Positions 1-64,000 of a stretch of DNA of 64,000 nucleotides are shown one piece after another. Each line of letters begins with the position of its first letter. Positions within the stretch are counted from its first letter, which is position 1. Source of the DNA: Octopus sinensis. Lineage: Eukaryota. The translations under genes and the position numbers were made by a program. The stretch covers positions 12,772,001 to 12,836,000 of the forward strand of contig NC_043023.1 in the NCBI RefSeq assembly GCF_006345805.1. Reading direction: 5' to 3'. The notes under the pieces are model-generated. The model was not told where the DNA came from, searched no databases, and was given only the letters and a program-made list of their open reading frames with translations.

Positions 1-430
1 CTTATGCATACCTTTCCTTCTTGGGACAGAAAACTCTACTACTGAAGACCTGTTGATGCAAGTGAGAATCAAAATCGAAATCAATCAACATCAATGGAAA
101 TTGTAGCTGTGATACCAGTACTGGTTGCACGTAAAAAGCACCATCCGATTGTGGCCATTGCCAGCCACGCCTGGCCTCTGTGCCGGTGGCACATAAAAAG
201 CAACGGCCGATCTTGGCCGAAGCCAGCCTCACCTGGCCCCTGTGCCGGTGGCACATGAAAAGCATCCACTACACTGACAGAGTAGTTGGCGTTTAGGAAG
301 GGCATCCAGCTGTAGAGACACTGCCAGATCAGACTGCAACCTGGTGCAGCCTCCTGGTTTCCCAGACCCAGTCAACTGTCCAACCCATGCTAGCAGGGAA
401 AACAGATGTTAAACAATGATGATGATGAGG
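1..430 (+). mobile_element. RTE-LINE 3' UTR/tail, presumably the 3' end of a ZNF gene upstream of the window
   Basis: Near-identical to 45252-45678, which follows ZNF locus F. Contains ggcgtttaggaagggcatccagctgtag and ends in (GAT)n. Confidence 0.8.
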
Positions 431-1481
431 ATTCTCTATTGTTTCCTGTGACAGACAGCTGTTCTTTTGTGTACTGGACATTTTCAATGTGGGCGCACTC
501 GCGCAAGCTAGTCGTAAGTAGTCGATCCTACAATTTTTTTTATTAAACTAAGTAAATAAATTATTTATAGATCCGCGCCCAGGTGGCAAAAATGGAAAAA
601 AATATGTGTAACAGGTGTAAGGCATCGTATATTGAAGGAATATGACGAAAAAAAAAAGCTCGCTGACAAAGGAGGGGGTGGGGACGGGGCTTGGAAAATT
701 CACACGATCAACCGTACTAGATTGGCGCCCGGGTGGCAAAAATGGTAAAAAATGTGTAAAAGGTGTATATATATACATGTATATATATATCACAGACACA
801 CACACACACACTTACGTGCGCAAACACACATGCACACACACAGACAAACACGCACACACACATATTTCCATATCTGTGACTTGTGTTTGTCCCAAGTCAA
901 CGCTTCATTTTCGGTTTCGGCTGATTACGTCATCGTAACTTAGCAATTCGACAAAAGGAGAAGGAAGGAATGAGTAGCAGTCTGAAGAGAGATAAGCCCA
1001 GCCGTCGATGAGTATGAGTAAACACGCTGATGTGGTGCTCCAGCATGGCGGTCGTCCAAGAATCGAAACTAGCAAACTTCGGACGATAAAATCTACTTTG
1101 TAGGTAAATGGTGTCAAGGGAGAGAACTCTTATATATATATAAACCACATATATTTAAGAGTAGTCTCCCTTAAGACGTTAAAGACAGATGATAGAACTG
1201 AAGCGGTTTCGCAACGTTGTTCAAGGGAGCAAACTCTAGTACCATATATTTGTGAGTATTCTCCCTTGAAACCAATCGTTATGCCAGCAAACTGTACAGG
1301 GGTTGAGAGACGGAGATGGAGAGAGTCAGACCGACAAGCAGTCGGACGGTCACGTAAATCGGTGAATGAAGGATAGAAACGTATTCTGTGTCATTCCATA
1401 AATAATTCGGGTTTTTTTAAAATTTATTTTTCAAGATTAAGATAGGCAGTGTTTTTTTTTTTTAATCTAAAATGTTCTACC

Positions 1482-1482
<1 letters not shown>

Positions 1483-1516
<34 letters not shown>

Positions 1517-1625
1517 ATATATATGTGTGTGTGTGTGTATATATTTATATATATATGTATATATATATATATATATATATGCACTCACACATACACACGC
1601 ATATATATATATATATATATATATA
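1483..1625. repeat. (TA)n/(TG)n microsatellite
   Basis: Visible dinucleotide runs; the paralog is at about 46730-46906. Confidence 0.9.
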
Positions 1626-1804
1626 TTTCATTTCATTTCATCTAATTTCAGCTCATGAGCTGTGGCCATGCTGGGGCACCACCATTTAAAACTTTGTCAA
1701 CAACCAGCCATGGGACTTGAACCCAGATCCCTTGGAGATGCATATTTATATGTATGTATATATATTTATGCATACATTCATATATACATACATATATATA
1801 TATA

Positions 1805-2439
1805 GGAGTTGAGGAACCTGTGGAAGAGGTAGACCCAGGAAAACCTGGGACGAGGTGGTGAAGCACAACCTTTGAACTTTAGGTCTCACCAAGGAAATGA
1901 CTAGAGACCGAGACCTATGGAAGTATGCTGTGCGTGAGAAGACCCGGCAAGACCCCTCAGAACAGTCAAAATCAAACCAAATCAACATCAGTGGAAATTG
2001 CAGCTGTGGTTAAGCAAACCATCCGATCGTTTGTCCGTTGCCAGCGTCGCCTGGCCCCGTGCCTTTGGCATGTAAAAGCACCATCCGCTCGTGTCCGTTG
2101 GCAGCCTCGCCAGGTCCCCGTGCCGGTAGCACGTAAAAGCACCATCCCTTCTTGTCCGTTGCCAACCTCAACTGGCCCCTGTGCCGGTGGCACATAAAAA
2201 CACCATCCGTTCGTGGCTGTTTGCCAGCGCTGTCTGGCACCTGTGCAGGTCGCACGTAAAATGCACCCACTACACTCACGGAGTGGTTGGCGTTAGGAAG
2301 GGCATCCAGCCGTAGAAACACTGCCAAATCTGACTGGGCCTGATAAAGCCTTCCGGCTTCACAGACCCCAGTTAAACCGTCCAACCCATGCTAGCATGGA
2401 AAACGGACGCTAAATGATGATGATGATGATGATGATGAT
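1805..2439 (+). mobile_element. 5'-truncated RTE LINE: ORF C-terminus, 3' UTR and (GAT)n tail
   Basis: Encodes a GRGRPRKTWDEVVKH..DLWKYAVREKTRQD-type end matching the LINE at 3858-4499 and ends gctaaatgatgatgat. Paralog at about 47086-47720. Confidence 0.85.
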
Positions 2440-3400
2440 TCATCAATACATCAAACCCATCTTATAAAGGAAATCTGTGAAAAACAACGGCAAAATATTT
2501 CTTCTGGACGATGGAATTAACAGCAACAATTTGAAGTCTTTGCTGTCTGGAATATAGAGGAGATGATTGTTTTACAGGTTAAATAAGCTTGGATAACTTT
2601 ACAAAGGGGTAGACAATTGTCACCTCTTCATTTAGATATTAAGCAAAATCACAGATGAAAGAAGCATAGCATTAAATTATTCTCTGAAAATAGCAACACA
2701 AATATATTCATAGAAATGAATTTTTTTCCTATTTCAGAATATCATACCATGTTGATTTAAAAGAAATTTCTTCATTCAGATGTGTGTCTGATATTTTGAT
2801 TGACTTTCATCAATTAAAGGAAGACCATATATTCATAAGACACATTCATCAAAACATCAGCTTCTTTATATAAATAAAATCTTCGACGAACGATGGGGAA
2901 ATATTTCTTCTGGATGATGGAATTAAGAGCAACATTTTTTTTGCCATCTGGAATGTAGAGATGATGATGAACCTACAGGTTAAGTTTGAGTAACTTTACA
3001 AAAGAGTTAACCAATTTATATCTTCTGTTTTAGATATTAAGCAAGATCACCAATGAAAGTAACATAACGTTTAATTATTCTCTGATGCATTTGAACACAA
3101 ACATTCATAGAAATGAAACAGATACTATCATTGTGATATGTATAACGAAATTATTCTCTCATAATGAATAATTCAACTAAAGCAAAAGTCTCTGATAAAA
3201 GAGGGAAGCTATATCACTGTGATCATCATCATCATCATCATCGTTTAACGTCCCCTTTCTATGCTAGCATGGGTTGGACGGTTCAACTGGGGTCTGGCAA
3301 GCCCGAAGGCTACACCAGGCCAGTCAGATCTGGCAGTGTTTCTACAGCTGGATGCCCTTCCTAACGCCAACCACTCCGAGAGTGTAGTGGCTGATTTTAT

Positions 3401-3680
3401 GTGCCACCGACACAGGTGCCAGACGAGGCTGGCAGACGGCCACGCTCGGATGGTGTTTTTTATGTGCCACCGACACAGGTGCCAGACGAGGCTGGCAGAC
3501 GGCCACGCTCGGATATGGTGTTTTCGGTGTTTTTCTTATGTGCCACCGACACAGGTGCCAGACGAGGCTGGCGAACGGCTACGATCGGATGGTGTTTGTT
3601 ACGTACCCAAGGCACGGAGGCCAGTCGATGCGTTACCGGCTACGGTCCCTTTCGGATGGTTTTCTTATGTGCCACCGGCA
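3401..3680 (-). repeat. About 63-bp tandem repeats in the RTE 3' UTR
   Basis: gtgccaccgacacaggtgccagacgaggctggc recurs at 3401, 3464 and 3540; the paralog at 48674-49020 has one extra unit. Confidence 0.85.
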
Positions 3681-3857
3681 CTGGTAACACAAGGATACAA
3701 ATTCCATTGATGTTCATCTATTTTGATTTGGTTTGACTTGATTCGATTTGACTTTGATTTGATTTGCCTCAACAGATCTTCACAAGTGTCACAAGCAGGA
3801 AATTATGCACAGGTGGACTGACTACGTCCCAGGTAGGGGCCACGGGTTATGGCTTCA

Positions 3858-4495
3858 CTAGTCTTGCCGGGTCTTCTCACGCACAGCATACTTCCATAGG
3901 TCTCGGTCTCTAGTCATTTCCATGGTGAGACCTAACGTTCGAAGGTCGTGCTTCACCACTTCGTCCCAGGTTTTCCTGGGTCTACCTCTTCCACGGGTTC
4001 CCTCAACTGCTAGGGATTGGCACTTTCTCACACACCTATCTTCATCCATTCTTGCCACATGACCATACCAGCGCAATCGTCTCTCTTGCACGCAACAACT
4101 GATGCTTCTTAGGTACAACATTTCTCTCAGGGAACTAACACTCTGTCGAGTAAGTACACTGACATTACACATCCATCGGAGCATACTGGCTTCATTCCTC
4201 ATGAGCTTACGCATGTCCTCAGCAGTCATGGCCCATGTTTCACTGCCATGTAGCATGGCAGTTCGAACACATGCATCATACAGTCTGCCCTTTACTCTGA
4301 GCGAGAGGCCTTTAGTCACCAGCAGAGGTAAGAGCTCCCTAAACTTTGCCCAGGCTATTCTTATTCTAGCAGTTACACTCTCAGCGCACCCACCCCCACT
4401 ACTGACTTGGTCACCTAGATAACGGAAGCTATCAACTACATCTAATTTTTCCCCCTGGAAAGTGACGGAAGTTGTTTTCTGCAGATTTTCGGAGG

Positions 4496-4499
<4 letters not shown>
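3858..4499 (-). CDS. RTE ORF C-terminal part (RT motif 7 and thumb region)
   Basis: VDSFRYLG, RIRIAWAKFREL, LHGSETW, RLRWYGHVARM. Confidence 0.85.
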
Positions 4500-5809
<1,310 letters not shown>

Positions 5810-5812
5810 TGA

Positions 5813-7090
<1,278 letters not shown>

Positions 7091-7119
7091 TAATCGTATC
7101 AATATCAAAATTTGTTACA

Positions 7120-7610
7120 ACCCGGCAGGACAAGTGAGACCACAACCCATGGCCTCTACCTGGGATGTAGCCAGTCCACTTATGCATACCTTTCCTTCTT
7201 GGGACACAAAACTCTACTTGTGAAGACTTGTTGAGGCAAGTGAGAATCAGAATCAAAATCGAAATCAACCAACATCAATGGAAATTGCAGCTGTGATACC
7301 AATGCTGGTGGCATGTAAAAAGCACCATCCGATCGTGGCCATTGCCAGTCTCACCTGGCCCCGTGCGGCTGGCACGTAAAAAGCACCATCCGACCGTAGC
7401 TGTTTGCCAGCCCCGTGTGGCACCTGTGTCCGGTGGCACGTACAAAGCACCCACTACACTCACGGAGTGGTTGGCGTTAGGAAGGGCATCCAGCCGTAGA
7501 AACATTGCCAGATCAGACTGGGCCAGGTGCAGCCTTGTGGCTTCCCAGACCCCGGTCGAACCATCCAACCCATGCTAGCATGGAAAGCGGACGCTAAATG
7601 ATGATGATGA
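7120..7610 (+). mobile_element. RTE 3' tail directly downstream of the ZNF A stop codon
   Basis: acccggcaggacaagtgagaccacaacccatggcc matches the reverse complement of the LINE ORF end and 3' UTR (about 3830-3875). Ends in (GAT)n. Confidence 0.85.
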
Positions 7611-7880
7611 CAAGAATTATGAATATTTTGTCTGCTAAAAGACAGGGTTTATTCCTCTTCAAGCTTGACATTATTAACATCAGTTTCTTGGATGTCAACA
7701 TGAAATTCATGAATCACAACTTCAATATCATTTATATATCTAAATATATCAACACAGAGATGACTTTGGTTTCTGAAGATGATTGTGCTGGATTTTTGAG
7801 GAATTTGTTATGAGAGAATAAAGGAATGGGAATAAGGAATAAAAGTTTTAAGTGACATTGATTTTGTCTTTGTTGTGTTT

Positions 7881-8310
7881 TCATCATTATCATCCTCATC
7901 CTTCTTCTCTTGTTCTCCGCCTCATCCTCCTCTTTTCTTTTTCTTCTTCTTCTCCTCCTCCTCCTTCTCCTCCTTCTCCGTCTTCTTCATCTTCTCCTCC
8001 TTTCTTCTTCTTCTTCTTCTTCTCTTCTTCTTTTTCTTCTTCTTCATTGATTTTGTCTGTTTGTTTTCTTCTCATCATCCTCATCTTTCTTCTTCTTCTT
8101 CTCCTCCTCATCCTCCTTCTTTTTCTTTTTCATCTTCTTCTTCTTCTCCTTCTTCCTCTCCTCCATCTTCTCCTTCTTCTTCTTTTCTTCTTCTTCAGTG
8201 TCCATTTCCTTTGCATGCCTGGGTGGGAAATTGTGACCTGAGCTGGCAAGCCAGAGTGCTGCTCCAGGTTCCGCTCAGATTTTGCTTGCTTTCTTTGGCT
8301 GTATGCCCTT
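7881..8310 (-). repeat. (CAT/CTT/CCT)n pyrimidine microsatellite joined to an old antisense RTE tail
   Basis: About 310 bp of pyrimidine tract followed by cagtgtccatttcctttgcatgcctgggtggg...gtatgccctt, a degenerate minus-strand RTE end. Paralogs at 28581-28850, 52801-53130 and 60398-60660. Confidence 0.7.
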
Positions 8311-8720
8311 AGGATGTCCATTGAGGTGAAAAACATTCTGTGCCTTATGAATATGTCCCTCGTTTAAGAAACAGATTGGGTTTATTTACATTTGTGAAGA
8401 AAAAAAGATAGCCTTGCCCCCACCCTTAAACCTAAAACAGATTGAAATGCAATAGATCGATACTAGGGTCATAATTATGGGTGAAAATTTCAACAAATCA
8501 ATGACGTCTATTGAGGTGAAAACATTCTGTGCCTTATGAATATGTCCCTTGTTTAAGAAACAGATTGGGTTTATTTACATTTGTGAAGAAAAAAAGATAG
8601 CCTCCCCCCACCCCTAACCCTAAAACAGATTGAAATGCAATAGATCGATACTAGGGTCATAATTATGGGTGACAATTTCATATGACACTGCAAGAAAAAA
8701 CTGCCGTTCAAACCGAAAAG

Positions 8721-9070
8721 ATCCGAATGTGTGAGTACACTTTATTGAAAGAATCTTGTAAAAATTTGAAAACCCTTGAAAGTGAAGTTCTTGACAGAAA
8801 GGGACAAAGAGGAAACTACAACGAATCCCACCAGTCAGTAGAGCCACCTATTGGAGAACTGAAAGAAGACAATCATGTAAAGGGAAATAACTTCTGCTAC
8901 ATTTCAACCCCGGTTCAACATTTAAATTATTAATTAAGGTGCTTAATTACTGATTCACTGACTCGTTGCTTATTTGTGAATACGGTAAGTTGATAAAGAT
9001 TAACTTTAAGGCTGTAAAGGTGATAATATACTACTACTACTACTAATAATAATAATAATGTGAATAATAG
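8721..9070 (+). other. Diverged remnant of a ZNF exon-1/intron-1 boundary
   Basis: gaatgtgtgagt..ttgacagaaagggacaaag..taattaaggtgcttaatt..gaatacggtaagttga parallels 10171-10430. Paralogs at about 29070-29420 and 53540-53890. Confidence 0.65.
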
Positions 9071-9565
9071 AATTCTGTGAACCTCTTTATGTTACAGTAA
9101 TTACTTTTCGAAGCGGGAACCTGACAACAATTAAGAAAATGTGTCGGTAGCACGTTAAAAGCACCAACTGATCGTGGCCGATGCCGGACTCCCTGGCACC
9201 TGTGCAGGTGGCACATAATAAGCACCCAATACACTTCTGGAGTGGTTGGCGTTAGGAAGGGCATCCAGCTGTAGAAACACTGCCAGATCATACTGAGACA
9301 ACTTACAAATTACAATTTTCTCAAGAAAGCCAAGAGAAAAAATGTTTTATTTTGACACATTCTCCCAGTAAACGAAATTTTAAAGTGTTTAGTTAACTAG
9401 AAATTGTGTTGAAAACTGCCGTTCAAAAGGAAAAGATCCCTCAACAATGCTATTGATGAACGAAATATTGTGAAGCATTTTGTCTGGCATGCTAGTGACC
9501 CTGCCAGTAAATAATGGGATTATGTGAACCCTTCAATGTTAAAGTAATCATATAGAAGTGAAAAC

Positions 9566-9966
9566 GGATCTTTTCGGTTTGAACGGCAGTTTTTTCTAGT
9601 GGTGCCATATGAAATTGTCACCCATAATTACGACCCTGGTATCAATCTATTGCATTTCAATCTGTTTTAGGGGAAGGGTATATTTTTTTTTTCACAAACA
9701 TAAATAAACCAAATCTGTTTCTTAAACGAGGGACATATTCATACGGCACAGAATGTTTTTTTTACCTCAATAAACGTCAGTGATTGGTTGAAATTGCAGA
9801 AATTGAAGAAAAAAAACAACAAATATCTTACAAACCGTTGAATTTTCTCAATAAAGCCAAGAGAAACAGATGTTTTATAAACACATTCTACCAGTATACG
9901 AAGTTTAAAAGTGTTTAGTTACGTGGAAATTATTTTTAAAAACTGCCGGTCAAACCGAAAAGATCC
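9566..9966. mobile_element. MITE with GGATCTTTTCGGTTTGA...TCAAACCGAAAAGATCC terminal inverted repeats
   Basis: TIRs of about 28 bp seen directly. Copies at 16618-17021, 22155-22554, 31002-31668 (composite), 40135-40516 and 54382-54782; partial copies at 8320-8724 and 17150-17332. Confidence 0.75.
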
Positions 9967-10020
9967 CCAAGAGGTATCCAAGCATTGTTCTTTAGATGAG
10001 AGAGAAGTGTGAAGGAAGGA

Positions 10021-10177
10021 CAATGATTGGACAGGAGAGAAAATGACGTCAGAAACGGATGGAAGTGCAACGGCCTGACGTCACATCAGGAAGATATAAG
10101 TCAAAGATGCCTTCTTTCTTTCGGTGTCTGCGACGGGGTCCAGTTCGTGCGCTGGAAACGGTCGTAGATTAGAATAT
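10021..10177 (+). promoter_or_regulatory. Putative promoter and non-coding exon 1 of ZNF B
   Basis: ATTGG (reverse CCAAT), TGACGTCA twice, GGAAGTG, GATATAAG, a CpG-rich stretch, then donor GTGAGT at 10178. Confidence 0.65.
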
Positions 10178-10431
10178 GTGAGTGTATATATTCTATATTA
10201 CCTTGAAGGTAAAATCGTTGACAGAATGGGACAAAGAAGACACAGGAACGAAACGAACCAGTCATAGAAAATTGAAGAACTATAACCATATAAAGGGATA
10301 TAACTTTCCTTAATTAATTAATTAAGGTGCTTAATTAACGATCGTTGACTCGTTGTTTGTATCTGAATACGGTAAGTTGACAACGATTTATTTTAAGGCT
10401 GTAATGATGATGATAATACCAATAATAATAA

Positions 10432-10643
10432 GGTACTACTAGCGAACAGTGGTCCCGGTGCGTGCACTCGCGTATCCGCGCTTGCTAGTCGTAAGTAGTC
10501 GAATCTACAATTTTGAAAACTAAGTAAATACATTATTTTTGTAAACAAACTAAGGTTAGGTTTAAAAAGTCGTTGTAGGATCGACTACATACGACTAGCT
10601 AGCGCGAGTGCGCGCACCGGGGCCACTGTTCGCTTGTAGTACC
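10432..10643. mobile_element. Fold-back MITE, GGTACTACTAGCGAACAGTGG...CCACTGTTCGCTAGTAGTACC type
   Basis: Long TIRs seen directly. One copy sits in intron 1 of each promoter-bearing unit (about 17802-18018, 23022-23221, 32132-32348, 41312-41499 partly deleted, 55249-55464). Confidence 0.75.
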
Positions 10644-10820
10644 GCGCGCCTCTCCAAGATAATGACGCTTACTTGAGAGAAAAAGTTAGGAAATGGGAAA
10701 TATATCCAGAATACATAAAGTATGGAGAAAATTAGAAAGATTGATCTATTTTTTAAATATTTTATGCTAAAAAATAAAATACGGAGAACGGGCACTCGCG
10801 AATATAAACAAACATATAAG

Positions 10821-11195
10821 GGTACTATTTAAGAAGAGAGGTCCCGGTGGGCGCGCTAGCTAGTCGTGACTAGTCGATCCTTACTTTGTATGTTTGTATT
10901 TAAAAAAATTATTTTCTTTGTTTGAAAAAATGAGCGTAACTTCGGTATAGGTACCGGAAGTACCAGATACATTTCAAGAAAGTGTTTTTTTATACATATA
11001 TGGGGGGGGGGGGTTATGGTTAAGGTTTGTGTTAGGGGTCGGAGAAAAGGGTTTCTGTTATCTTCAGAAATGTAAACAAAGCCACTCACGGTATCTATAC
11101 CGAAGGATCGCCAAAAATTATTTATTTTGTGTTTTAATTACTTTGGTAGGTAGTCGTTGTAGGATCGACTAGTCACGACTCTTTTAAATAGTACC
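10821..11195. mobile_element. Related MITE, GGTACTATTTAA...TTAAATAGTACC, with an internal inverted repeat
   Basis: TIRs plus internal ttcggtataggtaccg / cggtatctataccgaa. Present in units B, C, D, E, F and H. Confidence 0.7.
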
Positions 11196-11673
11196 GGAGA
11201 AAATTAGAACGATTAATCTATTTTTAACTATTTTACACTAAAAATAAAATACGCAGAACGGGCACTCGCGAATATAAACAAACATGTATGTACGTATACG
11301 TATGTATTTATGCATATATATGTATTATTATGTATACATATATGTGTGTGTGTAAGGGTGAAAGAAATTGAATATTAATTAATAACATCAATTTCGTATG
11401 GATTTTGGCGTTTGGTTCAGCAAATTATGTTTTTGATATACTCTACCGATGATTCGAAAATGATTTGTAAGTAAAATTACACAATCTATTAACGATGAAA
11501 CAATTGTATAGAGTTAATCCATTTTTTCGTTATTTTTCATTTGTCCTGCCCCCTTACATTCTTGGCGTGTTGAATTAATGCTTGAGAACAATTCTTTAGT
11601 GGTGGATTCCCTTTGCGGATCTATTTCTAGCGTTAGAGTGACCACATGTGGTCCTTCTCTTATTACTTGTATG

Positions 11674-11706
<33 letters not shown>

Positions 11707-11989
11707 ATACAAATATATTTGTAGTGAATCTTGCACGCATGAAGTAGATTGGATCCACCATAGCCAAAATTTTAATTAACCCTTCACCAAAATTTTTCAT
11801 ATGGCAGAACAATAGAGAAATCTCAATACAGAATGTTGTAAAAGTTTCAATGCCTCAATGGATTCTGACCCCTGCAAACATAGACATTAAATGGACGACA
11901 GTGTTGATGTTGTAAGATTTGCAATGTTGAATTACTATGTCGTTTAATGATTCTCTTTATCTCACTGCTTCTTTTTTTTTCTATTTCAG

Positions 11990-12819
11990 AATATAACATC
12001 CTGTTGATATGAAAGAAATTACTTCATTCAGATGTGCCTCTGATATTCTATAAGCTCCCATCAACCAAAGGAAGATGATATATTTATAAGGAGCATTCAT
12101 CAATACATCAAACTCATCTCATAAAGGAAATCTGTGAAAAACAACAGCAAAATATTTCTTCTGGACGATGGAATTAACAGCAACAATTTGAAGTCTTTGC
12201 TGTCTGGAATATAGAGGAGATGATTGTTTTACAGGTTAATTAAGCTTGGATAACTTTACAAAGGGGCAGGCAATTGTCACCTCTTGATTTAGATATTAAG
12301 CAAGATCACAGATGAAAGAAGCATAGCATTAAATTATTCTCTGAAAATAGCAACACAAATATATTCATAGAAATGAATTTTTTTCCTATTTCAGAATATC
12401 ATACCATGTTGATTTAAAAGAAATTTCTTCATTCAGATGTGTGTCTGATATTTTGATTGACTTTCATCAATTAAAGGAAGACCATATATTCATAAGACAC
12501 ATTCATCAAAAGTTCAGCCTCTTTATATAAAAAAATCTTTGATGAATGATGGGGAAGTATTTCTTCTGGATGATGGAGTTAAGAGCAACATGTTTTTTGC
12601 CATCTGGAATGTAGAGATGATGATGAACCTACAGGTTAAGTTTGAGTAACTTTACAAAAGAGTTAACCAATTTATATCTTCTGTTTTAGATATTAAGCAA
12701 GATCACCAATGAAAGTAACATAACGTTTAATTATTCTCTGATGCATTTGAACACAAACATTCATAGAAATGAAACAGATACTATCATTGTGATATGTATA
12801 ACGAAATTATTCTCTCATA
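11990..12819 (+). other. Two tandem ~400-bp decayed leader segments, each after a splice acceptor (putative 5' UTR of ZNF B)
   Basis: Acceptors tttctatttcag|aatat at 11989 and 12394. Both copies share cttcattcagatgtg, aaatatttcttctgga, acaggttaa and ttagatattaagcaa. The same arrangement precedes each locus (first copy 5'-truncated in A and G). Confidence 0.7.
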
Positions 12820-13788
12820 ATGAATAATTCAACTAAAGCAAAAATCTCTGATAAAAGAGAGAAGCCATATCACTGTGATATCTGTGGTAAGTCATTCTCT
12901 AAAAGTGGCAACTTAACTAGTCACAAACGTGTTCATACAGGAGAGAAACCATATCAGTGTGATATCTGTGGTAAATCATTTTCTCGAAGTGCTGACTTAC
13001 CTAAACACAAATGTACTCATACAGGAGAGAAACCATATCAGTGTGATATCTGTGGTAAATCATTTACTAGAAATAGTACTTTGACTAGTCATATACGTAT
13101 TCATACTGGGGAAAAACCATATCAGTGTGATATCTGTGGCAAATCCTTTTCTGAGCCTTCTTCTTTAAAAGGGCACAAACGTATTCATACAGGTGAGCAG
13201 CCATATCATTGCGATATCTGTGGTGTATCATTCTCTGAAAATAGCCATTTAACCAGACACCTACGTATTCATACTGGGGAAAAACCATATCAATGTGATA
13301 TCTGTGGTAAGTCATTTTCTGGTAATAGCAATTTAATCAGTCACAGACGTATTCATACTGGGGAAAAACCATATCAATGTGATATCTGTGGTGCATCATT
13401 CTCTGAAAATAGCCCTTTAACCAGACACCTACGTATTCATACAGGAGAGAAGACATATTGTTGTAATATCTGTGGTAAATCATTTTCTCAGCCCTCTACT
13501 TTAAAAGGGCACAAACGTATTCATACGGGTGAGAAGCCATATCGGTGTGATATCTGTGGTAAATCATTTTCTCAGCCCTCTACTTTAAAAGGGCACAAAC
13601 GTATTCATACAGGTGAGAAGCCATATCAATGTGATATCTGTGGTGAATCATTCTCTTACAGTAGTGACTTACCTAAACATAAACGTATTCATATTGGGGA
13701 AAAACCATATCATTGTGATATTTGTGGTGAGTCATTCTCTCAAAAACGCCACTTAAGTACACATATGAGTATTCATACACAGGTGTAA
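12820..13788 (+). CDS. C2H2 zinc-finger protein B, 322 aa, 11 fingers, intact
   Basis: Uninterrupted CxxC-x12-HxxxH repeats with TGEKPY linkers; ends with the family terminal finger STHMSIHTQV*. Confidence 0.92.
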   Translation: MNNSTKAKISDKREKPYHCDICGKSFSKSGNLTSHKRVHTGEKPYQCDICGKSFSRSADLPKHKCTHTGEKPYQCDICGKSFTRNSTLTSHIRIHTGEKPYQCDICGKSFSEPSSLKGHKRIHTGEQPYHCDICGVSFSENSHLTRHLRIHTGEKPYQCDICGKSFSGNSNLISHRRIHTGEKPYQCDICGASFSENSPLTRHLRIHTGEKTYCCNICGKSFSQPSTLKGHKRIHTGEKPYRCDICGKSFSQPSTLKGHKRIHTGEKPYQCDICGESFSYSSDLPKHKRIHIGEKPYHCDICGESFSQKRHLSTHMSIHTQV

Positions 13789-13815
13789 TCGTATCAATAT
13801 CAAAATTTATTACAA

Positions 13816-14312
13816 CCCGGCAGGACAAGTGAGACCATAACCCATGGCCTCTACATAGAATGTAGCCAGTCCACTTATGCATACCTTTCCTTCTTGGGAC
13901 ACAAAACTCTACTTGTGAATACCTGTTGAGGAAGGGAGAATCAGAATCAAAATCGAAATAAATCAACATTAATGGAAATTGTAGCTGTGATACCAGTGCT
14001 GGTGGCACGTAAAAAGCAACATTAGAACGTGGCCGTTGCCAGCACCGTCCCAACTGGCTTCCGGGCCGGTGGCACGTAAGAAGCACCAACCGATCGTGGC
14101 CGCTGCCAGCCTCTCCTGGCCCTTGTGCCCGTGGCACGTAAAAAGCATCCACTACATTCACAGAGTGGTTGGCGTTTAGGAAGGGCATCCAGCTGTAGAA
14201 ACACTTCAGATCAGACTGCAACCTGGTGCAGCCTCCTGGCTTCCCAGACCCCAGTCAACCGTCCAACCCATGCTAGCAGGGAAAACAGATGTTATACAAT
14301 GATGATGAGGAG
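13816..14312 (+). mobile_element. RTE 3' tail downstream of ZNF B
   Basis: Same junction as 7120; ends aatgatgatgagg. Confidence 0.85.
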
Positions 14313-14420
14313 GATTCTCTATTGTTTCCTGTGACAGACAGCTGTTCTTTTGTGTACTGGACATTTTCAATGTTTTGTTATTAAACATTTTGTAAAAATA
14401 AAATTCTTTGTGCATGCTTA

Positions 14421-14818
14421 TTCTCTCTTTCTCTTTCTCTTTTACTTGTTTCAGTCGTTTGACTGTGGCCATGCTGGAGCACCGCCTTTAATGCAGCATC
14501 TCGAACCCGGGACTTATTCTTTTGTAAGCCGAGTACTTATTCTATCGGTCTCTTTTGCCGAACTGCTAAGTGACGGGGACATAGACAAACCAGCATCGAT
14601 TGTCAAGCAATGCTAAGGGGACAAACACAAACACATGCATATATATACATCTATACAACAGGCTTCTTTCAGTTTCCGTCTATCAAATCCACTCACAAGG
14701 CTTTGGTCGGCATGAGGCTATAGTAGAAGACACTTACCCAAGGTGCCACGCAGTGGGACTGAACCTGGAACCATGTGGTTGGTAAGCAAGCTACTTACCA
14801 CACAGCCACTCCTGCGCC
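14421..14818 (-). mobile_element. tRNA-derived SINE (octopus OR/CORE-like)
   Basis: Minus strand starts ggcgcaggagtggctgtgtggtaag (A box), has ggttcagtccc (B box), an accttgggtaagtg CORE-like segment and an AG-rich tail. Confidence 0.8.
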
Positions 14819-15299
14819 TATATCTATATTGTGATTACATTTTCTTTTGTGTTGACATTTTTCTGCCACATCTGGGTAATCGGTAGCCATCTTATTTCTG
14901 GTGCCACTACAATCTTTCTATTTTCATGCTCCGCTCTCAAGGGGCAACCTTATAGTGACGTTTGGTCCCAGACACCATTTTAGGATTTTCATCCACGCAT
15001 GCGCAGGGGTAAGAGCCTGCCGGAAGCCCCTTATGCACATGTGCAGTCATCAGCAGCAGCTAGGCTTCACCGCTGTCCCCTCTCCCTCTTCGCCCCTGCT
15101 TCCAACCAAGCCGGACGCAACTTGACCAGCTCCGTGTGGCTGGAATTCTGAAGGCGATCCATGACTTCCGCGAATCTGAGAAGTATGCCTTCACAATCGT
15201 GATTAAAGTGTCTCTGCTGCTTCCGCACCAAGGCGATCTAGCTACTGATTGTCCAGAGATGTAACGCTTGTACAGACAGAAAAATAAATATTGTTATTT

Positions 15300-15493
15300 G
15301 TTCAGAGATCCTTGTTCTATTGATTTTTTAATGGCTTTGCGGGGTGACTGGGGAAATGTAAAGATGTGCACGACCACCCTTGGACGGTTTTGAATGACCA
15401 TAGAAAGTGCGAGCCCTCTAACTGAAAAATTGTGGATTTGTATAAAGGACAGGCACACAGAGACAGACATTTGGCCATTTATATATAGAGAGA
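15300..15493 (-). mobile_element. Helitron-like 5' end fragment
   Basis: Minus strand starts TCTCTCTATATATAAATGGCC, the usual TC + TATATA Helitron start. Left boundary uncertain. Paralog ends at 37212. Confidence 0.55.
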
Positions 15494-15619
15494 TGTTGAT
15501 GTAATTCAGCCTAAGGAGACATCTACAGCTGGCTTCACAACATGATCTGTTTATATTCGCGAGTGCCCGTTCTCCATATTTTATTTGTTAGTATAAAATA
15601 CTTTTAAAAATGGAAGACT

Positions 15620-16135
15620 TAGCAAGACCAGTGAGAACAGTCAAAATCAAAATCAAAGCAAATCAATTCATATATCAGAAAGCAGAACCAAATTGAGGTC
15701 GATCAACATCAGTGGGAAGTGCAGCTGTGGTTAAGCGAACCATCCGATCGTGGTCGTTTCCGGCGCCGCCCCGTCTATCCTCCGTGTCGGTGACACGTAA
15801 AAGCACCATCCGTTCATGGCCGTTTGCCAGCTCTGTCTGGCCCCCGTGTCGGTAACACATAAAAGCACCATCCGTTGTGGCCGTTTGCTAGCTCTGTCTG
15901 GCCACCGTGTCGGTGGCACGTAAAAGCACCATCCGTTCATGACCGTCTGCCAGCTCTTTCTGGCACCTGTGCGGGTGGCACGTAAAAGCACCCACTACAG
16001 TCACGGAGTGGTTGGCGTTAGGAAGGGCATCCAGATCTGAATGGGCTTGATGAAGCCTTCTAGATTCACAGACCCCAGTTGAACCGTCCAACACATGCTA
16101 GCATGGAAAGCGGACGCTAAATGATGATGATGATG
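15620..16135 (+). mobile_element. RTE 3' tail with tandem sub-repeats
   Basis: Repeated aaaagcaccatccg units and an (GAT)n end. Paralog at 39170-39652. Confidence 0.8.
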
Positions 16136-16391
16136 AATCTTCCTAATTTTCTGCAGATTTAAGAATTATCTTTTAAATCTGTAGGTCAAAAGGTAAAAAT
16201 CCCAGCGTTTCTCTATTTCCTTTCGTAATTGTGCATTATGTTGGGAGCGGGGCCATCTTTTCCTTCCCCATTGTCATTGGAAGAATTAATCAACCTTCGA
16301 ATATCGAACACACGACACTACATTCCATCCACTGACGGTTCTCTCAAAGTAGCAACTTAATTATACATGAGAGAAAATAGATCACTGTGAT

Positions 16392-16596
16392 CATCATCAT
16401 CATCATCGTTTAACGTCCGATTTCCATTCTAGCATTGGTTGCACGATTTGATTGAGGACTGGCGAACCAAGTGGCAACACCAGGCTCCAATCTGATCTGG
16501 CAGAGTTACTACAGCTGGATGCCCTTCCTAACACCAACCAGCTGTAGAAACTCTACCAGATCAGATTGGAGCCTGGTGCAGCCATCTGGTTCGACA
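16392..16596 (-). mobile_element. Short antisense RTE tail with an inverted 5' segment (hairpin)
   Basis: (CAT)n tail after cactgtgat; 16460-16518 is inverted at 16538-16596. Paralog at about 39908-40115. Confidence 0.75.
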
Positions 16597-17386
16597 ACTG
16601 TTCTCTGGGAATAATGGGGATCATTTCGGTTTGAACAGCAGGTTTTAAAATTTCTAGGTAACTAAAAAAATGTTTAACTTCGTATACAGATAGAATGTAT
16701 TTATAAAGCATCTTTTTCGTTGGCTCTATTGAGAAAATTCTGTAGTTTGTAACATATTTGTTGTTTTTATTTCTGCAATTCCAAGCAATCAATGACGTCT
16801 ATTGAGGTAAAAAAAAAAACATTATGTGCCTTATGAATATGTCCCTCGTTTAAGAAACAGATTGGGTTTATTTACATTTTTGAAGAAAAAAAGATACACT
16901 TCCTCCACCCCTAACACTAACACTGATTGAAATGCAATAGATCGATACTAGGGTCATAATTATGGGTGACAATTTCATATGACACCGCTACAAAAAACTG
17001 CCGGTCAAACCGAAAAGATCCTTTTCTTTTTACACAAAGTAAATAATAAGGCGATGCTTCCATATATAAGTACGCACGTGACTTTGTTTACATTTGTGAA
17101 GATAACAGAAAGCCTTTTCTCCCCACTTCTAACCCTAACACGTGGAAATCATTTTAAAAAGCTGCCGTTCAAACCGAAAAGATCCCAAATATCTTCCACA
17201 CTGTAGAATTTTCTCAATAAAGCCAAGAGAAACAGATGTTTTATAAACACATTCTACCAGTATACGAAGTTTAAAAGTGTTTAGTTACGTGGAAATTATT
17301 TTCAAAAACTGCCGGTCAAACCGAAAAGATCCCCAAAAGGTATCCAAGCATTGTTCTTTAGATGAGAGAGAAGTGTGAAGGAAGGA

Positions 17387-17544
17387 CAATGATTGGACAG
17401 GAGAGAAAATGACGTCAGAAACGGATCGGAAGTGCAACGGCCTGACGTCACATCAGGAAGATATAAGTCAAAGATGCCTTCTTTCTTTCGGTGTCTGCGA
17501 CGGGGTCCAGTTCGTGCGCTGGAAACGGTCGTAGATTAGAATAT
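17387..17544 (+). promoter_or_regulatory. Putative promoter and exon 1 of ZNF C
   Basis: ATTGG-TGACGTCA-CGGAAGTG-TGACGTCA-GATATAAG followed by a GTGAGT donor. Confidence 0.65.
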
Positions 17545-18197
17545 GTGAGTGTATATATTCTATATTACCTTGAAGGTAAAATCGTTGACAGGATGGGACA
17601 AAGAAGACACCGGAACGAAACGAACCAGTCATAGAAAATTGAAGAACTATAACCATATAAAGGGATATAACTTTCCTTAATTAATTAATTAAGGTGCTTA
17701 ATTAACGATCGCTGACTCGTTGTTTGTATCTGAATACGGTAAGTTGACAAAGATTTATTTTAAGGCTGTAATGATGATGATGATAATACCAATAATAATA
17801 AGGTACTACAAGCGAACAGTGGTCCCGGTGCGAGCACTCGCGTATCCGCGCTGACTAGTCGTGAGTAGTCGAATCTACAATTTTTAAAACTAAGTAAATA
17901 CATTATTTTTGTAAACAAACTAAGGTTAGGGTTAAAAAGTCGTAGGATCGACTACATACGACTAGCTAGCACGGATGCGCGAGTGTGCGCACCTGGACCA
18001 CTGTTCGCTAGTAGTACCGCGCACCTCTCCAAGATAATTACGCTTACTTGTGAGAAAAAGTTAGGAAATGGGAAATATATCCAGAATACATAAAGTATGG
18101 AGGAAATTAGAAAGATTGATCTATTTTTTAAATATTTTATACTAAAAAATAAAATACGGAGAACGGGCACTCGCGAATATAAAGAAACATACAAGGG

Positions 18198-18473
18198 TGT
18201 AAGAGTTAGCAGTTCCTTCTCTAAGCTTGGATTCGAAATCGAATCCAAGAATCATCGGTCGTCAAATACCAATGCATGTATAGGCGCGAAATTAAGAATC
18301 CCTTTGTTCTGACAGAAACTGATTGATCATCTCCCTTTGACCTCCGACCTGAGCAATGTCAGGATAAAGGGATTCTTAATTTCGCGCCTATAGATGCATT
18401 GGTATTTGACGTCCGACGATTCTTGGACTCGATTTCGAATCCAAGCTTAGGGAAGGAAGTGCTAACTCTTACA
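18198..18473. mobile_element. 276-bp fold-back element, TGT...ACA ends, 4-bp TSD AGGG (Ginger-like non-autonomous transposon)
   Basis: Arms of about 117 bp; AGGG on both sides; empty site ataagggtac at 10816-10825. Confidence 0.8.
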
Positions 18474-20534
18474 AGGGTACTATTTAAGAAGAGAGGTCCC
18501 GGTGCGCGCATCCGCAGTAGCTAGTCGTGACTAGTCGATCCTTACTTTGTATTTTGTTTTATTTACTTTGTTTTAAAAAAATTATTTACTTTGTTTTAAA
18601 AAAATGAGCGTAACTTCGGTATAGGTACCGGAAGCACCAGATACATTTCAAGATAGTGTATTTTTTTCTTCTATATGGGGGGTTGTGGTTAAGGTTTGTG
18701 TAGGGGTGGGAGAAAAGGGTTTCTGTTATCTTCAGAAATGTAAACAAAGCCACTCACGGTACCTATACCGAAGGATCACAAAAAAATTATTTACTTTGTG
18801 TAAAAAAAAATTATTTATTTTGTGTTTTATTTACTTTGCTAGGTAGTCGTTGTAGGATCGACTAATCACGACTAACTATCGCGAGTGTGCGCACCGGGAC
18901 CGCTCTTTTTAAATAGTACCGGAGAAAATTAGAACGATTAATCTATTTTTTTAACTATTTTACACTAAAAAATAAAATACGCAGAACGGGCACTCGCGAA
19001 TATAAACAAACATGTATGTACGTATACGTATGTATTTATGCATATATATGTACTATTATATATACATATATGTGTGTGTGTGTAAGGGTGAAAGAAATTG
19101 AATATTAATTAATAACATCAATTTCGTATGGATTTTGGCGTTTGGTTCAGCAAATTATGTTTTTGATATACTCTACCGATGATTCGAAAATGATTTGTAA
19201 GTAAAATTACACAATCTATTAATGATGAAACAATTGTATAGAGTTAATCCATTTTTTCGTTATTTTTCATTTGTCCTGCCCGCTTACATTCTTGGCGTGT
19301 TGAATTAATGCTTGAGAACAATTCTTTAGTGGTGGATTCCCTTTGTGGATCTATTTCTAACGTTAGAGTGACCACATGTGGTCCCTCTCTTAATACTTGT
19401 ATATATATATGTGTGTGTGTGTATACAAATATATTTGTAGTGAATCTTGCACGCATGAAGTAGATTGGATCCATCCTTGCCAAAATTTTAATTAACCCTT
19501 CACCAAAATTTTTCCCACAGCAGAACAATAGAGAAATCTCTATAGAGAATGTTGTAAAAGTTTCAATGCCTCAATGGATTCTGACCCCTGCAAACATAGA
19601 CATTAAATGGATGACAGTGTTGATGTTGTAAGATTTGCAATGTTGAATTAATATGTCGTTTAATGATTCTCTTTATCTCACTGTTTCTTTTTTTTCCTAT
19701 TTCAGAATATAACATCCTGTTGATATGAAAGAAATTACTTCATTCAGATGTGCCTCTGATATTTTATCAGCTCCCATAAACCAAAGGAAGATGATATATT
19801 TATAAGGAGCATTCATCAATACACCAAACTCATCTTATAAAGGAAATCTGTGAAAAACAACAGCAAAATATTTCTTCTGGACGATGGAATTAACAGCAAC
19901 AATTTGAAGTCTTTGCTGTCTGGAATATAGAGGAGATGATTGTTTTACAGGTTAATTAAGCTTGGATAACTTTACAAAGGGGTAGACAATTGTCACCTCT
20001 TGATTTAGATATTAAGCAAAATCACAGATGAAAGAAGCATAGCATTAAATTATTCTCTGAAAATAGCAACACAAATATATTCATAGAAATGAAATTTTTT
20101 CCTATTTCAGAATATCATACCATGTTGATTTGAAAGAAATTTCTTCATTCAGATGTGTGTCTGTTATTTGATTGACTTTCATCAATTAAAGGAAGACCAT
20201 ATATTCATAAGGCACACTCATCAAAAGATAAGCTTCTTTATATAAATAAAATCTTTTACGAACGATGGGGAAATATTTCTTCTGGATGATGGAATTAAGA
20301 GCAACATTTTTTTGTCATCTGGAATGTAGAGATGATGATGAACCTACAGGTTAAGTTTGAGTAACTTTACGAAAGAGTTAACCAATTTATATCTTCTGTT
20401 TTAGATATTAAGCAAGATCACCAATGAAAGTAACATAACATTTAATTACTCTCTGATGCATTTGAACACAAACATTCATAGAAATGACACAGATACTATC
20501 ATTGTGATATGTATAACGAAATTATTCTCTCATA

Positions 20535-21755
20535 ATGAATAATTCAACTAAAGCAAAAATCTCTGATAAAAGAGAGAAGCCATATCACTGTGATATCTGT
20601 GGTAAGTCATTCTCTGAAAGTGGTAATTTAAGAAGGCACAGACGTGTTCATACTGGAGAAAAACCATATCAGTGTGATATCTGTGGTAAATCATTTTCTG
20701 AAAATAGCACTTTAACTCATCACAAATTTATTCATACTGGGGAAAAGCCGCATCAGTGTGATATCTGTGGTAAATCATTTTCTCAAAATAGCACTTTAAC
20801 TCATCACAAATTTATTCATACTGGGGAAAAGCCGCATCAGTGTGATATCTGTGGTAAATCATTTTCTCAAAATAGCACTTTAACTCATCACAAATTTATT
20901 CATACTGGGGAAAAGCCGCATCAGTGTGATATCTGTAGTAAATCATTTTCTCAAAATAGCAATTTAACTCATCACAAATTTATTCATACTGGGGAAAAGC
21001 CGCATAAGTGTGATACCTGTAGTAAATCATTTTCTCAAAAAATTGAATTGACTGTCCATAAACGTATTCATACTGGTGAAAAACCATATCAGTGTGATAT
21101 CTGTTGTAAATCATTTTCTCAAAGTGCTACCTTAGCTACACACAAACGTACTCATACAGGAGAGAAACCATATCAGTGTGATATCTGTGGTAAATCATTT
21201 TCTCGAAGTGCTGACTTACCTAAACACAAACGTACTCATACAGGAGAGAAACCATATCAGTGTGATATCTGTGGTAAATCATTTTCTCGAAGAGCTGATT
21301 TAATTAGACACAAACGTACTCATACAGGAGAGAAGCCATACCATTGTGATATCTGTGGTGAATCATTTTCTAGAAGTAACATTTTAACTGATCACAAACT
21401 TATTCATACAGGAGAGAAGCCATACCATTGTGATATCTGTGGTAAATCATTCACTACAAATAGTAATTTGACTAGTCATATACGTATTCATACTGGGGAA
21501 AAACCATATCAGTGTGATATCTGTGGTGAATCATTCTCTGAGATTGGCACTTTAACCCGACACGTACGTACTCATACAGGAGAGAAACCATATCAGTGTG
21601 ATATCTGTGGTAAATCATTTTCTCGAAATGGTAACTTAAATAAACACAAACGTACACATACTGGAGAAAAGCCCCATCATTGTAATATCTGTGGTAAATC
21701 ATTTTCTAGAAGTAACAGTTTAACAGTTCACAATCGTATTCATACAGGAGAGTAG
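20535..21755 (+). CDS. C2H2 zinc-finger protein C, 406 aa, 14 fingers, TAG in a linker; array 3' end deleted at about 21890
   Basis: From the ORF track. One more finger and part of another follow the stop, then MITE sequence; the terminal finger and RTE tail are missing. Confidence 0.85.
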
Positions 21756-21905
<150 letters not shown>

Positions 21906-22608
21906 TAGCAAGACATCCAAGAGAAAAAAAATGTTTTATTTTGACACATTCTACCAGTAAACGAAGTTTTAAAGTGTTTAGTTAACTAGAAATTGTGTTG
22001 AAAACTGCCGTTCAAAAGGAAAAGATCCCTCAACACAGCTATTGACGAACGAAATATTGTGAAGTATTTTGTCTGGCGTGGTATTGACCCTGCCAGTAAA
22101 TAATGGGATTATGTGAACCCTTCAATGTTAAAGTAATCATATAGAAGTGAAAACGGATCTTTTCGGTTTGAACGGCAGTTTTTTCGAGTGGTGCCATATG
22201 AAATTGTCACCCATAATTACGACCCTGGTATCAATCTATTGCATTTCAATCTGTTTTAGGGGAAGGGTATATTTTTTTTTCACAAATATAAATAAACCAA
22301 ATCTGTTTCTTAAACGAGGGACATATTCATACGGCATAGAATGTTTTTTTTTACCTCAATAAACGTCAGTGATTGGTTGAAATTGCAGAAATTGAAGAAA
22401 AAACAACAACAAATATCTTACAAACTATAGAATTTTCTCAATAAAGCCAAGAGAAAAATGTTTTATAAACACATTCTACCAGTATACGAAGTTTAAATGT
22501 GTTTAGTTACGTGGAAATTATTTTCAAAAACTGCCGGTCAAACCGAAATGATCCCCAAAAGGTATCCAAGCATTGTTCTTTAGATGAGAGAGAAGTGTGA
22601 AGGAAGGA

Positions 22609-22766
22609 CAATGATTGGACAGGAGAGAAAATGACGTCAGAAACGGATCGGAAGTGCAACGGCCTGACGTCACATCAGGAAGATATAAGTCAAAGATGCC
22701 TTCTTTCTTTCGGTGTCTGAGTCGGGGTCCAGTTCGTGCGCTGGAAACGGTCGTAGATTAGAATAT
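22609..22766 (+). promoter_or_regulatory. Putative promoter and exon 1 of ZNF D
   Basis: Same motif set as 17387-17544. Confidence 0.65.
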
Positions 22767-23319
22767 GTGAGTGTATATATTCTATATTACCTTCAAGGTA
22801 AAATCGTTGACAGAATGGGACAAAGAAGACACCGGAACGAAACGAACCAGTCATAGAAAATTGAAGAACTATAACCATATGAAGGGATATAACTTTCCTT
22901 AATGAATTAATTCAGGTGCTTAATTAACGATCACTGACTCGTTGTTCGTATCTGAATACGGTAAGTTGACAAATATTTATTTTAAGGCTGTAATGATGAT
23001 GATAATACCAATAATGATAAGGTACTACTAGCGAACAGTGGTCCCGGTGCGAGCACTCGCGTTAGCTAGTCGTAAATAGTCGAATCTACAATTTTTAAAA
23101 CTAAGTAAATACATTATTTTTGTAAACAAACTAAGGTTAGGGTTAAAAAGTCGTAGGATCGACTACATACGACTAGCTAGCGCGAGTGCGCGCACCGGAA
23201 CCACTGTTCGCTAGTAGTACCGCGCACCTCTCCAAGATAATGACGCTTACTTGTGAGAAAAAGTTAGGAAATGGGAAATATATCCAGAATACATAAAGTA
23301 TGGAGAAAATTAGAATGAT

Positions 23320-23480
23320 TACTCTTTCTCTCTTTTACTCTTTTACTTGTTTCAGTCATTTGACTGCGGCCATGCTGGAGCACCGCCTTTAGTCGAGCAA
23401 ATCGACCCCGGGACTTATTCTTTGTAAGCCCAGTACTTATTCTATCGGGCTCTTTTTGCCGAATCGCTAAGTGGCGGGGA
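23320..23480 (-). mobile_element. 5'-truncated SINE found only in the unit D intron
   Basis: ttttacttgtttcagtcatttgactgcggccatgctggagcaccgcc interrupts attagaa..gatctatttt, which is continuous in the other units. Confidence 0.8.
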
Positions 23481-23558
23481 TCTATTTTTTAAATATTTTA
23501 TACTAAAAAATAAAATACGGAGAACGGGCACTCGCGAATATAAACAAACATACAAGGG

Positions 23559-23834
23559 TGTAAGAGTTAGCAGTTCCTTCTCTAAGCTTGGATTCGAAAT
23601 CGAATCCAAGAATCATCGGTCGTCAAATACCAATGCATGTATAGGCGCGAAATTAAGAATCCCTTTGTTCTGACAAAAACTGATTGATCATCTCCCTTTG
23701 ACCTCCGACCTGAGCAATGTCAGGACAAAGGGATTCTTAATTTCGCGCCTATACATGCATTGGTATTTGACGACCGATGATTCTTGGACTCGATTTCGAA
23801 TCCAAGCTTAGAGAAGGAAGTGCTAACTCTTACA
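23559..23834. mobile_element. Ginger-like fold-back element, copy 2
   Basis: Same as 18198-18473; the right TSD reads AGAG. Confidence 0.8.
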
Positions 23835-24654
23835 AGAGTACTATTTAAGAAAAGAGGTCCCGGTGCGCGCATCCGCAGTAGCTAGTCGTGACTAGTCGAT
23901 CCTTTCTTTGTACTCTTGTTTTATTTACTTTGTTTAAAAAAATGAGCGTAACTTCGGTATAGGTACCGGAGGTACCAGATACATTTCAAGAAAGTGTCTT
24001 TTCTTTATATATATATGGGGGGTTGTGGTTAAGGTTTGTGTTAGAGGGGGGGGGAGAAAAGCCATTCACGGTACCTATACCGAAGGATCGCCAAATAATT
24101 ATTTACTTTGGTAGGTAGTCGCTGTAGGATCGACTAGTCACGACTAACTCTTTTTAAATAATACCGGAGAAAATTAGAACGATTAATCTATTTTTTTAAC
24201 TATTTTATACTAAAAAATAAAATACGCAGTACGGGCACTCGCGAAAATAAACAAACATGTATGTACGTATACGTATGTATTTATGCATATATATGTATTA
24301 TTATGTATACATATATGTGTGTGTGTAAGGGTGAAAGAAATTGAATATTAATTAATAACATCAATTTCGTATGGATTTTGGCGTTTGGTTCAGCAAATTA
24401 TGTTTTTGATATACTCTACCGATGATTCGAAAATGATTTGTAAGTAAAATTACACAATCTATTAACGATGAAACAATTGTATAGAGTTAATCCATTTTTT
24501 CGTTATTTTTCATTTGTCCTGCCTGCTTACATTCTTGGCATGTTGAATTAATGCTTGAGAACAATTCGTTAGTGGTGGATTCCCTTTGCCGATCTATTTC
24601 TAGCGTTAGAGTGACCATATGTGGTCCCTCTCTTAATACTTGTATGTATGTATG

Positions 24655-24693
<39 letters not shown>

Positions 24694-25803
24694 ATACAAA
24701 TATATTTGCAGTGAATCTTGCACGCATGAAGTAGATTGGATCCATCCTTGCCAAAATTTTAATTAACCCTTCACCAAATTTTTCCCACGGCAGAATAATA
24801 GAGAAATCTCTGTACAGAATGTTGTAAAAGTTTCAATGCCTCAATGGATTCTGACCCCTGCAAACATAGACATTAAATGGATGACAGTGTTGATGTTGTA
24901 AGATTTGCAATGTTGAATTTCTATGTCGTTTAATGATTCTCTTTATCTCACTGCTTCTTTTTTTTTCTATTTCAGAATATTACATCCTGTTGATATGAAA
25001 GAAATTACTTCATTCAGATGTGCCTCTGATATTCTATCAGCTCCCATCAACCAAAGGAAGATGATATATTTATAAGGAGCATTCATCAATACATCAAACC
25101 TATCTTATAAAGGAAATCTGTGAAAAACAACAGCAAAATATTTCTTCTGGACGATGGAATTAACAGCAACAATTTGAAGTCTTTGCTGTCTGGAATATAG
25201 AGGAGATGATTGTTTTACAGGTTAATTAAGCTTGGATGACTTTACAAAGGGGTAGACAATTGTCACCTCTTGATTTAGATATTAAGCAAAATCTCAGATG
25301 AAAGAAGCATAGCATTAAATTATTCTCTGAAAATAGCAACACAAATATATTCATAGAAATGAATTTTTTTCCTATTTCAGAATATACCATGTTGATTTAA
25401 AAGAAAATTCTTCATTCAGATGTGTGTCTGATATTTTGATTGACTTTCATCAATTAAAGGAAGACCATATATTCATAAGGCACATTCATCAATACATCAG
25501 CTTCTTTATATAAATAAAATCTTTGACGAACGATGGGGAAATATTTCTTCTGCATGATGGAATTAAGAGCAACATTTTTTTTGCCATCTGGAATGTAGAG
25601 ATGATGATGAACCTACAGGTTAAGTTTGAGTAACTTTACAAAAGAGTTAACCAATTTATATCTTCTGTTTTAGATATTAAGCAAGATCACCAATGAAAGT
25701 AACATAACATTTAATTATTCTCTGATGCATTTGAACACAAACATTCATAGAAATGAAACAGATACTATCACTGTGATATGTATAACGAAATTAATCTCTC
25801 ATA

Positions 25804-27030
25804 ATGAATAATTCAACTAAAGCAAAAATCTCTGGTAAAAGAGAAAAGCCATATCACTGTGATATCTGTGGTAAGTCATTCTCTCAAAGTTGTAATCTAA
25901 GAAGGCACAAACGTGTTCATACTGGAGAAAAACCATTTCAGTGTGATATCTGTGGTAAATCATTTTCTGAAAACAGCACTTTAACTCGTCACAAATTTAT
26001 TCATACTGGGGAAAAGCCGCATCAGTGTGATATCTGTGGTAAATCATTTTCTCGAAGTGCTGACTTACCTAAACACAAACGTACTCATACAGGAGAGAAT
26101 CCATATCAGTGTGATATCTGTGGTAAGTCATTTTCTGGTAATAGCAATTTAATCAGTCACAGACGTATTCATACAGGAGAGAAACCATATCAGTGTGATA
26201 TCTGTGGTAAATCATTCTCTACCAGTGGTGTCTTAAATAAACACAAACGTACACATACAGGAGAAAAGCCCCATCATTGTAATATCTGTGGTAAATCATT
26301 TTCTAGAAGTGACAGTTTAACTGATCACAGACGTATTCATACAGGAGAGAAGCCATACCATTGTGATATCTGTGGTAAATCATTTTCCCATAATTCTACT
26401 TTAAACAAGCACAAACGTATTCATACAGGTGAGAAGCCATATCACTGCGATATCTGTGGTCAATCATTCTCTGAAAATAGCACTTTAACTAGACACCTAC
26501 GTATTCATACAGGAGAGAAGCCATATCATTGTAATATCTGTGGTAAATCATTCTCTTACAGTAGTGACTTACCTAAACACAAACGTATACACACTGGCAA
26601 AAAACCATATCACTGTGATATCTGTGGTAATTCATTTTCTTGTAATAGAAATTTAATCAGTCACAAACGTATTCATACAGATGAAAAACCATATCACTGT
26701 GATATCTGTGGTAAGTCATTTTCTGGTAATAGCATTTTAATCATTCACAGACGTGTTCATACAGGAGAGAAACCATATCAGTGTGATATCTGTAGTAAAT
26801 CATTTTCTGACAAAAGCTCTTTAACTCATCACAAATTTATTCATACTGGGGAAAAGCCGCATCAGTGTGATATCTGTGGTAAATCATTCTCTCAAATTAG
26901 TCACTTGACTCAACACAAACGTGGTCATACAGGAGAGAAACCATATCAGTGTGATATCTGTGGTAAATCATTTTCTCGAAGAGCTGATTTAACTGAACAC
27001 AAACGTACTCATACAGGAGAGAAACCATAG
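25804..27030 (+). CDS. C2H2 zinc-finger protein D, 408 aa, 14 fingers; the array continues to 27860 (about 24 finger units)
   Basis: From the ORF track. A 3-bp deletion (tatcag to tag) makes the stop. Five more finger units stay in frame before a frameshift at about 27460. Confidence 0.85.
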   Translation: MNNSTKAKISGKREKPYHCDICGKSFSQSCNLRRHKRVHTGEKPFQCDICGKSFSENSTLTRHKFIHTGEKPHQCDICGKSFSRSADLPKHKRTHTGENPYQCDICGKSFSGNSNLISHRRIHTGEKPYQCDICGKSFSTSGVLNKHKRTHTGEKPHHCNICGKSFSRSDSLTDHRRIHTGEKPYHCDICGKSFSHNSTLNKHKRIHTGEKPYHCDICGQSFSENSTLTRHLRIHTGEKPYHCNICGKSFSYSSDLPKHKRIHTGKKPYHCDICGNSFSCNRNLISHKRIHTDEKPYHCDICGKSFSGNSILIIHRRVHTGEKPYQCDICSKSFSDKSSLTHHKFIHTGEKPHQCDICGKSFSQISHLTQHKRGHTGEKPYQCDICGKSFSRRADLTEHKRTHTGEKP

Positions 27031-27409
27031 TGTGATATCTGTGGTAAATCATTTTCTCGAAGTGCTGAATTACCTAAACACAAACGTACTCATACAGGAG
27101 AGAAACCATATCAGTGTGATATCTGTGGTAAATCATTTTCTCAAAGAGCTGATTTACCTAGACACAAACGTACTCGTACAGGAGAGAAACCATATCAGTG
27201 TGATATCTGTGGTAAATCATTTTCTGAAAATAGCAATTTAACTCATCACAAATTTATTCATACTGGGGAAAAGCCATACCATTGTGATATCTGTGGTAAA
27301 TCATTCAGTAGAAATAATAATTTGACTAGTCATATACGTATTCATACTGGGGAAAAACCATATCAATGTGATATCTGTGGTGAATCTTTCTCTGAAAATG
27401 GCCCTTTAA

Positions 27410-27779
<370 letters not shown>

Positions 27780-27886
27780 TAACGTTGTGATATTTGTGGT
27801 GAGTCATTCTCTCAAAAACGCCAATTAAGTACACATCTGAGTATTCATACAGAGGTGTAATCGTATCAATATCAAAATTTATTACA

Positions 27887-28309
27887 ACCCGGCAGGACAA
27901 GTGAGACCACAACCCATGGCCTCTACCTGGGATGTAGCCAGTCCACTTATGCATACCTTATCTTCTTGTGACACAAAACTCTACTTGTGAAGACCTTTTG
28001 AGGCAAGTGAGAATCAAAATCGAAATCAACCAACATCAATGGAAATTGCAGCTGTGATACCAGTGCTGGTGGCATGTAAAATGCACCATCCGATCGTGGC
28101 CGTTGCCATTCCCGCCTGGCACCTGTGTCCGGTGGCACGTAAAAAGCACCCACTACACTCACGGAGTGGTTGGCATTAGGAAGGGCATCCAGCCGTAGAA
28201 ACATTGCCAGATCAGACTGGGCCAGGTGCAGCCTTCTGGCTTCCCAGACTCCAGTTGAACCGTCCAACCCATGCTAGCATGGAAAGCGGATGCTAAATGA
28301 TGATGATGA
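27887..28309 (+). mobile_element. RTE 3' tail downstream of the ZNF D array
   Basis: Same junction as 7120. Confidence 0.85.
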
Positions 28310-29759
28310 CAAGAATTATGAATATTTTGTCTGCTAAAAGACAGGGTTTATTCCTCTTCAAGCTTGACATTATCAACTTCAGTTTCTTGGATGTCAACAT
28401 GAAATTCATGAATCACAACTTCAATATCATTTATATATCTAAATATATCAACACAGAGATGACTTTGGTTTCTGAAGATGATTGTGCTGGATTTTTGAGG
28501 AATTTGTTTTGAGAGAATAAAGGAATGGGAATAAGGAATAAAAGTTTTGAGTGACATTGATTTTGTCTTTGTTGTGTTTTCATCATCATCATCCTCATCC
28601 TTCTTCTTCTTCTTCTCCTCCTCATCCTCCTTCTTTTTTCTTTTTCTTCTTCATCTTCTCCTCCTTTTTGTCTTTCTTCTTCTTCTTCTCCTCCTCCTTC
28701 TTCTCCTCCTCCTTCTTCTTCTTCTTCTTCTTCAGTGTCCATTTCCTTTGCATGCCTGGGTGGGAAATTGTGACCTGAGCTGGCAAGCCAGAGTGCTGCT
28801 CCAGGTTCCACTCATATTTTGCTTGCTTTCTTTGGCTGTATGCCCTTAGGACGTCCATTGCGGTGAAAAACATTCTGTGCCTTATGAATATGTCCCTCGT
28901 TTAAGAAACAGATTGGGTTTATTTACATTTGTGAAGAAAAAAAGATAGCTTTCCCCCCCACCCCTAACCCTAAAACAGATTGAAATGCAATAGATCGATA
29001 CTAGGGTCATAATTATGGGTGACAATTTCATATGACACTGCAAGAAAAAACTGCCGTCAAACCGAAAAGATCTGAATGTGTGAGTACACTTTATTGAAAG
29101 AATCTTGTAAAAATTTGAAAACCCTTGAAAGTGAAGTTCTTGACAGAAAGGGACAATGAGGAAACTACAACGAATCCCACCAGTCAGTAGAGCCACCTAT
29201 TGGAGAACTGAAGGAAGACAATCATATAATGGGAAATAACTTCTACTACACTTCAACCACGGTCCAAGTAGATTCTTAATTAAGGTGCTTAATTACTGCT
29301 TCACTGATTCGTTGCTTATTTGTGAATACGGTAAGTTGATAAAGATTAACTTTAAGGCTGTAAAGGTGATAATACTACTACTACTACTACTAATAATAAT
29401 AATAATAATGTGAATAAATAGGTTTATGTGAACTTCTCTCAATGTTAGAGTAATTATTTTTTGAAGCGGGAACCTGACAACAATTAAGAAAATATATTTG
29501 CTCGTCTTAATTAATAACTTCCAAACTGAAATGTTGATCTGTTGTTTATGAAAACCTATGATTGACTGTTCCATGTGATATAAGGTAAATTGACATCTAA
29601 AGTGAGTGTAATGTGGCATAATTAATTAGTAAAATGAGGGGAAACCGATTGAAGAATACCACATTAATTAACGTTGCCCTGTTGCTTAAGAGGCACTAAT
29701 TAATTGGTGAGTTGATAATGACTTACTTTAAGGTTATATTAATAATAGTAACGATGATG

Positions 29760-30070
29760 ATGGTTTCAAATTTTGGCTAAGGCCAGCAATTTTTATCATG
29801 TGAGCCGGAAGTTGAATACATAGAACCCAGTATTTCCTGAAAGGGTTGAAAGGCAAAGTCGACCTCGGCAGTATTTGAAGTCAGGAGTTTCTGCCGAGGA
29901 CGACTTCGATGTTCATTCGTTTCGGTGTCGATGAATAACGATAATAATAATAATAAAATGTTTTCTACACTAGGCAGAAGGGCCGAATTCTTGTGGGGAG
30001 CAGACAGTGGATTACTGGTACTTAATCCGTCAACGCTGAAAGGATTAAAGGCAAAGTCGACCTCCATGGA
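29760..30070 (-). mobile_element. Degenerate fragments of a second SINE-like family
   Basis: aaaggcaaagtcgacctc occurs twice; possibly related head fragments at 9455-9510 and 60705-60780. Confidence 0.45.
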
Positions 30071-30263
30071 ATTCCTGCTTCGAGAGCAAAGTAAACAGGG
30101 ATTTTCACTGTGGTTCGTCCGCAAAAATGGAACGTCTGTTTAGTCGAGAGAGGCGTCTTGGAGAATTAAATGGTCGATGGTAGCCCCCCTCACACTGTGT
30201 AGCAAAATAAGCTATAGACCGACACGCTCTTGATCCTGATTATTTTAATGTATAGCTCAAAAA

Positions 30264-30875
30264 GGATCTTTTCCTTTTGATGGCCAGTTTTCAACACAAT
30301 TTCTAGTTAACTAAACACTTTTAAACTTCATATACTGGTAGAATGTGTTAAAATAAAACATTTTCTTCTCTTGGCTTTCTTGCGAAAATTGTAATTTGTA
30401 AGTTTAACGTAGTTTAATTTTTCAAATTTTAACCAATGAATCACCTCTATCTAGCTAAAATCATTTGCTGCGTCTAAAACTGAGACAACATCCTATAGAA
30501 TTATTTTTTTGTTAATTGTTTAAATTATTTTCCATTGCTTTCGTTTTAGCCTTTCGTTTTTTTTTTTATAATTGTTATCCTTAAATTAATTTAACAATTA
30601 AGAAAAAAAAACCGAAAGGCTAAAATTTTGGGTGAGGGTTAGGGTTAAGGTTAGTGACAGGATGTTGACTCAGTTTTAGACGCAGCAAATGACTTCAGCT
30701 TTGGATAAAATTCGATAAAATTAAACTACGTTAAACTTTCAAATTACAATTTTCTCAAGAAAGCCAAGAGAAAAAAAATGTTTTATTTTGACACATTCTA
30801 CCATTATACGAAGTTTTAAAGTGTTTAATTAACTAGAAATTGTGTTGAAAACTGCAGTTCAAAAGGAAAAGATCC
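30264..30875. mobile_element. MITE, GGATCTTTTCCTTTTGA...TCAAAAGGAAAAGATCC, long palindromic arms and internal TTAGGG
   Basis: 30264-30500 is inverted at 30655-30875. Only the right arm survives at 9300-9440, 21915-22030 and 54115-54255. Confidence 0.75.
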
Positions 30876-31722
30876 CTCAACAAAGCTATTGACGAACGAA
30901 ATATTGTGAAGCATTTTGTCTGGCGTGCTAGTGACCCTGCCAGTAAATAATGGGATTATGTGAACCCTTCAATGTTAAAGTAATCATATAGAAGTGAAAA
31001 CGGATCTTTTGGGTTTCAACGGCAGTTTTTTCTAGTGGTGCCATATGAAATTGTCACCCATAATTACGACCCTGGTATCAATCTATTGCATTTCAATCTG
31101 TTTTAGGGTTAGGGTTGGGGGGAAGGGTATATTTTTTTCTTCACGAATATAATTAAACCCAATCTGTTTCTTAAACGCACAGAATGTTTTTTACCTCATT
31201 AGACGTCAGTGAATGGTTGAAATTGTAGAAAAAAAACAACAAATATCTTACAAAGTATAGAAGTTTCTCAATAAAGCCAAGAGAAAAAGATGTTTTATAA
31301 ACACTTTCACCAGTATACGAAGTTTAAAAGTGTTTAGTTACGTGGGAATTATTTTTAAAATTTGCCATTCACACCGAGAAGATACTTTTTTTCTTCAGAA
31401 ATGTAAATAAACACAATCTGTTTCTTAAACGAGGGACATATTCATACGAGACAGAATGTTATTTACCTCAATAGACGTCATTGATTGGTTGAAATTGCAG
31501 AAATTGAAGAAAAAACAACAACAAATATCTTACAAACCGTTGAATTTTCTCGATAAAGCCAAGAGAAAAAGATGTTTTATAAACACATTCTACCAGTATA
31601 CGAAGTTTAAAAGTGTTTAGTTACGTGGAAATTATTTTAAAAAACTGCCGGTCAAACCGAAAAGATCCCCAAAAGGTATCCAAGCATTGTTCTTTAGTTG
31701 AGGGAGAAGTGTGAAGGAAGGA

Positions 31723-31880
31723 CAATGATTGGACAGGAGAGAAAATGACGTCAGAAACGGATCGGAAGTGCAACGGCCTGACGTCACATCAGGAAGATAT
31801 AAGTCAAAGATGCCTTCTTTCTTTCGGTGTCTGCGACGGGGTCCAGTTCGTGCGCTGGAAACGGTCGTAGATTAGAATAT
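31723..31880 (+). promoter_or_regulatory. Putative promoter and exon 1 of ZNF E
   Basis: Same motif set as 17387-17544. Confidence 0.65.
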
Positions 31881-33120
31881 GTGAGTGTATATATTCTATA
31901 TTACCTTGAAGGTAAAATCGTTGACAGAATGGGACAAAGAAGGCACCGGAACGAAACGAACCAGTCATAGAAAATTGAAGAACTATAATCACATAAAGGG
32001 ATATAACTTTCCTTAATTAATTAATTAAGGTGCTTAATTAACGATCACTGACTCGTTATTTATATCTGAATACGGTAAGTTGATAAAGATTTATTTTAAG
32101 GCTGTAATGATGATGATACCAATAATGATAAGGTACTACTAGCGAACAGTGGTCCCGGTGCGAGCACTCGCGTATCCGCGCTTGCTAGTCGTAAGTAGTC
32201 GATCCTACAATTTTTTAAACTAAGTAAATACATTATTTTTGTAAACAAATTGAGGTTAGGGTTAAAAAGTCGTAGGATCGACTACATACGACTAGCTTGC
32301 ACGGATACGCGAGTGCGCGCACCGGGACCACTGTTCGCTAGTAGTACCGCGCACCTCTCCAAGATAATGACGCTTACTTGTGAGAAAAAGTCAGGAAATG
32401 GGAAATATATCCAGAATACATAAAGTATGGAGGAAATTAGAAAGATTAATCTATTTTTTAACTATTTTATACTAAAAAATAAAATACGGAGAACGGGCAC
32501 TCGCGAATATAAACAAACATATAAGGGTACTATTTAAGAAGAGAGGTCGCGGTGGGCGCGCTAGCTAGTCGTGACTAGTCGATCCTTACTTTGTATTTTT
32601 GTTTTATTTACTTTGTTTTAAAAAAAATTATTTACTTTGTTTACAAAAATGAGCGTAACTTCAGTATAGGTACCGGAAGTACCAGATACATTTCAAGAAA
32701 GTGTCTTTTTTATATATATATGGTGGGGGGTTAAGGTTTGTGTTAGGGGTGACAGAAAAGGGTTTCTGTTATCTTCAGAAATGTAAACAAAACCACTCAC
32801 GGTACCTATACCGAAGGATCGCCAAAAAATTACTTACTTTGTGTAAAAAAATTATTTCTTTTGTGTTTTATTTACTATGGTAGGTAGTCGTTGTAGGATC
32901 GACTAGTCACGACTAACTAGCGCGAGTGCGCGCACCGGGACCACACTTTTTAAATAGTACCGGAGAAAATTAGAACGATTAATCTATTTTTTTAACTATT
33001 TTATACTAAAAAATAAAATACGCAGAACGGGCACTCGCGAATATAAACAAACATGTATGTACGTATACGTATGTATTTATGCATATATATGTATAATTAT
33101 ATATACATATATGTGTGTAC

Positions 33121-33156
<36 letters not shown>

Positions 33157-34263
33157 ATACAACTATATTTGTAGTGAATCGTAAAGTAGATTGGATCCAT
33201 CCTTGCCAAGATTTTAATTAACCCTTCACCAAAATTTTTCCCACTGCAGAACAATAGAGAAATCTCTATACAGAATGTTGTAAACGTTTCAATGCCTCAA
33301 AGGATTCTGACCCCTGCAAACATAGACATTAAATGGATGACAGTGTTGATGTTGTAAGATTTGCAATGTTGAATTACTATGTCGTTTAATGATTCTCTTT
33401 ATCTCACTGCTTCTTTTTTTTTCTATTTCAGAATATAACATCCTGTTGATATGAAAGAAATTACTTCATTCAGATGTGCCTCTGATATTTTATCAGCTCC
33501 CATCAACCAAAGGAAGATGATATATTTATAAGGAGCATTCATCAATACATCAAACTCATCTTATAAAGGAAATCTGTGAAAAACAACAGCAAAATATTTC
33601 TTCTGGACGATGGAATTAACAGCAACAATTTGAAGTCTTTGCTGTCTGGAATATAGAGGAGATGATTGTTTTACAGGTTAATTAAGCTTGGATAACTTTA
33701 CAAAGGGGTAGACAATTGTCACCTCTTGATTTAGATATTAAGCAAAATCACAGATGAAAGAAGCATAGCATTAAATTATTCTCTGAAAATAGCAACACAA
33801 ATATATTCATAGAAATGAATTTTTTTCCCATATCAGAATATCATACCATGTTGATTCAAAAGAAATTTCTTCATTCAGATGTGTGTCTGATATTTTGATT
33901 GACTTTCATCAATTAAAGGAAGACTATATATTTATAAGGCACATTCATCAAAAGATCAGCTTCTTTATATAGATAAATTCTTCAACGAACGATGGGGAAA
34001 TATTTCTTCTGGATGATGGAATTAAGAGCAACCTTTTTTTTTGTCATCTGGAATGTAGAGATGATGATGAACCTACGGGTTAAGTTTGAGTAACTTTACG
34101 AAAGAGTTAACCAATTTATATCTTCTGTTTTAGATATTAAGCAAGATCACCAATGAAAGTAACATAACATTTAATTATTCTCTGATGCATTTGAACACAA
34201 ACATTCATAGAAATGAAACAGATACTATCATTGTGATATGTATAACGAAATTATTCTCTCATA

Positions 34264-35535
34264 ATGAATAATTCAACTAAAGCAAAAATCTCTGATAAAA
34301 GAGAGAAGCCATATCAGTGTGATATCTGTGGTAACTCATTCTCTAAAAGTGGTAATCTAAGTAGGCACATACGTGTTCATACTGGAGACAAACCTTATAA
34401 GTGTGATATCTGTAGTAAATCATTTTCTGACAATAGCTCTTTAACTCATCACAAATTTATTCATACTGGGGAAAAGCCGCATCAGTGTGATATCTGTGGT
34501 AAATCATTCTCTCAAATTAGTCACTTGACTGAACACAAACGTGGTCATACAGGAGAGAAGCCATACCATTGTGATATCTGTGGTAAATCATTTTCTAGAA
34601 GTAACATTTTATCTGATCACAAACTTATTCATACAGGAGAGAAGCCATTCCATTGTGATATCTGTGGTAAGTCATTTTCTCGAAGAGCTGATTTACCTAG
34701 ACACAAACGTACCCATACAGGAGAGAAACCATATCAGTGTGATATCTGTGGTAAATCATTCTCTTCCAGTGGTGACTTAAATAAACACAAACGTACACAT
34801 ACAGGAGAAAAGCCCCATCATTGTGATATCTGTGGTAAATCATTCACTAGAAATAGTGATTTGACTAGTCATATACGTATTCATACTGGGGAAAAACCAT
34901 ATCAGTGTGATATCTGTGGCAAATCATTTTCTGAGCCTTCTTCTTTAAAGGGGCACAAACGTATTCATACAGGTCAGAAGCCATATCATTGCGATATCTG
35001 TGGTAAATCATTCTCTGAAAATAGCAATTTCACCAGACACCTACGTATTCATACAGGAGAGAAGCCATATTATTGTGATATCTGTGGTAAATCATTTTCT
35101 CAGCCTTCTGCTTTAACCAGACACCTACGTATCCATACAGGAGAGAAGCCATATCAGTGTGATATCTGTGGTAAATCATTCTCTTACAGTAGTGACTTAC
35201 CTAAACACAAACGTATACACACTGGGGAAAAAGAATATCACTGTAATATCTGTGGTGAATCATTTTCTTGTAATAGCCATTTAACCAGACACAAACATAT
35301 TCATACAGGAGAGAAGCCATATCATTGTGACATCTGCGGTAAATCATTTTCCCATAATTCTGCTTTAAAAGGGCACAAACGTATTCATACAGGAGAGAAG
35401 CCATATCATTGTGACATCTGTGGTAAATCATTCTCTCACAGTAGTAACTTGCACAAACATAAACGTATTCATATTGGGGAAAAACCATATCATTGTGATA
35501 TTTGTGGTGAGTCATTCTCTCAAAAAACCACTTAA
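34264..35535 (+). CDS. C2H2 zinc-finger protein E, 423 aa, 14 complete fingers; terminal finger frameshifted
   Basis: From the ORF track. caaaaaaccactt versus caaaaacgccactt in B; the ancestral stop is at 35565-35567. Confidence 0.88.
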
Positions 35536-35593
35536 CTACACATCTGAGTATTCATACACAGGTGTAATCATATCAATATCAAAATTTATTACA

Positions 35594-36025
35594 ACCCGGC
35601 AGGACAAGTGAGACCATAACCCATGGCCTCTACCTGGGATGTAGCCAGTCCACTTATGCATAGCTTTCCTTCTAGGGACACAAAACTCTACTTGTGAAGA
35701 CCTGTTGAGGCAAGTGAGAATCAGAATCCAAATCGAAATCAATCAACATCAATGGAAATTGTAGCTGTGATACCAGTGCTGGTGGATCGTAAAACGCACT
35801 ATCCGATCGTGGCCATTGCCAGTCTCCCCTGGCCCCTGTGCCGGTGGCACGTAAAAAGCATCCACTACACTCACAGAGTGGTTGGCGTTTAGGAAGGGCA
35901 TCCAGCTGTAGAAACACTGCCAGATCAGACTGCAACCTGGTGCAGCCTCTTGGCTTCCCAGACCCCAGTCAACCGTCCAACCCATGCTAGCAGGGAAAAC
36001 AGATGTTATACAATGATGATGAGGA
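35594..36025 (+). mobile_element. RTE 3' tail downstream of ZNF E
   Basis: Same junction as 7120. Confidence 0.85.
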
Positions 36026-36134
36026 GGATTCTCTATTGTTTCCTGTGACAGACAGCTGTTCTTTTGTGTACTGGACATTTCCAATGTTTTGTTATTAAAC
36101 ATTTTGTAAAAATAAAATTTTTTTTGCATGCTTA

Positions 36135-36534
36135 TTCTCTCTTTCTCTTTCTCTTTTACTTGTTTCAGTCGTTTGACTGCGGCCATGCTGGAGCTCCGCC
36201 TTTAATAGAGCATCTCGACCCCGGGATTTATTCTTTTGTAAGCCCAGTACTTATTCTATCGGTCTCTTTTGCCAAACTGCTAAGTGACGGGGACATAGAC
36301 TCACCAGCATCGATTGTCAAGCAATGCTAGGGGGACAAACACAGACACACATGCATATATATACATCTATACAACAGGCTTCTTTCAGTCTCTGTCTACC
36401 AAATCCACTCACAAGGCTTTGGTCGGCATGAGGCTATAGTAGAAGATACTTACCCAAGGTGCAACGCAGTGGGACTGAACCTGGAACAATGTGGTTGGTA
36501 AGCAAGCTACTTACCACACAGCCACTCCTGCGCC
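36135..36534 (-). mobile_element. tRNA-derived SINE, paralog of 14421-14818
   Basis: A and B boxes and the same flanks. Confidence 0.8.
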
Positions 36535-37597
36535 TATATGTATATTGTGATTACATTTTCTTTTGAGTTGTCATATTTTGTGCCACATCTTCTGAGTAAT
36601 CGGTAGCCATCTTATTTCTGGTGCCACTACAAACTTTCTATTTTCATGCCCCGCACTCAAGGGGAAGCCTTGTAGTGACGCCTGGTCCCAAACGCTATTA
36701 TAGGATTTTCAACCATGCATGCGCAGGGGTTAGAACCTGTCGGAAGCCCCTTATGCGCATGTGCAGTCATCAGCATCAGCTAGGCTTGACCGCCGTCCTC
36801 GCTCTCTCTCTTCGCCCCTGCTTCCAACCAAGCCGGACGCAACTTGACCAGCTCCGTGTGGCTGGAATTCTGAAGGCGATCCATGACTTCGGCGAATCTG
36901 TGAAGTATGCCTTCACAATCGTGATTAAAATGTCTCTGCTGTTTCCGCACCAAGGCGACCTAGCTACTGATTGTCCAGAGATGTAACGCTTGTACAGACA
37001 GAACAATAAATATTGTTATTTGTTCAGAGATCCTTGTTTTATTGATTTTTTTAATGGCTCTTCGGGGTGACTGGGGAAATGTAAAGATGTGCACGACCAC
37101 CCTTGGACGGTTTTGACCATAGAAAGTGCGAGCCCTCTAACTGAAAAATTGTGGATTTGTATAAAGGACACGCACACACAGACAGACATTTGGCCATTTA
37201 TATATAGAGAGACTAGCAGTATCGCCCGGCGTTGCTCGGGTTTGTAAGGGAAATAATTATATAAGCATTTTTAGAGATGTAAAGTATAATAGCCATCTCA
37301 ATATGGCTAACCACAAAGGGGGAGGGGTGTTACTGTAGCTTTTTACGTTCTGAGATTTAATAATAAATTTTAGAGAGTTACTTCCCTTATATATGTCAAA
37401 AATGGGAAAAATTGATGGTAAATTTTTTTTTAAATCGTAGACTCATCGTAGACGCGCGCTAATACCCAGACGGTCTCGATATGAATCACGACTATAAGAT
37501 ACCCGGTTTTGGTTAAACTGCACCGCAAAATGTGGGAGTAGTTAGGAATCTAAATCGTAGGAGACAGACACACAACCTCACTTTTATATATAAAGAT

Positions 37598-38019
37598 TTC
37601 CTCTATTTACATAATATTAAGGTCTCTTTCTTTCTTTTGTTATCTTACTGTTTTTACCAATATACATATATATATATATATATAAATATATATATAGTTA
37701 CAGAGATGTACTTGCATAGCAAGTGACTTGATCTGAGATCGTGTGCTGGAACGAAAACAGTTGCAGCGTTGAAGGTGTTTATAAGCCATTTAAGAAACAC
37801 ACAAAAACCGTTAGATTCACTTCAACATTTAAATTTAATTTGTCAAAATATTTTCGTCGCTTTGAGACCGCGACCTGTTAGCACGATATTTTTGTCAGTG
37901 AACAGGTCGCGGTCTCAAAGCGACAAAAATATTTTGGCAAATTAAATTTAAATGTTGAAGTGAATGTAACGGTTTTTGTGTGTTTCTTAAATGGCTTAGA
38001 AACACCTTCCACGCTGCAA
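37598..38019. mobile_element. Penelope-like pLTR fragment with an inverted duplicate
   Basis: 37761-37879 is inverted at 37901-38019; carries a minimal hammerhead-like motif; TA microsatellite flanks. Confidence 0.55.
37891..37941 (+). ncRNA. Minimal type I hammerhead-like motif, G3:C8 variant; this copy has G12A
   Basis: tttgtca GTGAACA g gtcgc-ggtctcaaa-gcgac (A/G)AAA atat TT tg(g/a)caaa; the inverted copy keeps GAAA and tgacaaa. Confidence 0.55.
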
Positions 38020-40900
38020 TATATATATACACACATATATATATATGTATGTATGTATGTGTGTATATGTGTATGCATGTATGTGTGTGTGTGTGCGTGT
38101 CTGTGCTTGTGATTGTCCTCCACCACTGCTTGACAACGAATGTTGGTTTGTTTACATCCCTGTCACCTAGTGGTTTGACAAAGGAAACAGATAGAATAAG
38201 TACAATGCTTACAAAAATAAAACTGGAGTTGATTCATTAAACTACAATTCTTCAAGGCATTGCCCCAGCATGGCCACAGACCAATGGCTGGAAAAAGCAG
38301 AAGAATAAAAGAATACATTCTCTGCTTTGGTCTTATGTTCAAGGCATGAGAAAGCTTGAGTTTACATGAGAAGGCCTAACAGACCTGGTAGAAACAGCAG
38401 CCAAATCTCCCTCAAATCACACCTTACAAAATCACACCTTACTGTCTTATCTATGTATATATGTATGTATGAGCCTATGAGGGAGACCCCTACATGGCAG
38501 CTAGACATGGTAGAAATAGCAGCCAAATCTCCCTCAAATCACACCTTACTGTCTTATCTTTCTGCTACTTGGATATAGGTGTTATATTCGTCGTAAAAAA
38601 GTTTCCTGTCACACACTCACACACACACACACACACACACGCACCCTCACACACACACAGACGCACACACACACGCACGTTAGCTTACAATTTTATTTAT
38701 ATATTTGCGTGTGTATGTGTGGAAAGAGGAAGTGGGAGGCAGAGTGAAAGAATCACTCACTACAGTAAGTGAATTAGTTTCATTTTATTCGTTGCCGACT
38801 GTGTGTGTGCGTTTGCGTGTGGTGTAAACCAGACTAAGAAAAGCATTTGACACACACACCAGAATGTGAGTTTTCTGTAAATTTTGCTTAATTGGAGTTT
38901 AAATTTTAAAAACTGGACCTGGCATGACGCGATGCATTGTACTCTTAAAAATGCTAGGTAAATTGTAATTGAAGAAATCCTATATTGTAGATTTGTATAA
39001 CTCCCAAAGGGAGGCAGATAAAATCTGCCTTTTATAATAAGAGATGTTGATGTAATTCAGCCTGAGGAGACATCTACAGCTGGCTACACGACATGATCTG
39101 TTTATATTCGCGAGTGCCCGTTCTCCATATTTTATTTGTTAGTATAAAATACTTTTAAAAATGGAAGACTTAGCAAGACCAGTGAGAACAGTCAAAATCA
39201 AAATCAAACCAAATCAATTCATATATCAGAAAGCAGAACCAAATTGAGGTCGATCAACATCAGTGGGAATTGCAGCTGTGGTTAAGCGAACCATCCAATC
39301 CTGGTCGTTTCCGGCACCGCACCGTCTAGCCTCCGTGTCGGTGGCATGTAAAAGCACCACCCGTTCGTGTCCGTTGCCAGCCTCACCTGGCCCCCGTGTC
39401 GGTGGCACGTAAAAGCACCATCCGTCCGTGGCTGTTTGCCAGTTCTGTCTGGCACCTGTGCGGGTGGCGCGTAAAAAGCACCCACTACACTCACGGAGTG
39501 GTTGGCGTTAGGAAGGGCATCCAGCCGTAGGAACACTGCCAGATCTGACTGGGCTTGATGAAGTCTTCTAGCTTCACAGACCCCAGTTGAACCGTCCAAC
39601 CCATGCTAGCATGGAAAACGGACGCTAAATGATGATGATGATGATGATGATGAATCTTCCTAATTTTCTGCAGATTTAAGAATTAGCTTTTAGATCTGTA
39701 GGTCAAAAGGTAAAAATCACAGCGCTTCTCTATTTCCTTTCATAATTGGGCATTATGTTGGGAGTGGGTCCATCTTTTCCCTCCCCGTTGTCATTGGAAG
39801 AATTAATCAACCTTCGAATATCGAACGCACGACACTACATTCCATCCACTGACGGTTCTCTCAAAGTAGCAACTTAATTATACATGAGAGAAAATAGATC
39901 ACTGTGATCATCATCATCCTCATTGTTTAACGTCCGATTTCCATTCTAGCATGGGTTGCATGATTTGATTGAGGACTGGCGAACCAGGAGGCAGCACCAG
40001 GCTTCAATCTGATCCGGCAGAGTTTCTACAGCTGGATGCCCTTCCTAACACCAACCAGCTGTAGAAACTCTACCAGATCAGATTGGAGCCTGGTGCTGCC
40101 ATCTGGTTCGCCAACTCTTCTCTGGGAATAATGGGGATCTTTTCGGTTTGAACGGCAGGTTTTTAAATTTCTAGGTAACTAAAAAAGTTTTAAACTTCGT
40201 ATACAGATAGAATGTATTTATAAAGCATCTTTTTCGTTGGCTCTATTGAGAAAATTCTGTAGTTTGTAACATATTTGTTGTTTTTTTTTCTGCAATTTCA
40301 ACCAATCAATGACGTCTACTGAGGTAAAAAAAAACATTATGTGCCTTATGAATATGTCCCTCGTTTAAGAAACAGATTGGGTTTATTTACATTTTTGAAG
40401 AAAAAAAGATACCCTTCCTCCACCCCTAACCCTAACACAGATTGAAATACAATAGATCGATACAAGGGTCATAATTATGGGTGACAATTTCATATGACAC
40501 CGCTACAAAAAACTGCCGGTCAAACCGAAAAGATCCTTTTTTTTTACACAAAGTAAATAATAAGGCGATGCTTCCATATATAAGTACGCACGTGACTTTG
40601 TTTACATTTGTGAAGATAACAGAAAGCCTTTTCTCCCCACTTCTAACCCTAACACGTGGAAATTATTTTCAAAAACTGCCGTTCAAACCGAAAAGATCCC
40701 AAATATCTTACAAACTGTAGAATTTTCTCAATAAAGCCAAGAGAAAAAGATGTTTTATAAACACATTCTACTAGTATACGAAGTTTAAAAGTGTTTCGTT
40801 ACGTGGAAATTATTTTAAAAAACTGCCGGTCAAACGGAAAAGATCCCCAAAAGGTATCCAAGCATTGTTCTTTAGATGAGAGAGAAGTGTGAAGGAAGGA

Positions 40901-41058
40901 CAATGATTGGACAGGAGAGAAAATGACGTCAGAAACGGATCGGAAGTGCAACGGCCTGACGTCACATCAGGAAGATATAAGTCAAAGATGCCTTCTTTCT
41001 TTCGGTGTCTGCGACGGGGTCCAGTTCGTGCGCTGGAAACGGTCGTAGATTAGAATAT
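40901..41058 (+). promoter_or_regulatory. Putative promoter and exon 1 of ZNF F
   Basis: Same motif set as 17387-17544. Confidence 0.65.
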
Positions 41059-43679
41059 GTGAGTGTATATATTCTATATTACCTTGAAGGTAAAATCGTT
41101 GACAGAATGGGACAAAGAAGACACCGGAACGAAACGAACCAGTCATAGAAAATTGAAGAACTATAACCATATAAAGGGATATAACTTTCCTTAATTAATT
41201 AATTAAGGTGCTTAATTAACGATCACTGACTCGTTGTTTGTATCTGAATACGGTAAGTTGACAAAGATTTATTTTAAGGCTGTAATGATGATGATAATAC
41301 CAATAATAATAAGGTAGTACTAGCGAACAAAGCTTGCTATCGTAAGTAGTCGATCCTACAATTTTTAAAACGAAGTAAATAAATAATTTTTATAAACAAA
41401 CTAAAGTTAAGGTTAAAAAGTCGTAGGATCGACTACATACGACTAGCTAGCACGGATGCCCGAGTGCGCGCACCTGGACCACTGTTCGCTAGTAGTACCG
41501 TGCACCTCTCCAAGATAATGACGCTTACTTGTGAGAAAAAGTTAGGAAATGGGAAATATATCCAGAATACATAAAGTATGGAGGAAATTAGAAAGATTAA
41601 TCTATTTTTTAAATATTTTATACTAAAAAATAAAATACGGAGAACGGGCACTCGCGAATATAAACAAACATATAAGGGTACTATTTAAGAAGAGAGGTCG
41701 CGGTGGGCGCGCTAGCTAGTCGTGACTAGTCGATCCTTACTTTGTATTTTTGTTTTAAAAAAATTATTTTCTTTGTTTGAAAAAATGAGCGTAACTTCGG
41801 TATAGGTACCGGAAGTACCAGATACATTTCAAGAAAGTGTCTTTTTTTTATATATATTGGGGGGGGGTATGGTTAAGGGTTGTGTTAGGGGTGGGAGAAA
41901 AGGGTTTCTGTTATCTTCAGAAATGTAAACAAAGCCACTCACGGTACCTATACCGAAGGATCGCCAAAAAATTATTTATTTTGTGTTTATTTACTTTGCT
42001 AGGCAGTCGTTGTAGGATCGACTAGTCACGACTAACTAGCGCGAGTGCGCGCACCGGGACCACTCTTTTTAAATAGTACCGGAGGAAATTAGAACGATTA
42101 ATGTATTTTTTTAAACTATTTTATACTAAAAAATAAAATACGCAGAACGGGCACTCGCGAATATAAACAAACATGTATGTACGTATACGTATGTATTTAT
42201 GCATATATATGTATTATTATGTATACATATATGTGTGTGTGTAAAGGTGAAAGAAATTGAATATTAATTAATAACATCAAATTCGTATGGATTTTGGCGT
42301 TTGGTTCAGCAAATTATGTTTTTGATATACTCTACCGATGATTCGAAAATGATTTGTAAGTAAAATTACACAATCTATTAACGATGAAACAATTGTATAG
42401 AGTTAATCCATTTTTTCGTTATTTTTCATTTGTCCTGCCCGCTTACATTCTTGGCGTGTTGAATTAATGCTTGAGAACATTTCTTTAGTGGTGGATTCCC
42501 TTTGCGGATCTATTTCTAGCGTTAGAGTGACCACATGTGGTCCCTCTCTTAATACTTGTATGTATATATATATATATATGTGTGTGTGTGTGAATACAAA
42601 TATATTTGTAGTGAATCTTGCACGCAAGAAGTAGATTGGATCCACCAGAGCCAAAATTTTAATTAACCTTTCACCAAAATTTTTCCCATGGCAGAACAAT
42701 AGAGAAATCTGTATACAGAATGTTGTAAAAGTTTCAATGCCTCAATGGATTCTGACCCCTGCAAACATAGACATTAAATGGATGACAGTGTTGATGTTGT
42801 AAGATTTGCAATGTTGAATTACTATGTCGTTTAATGATTCTCTTTATCTCACTTGCTTTTTTTTCTATTTCAGAATATAACATCCTGTTGATATGAAAGA
42901 AATTACTTCATTCAGATGTGCCTCTGATATTTTATCAGCTCCCATCAACCAAAGGAAGATGATATATTTATAAGGAGCATTCATCAATACATCAAACTCA
43001 TCTTATAAAGGAAATCTGTGAAAAACAACAGCAAAATATTTCTTCTGGACGATGGAATTAACAGCAACAATTTGAAGTCTTTGCTGTCTGGAATATAGAG
43101 ATGATTGTTTTACAGGTTAATTAAGCTTGGATAACTTTACAAAGGGGTAGACGATTGTCACCTCTTGATTTAGATATTAAGGAAGATCACAGATGAAAGA
43201 AGCATAGCATTAAATTATTCTCTGAAAATAGCAACACAAATATATTCATAGAAATGAATTTTTTTCCTATTTCAGAATATCATACCATGTTGATTTAAAA
43301 GAAATTTCTTCATTCGGGATGTGTGTCTGATATTTTTATTGACTTTCATCAATTAAAGGAAGACCATATATTCATAAGGCACATTCATCAAAACATCAGC
43401 TTCTTTATATAAATAAAATCTTCGACGAACGATGGGGAAATATTTCTTCTGGATGATGGAATTAAGAGCAACATTTTTTTTGCCATCTGGAATGTAGAGA
43501 TGATGATGAACCTACGGGTTAAGTTTGAGTAACTTTACGAAAGAGTTAACCAATTTATATCTTCTGTTTTAGATATTAAGCAAGATCACCAATGAAAGTA
43601 ACATTTAATTATTCTCTGATGCATTTGAACACAAACATTCATAGAAATGAAACAGATACTATCATTGTGATATGTATAA

Positions 43680-45166
<1,487 letters not shown>

Positions 45167-45192
45167 TCGTATCAATATCAAAATTTATTACA

Positions 45193-45678
45193 ACCCGGCA
45201 GGACAAGTGAGACCATAACCCATGGTCTCTACCTGGGATGTAGCCAGTCCACTTATGCATACTTTCCTTCTTGGGACAGAAAACTCTACTACTGAAGACC
45301 TGTTGATGCAAGTGAGAATCAAAATCGAAATCAATCAACATCAATGGAAATTGTAGCTGTGATACCAGTACTGGTTGCACGTAAAAAGCACCATCCGATC
45401 GTGGCCATTGCCAGCCACGCCTGGCCTCTGTGCCGGTGGCACATAAAAAGCAACGGCCGATCTTGGCCGAAGCCAGCCTCCCCTGGCACCTGTGCCGAAG
45501 GCACATGAAAAGCATCCACTACACTGACAGAGTAGTTGGCGTTTAGGAAGGGCATCAAGCTGTAGAGACACTGCCAGATCAGACTGCAACCTGGTGCAGC
45601 CTCCTGGTTTCCCAGACCCAGTGAACTGTCCAACCCATGCTAGCAGGGAAAACAGATGTTAAACAATGATGATGATGA
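45193..45678 (+). mobile_element. RTE 3' tail downstream of ZNF F
   Basis: Same junction as 7120. Confidence 0.85.
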
Positions 45679-48437
45679 GGATTCTCTACAGTTTCCTGTG
45701 ACAGACAGCTGTTCTTTTGTGTACTGGACATTTTCAATGTGGGCGCACTCGCGCAAGCTAGTCGTAAGTAGTCGATCCTACAATTTTTTTTATTAAACTA
45801 AGTAAATAAATTATTTTATTTATAGATCCGCGCCCAGGTGGCAAAAATGGAAAAAAATATGTGTAACAGGTGTAAGGCATCGTATATTGAAGGAATATGA
45901 CGAAAAAAAAAAAGCGCGCTGACAAAGGAGGGGGTGGGGAGGAGGCTTGGAAAATTCACACGATCAACCGTACTAGATTGGCGCCCGGGTGGCAAAAATG
46001 GTAAAAAATGTGTAAAAGGTGTATATATATACATGTATATATATATCACAGACACACACACACACACTTACGTGCGCAAACACACATGCACACACACAGA
46101 CAAACACGCACACACACATATTTCCATATCTGTGACTTGTGTTTGTCCCAAGTCAACGCTTCATTTTCGGTTTCGGCTGTTTACGTCATCGTAACTTAGC
46201 AATTCGACAAAAGGAGAAGGAAGGAATGAGTAGCAGTCTGAAGAGAGATAAGCCCAGCCGTCGATGAGTGTGAGTAAACACGCTGATGTGGTGCTCCAGC
46301 ATGGCGGTCGTCCAAGAATCGAAACTAGCAAACTTCGGACGATAAAATCTATTTTGTAGGTAAATGGTCTCAAGGGAGAGAACTCTTATATACATATAAA
46401 CCACATATATCTAAGAGTAGACTCCCTTAAGACGTTGAAAACAGAAAACAGAAGTGAATCGGTTTCGCAACATTGTTCAAGGGAGCAAACTCTAGTACCA
46501 TATATTTGTGAGTATTCTCCCTTGAAACCAATCGTTATGCCAGCAAATTCGTACAGGGGTTGAGAGACGGAGATGGAGAGAGACAGACCGACAAGCAGTC
46601 GGACGGTCAAGTAAGTCGGTGAATGAAGGATAGAAACGTATTCTGTGTCATTCCATAAATAATTGTTTTTTAAAAAATTTATTTTTCAAAATTAAGATAG
46701 GCAGTGTTTTTTTTTAATCTAAAATTTCTACATATATATATGTGTGTGTGTATATATATGTATATATATAGTGTGTGTGTGTATATATTATATTAGTGTG
46801 TGTGTATATATAGATATGTGTGTGTGTGTGTATATATTTATATATATATGTATATATATATATATCTGCACTCACACATACACACGCATATATATATATA
46901 TATATATTTCATTTCATTTCATCTGATTTCAGCTGATGAGCTGTGGCCATGCTGGGGCACCACCATTTAAAACTTTGTCAACAACCAGCCATGGGACTTG
47001 AACCCAGATCCCTTGGAGATGTATATATATATGTATGTATATATATTTATGCATACATTCATATATACATACATATATATATATAGGAGTTCAGGGAACC
47101 TGTGGAAGAGGTAGACCCAGGAAAACCTGGGACGAGGTGGTGAAGCACAACCTTCGAACTTTAGGTCTCACCAAGGAAATGACTAGAGACCGAGACCTAT
47201 GGAAGTATGCTGTGCGTGAGAAGACCCGGCAAGACCCCTCAGAACAGTCAAAATCAAACCAAATCAACATCAGTGGAAATTGCAGCTGTGGTTAAGCAAA
47301 CCATCCGATCGTTTGTCCGTTGCCAGCGTCGCCTGGCCCCGTGCCTTTGGCATGTAAAAGCACCATCCGCTCGTGTCCGTTGGCAGCCTCGCCAGGTCCC
47401 CGTGCCGGTAGCACGTAAAAGCACCATCCTTCTTGTCCGTTGCCAACCTCAACTGGCCCCTGTGCCGGTGGCACATAAAAACACCATCCGTTCGTGGCTG
47501 TTTGCCAGCGCTGTCTGGCACCTGTGCAGGTCGCACGTAAAATGCACCCACTACACTCACGGAGTGGTTGGCGTTAGGAAGGGCATCCAGCCGTAGAAAC
47601 ACTGCCAAATCTGACTGGGCCTGATAAAGCCTTCCGGCTTCACAGACCCCAGTTAAACCGTCCAACCCATGCTAGCATGGAAAACGGACGCTAAATGATG
47701 ATGATGATGATGATGATGATTCATCAATACATCAAACTTATCTTATAAAGGAAATCTGTGAAAAACAACAGCAAAATATTTCTTCTGGACGATGGAATTA
47801 ACAGCAACAATTTGAAGTCTTTGCTGTCTGGAATATAGAGGAGATGATTGTTTTACAGGTTAATTAAGCTTGGATAACTTTACAAAGGGTTAGACAATTG
47901 TCACCTTTTATTTAGATATTGAGCAAAATCTCAGATGAAAGAAGCATAGCATTAAATTAATCTCTGCAAATAGCAACACAAATATATTCATAGAAATGAA
48001 TTTTTTTCCTATTTCAGAATATCATACCATGTTGATTTAAAAGAAATTTCTTCATTCAGAGGTGTGTCTGATATTTTGATTGACTTTCATCAATTAAAGG
48101 AAGACCATATATTCATAAGGCACATTCATCAAAACATCAGCTTCTTTATATAAATAAAATCTTCGCCGAACGATGGGGAAATATTTCTTCTGGATGATGG
48201 AATTAAGAGCAACATTTTTTTTGTCATCTGGAATGTAGAGATGATGATGAACCTACGGGTTAAGTTTGAGTAACTTTACAAAAGAATTAACCAATTTATA
48301 TCTTCTGTTTTAGATATTAAGCAAGATCACCAATGAAAGTAACATAACATTTAATTATTCTCTGATGCATTTGAACACAAACATTCATAGAAATGAAACT
48401 ATCACTGTGATATGTATAACGAAATTAATCTCTCATA

Positions 48438-52012
<3,575 letters not shown>

Positions 52013-52038
52013 TCGTATCAATATCAAAATTTGTTACA

Positions 52039-52530
52039 ACCCGGCAGGACAAGTGAGACCACAACCCATGGCCTCTACCTGGAATGTAGCCAGTCCACTT
52101 ATGCATACCTTTCCTTCTTGGGACACAAAACTCTACTTGTGAAGACTTGTTGAGGCAAGTGAGAATCAGAATCAAAATCAAAATCAACCAACATCAATGG
52201 AAATTGCAGCTGTGATACCAATGCTGGTGGCATGTAAAAAGCACCATCCGATCGTGGCCATTGCCAGTCTCGCCTGGCCCCCGTGCTGGTGGCACATAAA
52301 AAGCACCATCCGACCGTAGCTGTTTGCCAGCCCCGTGTGGCACCTGTGTCCGGTGGCACGTACAAAGCACCCACTACACTCACGGAGTGGTTGGCGTTAG
52401 GAAGGGCATCCAGCTGTAGAAACATTGCCAGATCAGACTCTGCCAGGTGCAGCCTTCTGGCTTCCCAGACCCCAGTTGAACCGTCCAACCCATGCTAGCA
52501 TGGAAAGCGGACGCTAAATGATGATGATGA
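52039..52530 (+). mobile_element. RTE 3' tail downstream of ZNF G
   Basis: Same junction as 7120. Confidence 0.85.
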
Positions 52531-54835
52531 CAAGAATTATGAATATTTTGTCTGCTAAAAGACAGGGTTCATTCCTCTTCAAGCTTGACATTATCAACTT
52601 CAGTTTCTTGGATGTCAACATGAAATTCATGAATCACAACTTCAATATCATTTATATATCTAAATATATCAACACAGAGATGACTTTGGTTTCTGAAGAG
52701 GATTGTGCTGGATTTTTGAGGAATTTGTTATGAGAGAATAAAGGAATGGGAATAAGGAATAAAAGTTTTAAGTGACATTGATTTTGTCTTTGTTGTGTTT
52801 TCATCATCATCATCCTTCTTCTTCTCCTCCTCATCCTCCTTCTTCTTCTTCTCCTCCTAATCCTCCTTCTTTTTCTTTTTCTTCTTCTTCTTCTCCTTCT
52901 TTTTGTTTTTCTCTTCTTCTTCTCCTCCTCCTCCTTCTTCTTCTCCTCCTCCTTCTTCTTCTTCTTCTTCTTCTTCTTCTTCTTCTTCTTCTTCTTCTTC
53001 TTTTCTTCTTCTTCAGTGTCCATTTCCTTTGCATGCCTGGGTGGGAAATTGTGACCTGAGCTGGCAAGCCAGAGTGCTGCTCTAGGTTCCACTCAGATTT
53101 TGCTTGCTTTCTTTGGCTGTATGCCCTTAGGACGTCCATTGCGGTGAAAAACATTCTGTGCCTTATGAATATGTCCCTCGTTTAAGAAACAGATTGGGTT
53201 TATTTACATTTGTGAAGAAAAAAAGATAGCCTTCCCCCCCACCCTTAAACCTAAAACAGATTGAAATGTAATAGATCGATACTAGGGTAATAATTATGGG
53301 TGAAAATTTCAACAAATCAATGACGTCTATTGAGGTGAAAACATTCTGTGCATAATGAATATGTCCCTCGTTTAAGAAACATATTGGGTTTATTTACATT
53401 TGTGAAGGAAAAAGATACCCTCCTCCCCACCCCTAACCCTAAAACAGATTGAAATGCAATAGATCGATACTAGGGTCATAATTATGGGTGACAATTTCAT
53501 ATGACACTGCAAGAAAAAACTGCCGTTCAAACCGAAAAGATCCGAATGTGTGAGTACACTTTATTGAAAGAATCTTGTAAAAATTTGAAAACCCTTGAAA
53601 GTGAAGTTCTTGACAGAAAGGGACAAAGAGGAAACTACAACGAATCCCACCAGTCAGTAGAGCCACCTATAGGTGAACTGAAAGAAGACAACCATGTAAA
53701 GGGAAATAACTTCTGCTACATTTCAACCCTGGTTCAACAATTAAATTCTTAATTAAGGTGCTTAATTACTGATTCACTGACTCGTTGCTTATTTGTGAAT
53801 ACGGTATTTTGATAAAGATTTACTTTAAGGCTGTAATAGTGATAATACAACTACTACTACTAATAATAATAATGTGAATAATAGAATTCTGTGAACCTCT
53901 TTATGTTACAGTAATTATTTTTCGAAGCGGGAACCTGACAACGATTAAGAAAATGTGCTGATAGCACGTTAAAAGCACCAACTGATCGTGGCCGATGCCG
54001 GACTCCCCTGGCACCTGTGCAGGTGGAACATAAAAAGCACCCACTACACTTCTGGAGTGGTTGGCGTTAGGAAGGGCATCCAGCTGTAGAAACACTGCCA
54101 GATCAAACAGAGACAACTTACAAATTACAATTTTCTCAAGAAAGCCAAGAGAAAAAAATGTTTTATTTTGACACATTCTCCCAGTAAACGAAATTTTAAA
54201 GTGTTTAGTTAACTAGAAATTGTGTTGAAAACTGCCGTTCAAAAGGAAAAGATCCCTCAACAAAGCTATTGACGAACGAAATATTGTGAAGCATTTTGTC
54301 TGGCGTGCTAGTGACCCTGCCAGTAAATAATGGGATTATGTGAACCCTTCAATGTTAAAGTAATCATATAGAAGTGAAAACGGATCTTTTCGGTTTGAAC
54401 GGCAGTTTTTTCTAGTGGTGCCATATGAAATTGTCACCCATAATTACGACCCTGGTATCAATCTATTGCATTTCAATCTGTTTTAGGGGAAGGGTATATA
54501 TTTTTTTTCACAAATATAAATAAACCAAATCTGTTTCTTAAACGAGGGACATATTCATACGGCACAGAATGTTTTTTTTTTACCCTCAATAAACGTCAGT
54601 GATTGGTTGAATTGCAGAAATTGAAGAAAAAAACAACAACAAATATCTTACAAACCGTTGAATTTTCTCAATAAGCAAGAGAAAAAATGTTTTATAAACA
54701 CATTCTACCAGTATACGAAGTTTAAAAGTGTTTAGTTACGTGGAAATTATTTTAAAAACTGCCGGTCAAACCGAAAAGATTCCCGAAAGGTATCCAAGCA
54801 TTGTTCTTTAGATGAGAGAGAAGTTGAAGGAAGGA

Positions 54836-54994
54836 CAATGATTGGACAGGAGAGAAAATGACGTCAGAAAACGGATCGGAAGTGCAACGGCCTGACGTCA
54901 CATCAGGAAGATATAAGTCAAAGATGCCTTCTTTCTTTCGGTGTCTGCGACGGGGTCCAGTTCGTGCGCTGGAAACGGTCGTAGATTAGAATAT
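54836..54994 (+). promoter_or_regulatory. Putative promoter and exon 1 of ZNF H
   Basis: Same motif set as 17387-17544. Confidence 0.62.
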
Positions 54995-55638
54995 GTGAGT
55001 GTATATATTCTATATTACCTTCAAGGTAAAATCGTTGACAGAATGGGACAAAGAAGACACCAGAACGAAACGAACCAGTCATAGAAATTTGAAGAACTGT
55101 AACCATATAAAGGGATATAACTTTCCTTAATTAATTAATTAAGGTGCTTAATTAACGATCACTGACTCGTTGTTTGTATCTGAATACGGTAAGTTGACAA
55201 AGATTTATTTTAAGGCTGTAATGATGATGATAATACCAATAATAATAAGGTACTACTAGCGAACAGTGATCCCGGTGCGAGCACTCGCGTATCCGCGCTT
55301 GCTAGTCGTAAGTAGTCGATCCTACAATTTTTAAAACTAAGTAAATACATTATTTTTGTAAACGAACTAAGGTTAGGGTTAAAAAGTCGTAGGATCGACT
55401 ACTTACGACTAGCTAGCACGGATGCGTGAGTGCGCGCACCGGGCCACTGTTCGCTAGTAGTACCGCGCACCTCTCCAAGATAATGACGCTTACTTGTGAG
55501 AAAAAGTTAGGAATGGAAATATATCCAGATACATAAAGTATGGAGAAATTATAAAGATTGATCTATTTTTTAAATATTTTATACTAAAAAATAAAATACG
55601 GGGAACGGGCACTCGCGAATATAAACAACATACAAGGG

Positions 55639-55913
55639 TGTAAGAGTTAGCAGTTCCTTTCTAAGCTTGGATTCGGAATCGAATCCAAGAATCATCGGTC
55701 GTCAAATACCAATGCATGTATAGGCGCGAAATTAAGAATCCCTTTGTTCTGACAGAAACTGATTGATCATCTCCCTTTGACCTCCGACCCGAGCAATGTC
55801 AGGACAAAGGGATTCTTAATTTCGCGCCTATACATGCATTGGTATTTGACGACCGATGATTCTTGGACTCGATTTCGAATCCAAGCTTAGAGAAGGAAGT
55901 GCTAACTCTTACA
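55639..55913. mobile_element. Ginger-like fold-back element, copy 3
   Basis: TGTAAGAG...CTCTTACA with AGGG TSD. Confidence 0.8.
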
Positions 55914-56841
55914 AGGGTACTATTTAAGAAGAGAGGTCCCGGTGCGTGCATCTGCAGTAGCTAGTCGTGACTAGTCGATCCTTACTTTGTATTTTTGTTT
56001 TATTTACTTTGTTTTAGAAAAATTATTTTCTTTGTTTGAAAAAATGAGCGTAACTTCGGTATAGGTACCGGAAGTACCAGATACGTTTCAAGAAAGTGTC
56101 TTTTTTTTCTATATATATGGGGGGTTGTGGTTAAGGTTTGTGTTAGGGGTGGGAGAAAAGGGTTTCTGTTATCTTCAGAAATGTAAACAAAGCCACTCAC
56201 GGTACCTATACCGAAGGATCGCCAAAAAATTATTTATTTTGTGTGAAAACAATTATTTATTTTGTGTTTTATTTACTTTGCTAGGTAGTCGTTGTAGGAT
56301 CGACTAGTCACGACTAACTAGCGCAAGTGCGCTCACCGGGACCACTCTTTTTAAATAGTACCAGAGAAAATTAGAACGATTAATCTATTTTTTAACTATT
56401 TTATACTAAAAAATAAAATACGCAGAACGGGCACTCGCGAATATAAACAAACATGTATGTACGTATACGTATGTATTTATGCATATATATGTATTATTAT
56501 GTATACATATATGTGTGTGTGTAAGGGTGAAAGAAATTGAATATTAATTAATAACATCAATTTCGTATGGATTTTGGCGTTTGGTTCAGCAAATTATGTT
56601 TTTGATATACTCTACCACCGATGATTCGAAAATGATTTGTAAGTAAAATTACACAATCTATTAACGATGAAACAATTGTATAGAGTTAATCCATTTTTTC
56701 GTTATTTTTCATTTGTCCTGCCCGCTTACATTCTTGGCGTGTTGAATTAATGCTTGAGAACAATTCTTTAGTGGTGGATTCCCTTTGCCGATCTATTTCT
56801 AGCGTTAGAGTGACCATATGTGGTCCCTCTCTTAATACTTG

Positions 56842-56890
<49 letters not shown>

Positions 56891-58001
56891 ATACAAATAT
56901 ATTTGCAGTGAATCTTGCACGCATGAAGTAGATTGGATCCATCCTTGCCAAAATTTTAATTAACCCTTCACCAAAATTTTTCCAATGGCAGAGCAATAGA
57001 GAAATCTCTATACAGAATGTTGTAAAAGTTTCAATGCCTCAATGGATTCTGACCCCTGCAACATAGACATTAAATGGACGACAGTGTTGATGTTGTAAGA
57101 TTTGCAATCTTGAATTACTATGTCGTTTAAATGATTCTCTTTATCTCACTGCTGCTTCTTTTTTTTTCTATTTCAGAATATAACATCCTGTTGATATGAA
57201 AGAAATTACTCATTCAGATGTGCCTCTGATATTTTATCAGCTCCCATCAACCAAAGGAAGATGATATATTTATAAGGAGCATTCATCAATACATCAAACT
57301 CATCTTATAAAGGAAATCTGTGAAAAACAACCAAAATATTTCTTCTGGACGATGGAATTAACAGCAACAATTTGAAGTCTTTGCTGTCTGGAATATAGAG
57401 GAGATGATTGATTTACAGGTTAATTAAGCTTGGATAACTTTACAAAGGGGTTGACAATTGTCACCTCTTGATTTAGATATTAAGCAAAATCTCAGATGAA
57501 AGAAGCATAGCATTAATTATTCTCTGAAAATAGCAACACAAATATATTCATAGAAATGAATTTTTTTCCTATTTCATAATATCATACCATGTTGATTTAA
57601 AAGAAATTTCTTCATTAAGATGTGTGTCTGATGTTTTGATTGACTTTCATCATTAAAGGAAGACCATATATTCATAAGGCACATTCATCAAAAGATCAGC
57701 TTCTTTATATAAATAAAATCTTGCGCCGAACGATGGGGAAATATTTCTTCTGGATGATGGAATTAAGAGCAACATTTTTTTTGCCATCTGGCATGTAGAG
57801 ATGATGATGACCCTACAGGTTAAGTTTGAGTAACTTTACAAAAGATTAACCAACTTATATCTTCTGTTTTAGATATTAAGCAAGATCACCAATGAAAGTA
57901 ACATAACATTTAATCATTCTCTGATGCATTTGAACACAAACATTCATAGAAATGAAACAGATCTAGCATTGTGATATGTATAACGAAATTATTCTCTCAT
58001 A

Positions 58002-59662
<1,661 letters not shown>

Positions 59663-59693
59663 TCGTATCAATATCAAAATTTATTACAACCCA

Positions 59694-60126
59694 CCCGCAG
59701 GACAAGTGAGACCACAACCCATGGCCTCTACCTGGGATGTAGCCAGTCCACTTATGCATACCTTATCTTCTTGTGACACAAAACTCTACTTGTGAAGACC
59801 TTTTGAGGCAAGTGAGAATCAAAATCGAAATCAAAATCAAAATCAACCAACATCAATGGAAATTGCAGCTGTGATACCAGTGCTGGTGGCATGTAAAATG
59901 CACCATCCAATCGTGGCCGTTGCCATTCCCGCCTGGCACCTGTGTCCGGTGGCACGTAAAAAGCACCCACTACACTCACGGAGTGGTTGGCATTAGGAAG
60001 GGCATCCAGCCGTAGAAACATTGCCAGATCAGACTGGGCCAGGTGCAGCCTTCTGGCTTCCCAGACCCCAGTTGAACCGTCCAACCCATGCTAGCATGGA
60101 AAGTTGACTCTAAATGAGGATGATGA
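59694..60126 (+). mobile_element. RTE 3' tail downstream of ZNF H
   Basis: Closely matches 27887-28309. Confidence 0.85.
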
Positions 60127-60799
60127 CAAGAATTGTGAATATTTTGTCTGCTAAAAAACAGGGTTTATTCCTCTTCAAGCTTGACATTATCAACTTCAGT
60201 TTCTTGGATGTCAATATGAAATTCATGAATCTCGACTTCAATATCATTTATATATCTAAATATATCAACACAGAGATGACTTTGGTTTCTGAAGAGGATT
60301 GTGCTGGATTTTTGAGGAATTTGTTTTGAGAGAATAAAGGAATGGGAATAAGGAATAAAAGTTTTGAGTGACATTGATTTTGTTTTTGTTGTGTTTTCAT
60401 CATCATCATCCTTCTTCTTCTCCTCCTCATCCTCCTTCTTTTTCTTTTTCTTCTTCATCTTCTCCTCCTTTTTGTTTTTCTTCTTCTTCTCCTCCTCCTT
60501 CTTCTTCCCCTACTCCTTTTTCTTCTTCTCCTTCTTCTTCTTCAGTGTTCATTTTCTTTGCATGCTTGGGTGGGAAATTGTGACCTGAGCTGGCAAGCCA
60601 GAGTGCTGCTCCAGGTTCCACTCAGATTTTGCTTGCTTTCTTTGGCTGTATGCCCTTAAGACGTCCATTGAGGTAGAAAAACATTCTGTGCCTTATGAAT
60701 ATGTCCCAGAACGTAGTGATAGATGAAATACCGATAAGTCTTTTGCTCGGCGTGCTAATGTTTCTGCCAGCTCGCTGCTGTGTGTGACAGCCTCAGCAA

Positions 60800-61680
60800 T
60801 TCATGTTACATAGTACCATGACCAGAGCTTCATATGTGGTACCAGTACCAGGGCTTTTTACACAGCACCAACCATAGTAATTTTTCACTTGCAACCACCA
60901 CCAGAGTTTTTCACATGACATCATTGCCCATGGTTTTTTCATGAGGGATCAACACCAAAGAATTTTATGTGATACCAATTCCTGCGCTTTTTGTGTGACA
61001 CCATCACCAGGCCTTTTCTTGTGTGGTACTCTCTCTCTCTTTTACTCTTTTACTTGTTTCAGTCATTTGACTGCGGGCCATGCGAGCACACCGCCTTTAG
61101 AGTCGTAGCATATATATGTATATATATATATATAGGTATATATATTCTTATATGTAGTATAGTATTATATATGTATATAATGTATATATGTATGTATGTA
61201 TATATGTATATATGTATATATATATATATGGTATGTATACATATATATGATATGGGTATATCTTATATTCAGTTTTCCCGTCTACCAAATCCACTCACAA
61301 GGCTTTGGTTGGCCCGAGGCTATAGCAGAAGACACTTGCTCATGGTGCCACGCAGTGGGACTGAACCCAGAACCATGTGGTTGGTAAACAAGCTACTTAC
61401 CACACAGCCCCTCCTAGACCCTCACCAGTGCTTTTTAAGTGGGACCAGCAGCAGTGACTTTTACATGACCTCGGCCCAAAAGCACTTTCCATGGCTCCAG
61501 CACTAGCATTTTTTTCCTGACCCCAGCAACTGTAATTTTTGTATCGCTCCAGTACCTTACACGTGGCTCCAGCACCATTGCTTTTCATGTGGCAACAGCC
61601 CCTATGCATTGTATATGACACTGGTATTTAAGCTTTTTACATGACTCCAGCTCCAGGGTTGTATATTTGGCAACAGGGTC
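60800..61680. repeat. Degenerate ~26-27 bp minisatellite interrupted by a SINE
   Basis: Recurring caccagNNcttttt(a)catgNg-like units at 60810-61028 and 61420-61680. Confidence 0.55.
61029..61415 (-). mobile_element. tRNA-derived SINE, internally deleted, with an expanded TA microsatellite
   Basis: Tail and head match 14421-14818. Confidence 0.75.
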
Positions 61681-61779
61681 ACCAAGGACTGTGCAAGATA
61701 AAAACACCCCCAACTGCAAGAAGGTAAAAGCAATAAGGAAAGGATATTACTTTGTGCCAGTTGAGAGATTTACAGATCT

Positions 61780-62372
61780 GTTCAGGTGGCATGTAAAATG
61801 CACCAATCCGATCATGGCCGTTGCCAGCCTCGCCTGGCACGTAAAAAGCACCCACTACACTCACGGAGTGGTTGGCGTTAGGAAGGGCATCCAGCTGTAG
61901 AAACTCTGCCAGATCAGACTGGAGCCTGGTGCAGCCTCCTGGCTTCCCAGATCCACGGTCGAACCGTCCAACCCGTGCTAGCATGGAAAGCGGACATTAA
62001 CCCTTTCGTTACTGTATTTATTTTGAGATGTTCTGTGTTTCTTTCAATTACTTTAAATATAACAAAGAATTTAATAAAATAACTTAGTTAGCATTAAGCT
62101 GGTGTTAGGAACATAAATTGTGACTAAGGTTTGGCAGAAGATTTGAAATCAAAACTTTTGAAAACAAGACATTTGTACTACAGAGCCAGAGGTGGTTTCA
62201 GCTGGGTTGGTATCAAAAGGGTTAAGAATTGTTTCTCTATCATATATTTTAAGCCTTTTGTTACCATTTTCTGTCGAGATGTTCTGTGTTTCTTTCAATT
62301 ACTTTAAATATAACAAAGAATTTAATAAAATAACTTAGTTATCATTCAGCTAGTGTTAAATGATGATGATGA
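61780..62372 (+). mobile_element. RTE 3' tail interrupted at its TTAA by MITEs
   Basis: ggaaagcggacattaa ... ttaaatgatgatgatg. Confidence 0.7.
62001..62221. mobile_element. piggyBac-type MITE
   Basis: TTAA|CCCTTTCGTTAC ... GTATCAAAAGGG|TTAA; a partial second copy lies at about 62250-62356. Confidence 0.75.
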
Positions 62373-62598
62373 AGAGATAGCATCTAGATATAGAACAACA
62401 ACACAAACACAAAATGGTAACTTTTGTGTGACTTTTTATTCATAATTCTTTAAAATCCGACCAAAGGCATTTTCAGTAATCAAGTCATCTCGGAGTCAAT
62501 ATTTTTACAGATGATGACACATTTGAGGTTCCCATTAACAGTATTGAAGTTAACAAGGGGAAAAAGAAAGTCTTCGGCAGACAAATTAGTCTTAATTA

Positions 62599-62982
62599 CT
62601 CTCTCTTTACTCTTTTACTTGTTTCAGTCATTTTGACTGCGGCCATGCTGGAGCACCGCCATTAGTCGAGCAAATCGACCCCGGGACTTATTCTTTGTAA
62701 GCCCAGTACTTATTCTATCGGTCTTTTTTACCCAACCGCTAAGTGACGGGGATGTAAACACACCAGCATCGGTTATCAAGCAATGCTAGGGGGACAAACA
62801 CAGACACACACATATATATATATATACATATATTCGACAGGCTTCTTTCAGTTTCCATCTACCAAATCCACTCACAAGGCTTTGGTTGGCCTGAGGCAAT
62901 AGTAGAAGACACTTGCCCAAGATGCCACGCAGTGGGACTGAACCCAGAACCTTGTGGTAGGTAAGGAAGCTACTCCTGCGCC
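62599..62982 (-). mobile_element. tRNA-derived SINE
   Basis: Matches 14421-14818, with a small deletion at the A box. Confidence 0.8.
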
Positions 62983-63124
62983 TATTGTTGTATTTTGACA
63001 GTGATAAAGTTACACATGTGGGTGAATACCTACATGTGTATGGATGTAGCTTTTTCAAGAGAATGGTTTAGCACAGATGTCACACTGACCTGGCTTCTCT
63101 CCTGCAGAATTGCATTTATGTACA

Positions 63125-63751
63125 TTCATTCATCATTGTTTGACCGTGGTCGAGACAATGGAATTTACCATGCTACGCCAGACTTCACGGTCCATCATAG
63201 CATTACGGAGGTCCTGTTGCTGGATGCCTGTATCCCTGGAGATTACATCAGGGTAGGAGAGTGTGCGCCCTCTGGTATTGCGACCGTGGTCGAGACAATG
63301 GAATTTACCATGCTACGCCAGACCTCACGGTCCATCATGGCATTACGGAGGTCCTGCTGCTGGATGCCTGTATCCATGGAGATTACATTAGGGTAGGAGA
63401 GTGTGCGACTCTGGCATTGTGAGTAGATGGCTTCCAGAGAAGAGTAGAAATTACCTCCTTTTCAGCTCTACAACAATGTCCAGCAAACTGGACTCTCCAA
63501 CCTTTCACAAGAGATGACACAGGTGGTAGTTTCCCATATATTTGCATTTTGGTTGGATGGCGCTTCCACGAGAGATTTTGAGCTCTCATAAGGAGGCGAG
63601 TGTAAGTTCCATCCAACCGCCTCTCAAGCTTCTTTGATAACGTCCAGGTTTCTGAGCTATATAGTAGAATTGGTTCGACTGTGGCTTTGAAGATTTCAAG
63701 TTTGAAGTCTCTACTTAGGTTTGATGACCAGATCTTATGCATGTTATGCAT
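63125..63751 (-). mobile_element. 3' fragment of a second RTE/RTEX-like LINE family with a duplicated ~140-bp terminal segment
   Basis: KLEIFKATVEPILLYSSETWTL...QFAGHCCR; 63142-63268 is repeated at 63282-63407. Confidence 0.75.
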
Positions 63752-63824
63752 AAGATGACTTGCATAAGATTTATGTACACTTAAGTTAGATCTACGAGAG
63801 AATGAATCATAGATACCAACTTCA

Positions 63825-64000
63825 AAATAAAAATCAAATGGGGATTGTAGTTAAGATACCCGTGCCGGTGACACATAAAAAGCACCATCCGAACGTGGCA
63901 GATGCTAGTGCCGCCTGACTGGCGTCCGTGTCGGTGACATGTAAAAGCACCAACCGATCGTGGCCGCTTGCTAGCCTCCTCTGGCACGTAAAAAACACCT
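63825..64000 (+). mobile_element. Start of another RTE 3' UTR, running off the window
   Basis: aaaagcaccatccg sub-repeats. Confidence 0.7.

Follow-up and report, generated by a model that had tools for sequence, protein, structure and literature searches.

A LINE 3' end shared by tandem C2H2 zinc-finger genes of Octopus sinensis, with two types of terminus

When neighbouring zinc-finger (ZNF) genes end in the 3' tail of a LINE, does that tail make their mRNAs substrates for retroposition, or has it simply been multiplied along with the genes? The stretch of Octopus sinensis DNA analysed here (64,000 nt, hereafter the window) holds eight C2H2-ZNF units, A to H, arranged head to tail on the plus strand.

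3164 (A), 12820 (B), 20535 (C), 25804 (D), 34264 (E), 43698 (F), 48438 (G), 58002 (H), plus strand: ATGs of the units
10072..11989, plus strand: putative promoter/exon 1 of gene B, with GT donor at 10178 and intron 1 to AG 11989 (splice consensus)
12820..13788, plus strand: ZNF gene B, 322 aa, 11 fingers, the sole frame running to the shared stop
20535..21895, plus strand: ZNF gene C, 406 aa, 14 fingers before TAG
25804..27860, plus strand: ZNF unit D, frame ending at 27028 after 14 fingers
34264..35567, plus strand: ZNF unit E, 423 aa, 14 fingers, frameshift immediately 5' of the shared stop
43698..45166, plus strand: ZNF unit F, frameshift after 2 canonical fingers
58002..59662, plus strand: ZNF unit H, degenerate, stop at codon 24

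Seven of the eight units carry the tail, and in one of these seven, B, the frame from ATG to shared stop is unbroken. D, E, F and H contain an early stop or a frameshift, and A and G are broken in finger 1 by an antisense LINE. C, D and E still code 14 fingers but end before the shared stop, and F and H break early; assembly or sequencing indels may be the source of some of the breaks in D, E, F and H. Unit C has lost its 3' end and tail through a deletion that reaches into the following spacer. The preliminary description, in which every complete ZNF gene ended in the tail, is therefore right about the tail in seven of eight units, but "complete" applies to B only. Searches with the ZNF protein returned generic multi-finger proteins (best 120 of 7,993 matches).

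Donor, intron 1 and acceptor are retained in six of the eight units (B, C, D, E, F and H), the putative intron measuring 1.5-2.2 kb, and no homologue precedes A or G; exon 1 and intron 1 are called here from splice consensus alone. A and G have lost both, and retain 720 nt upstream and kilobases of downstream spacer. A truncated LINE copy lies at the point of loss.

1803..2437, plus strand: second truncated LINE copy, at the point of exon 1/intron 1 loss in A
47084-47718: duplicate of this copy, before G

This copy is internally deleted as well as truncated and resembles an insertion-associated deletion. On the 5' side of each ATG there is also a direct duplication of ~405 nt (11973-12773 in B), 75% identical, and each of its halves begins with a sequence resembling a splice acceptor.

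We found the tail to start at the same place behind every unit in which its beginning can be seen.

7091..7119, plus strand: shared TAA of unit A and the 26-nt spacer up to the LINE junction
7120..7609, plus strand: tail A, type I; final LINE codons, 3' UTR with ~62-nt repeats, hairpin, (GAT)n
13815..14307, plus strand: tail B, type II; both hairpin stems broken, AATAAA at 13957 within the tail
27887..28308, plus strand: tail D, type I, shorter by one repeat
35594..36021, plus strand: tail E, type II, shorter by one repeat
45193..45677, plus strand: tail F, type II
52039..52529, plus strand: tail G, type I, hairpin intact
59689..60125, plus strand: tail H, type I, triplet run degenerate
1..427, plus strand: eighth tail, type II, F-like, its unit cut by the window edge

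The 5' junction lies 26 nt past the TAA and is identical in all seven visible cases; that of the eighth tail falls outside the window. Each tail begins with the last four to five codons of the LINE (TRQDK and stop in the tails, TRQD and stop in the young element at 3222-5620) and aligns with the 3' UTR of that element at about 72-85%, which bears out the earlier reading of the tail as the last codons and 3' UTR of an RTE-type element, in sense, down to (GAT)n. The tails close with three to four GAT-type triplets, a run that is degenerate in H, and the count of ~62-nt repeats is lower by one in D, E and H. The terminal 20-mer has 17 matches in the window and none in 100 shuffles, so the similarity is not due to chance, and the 17 hairpin matches reduce to about seven distinct elements. 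The tail recurs through inheritance of a single event rather than through seven. The same junction each time, as first described, holds for the 5' end; the 3' end falls into two types, each with its own end and flank. A tRNA-derived SINE was ruled out as the source of the tail, which has no tRNA, 5S or 7SL head (0 ARAGORN and 0 Rfam hits in the window) and starts in LINE coding sequence.

The LINE family occupies 11,456 of the 64,000 nt (18%), and a young copy that serves as reference for the tail lies inside the array itself.

3222..5620, minus strand: young LINE with RT and PHD, 5'-truncated, in finger 1 of unit A; reference for the tail
48495..50941, minus strand: duplicate of this antisense LINE in unit G, 98% identical

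The young copy codes a reverse transcriptase (RVT_1, E=1e-31), is truncated before the endonuclease, and was inserted bluntly with no target-site duplication. Its RT has 3,087 relatives near its length and 973 longer ones, of which the best 120 in each group were considered. Among the highest-ranking long ones, P0121, P0122, P0124 and P0125 (1037-1071 aa, 59-61% identity) combine PF03372 with PF00078; the highest-ranking long ones as a group are single ORFs of ~1,040-1,100 aa with endonuclease and RT, often with a PHD finger. Two RTE features are thus present, namely a single ORF of ~1,000-1,100 aa with AP endonuclease and RT (through the long relatives) and a 3' end in short tandem repeats, here (GAT)n, rather than poly(A). 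Two others are missing: the 3' UTR is about 636 nt in the young copy rather than very short, and a target-site duplication of ~6-15 bp is seen neither at the seven tails nor at the young insertion in A. We regard the element as RTE-like on its architecture and trinucleotide end, the matched relatives carrying no clade labels. The description of RTE elements in the available text of PMC2887409 fits both of these traits, but the 5'-truncated RTE-clade copies described there (Tay et al. 2010) have an extremely short UTR where ours is ~636 nt with ~62-nt repeats, and our element further differs in having no target-site duplication and in having relatives with a PHD finger after the RT. The octopus RTE-2_OV, in the part of PMC9115989 that describes it, is similar in its RTE-type single ORF with a zinc finger and in a 3' UTR of ~600 nt that is rich in repeats. 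The two RTE-2_OV primers tested have no match in the window within three mismatches; their sites may fall outside the truncated copy. No relative turned up when bacterial and archaeal genome contigs were scanned with the RT.

Two independent antisense LINE 3' ends, 78% identical, are found at 3214-3242/48487-48515 and at 16340-16407/39857-39918. Both lie at one finger register, after the Y-H-C-D codons; one is in finger 1 of A and G and the other is beside a decayed finger remnant, whose profile score was reached by none of 100 shuffles. This suggests, from two events only, that microhomology priming by (GAT)n makes finger repeats a recurrent target.

Close to the end of each tail is a hairpin.

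7562..7593, plus strand: two-stem terminal hairpin of the LINE 3' end; in A with one lower-stem mismatch

The last 50 nt fold as this two-stem hairpin with z of -1.8 to -2.8 in intact copies. It is intact in G, near-intact in D (one G-U pair) and nearly intact in A and H; both stems are broken in the type II tails B, E and F (-4.5 to -6.6 vs -11.6 kcal/mol). The hairpin sequence translates to the C-terminal peptide of a relative (P0002), and a similar end occurs in 12 of the 105 relatives that reach the C-terminal motif. In those relatives the terminal motif forms the last ORF codons, and here it lies ~580 nt past the stop, so the long UTR with ~62-nt repeats between ORF and hairpin looks like a derived gain. 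When bacterial and archaeal contigs were scanned for the hairpin, two unrelated ones (L001 and L002) carried it followed by (GAT)n, with one pair changed on both sides. Both are short contigs of a bacterial MAG, and L002 also has RT fragments on the opposite strand; the LINE ends on them are probably eukaryotic contamination. In an alignment of 16 distinct rows 89% of the cells pair, but covariation is not above control, as 86 of 500 shuffles reach the score. The hairpin is therefore the conserved 3' end of the LINE family, and it is likely the binding site of the LINE protein, by analogy with L2-clade LINEs, which depend on a stem-loop (PMC4176376, in the passages available).

The tails form a two-type mosaic. 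Type I (A, D, G and H) and type II (B, E, F and the edge copy at 1-427) have separate 3' ends and flanks, each flank being common to four of the eight tails. Over the first ~190 nt the two types diverge by 6.8%, and over the last ~160 nt by 13.7%; within types the values are 3.2-6.0%. Fixed differences between types number 3 in 191 columns of the 5' part and 15 in 161 of the terminal part (Fisher p=0.001); the same contrast in single pairs gave p=0.007, 0.05 and 0.09 (three pairs, the sequences not being independent). Type I ends are 89-92% identical to several independent insertions of the family and 83-88% identical to type II. Type II forms its own clade (support 96/97), and the node that joins type I with independent copies has support 84/87. 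Local similarity between the type I and type II flanks is not above that of shuffles (p=0.69). When the initial 80 nt of each flank are aligned globally, the score is negative but beats 98% of shuffles (p=0.02), which leaves a small chance of remote homology between the flanks. No target-site duplication was found for the seven tails, the longest shared word being 4-5 nt and away from the junctions, and consequently neither type is marked as the original. Two candidates were discarded: a donor of the 3' swap inside the window, since no other copy bears either flank, and a decayed finger as the origin of the spacer or of either flank (profile p=0.35, 0.88 and 0.77).

How, then, did the tail come to stand behind so many units? 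The 700 nt 5' of the ATG are 96.0-98.1% identical over all eight units, and 2-3 kb of upstream DNA with donor and acceptor are common to six of the eight; a tree of the eight units from upstream DNA was unresolved. We also detected a higher-order duplication in which 1-3598 maps to 45252-48860 and 7611-10823 to 52531-55639, so that the block made up of the edge unit, A and the following spacer recurs at F-G-H. The shared flanks show unequal crossing-over at the DNA level, and the six units with exon 1 and intron 1 likewise indicate that amplification took place in DNA.

LINEs insert by target-primed reverse transcription, and by this route a severely 5'-truncated RTE-like LINE would have inserted once, in sense, 26 nt past the ancestral ZNF stop. 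The gene with its promoter, intron and spacer was then multiplied by unequal crossing-over into tandem units of 6-9 kb, with the tail hitch-hiking. In one lineage the last ~160-180 nt and the downstream flank would have been swapped for those of another copy of the LINE family, presumably through homologous exchange in the ~62-nt repeat zone. The tail would probably make up most of the 3' UTR and behave as neutral sequence; in six of seven pairs its conservation does not exceed that of the 280 nt that follow (1.9-5.8% vs 1.4-4.3%), although CpG decay may inflate the divergence of the tail and so weaken this comparison. Most likely, then, the tail is an old, neutral piece of LINE carried along in a ZNF array that evolves by birth and death, and half of the copies have had their 3' end recombined. 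The original proposal of one insertion copied by tandem duplication survives for the 5' junction, and the 3' end needs a second event, the LINE-copy swap.

The two 3' types could also have arisen at the RNA level, either by template switching, with the reverse transcriptase jumping from LINE RNA to an mRNA of ZNF plus tail, or because the junction is that of a chimeric ZNF-LINE retrocopy later re-fused to a promoter. Template switching predicts one 5' junction with a differing terminal segment and flank, as observed, and the single-exon ZNF coding region would suit a chimera. However, exon 1 and intron 1 are present in units of either type (D and H vs B, E and F), so that further recombination within the array would be needed, and there is no notable microhomology at the junction; we consider an RNA-level origin very improbable.

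The preferred reading, hitch-hiking in a tandem array, has parallels. In the available parts of PMC9068888, PMC10547256 and PMC12988792, tandem C2H2-ZNF clusters of coleoids and other animals are described as head-to-tail multi-finger genes with birth and death and a heavy TE load. Gene B differs in showing no KRAB domain among 25 of its 42 Pfam matches. In the most likely case, then, a TE fragment in a 3' UTR was duplicated along with a tandem gene array, which matters little in itself; the two 3' types nevertheless record recombination between LINE copies reshaping a ZNF cluster. Palindromic MITE-like inserts lie in intron 1 and the spacers (10432-10643, 18198-18473, 30264-30875 and 37761-38019); some of them are confined to a subset of the units and are possible markers of duplication order.

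Whether the tail is part of the mRNA depends on where transcripts end. The spacer between stop and tail contains no AATAAA or ATTAAA.

7817..7843, plus strand: first two AATAAA past the stop of A, 208 and 229 nt beyond (GAT)n, with equal offsets in D, G and H

The first canonical poly(A) signal past (GAT)n lies at 208 nt in A, D, G and H, at 73 nt in E and at 115 nt in F; B alone has an AATAAA within the tail (13957), 350 nt before (GAT)n. Because the first canonical signals lie beyond (GAT)n in all but B, the ZNF mRNAs, B excepted, probably include the tail if the genes are transcribed. The tail would then sit internally, ~90-250 nt inside the polyadenylated mRNA. More than 35% of O. vulgaris transcripts hold a fragment of an interspersed repeat according to the available text of PMC9115989, which makes a repeat in a 3' UTR ordinary there. 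Four tail motifs had no match in the accessible content of four supplements of that paper.

A tail that reaches the mRNA raises the possibility advanced in the preliminary description, that ZNF mRNAs serve the LINE protein as trans substrates for retroposition, giving ZNF copies elsewhere. The tail retains the terminal hairpin and (GAT)n, the hairpin being intact or near-intact in G and D, and this 3' end is deeply conserved (the P0002 C-terminus, the 12 of 105 relatives, and contigs L001 and L002). The family has a young copy in the window, and between stop and tail there is no canonical poly(A) signal. Stem-loop dependence in L2-clade LINEs (PMC4176376) and the common sharing of tails between RTE elements and SINEs (PMC3747384), both as given in the portions available, would suit such recognition. 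Against this, no retrocopy is present in the 64 kb, where the junction motif is confined to the seven tandem units; within a polyadenylated mRNA the tail would not stand at the end; its 5' part matches the young element at only ~80%; and hairpin covariation, as noted, does not exceed control. Among the units, B, E and F have both stems broken (B, the sole unbroken frame, with its AATAAA inside the tail as well), A and G are without exon 1 although G has the best hairpin, and H is degenerate. D, with promoter, type I end and a hairpin with one G-U pair, is the best candidate.

The hallmarks of processed retrocopies listed in the available text of PMC5470649 are likewise absent from this array. 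The units are not intron-less or promoter-less, as six of the eight keep donor, intron and acceptor, and the copies do not each have a flank of their own, as two flank types serve the eight tails. The proposed seeding of ZNF copies by tail-bearing mRNAs is not borne out in the window, where the copies were made at the DNA level and the junction occurs in tandem units only, and we judge recognition of these mRNAs in trans to be unlikely. The fuller version, that the family holds the cis-recognition tail of a still-active stringent LINE and that type I members with a promoter and an almost intact hairpin, above all D, yield mRNAs that are primed internally at (GAT)n to give dispersed retrocopies, seems to us equally doubtful. 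The arrangement does resemble the sharing of tails between SINEs and LINEs with stringent 3' recognition, where the available text of PMC3747384 and PMC4176376 likewise has a two-stem hairpin with an internal loop followed by short repeats. In the SINEs described there, however, the RNA ends at the repeats and has a Pol III head, whereas the ZNF tail would lie within a Pol II mRNA, and the window shows no mobilised copy. In the parts of the open-access literature available we found no earlier account of a ZNF cluster behind which a LINE tail has become fixed.

The tail arrangement is a real yet ordinary feature and not evidence of RNA-mediated gene spread. Since the ZNF-LINE junction is a unique tag, the retrocopy question is within reach of one genome search. 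If dispersed retrocopies existed, a protein-coding family could ride as passenger of a stringent LINE; this would bear on the spread of very large ZNF repertoires outside their clusters, and would amount to SINE-like spread of a gene family where LINEs should otherwise ignore mRNAs.

A further possibility is that the tail was co-opted as a common regulatory 3' UTR, as a piRNA/siRNA target or an ADAR substrate, coupling ZNF expression to LINE activity. It is kept in seven of the eight units, and each tail shares 2-37 identical 21-mers with the UTR of the young LINE (longest exact runs 22-49 nt); repeats in 3' UTRs are often edited in coleoids, as reported in the available part of PMC9068888. 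Linkage alone, however, accounts for the retention, unit C is without a tail and yet has a 14-finger frame, and the tail shows no excess conservation. Folded by itself, the sense tail of A or D does no better than shuffled sequence and that of B only marginally better; the longest helix is 7-10 bp. For the co-regulation by ADAR suggested earlier this means that no long duplex is formed by the sense tail on its own. An inverted partner within the gene is present only in A and G, which are without exon 1, and otherwise the nearest antisense copy lies 2 kb or farther off, past the poly(A) signals. Small-RNA targeting of the tail is possible, but generic, and co-option as a whole has little probability in our view.

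Two other repeats lie among the units and at the edge of the window. A dispersed repeat of ~370 nt occurs at 14427-14795, 36141-36511, 61222-61415 and 62599-62974, and may be a common octopus SINE. The minus strand of 63383-63850, which adjoins a 140-nt tandem pair, resembles the C-terminal portion of a LINE from another family; its match to DUF6451 is weak (E=0.0009).

What the first reader, a model, noticed from the sequence alone, without database searches (positions are those of the whole stretch)
12700..12870. The start codon appears to have arisen inside a dead zinc finger
Seen: upstream of the ORF the DNA reads tat cat tgt gat atg ... aaa tta ttc tct cat aat [G] aat aat tca act aaa gca aaa atc tct gat aaa aga gag aag cca tat. 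Without the single G this is [26 protein letters not shown], which aligns without gaps to the canonical [22 protein letters not shown]. Another decayed finger lies just upstream (aattattctctgat..gaacacaaacattcatagaaatgaa). All eight loci share this. Inference: the family descends from a gene whose 5' coding part died and was rescued by a new ATG, giving finger-only proteins with no visible effector domain.
Basis: partly seen in the sequence, partly recalled or inferred. Interest (0 to 1): 0.7.

Follow-up and report, generated by a model that had tools for sequence, protein, structure and literature searches.

The report
Start codon inside dead zinc finger
In a cluster of eight recently duplicated zinc-finger genes, likely from an octopus, the only ATG that can open the finger array lies inside a decayed finger, so the intact copies likely make finger-only proteins, a neat but ordinary by-product of gene-family turnover.

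Summary
The decayed finger is real: 12782-12867 matches the window's own finger DNA far above shuffles, and ATG 12820 lies inside it. Three corrections. It carries two extra bases, not one. The G is not provably the inserted base: dropping A12824 scores the same, so the ATG may be older than the frameshift. The eight copies are recent tandem duplicates, about 3% apart, hence one event; four are broken. Indirect evidence favours use of the ATG. It is the only Met able to open the arrays, an in-frame stop lies 12-21 nt upstream with no AG between, zinc ligands are under purifying selection, and six copies keep a nearly invariant promoter-like block and splice donor 2.7 kb upstream. Against it: no read or proteomic evidence, no annotated protein with this N-terminus, 4-23 upstream ATGs, and no ortholog showing the ancestral state. 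Short leaders without an effector domain also occur in annotated octopus finger proteins, so finger-only is not special. Verdict: a new member of the known coleoid C2H2 expansion with a legible start-codon history. Interest 0.3.

The parts
10000..10105 (+). Promoter-like block: two TGACGTCA sites (10044, 10076), ATTGG at 10026, CpG-rich; function predicted
   Evidence: All 12 TGACGTCA sites of the window are pairs in this block in 6 loci; CpG o/e 1.4 against 0.69; with the next part, 3 of 177 variable columns against 153 of 1224 background, p 1.2e-6
10106..10177 (+). Predicted non-coding first exon, followed by GTGAGT donor at 10178; 5' boundary approximate
   Evidence: Donor identical in 6 of 6 loci; its one ATG (10107) meets a TAG before the donor (read)
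11973..12377 (+). Copy A of a ~405-bp tandem pair: strong acceptor at 11989, finger remnant at 12330-12369; possibly a non-coding exon
   Evidence: 75% identical to copy B; 18 of 20 pyrimidines before the AG; 17 of 381 variable columns, p 2.3e-6; remnant 0 of 200 shuffles
12378..12773 (+). Copy B: head evolves at background rate (likely intron); acceptor at 12689 is the predicted entry to the finger exon
   Evidence: 35 of 288 variable columns, p 0.92; acceptor at 12394 lost in 1 of 6 loci, AG at 12689 kept in 6 of 6
12725..12781 (+). Heavily decayed second finger-like stretch
   Evidence: Not significant alone (27 of 200); supported through its twin in copy A
12709..12827 (+). Four upstream ATGs (12709, 12741, 12769, 12794); the 12741 frame overlaps the main ATG, the 12794 frame stops on it (TAATG)
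12782..12867 (+). Decayed C2H2 finger, 84+2 nt; second Cys and both His lost; one extra base near 12801-12806 and one near 12818-12825
12820..12822 (+). ATG inside the decayed finger, A at -3; predicted start
   Evidence: Only Met in 4 of 5 ORFs examined, one more at residue 316 in the fifth; in-frame stop 12-21 nt upstream and no AG between in 8 of 8 loci
12820..13788 (+). ORF of 322 aa: 16-residue finger-derived leader plus 11 C2H2 fingers; the only copy that reaches the family's terminal HTQV stop in frame
20535..21755 (+). Paralog, 406 aa, 14 complete fingers, stop in a linker
25804..27030 (+). Paralog, 408 aa, 14 complete fingers, more fingers beyond the stop
34264..35535 (+). Paralog, 423 aa, 14 complete fingers, frameshift in the last finger
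43698..44213 (+). Broken paralog, 171 aa, 2 complete fingers
3164..7093 (+). Broken paralog: LINE-type insertion (about 3224-5620) in the first finger
48438..52012 (+). Broken paralog with the same insertion (about 48497-50941)
58002..59662 (+). Broken paralog, 23-aa ORF, many frame breaks

Best explanation
This is a young tandem cluster of C2H2 zinc-finger genes, likely from an octopus, whose only in-frame ATG lies in the middle of a decayed finger, so the intact copies likely make DNA-binding proteins of 11-14 fingers behind a 16-residue leader of finger origin. Shown: the decayed finger, its two extra bases, the sole Met, the upstream stop, one recent origin of all eight copies. Inferred: in the ancestor a +1 base near 12818-12825 cut the array off from its old start while leaving an ATG in frame at finger codon 13-14 (made by the insertion, shifted into frame by it, or already an in-frame Met). 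Everything 5' of it became untranslated and decayed further, and the unit then multiplied. Predicted: transcription from the block at 10.0-10.2 kb, splicing of non-coding exons to 12690, and initiation at 12820 by leaky scanning or re-initiation past four short upstream frames. The proteins would bind DNA through variable helix residues; whether they repress transposons, as proposed for octopus fingers (PMC10547256), is untested.
For: Finger origin: 0 of 20,000 and 0 of 200 shuffles; BLASTP aligns the leader to the second half of a live finger of P0007. Sole AUG entry; every AG in the first 300 nt of the 20535 ORF has 11 or fewer pyrimidines in 20 (17 of 17), against 15-18 for the acceptors at 12689 and 11989. 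Selection on 84-nt units chosen by DNA identity alone: 5 of 372 core residues changed in long-ORF loci against 15 of 258 in broken loci. In 22 closest cross-locus pairs pS is 30.5/367; core pN 2/344 (ratio 0.07, p 2e-7), framework 30.5/817 (0.45, p 0.0015), helix 38/317 (1.44, p 0.12). These pairs are far closer than the dead finger is to the consensus, so constraint likely postdates its death. Promoter-like block and donor nearly invariant in 6 loci.
Against: No transcript, ribosome or peptide evidence. No annotated protein with this N-terminus among 5 of 5 and 3 of 3 candidates; 0 of 3 window proteins are in the collection. 4 upstream ATGs after 12690 and 23 after 11990. The leader shows no constraint: 5 distinct amino-acid-changing codons and 1 silent one across the other 7 loci. 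4 of 8 copies are broken and only 1 of 8 ends at the family's stop; some breaks may be assembly errors. Gene conversion from genes elsewhere could carry the selection signal. nhmmer E 0.46 for the dead finger. No ortholog lacking the extra base was found.
Confidence: 0.68

Rival explanations
1. The cluster is decaying: the ATG is seldom or never used, and the arrays look constrained because they were copied or converted from working genes elsewhere.
For: 4 of 8 copies broken, 1 of 8 complete; mosaic re-use of near-identical fingers among loci; many upstream ATGs; no annotated protein.
Against: Promoter-like block and donor are far more conserved than their flanks; core changes concentrate in the broken loci.
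Confidence: 0.17
2. An upstream coding exon splices into one of the AGs at 12838-12864 or inside the array, bypassing the ATG and perhaps supplying an effector domain.
For: Exon-plus-array is the usual plan of KRAB and FiNZ genes (PMC10547256, section 4); copy A is under-diverged; some frames show pN/pS near 0.5 between copies A and B.
Against: Those AGs have 6-9 pyrimidines in 20 and no C or T at -3; copy A has stops in all three forward frames; low pN/pS also appears on reverse frames; no Pfam hit in 6 of 6 stretches; best Atlas score 0.76.
Confidence: 0.07
3. The working start lies upstream, in the 45-codon frame that opens at 12690 and stops at 12825-12827; the array is reached by a +1 ribosomal shift at that stop, or in alleles lacking the extra base.
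For: The frame is intact in 4 of 4 long-ORF loci; chance of 45 open codons is 144 of 3000 shuffles for any frame and 51 of 3000 for this phase.
Against: It is broken in 2 of 8 loci; no protein bearing it was found; the chance level is marginal; no shift signal was tested.
Confidence: 0.04
4. On ancestry only: the dead unit was the atypical first finger of an octopus subfamily with a ~50-residue leader (P0005/P0007 type), and 12740-12781 is that leader's remnant rather than a second finger.
For: P0005 and P0007 share such a leader and a first finger ending in REK; P0005 residues 1-78 align with frameshifts at score 51, above 40 of 40 shuffles.
Against: The leader alone is not significant (15 of 100; P0007 32 of 100); tandem canonical fingers score higher, 60.
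Confidence: 0.2

Closest known systems
Coleoid (octopus) C2H2 zinc-finger expansions (PMC12513265, PMC9068888)
   Same: Tandem clustered genes made of linked C2H2 fingers; 7 of 8 sequence-search hits are named Octopus proteins; short leaders without a Pfam effector domain.
   Different: The leader is itself half of a dead finger; no annotated protein has it; placement in a published expansion clade was not tested.
Mammalian KRAB/SCAN zinc-finger genes that lost fingers or effector domains by degeneration (PMC2443715)
   Same: Birth-and-death clusters; finger loss by degeneration; loss of 5' coding sequence.
   Different: No KRAB or SCAN here, and no evidence that any effector domain was present; the passages read do not describe a start codon inside a dead finger.
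Cyprinid FiNZ zinc-finger genes (PMC10547256)
   Same: Lineage-specific tandem arrays.
   Different: FiNZ is a conserved acidic 28-aa peptide on its own exon; the leader here is basic, unconstrained and on the array exon.
Downstream start rescue (dAUG use, PMC3025576; proposed start shift in human FLJ33706, bioRxiv 10.1101/2023.05.28.542624)
   Same: A downstream ATG takes over and old coding DNA ends up in the 5' UTR.
   Different: Here the new start lies within a repeat unit of the same protein, so the event can be read from one genome window.

Membership tests
Tandem C2H2 (Kruppel-type) zinc-finger genes | Repeated Cx2Cx12Hx3H with TGEKP-type linkers at 84-nt period | tested here: met
   (zf-C2H2 E 4.9e-76, 11 stretches)
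Tandem C2H2 (Kruppel-type) zinc-finger genes | Purifying selection on zinc ligands, free helix positions | tested here: met
   gene conversion not excluded
Tandem C2H2 (Kruppel-type) zinc-finger genes | Protein made and binds DNA | not testable with these tools
   needs proteomics, ChIP or SELEX
Octopus-specific C2H2 expansion | Closest relatives are octopus finger proteins | tested here: met
   7 of 8 hits named Octopus; small candidate sets
Octopus-specific C2H2 expansion | Falls in a published monophyletic expansion cluster | not tested
   the published sequence sets were not seen
Octopus-specific C2H2 expansion | Nervous-tissue expression | not tested
   no expression data obtained
Degenerate C2H2 finger (12782-12867) | Finger DNA in phase with the array, ligands lost | tested here: met
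   nhmmer alone not significant
KRAB, SCAN, BTB or ZAD zinc-finger genes | N-terminal effector domain | tested here: not met
   none among the best 25 of 42 families shown, none among 16 of 16, none in 6 of 6 upstream stretches; exons further away not excluded
Start codon created by a G insertion | The G is the derived base, absent in outgroups | tested here: inconclusive
   tie with A12824; no outgroup found

The most novel reading that the evidence does not exclude
Octopus finger genes routinely reset their N-terminus by recruiting an ATG from inside a dying finger, and in this subfamily the dead fingers became a selected 5' UTR whose stop-start overlap (TAATG) and overlapping upstream frame gate translation of an effector-less DNA-binding protein.
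Probability: 0.1. Interest if true: 0.6.

Novelty: new member of a known kind. Interest (0 to 1): 0.3.

Why it matters
It is a compact, readable case of how a tandem-repeat gene survives a 5' frameshift, and it supplies a testable gene model (promoter-like block, donor, acceptors, start) for an apparently unannotated octopus subfamily. How cephalopod finger proteins act is called an open question in PMC12513265 (section 16), and transposon binding is only predicted (PMC10547256, section 6). A protein with 16 junk-derived residues plus fingers would be a clean test of whether fingers alone suffice. The parts (finger decay, downstream starts, cluster turnover) are each known, so the surprise is modest.

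Tried and rejected
No whole genome is held for this window, so the genome-wide frequency of such starts is unknown. Sequencing-run search for 11760-12900: no RNA holder listed on record; not used as evidence. No read alignment was obtained, so splicing and expression stay open. Searches for relatives bearing the leader or the upstream frame found none: generic finger hits; P0007 first looked like an ortholog but is a live-finger match; 0 of 1 candidate; 1 hit, an unrelated repetitive protein; 0 of 3; 0 metagenome matches. These are weak negatives. The heads of copies A and B show no finger similarity (122 and 112 of 200 shuffles), and no frame gives a clean sign of past coding. Leader homology to four octopus proteins was not significant in 8 of 8 tests. 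The core-residue ratios were discarded as circular (fingers picked by motif) and redone. Earlier scan notes: nothing. Albertin 2015 was not held. Eight literature searches listed no paper whose title or abstract start describes this subfamily or a start inside a dead octopus finger; the library lacks most subscription papers, and no supplements were read.

Full report
Setting. The window holds eight same-strand copies of a 5-9 kb unit ending in an array of C2H2 fingers. Of the 8 proteins returned by two searches, 7 are named Octopus proteins, so the source is taken to be an octopus; this is inferred. No genome is held.

The observation. The DNA is as quoted and a 20-base start motif occurs 8 times, all on the + strand. 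From the dead finger's first codon (12782) to the first live finger (12868) is 86 nt, not 84. Against a profile of 80 distinct live fingers the best two-base correction scores 43.0 bits; 0 of 20,000 shuffles reach it. By part, model positions 1-39 and 70-84 are significant (0 of 5000 each) and 40-69 is not (504 of 5000). A free local alignment gives 31.0 bits, 0 of 200 dinucleotide shuffles; 3 of 448 background windows score higher, of which one is a dead finger gene on the minus strand and two lie beside masked arrays and were not inspected. nhmmer, a stricter test, gave E 0.46. At conserved model positions the dead finger has 8 of 33 and 13 of 30 mismatches, against live maxima of 5 and 9. 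It is a finger, and long dead.

There is a second extra base near 12801-12806. The G is not singled out: leaving out G12822 gives 42.9 bits, A12824 43.0, and a base at 12818-12820, which leaves the Met as an in-frame finger codon, 39.3-40.5. An out-of-frame ATG already sits at this place in 3 of 80 live fingers, and codon 13 is ATT in 5 of 80. So the ATG may have been created, shifted into frame, or inherited. The second decayed finger is not significant alone (27 of 200), though its twin in the upstream duplicate is (0 of 200). Six loci with full upstream DNA differ by 2.7-3.7% in all 15 pairs, so eight copies record one event. ORFs from the ATG are 322, 406, 408 and 423 aa (11, 14, 14, 14 fingers) in four loci and 171, 66, 27 and 23 aa in the others.

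Is the ATG used? Met1 is the only Met in 4 of the 5 longest ORFs; the fifth has one more at residue 316. In 8 of 8 loci an in-frame stop lies 12 or 21 nt upstream with no AG between, so an upstream coding exon would have to splice past the ATG. The AGs there have 6-9 pyrimidines in the preceding 20 bases, against 15 and 18 for the acceptors at 12689 and 11989. Among 105 ungapped units picked by DNA identity alone, core residues are changed in 5 of 372 positions in long-ORF loci and 15 of 258 in broken loci. In 22 disjoint closest pairs from the 62 long-ORF units (44 units used), pN/pS is 0.07 for core, 0.45 for framework and 1.44 for helix positions (p 2e-7, 0.0015, 0.12); with a tighter cut, 17 pairs, the framework p rises to 0.05. 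Pairs are chosen for closeness and gene conversion is not excluded. The leader itself is unconstrained (5 amino-acid-changing codons, 1 silent), as expected for residues that are merely tolerated.

Gene model (predicted). Six loci carry, 2.5-3.2 kb upstream, a block with two TGACGTCA sites, an ATTGG box and an invariant GTGAGT donor; these are all 12 such sites in the window. It has 3 variable columns of 177, against 153 of 1224 in flanks. The motif names CRE and CCAAT are recalled, and function is untested. Upstream of the dead finger lies a ~405-bp tandem pair, 75% alike; copy A is under-diverged (17 of 381) and the head of copy B is not (35 of 288). This fits non-coding exons spliced to 12690, but recent conversion could give the same pattern. 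The predicted UTR would carry 4 upstream ATGs after 12690 and 23 after 11990; the main ATG has A at -3. One upstream frame overlaps the start and one stops on it. A 45-codon frame from 12690 is intact in the 4 long-ORF loci and broken in 2 of the 4 others; its chance level is 144 of 3000.

Relatives. No protein with this leader or the upstream frame was found, nor the DNA in metagenomes; these are weak negatives, and the ancestral state is unseen. Four annotated octopus finger proteins of the 8 fetched were scanned: leaders of 10-48 residues, zinc-finger families only. P0008's leader reads like a finger tail and linker (my reading), hinting that such starts recur, at least in gene models. A link to the P0005/P0007 leader is a lead only.

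Literature. PMC12513265 (abstract, passages, section 16) and PMC9068888 (passages) describe the cephalopod expansions and clusters. PMC10547256 (passages, sections 4 and 6) describes exon-plus-array families and predicted transposon binding in octopus. PMC2443715 (passages) reports finger and effector loss by degeneration in mammals. PMC3025576 (abstract) shows selection on downstream starts, and bioRxiv 10.1101/2023.05.28.542624 (passages) proposes a start shift that left coding DNA in a 5' UTR. No supplements were read; the sequence sets of the first and third papers may already contain these genes. Eight searches listed nothing on this case.

Verdict. A real feature with a partly right story: one ancestral 5' break, a surviving in-frame ATG inside the dead finger, then duplication and ongoing decay. 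Use of the start is likely (0.68) but unproven. New member of a known kind; interest 0.3.

Noticed in passing
window 3224-5620 and 48497-50941: The same LINE-type insertion (RVT_1, E 1e-31) sits in the first finger of two copies with no evident target duplication; its CAT-repeat end abuts the finger's GAT. The two loci are duplicates made after the insertion. Clade not tested.
   Followed up: partly
window 63030-63850 (minus strand): A dead finger gene of another type, split by about 650 bases flanked by a short direct repeat (GTACATAAA); the insert looks LINE-derived but gave no Pfam hit at E 1e-8.
   Followed up: partly
window 10000-10180 and copies at 17366, 22588, 31702, 40880, 54816: Promoter-like block 98.5-99.5% identical among six copies while flanks differ by 3-5%; holds every TGACGTCA in the window.
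   Followed up: partly
window 12235-12292 and 12635-12689: Both copies of the 405-bp unit contain a 55-58-base CAG|GT...TTTAG stretch that looks like a mini-intron; in copy B it would join a 35-codon upstream frame in phase to the 45-codon frame at 12690. Not conserved as a frame across loci by eye.
   Followed up: partly
arrays at 12868-59600: Near-identical fingers (1-8 base differences) recur in different orders in different loci, pointing to shuffling or conversion; helix positions change as fast as or faster than silent sites.
   Followed up: partly
window 10432-10643: Inverted-repeat element in the predicted first intron, present in several copies.
   Followed up: no
window 14380-14400 and matching places after other arrays: A pair of AATAAA/ATTAAA hexamers lies 540-760 bases after 6 of 6 terminal HTQV stops; candidate polyadenylation signals.
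   Followed up: no

Follow-up and report, generated by a model that had tools for sequence, protein, structure and literature searches.

A candidate minimal hammerhead ribozyme with a swapped G3:C8 core pair in a likely Penelope-like repeat of Octopus sinensis

Genomic setting of the inverted-repeat insertion

The window analysed here, a stretch of 64,000 nucleotides from Octopus sinensis (assembly GCF_006345805.1, contig NC_043023.1, positions 12,772,001 to 12,836,000), is AT-rich animal DNA in which tandemly duplicated C2H2 zinc-finger genes lie among repeats. The zinc-finger tandem array spans 5400-60100 and is built of multi-kb duplicated units, some with broken reading frames. Paralogous remnants of non-LTR reverse transcriptases (RVT_1), RTE-like by eye, are present on the minus strand at 3858-5632 and 49363-50519, with one more non-LTR remnant at 63383-63850, and a SINE-like 300-bp repeat ending in (GAT)n is very frequent (39330-39650, 35770-36030, 39900-40113 and many other places). 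Another element, at 40128-40850, contains several long segments in inverted orientation and recurs in other duplicated units; the descriptors described below identified no hammerhead in it. The segment at 40935-40975 carries what we take to be an ETS-like (CGGAAGTG) and a CRE-like (TGACGTCA) motif, recurs in several units, and is possibly a promoter of the zinc-finger genes.

Among these features lies a 323-bp insertion consisting of two inverted copies of a short repeat, with (TA)n runs at both ends at this one locus. To the right of the left-flanking (TA)n microsatellite (37660-37696), recognised from its sequence, is a 64-nt extension belonging to the minus arm only (37697-37760, minus strand), which has no second copy in the window, is a candidate for a Penelope 'tail' and may form part of the family sequence. 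This extension carries the insertion beyond the interval 37761-38019 that had been given in an earlier note on this DNA. The 5'-truncated inverted copy (37761-37879, minus strand) and the plus arm (37901-38019) are arranged head to head across a 21-nt spacer and are identical at 114 of 119 positions. Between them, 37880-37890 (plus strand) represents a remnant of the family's short 5' leader, its first six letters being those of the loose-end consensus of other copies, and a (TA)n-rich microsatellite (38020-38045) forms the right flank. Neither blastn nor nhmmer identified further copies of the repeat in the 64-kb window; short matches at 40050-41300 and its paralogues were considered as such and rejected.

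The insertion is contained in a 1.8-kb block (37213-39044). A paralogous unit at about 15493, 94% identical, lacks this block, and the flanks there meet between A and T with no duplication. The ends of the block resemble those of Helitron/Helentron-type non-autonomous elements.

The hammerhead fold and its swapped core

The plus copy contains a minimal type I hammerhead fold at 37891-37941 (plus strand). Stem I comprises 7 bp including one U.G (37891-37897/37935-37941) and leads into the core GUGAACA (37898-37904), in which G3 (37898), U4, G5, A6, A7, C8 (37903) and A9 (37904) are followed by an extra G at 37905. Stem II comprises 5 bp (37906-37910/37920-37924) and opens with G10.1-C11.1, so that both stems close the core and the extra base after A9 is in place. 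Beyond stem II are A12 (37925), A13, A14, A15.1 (37928), A15.2 (37929), a UA loop, U16.2, U16.1 and U17 (37934), giving a UUU site with a predicted cut at 37934/37935, as numbered by analogy with the supplementary alignment of PMC4209133 in the part covered. The self-complementary AAUAUU (15.1-16.1), which together with U17 occupies 37928-37934, sits in a 10-nt palindrome (37926-37935), and its palindromic 15.2-16.2/loop 3 would permit a dimer. In the minus copy the hammerhead part (37879-37839) begins at A6 (37879), so that the GUG and the 5' strand of stem I are missing, and has C8 and an intact GAAA. All statements of the earlier note on the sequence of the hammerhead features in the inverted copies proved correct, including the G12A change of the plus copy (A at 37925) and the loss of the 5' strand of stem I and the GUG from the minus copy; the palindrome, described there as ATAT, is also present and is better delimited as AAUAUU.

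Where a canonical core reads C3-U4-G5-A6-N7-G8-A9, G3 and C8 are found in both the window and the family majority, and the motif is therefore filed as a variant rather than as a canonical minimal hammerhead. Despite the swap, a Watson-Crick 3:8 pair, U4, G5, A6 and A9 are all retained, and C8 is read directly in the minus arm as well. The minus arm has the sequence G12-A13-A14, with A15.1-U16.1 and then H17, as does 93.5-97.6% of the family depth, the plus copy having A12. Pair probabilities computed for the 51-nt piece are 0.87-1.0 for 11 of the 12 pairs and 0.4 for the outermost one. The folding of a 61-nt piece gives z = -2.6, with 3 of 200 shuffles equally good, and that of the 140-nt plus copy is unremarkable (z = -0.17).

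A loose descriptor allowing any Watson-Crick 3:8 pair and G or A at position 12 has the site at 37891-37941 as its sole match in the window. Shuffled windows gave 0.1 matches each (40 shuffles), or 0.05 when GAAA was made strict (40 shuffles), so a match to the loose descriptor alone is weak evidence. The full descriptor adds features of published Penelope-type hammerheads, namely the extra base after A9, G10.1-C11.1 and a palindromic 15.2-16.2, and again has this site as its only match in the window. At the loosest setting (G or A at 12, 4-bp stems) it found 2 matches in 1,500 shuffled windows and at the other three (G12 or 7/5-bp stems) none in 1,500 shuffles, the tolerance of A12 and of a swapped 3:8 pair having been set post hoc, after the site was known. 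Rfam returned no match in the window at gathering score, and the 53 matches obtained for 37600-38100 at E up to 10 included no hammerhead family; microRNA matches in the same interval were below gathering score and were rejected as due to the long hairpin or TA runs.

In the parts of the published work that were covered, the anatomy read here from sequence is that of minimal Penelope hammerheads in all features but the letters at positions 3 and 8. The minimal hammerheads of Penelope pseudo-LTRs (Cervera and de la Pena, 2014; PMC4209133) share the type I topology, the extra base, G10.1-C11.1, a tiny palindromic stem III/loop 3 (as in Drosophila virilis and Adineta), a common U17, opposite-strand pairs and a high copy number. 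They differ in having C3...G8 and a stem I of 4-5 bp, whereas the octopus repeat has G3...C8, a stem I of 7 bp and no linked ORF identified here. Both U17 and 2-nt palindromic loops occur among the aligned Penelope hammerheads, and the four GUGANCA spellings are absent from supplement 2 in the portion covered (PMC4209133). Covariation at 3:8 does have natural precedents in U3-A8 hammerheads (Perreault et al., 2011; PMC3088659), including those of a Penelope-like family, the Cercyon elements of Schistosoma (PMC4209133). However, U3-A8 amounts to two transitions that keep a pyrimidine at 3 and a purine at 8, whereas G3-C8 amounts to two transversions that reverse this order.

The G3-C8 pair itself is on record as an engineered variant (PMC11167929, PMC8495972, PMC3884650). 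In the Poseidon hammerhead of Anolis, a Penelope hammerhead, C3G or G8C alone is dead and the C3G/G8C double mutant cleaves partly, with assistance from protein (Frangieh et al., 2024; PMC11167929), and a review states for hammerheads in general that single changes at 3 or 8 kill and that double changes partly restore (PMC8495972). In the excerpts covered, these sources uphold the earlier assertion that the core tolerates a 3:8 swap. The Anolis variant was made in the laboratory, whereas in the octopus repeat G3:C8 occurs naturally and characterises most copies of the family. Among known octopus elements, Hydra-1_Obim and Naiad_Obim/Ovul share (TA)n targets with the repeat, and Hydra-1_Obim carries, close to its 3' end, a hammerhead that likewise has U17 and an additional G following A9 (Craig et al., 2021; PMC8557442). 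Unlike GUGAACA, all cores in the covered part of File S2 of that paper start with ctga (canonical CUGA), and four words of 11-12 letters from the repeat are absent from its supplement in the portion covered, where line breaks could hide one. A paper on O. vulgaris repeats (PMC13282606) makes no mention of hammerheads in the sections covered, and its supplement has no matching words there. The search used by Craig et al. (2021) relied on a fixed cuganga string (PMC8557442, in the part covered); the G3:C8 form would be invisible to published searches fixed in this way, and Rfam is blind to the site, as anticipated by the earlier prediction that canonical-core searches would miss it. No natural G3-C8 hammerhead was found in the covered portions of open-licence PubMed Central and bioRxiv texts, a scope outside which lie Lunse 2017, Repbase and Dfam. 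The first of these is reportedly a large survey of Penelope-associated hammerhead variants and could contain a G3-C8 form. Within this scope, the motif probably represents a previously undescribed natural form of the core in a ribozyme of known kind, for which cleavage is predicted.

The repeat family in public sequencing runs

Of 24 listed public runs, one of which could be the source sample, 20 contain all or part of the stretch, and 18, carrying five organism labels, contain at least half of its words. A single arm (37880-38019) was aligned at 80% likeness to four of the 24. This recovered 928 contigs in X13, 4,979 in X17 and 5,664 in X4, most at 90-99% identity, and none of 12.9 million raw DNA reads in X22, a run that shares its organism label with the best-matching runs; this last result is unexplained and counts as no test. 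The repeat is thus very abundant and present in high copy number under several organism labels, summed depths having been kept out of copy-number estimates. X13 is RNA by guess only, and contig matches there say nothing firm on transcription. Two RNA runs from insect metagenomes, in which 0.10-0.19 of the words occur, were left out of both the alignment and the evidence. Exact-pattern matches at all 29 of 29 metagenome loci and all 3 of 3 genome loci comprised only 19-30 letters with no extension and were taken as chance, and an exact-pattern scan of viral contigs gave 0 matches.

The copies collected as contigs from X13, X17 and X4, a check that the earlier note had proposed, have a family consensus that retains GUGAACA and GAAA. 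At 37925, G accounts for 97.6% (X13), 94.1% (X17) and 93.5% (X4) of the depth, indicating that G12A is a private change of the plus copy; it lies at a CpG site and likely reflects decay after insertion. For 37891-37909, where depth is high, no change of at least 3% is listed in these three runs, and the 5' loose ends with the most support (18, 199 and 183 contigs) start before 37890, so that the alignments span the core. From these two observations together, G3:C8 is the family state and is carried by the great majority of copies, with the reading of missing rows falling short of full proof, as 37999 differs in the loose-end consensus lines and has no row in the table.

Beyond the local copy's own changes, four positions (37937, 37947, 37967 and 37973) are polymorphic at a level exceeding 15% in one run or more. 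Of these four, 37937 alone is inside the hammerhead, with A at 72, 42 and 66% across the three runs and otherwise G. As both letters pair with U37895, this is a one-sided, pair-keeping change, and the stem covariation on which the earlier note had staked its reading is present in this one-sided form only; no two-sided compensatory stem change was found among the aligned family contigs, which can be ascribed to the family being too young in the aligned runs. Within stem II and at G12, changes of CpG type have much the same frequency (about 2-6%) as they do elsewhere (1-9%), and this background level in stem II is the pattern expected of dead genomic copies.

In most copies the 5' boundary seems to be fixed, some 15 nt before stem I begins, and beyond it agreement is 0.5-0.6 over 30 letters. 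The 5' leader (37880-37890) and the end of the short arm (38007-38020) are complementary at 10 of 14 positions, an unexplained match that may reflect either a helix in the RNA or terminal inverted repeats of poor quality. Among the joint rows, 6 of 12 are opposite-strand joins, and three of these have one side at 37890-37893 in the same layout as at 37761-38019.

Element identity, predicted cleavage and alternative readings

In the covered parts of the literature, Penelope-like elements have an inverted 5'-truncated partner, an optional one-sided tail of 30-40 bp and (TA)n targets (PMC8557442), and their minimal hammerheads occur as opposite-strand pairs 100-700 bp apart (PMC4209133). At this locus the repeat has a 5'-truncated inverted partner to which it is joined by its 5' end, opposite-strand joins account for 6 of 12 joint rows, and the repeat is inserted into a (TA)n microsatellite at both flanks of the one locus; its one-sided extension is 64 nt as against the published 30-40 bp. 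It is therefore likely to be the pseudo-LTR end of a Penelope-like retroelement. No Penelope RT/GIY-YIG gene was identified among the window's 42 ORFs of at least 120 aa, with 9 frames scanned in Pfam, two of which gave RVT_1 and are by eye RTE-type remnants rather than Penelope. A 46-aa open frame over the plus arm had four protein candidates in a weak search, none at E 0.1, and no Pfam match. The Penelope-like origin suggested in the earlier note accordingly stands as regards the inverted, truncated and (TA)n-embedded layout, but not as regards a linked RT/GIY-YIG ORF, and the element is named Penelope-like, not a proven member. For a short end-piece, the absence of such an ORF nearby would be expected.

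We give slightly better than even chances to the reading that the locus holds head-to-head short copies of a likely Penelope-like pseudo-LTR bearing a type I G3:C8 hammerhead, for which slow self-cleavage is predicted. A Penelope-type RT/endonuclease would have cut both strands of the TA microsatellite, and uncleaved RNA would have been copied twice from a start about 85 nt, or perhaps 149 nt, beyond the site at which the ribozyme cuts, one copy extending almost to the family's usual 5' end and the other stopping within the core before the two were joined. Internal priming near the 5' end of the RNA would in this way give rise to short copies with fixed ends. In the Anolis element, as far as the covered text describes it, uncleaved RNA is the insertion template, cleavage requires protein, and priming takes place 111-118 nt into the ORF with the cut site at +26 (PMC11167929); by subtraction, priming there is about 85-92 nt past the cut, and in the octopus repeat 85 nt separate the predicted cut from the end of the short arm.

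A G3-C8 pair would replace C3-G8 in the source RNA, where cleavage after U17 would depend either on a second hammerhead, pairing through AAUAUU, or on the element's protein. The AAUAUU dimer helix is predicted to be marginal (-0.2 kcal/mol) and weaker than a rival 10-bp palindrome that buries A13, A14 and U17 (-3.8), and stem III is not formed in the predicted plus-copy dimer. Both local hammerhead copies are likely dead, since one has G12A, the other lacks half of the core, and a transcript spanning both copies is predicted to fold as a single long hairpin that contains no hammerhead pairs.

It is also conceivable, though in our view somewhat unlikely, that the family is Penelope-like but amplified from a master copy whose hammerhead by then had little or no activity, leaving G3:C8 as a relic with cleavage unneeded for insertion. 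Dead hammerhead mutants of the Anolis element insert normally in vitro, and that element showed no RNA ends at the cut site (PMC11167929, in the part covered). A relic would also be in keeping with a stem III made up wholly of A/U and a stronger competing palindrome, with the absence of two-sided covariation in the aligned family contigs, and with copies that would have been made from uncleaved RNA. However, the remaining core letters and the two stems are intact in the family majority, the swap compensates exactly, and the single frequent change inside the fold (37937) preserves pairing. We infer that a dead core is unlikely to have gained an exactly compensating double transversion with its other core letters unchanged.

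The remaining readings dispense with a Penelope-type origin. An improbable one is a non-autonomous DNA transposon (MITE) some 145 bp long, targeted to TA and bounded by imperfect terminal inverted repeats, whose hammerhead-like fold arose by capture or by accident; its ends would be poor inverted repeats, the minus arm continues for 64 nt, inverted truncated joins recur among the family contigs, and the full Penelope-type descriptor matches the site, as against 0 to 2 matches in 1,500 shuffles. It is the 10/14 complementarity of the two ends that keeps this reading alive at a low probability, along with the 5' boundary fixed in other copies and a plus arm that stops exactly at the complementary motif beside TA. 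A TA duplication would be indistinguishable inside (TA)n. A non-LTR retrozyme, a non-coding unit spreading as tandem repeats via circular RNA, is very improbable. Such a unit would resemble this short non-coding family in its type I hammerhead and in ends able to pair, and five runs guessed to be RNA contain 0.62-0.67 of the words, but that RNA label is a guess. Moreover, the copies here are head to head and not head to tail, with no further copy in the window, and their hammerhead belongs to the minimal Penelope class, in contrast to the canonical ones described for retrozymes in the covered part of PMC7229834.

Returning to the Penelope-like pseudo-LTR, the stronger proposition that it carries a naturally active G3:C8 hammerhead, fixed in a young, high-copy family of several related animals, is one that we advance only tentatively and with the balance somewhat against it. 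The function of hammerheads in Penelope-like elements has been called unclear (Craig et al., 2021; PMC8557442), and cleavage is dispensable for insertion in vitro (Frangieh et al., 2024; PMC11167929), in the parts of these papers covered. A family that has kept its 3:8 pair through a double transversion constitutes a natural test of selection on cleavage. If its RNA does not cleave, the motif would be an odd relic within an ordinary repeat. If the G3:C8 form is active, the core would have crossed or skirted a dead intermediate and been rescued by a compensating change, which would be direct evolutionary evidence that cleavage is important to these elements in vivo. Surveys based on CUGANGA would then have overlooked a class of retroelement ribozymes, and some Penelope clades reported to be without hammerheads may have swapped ones.
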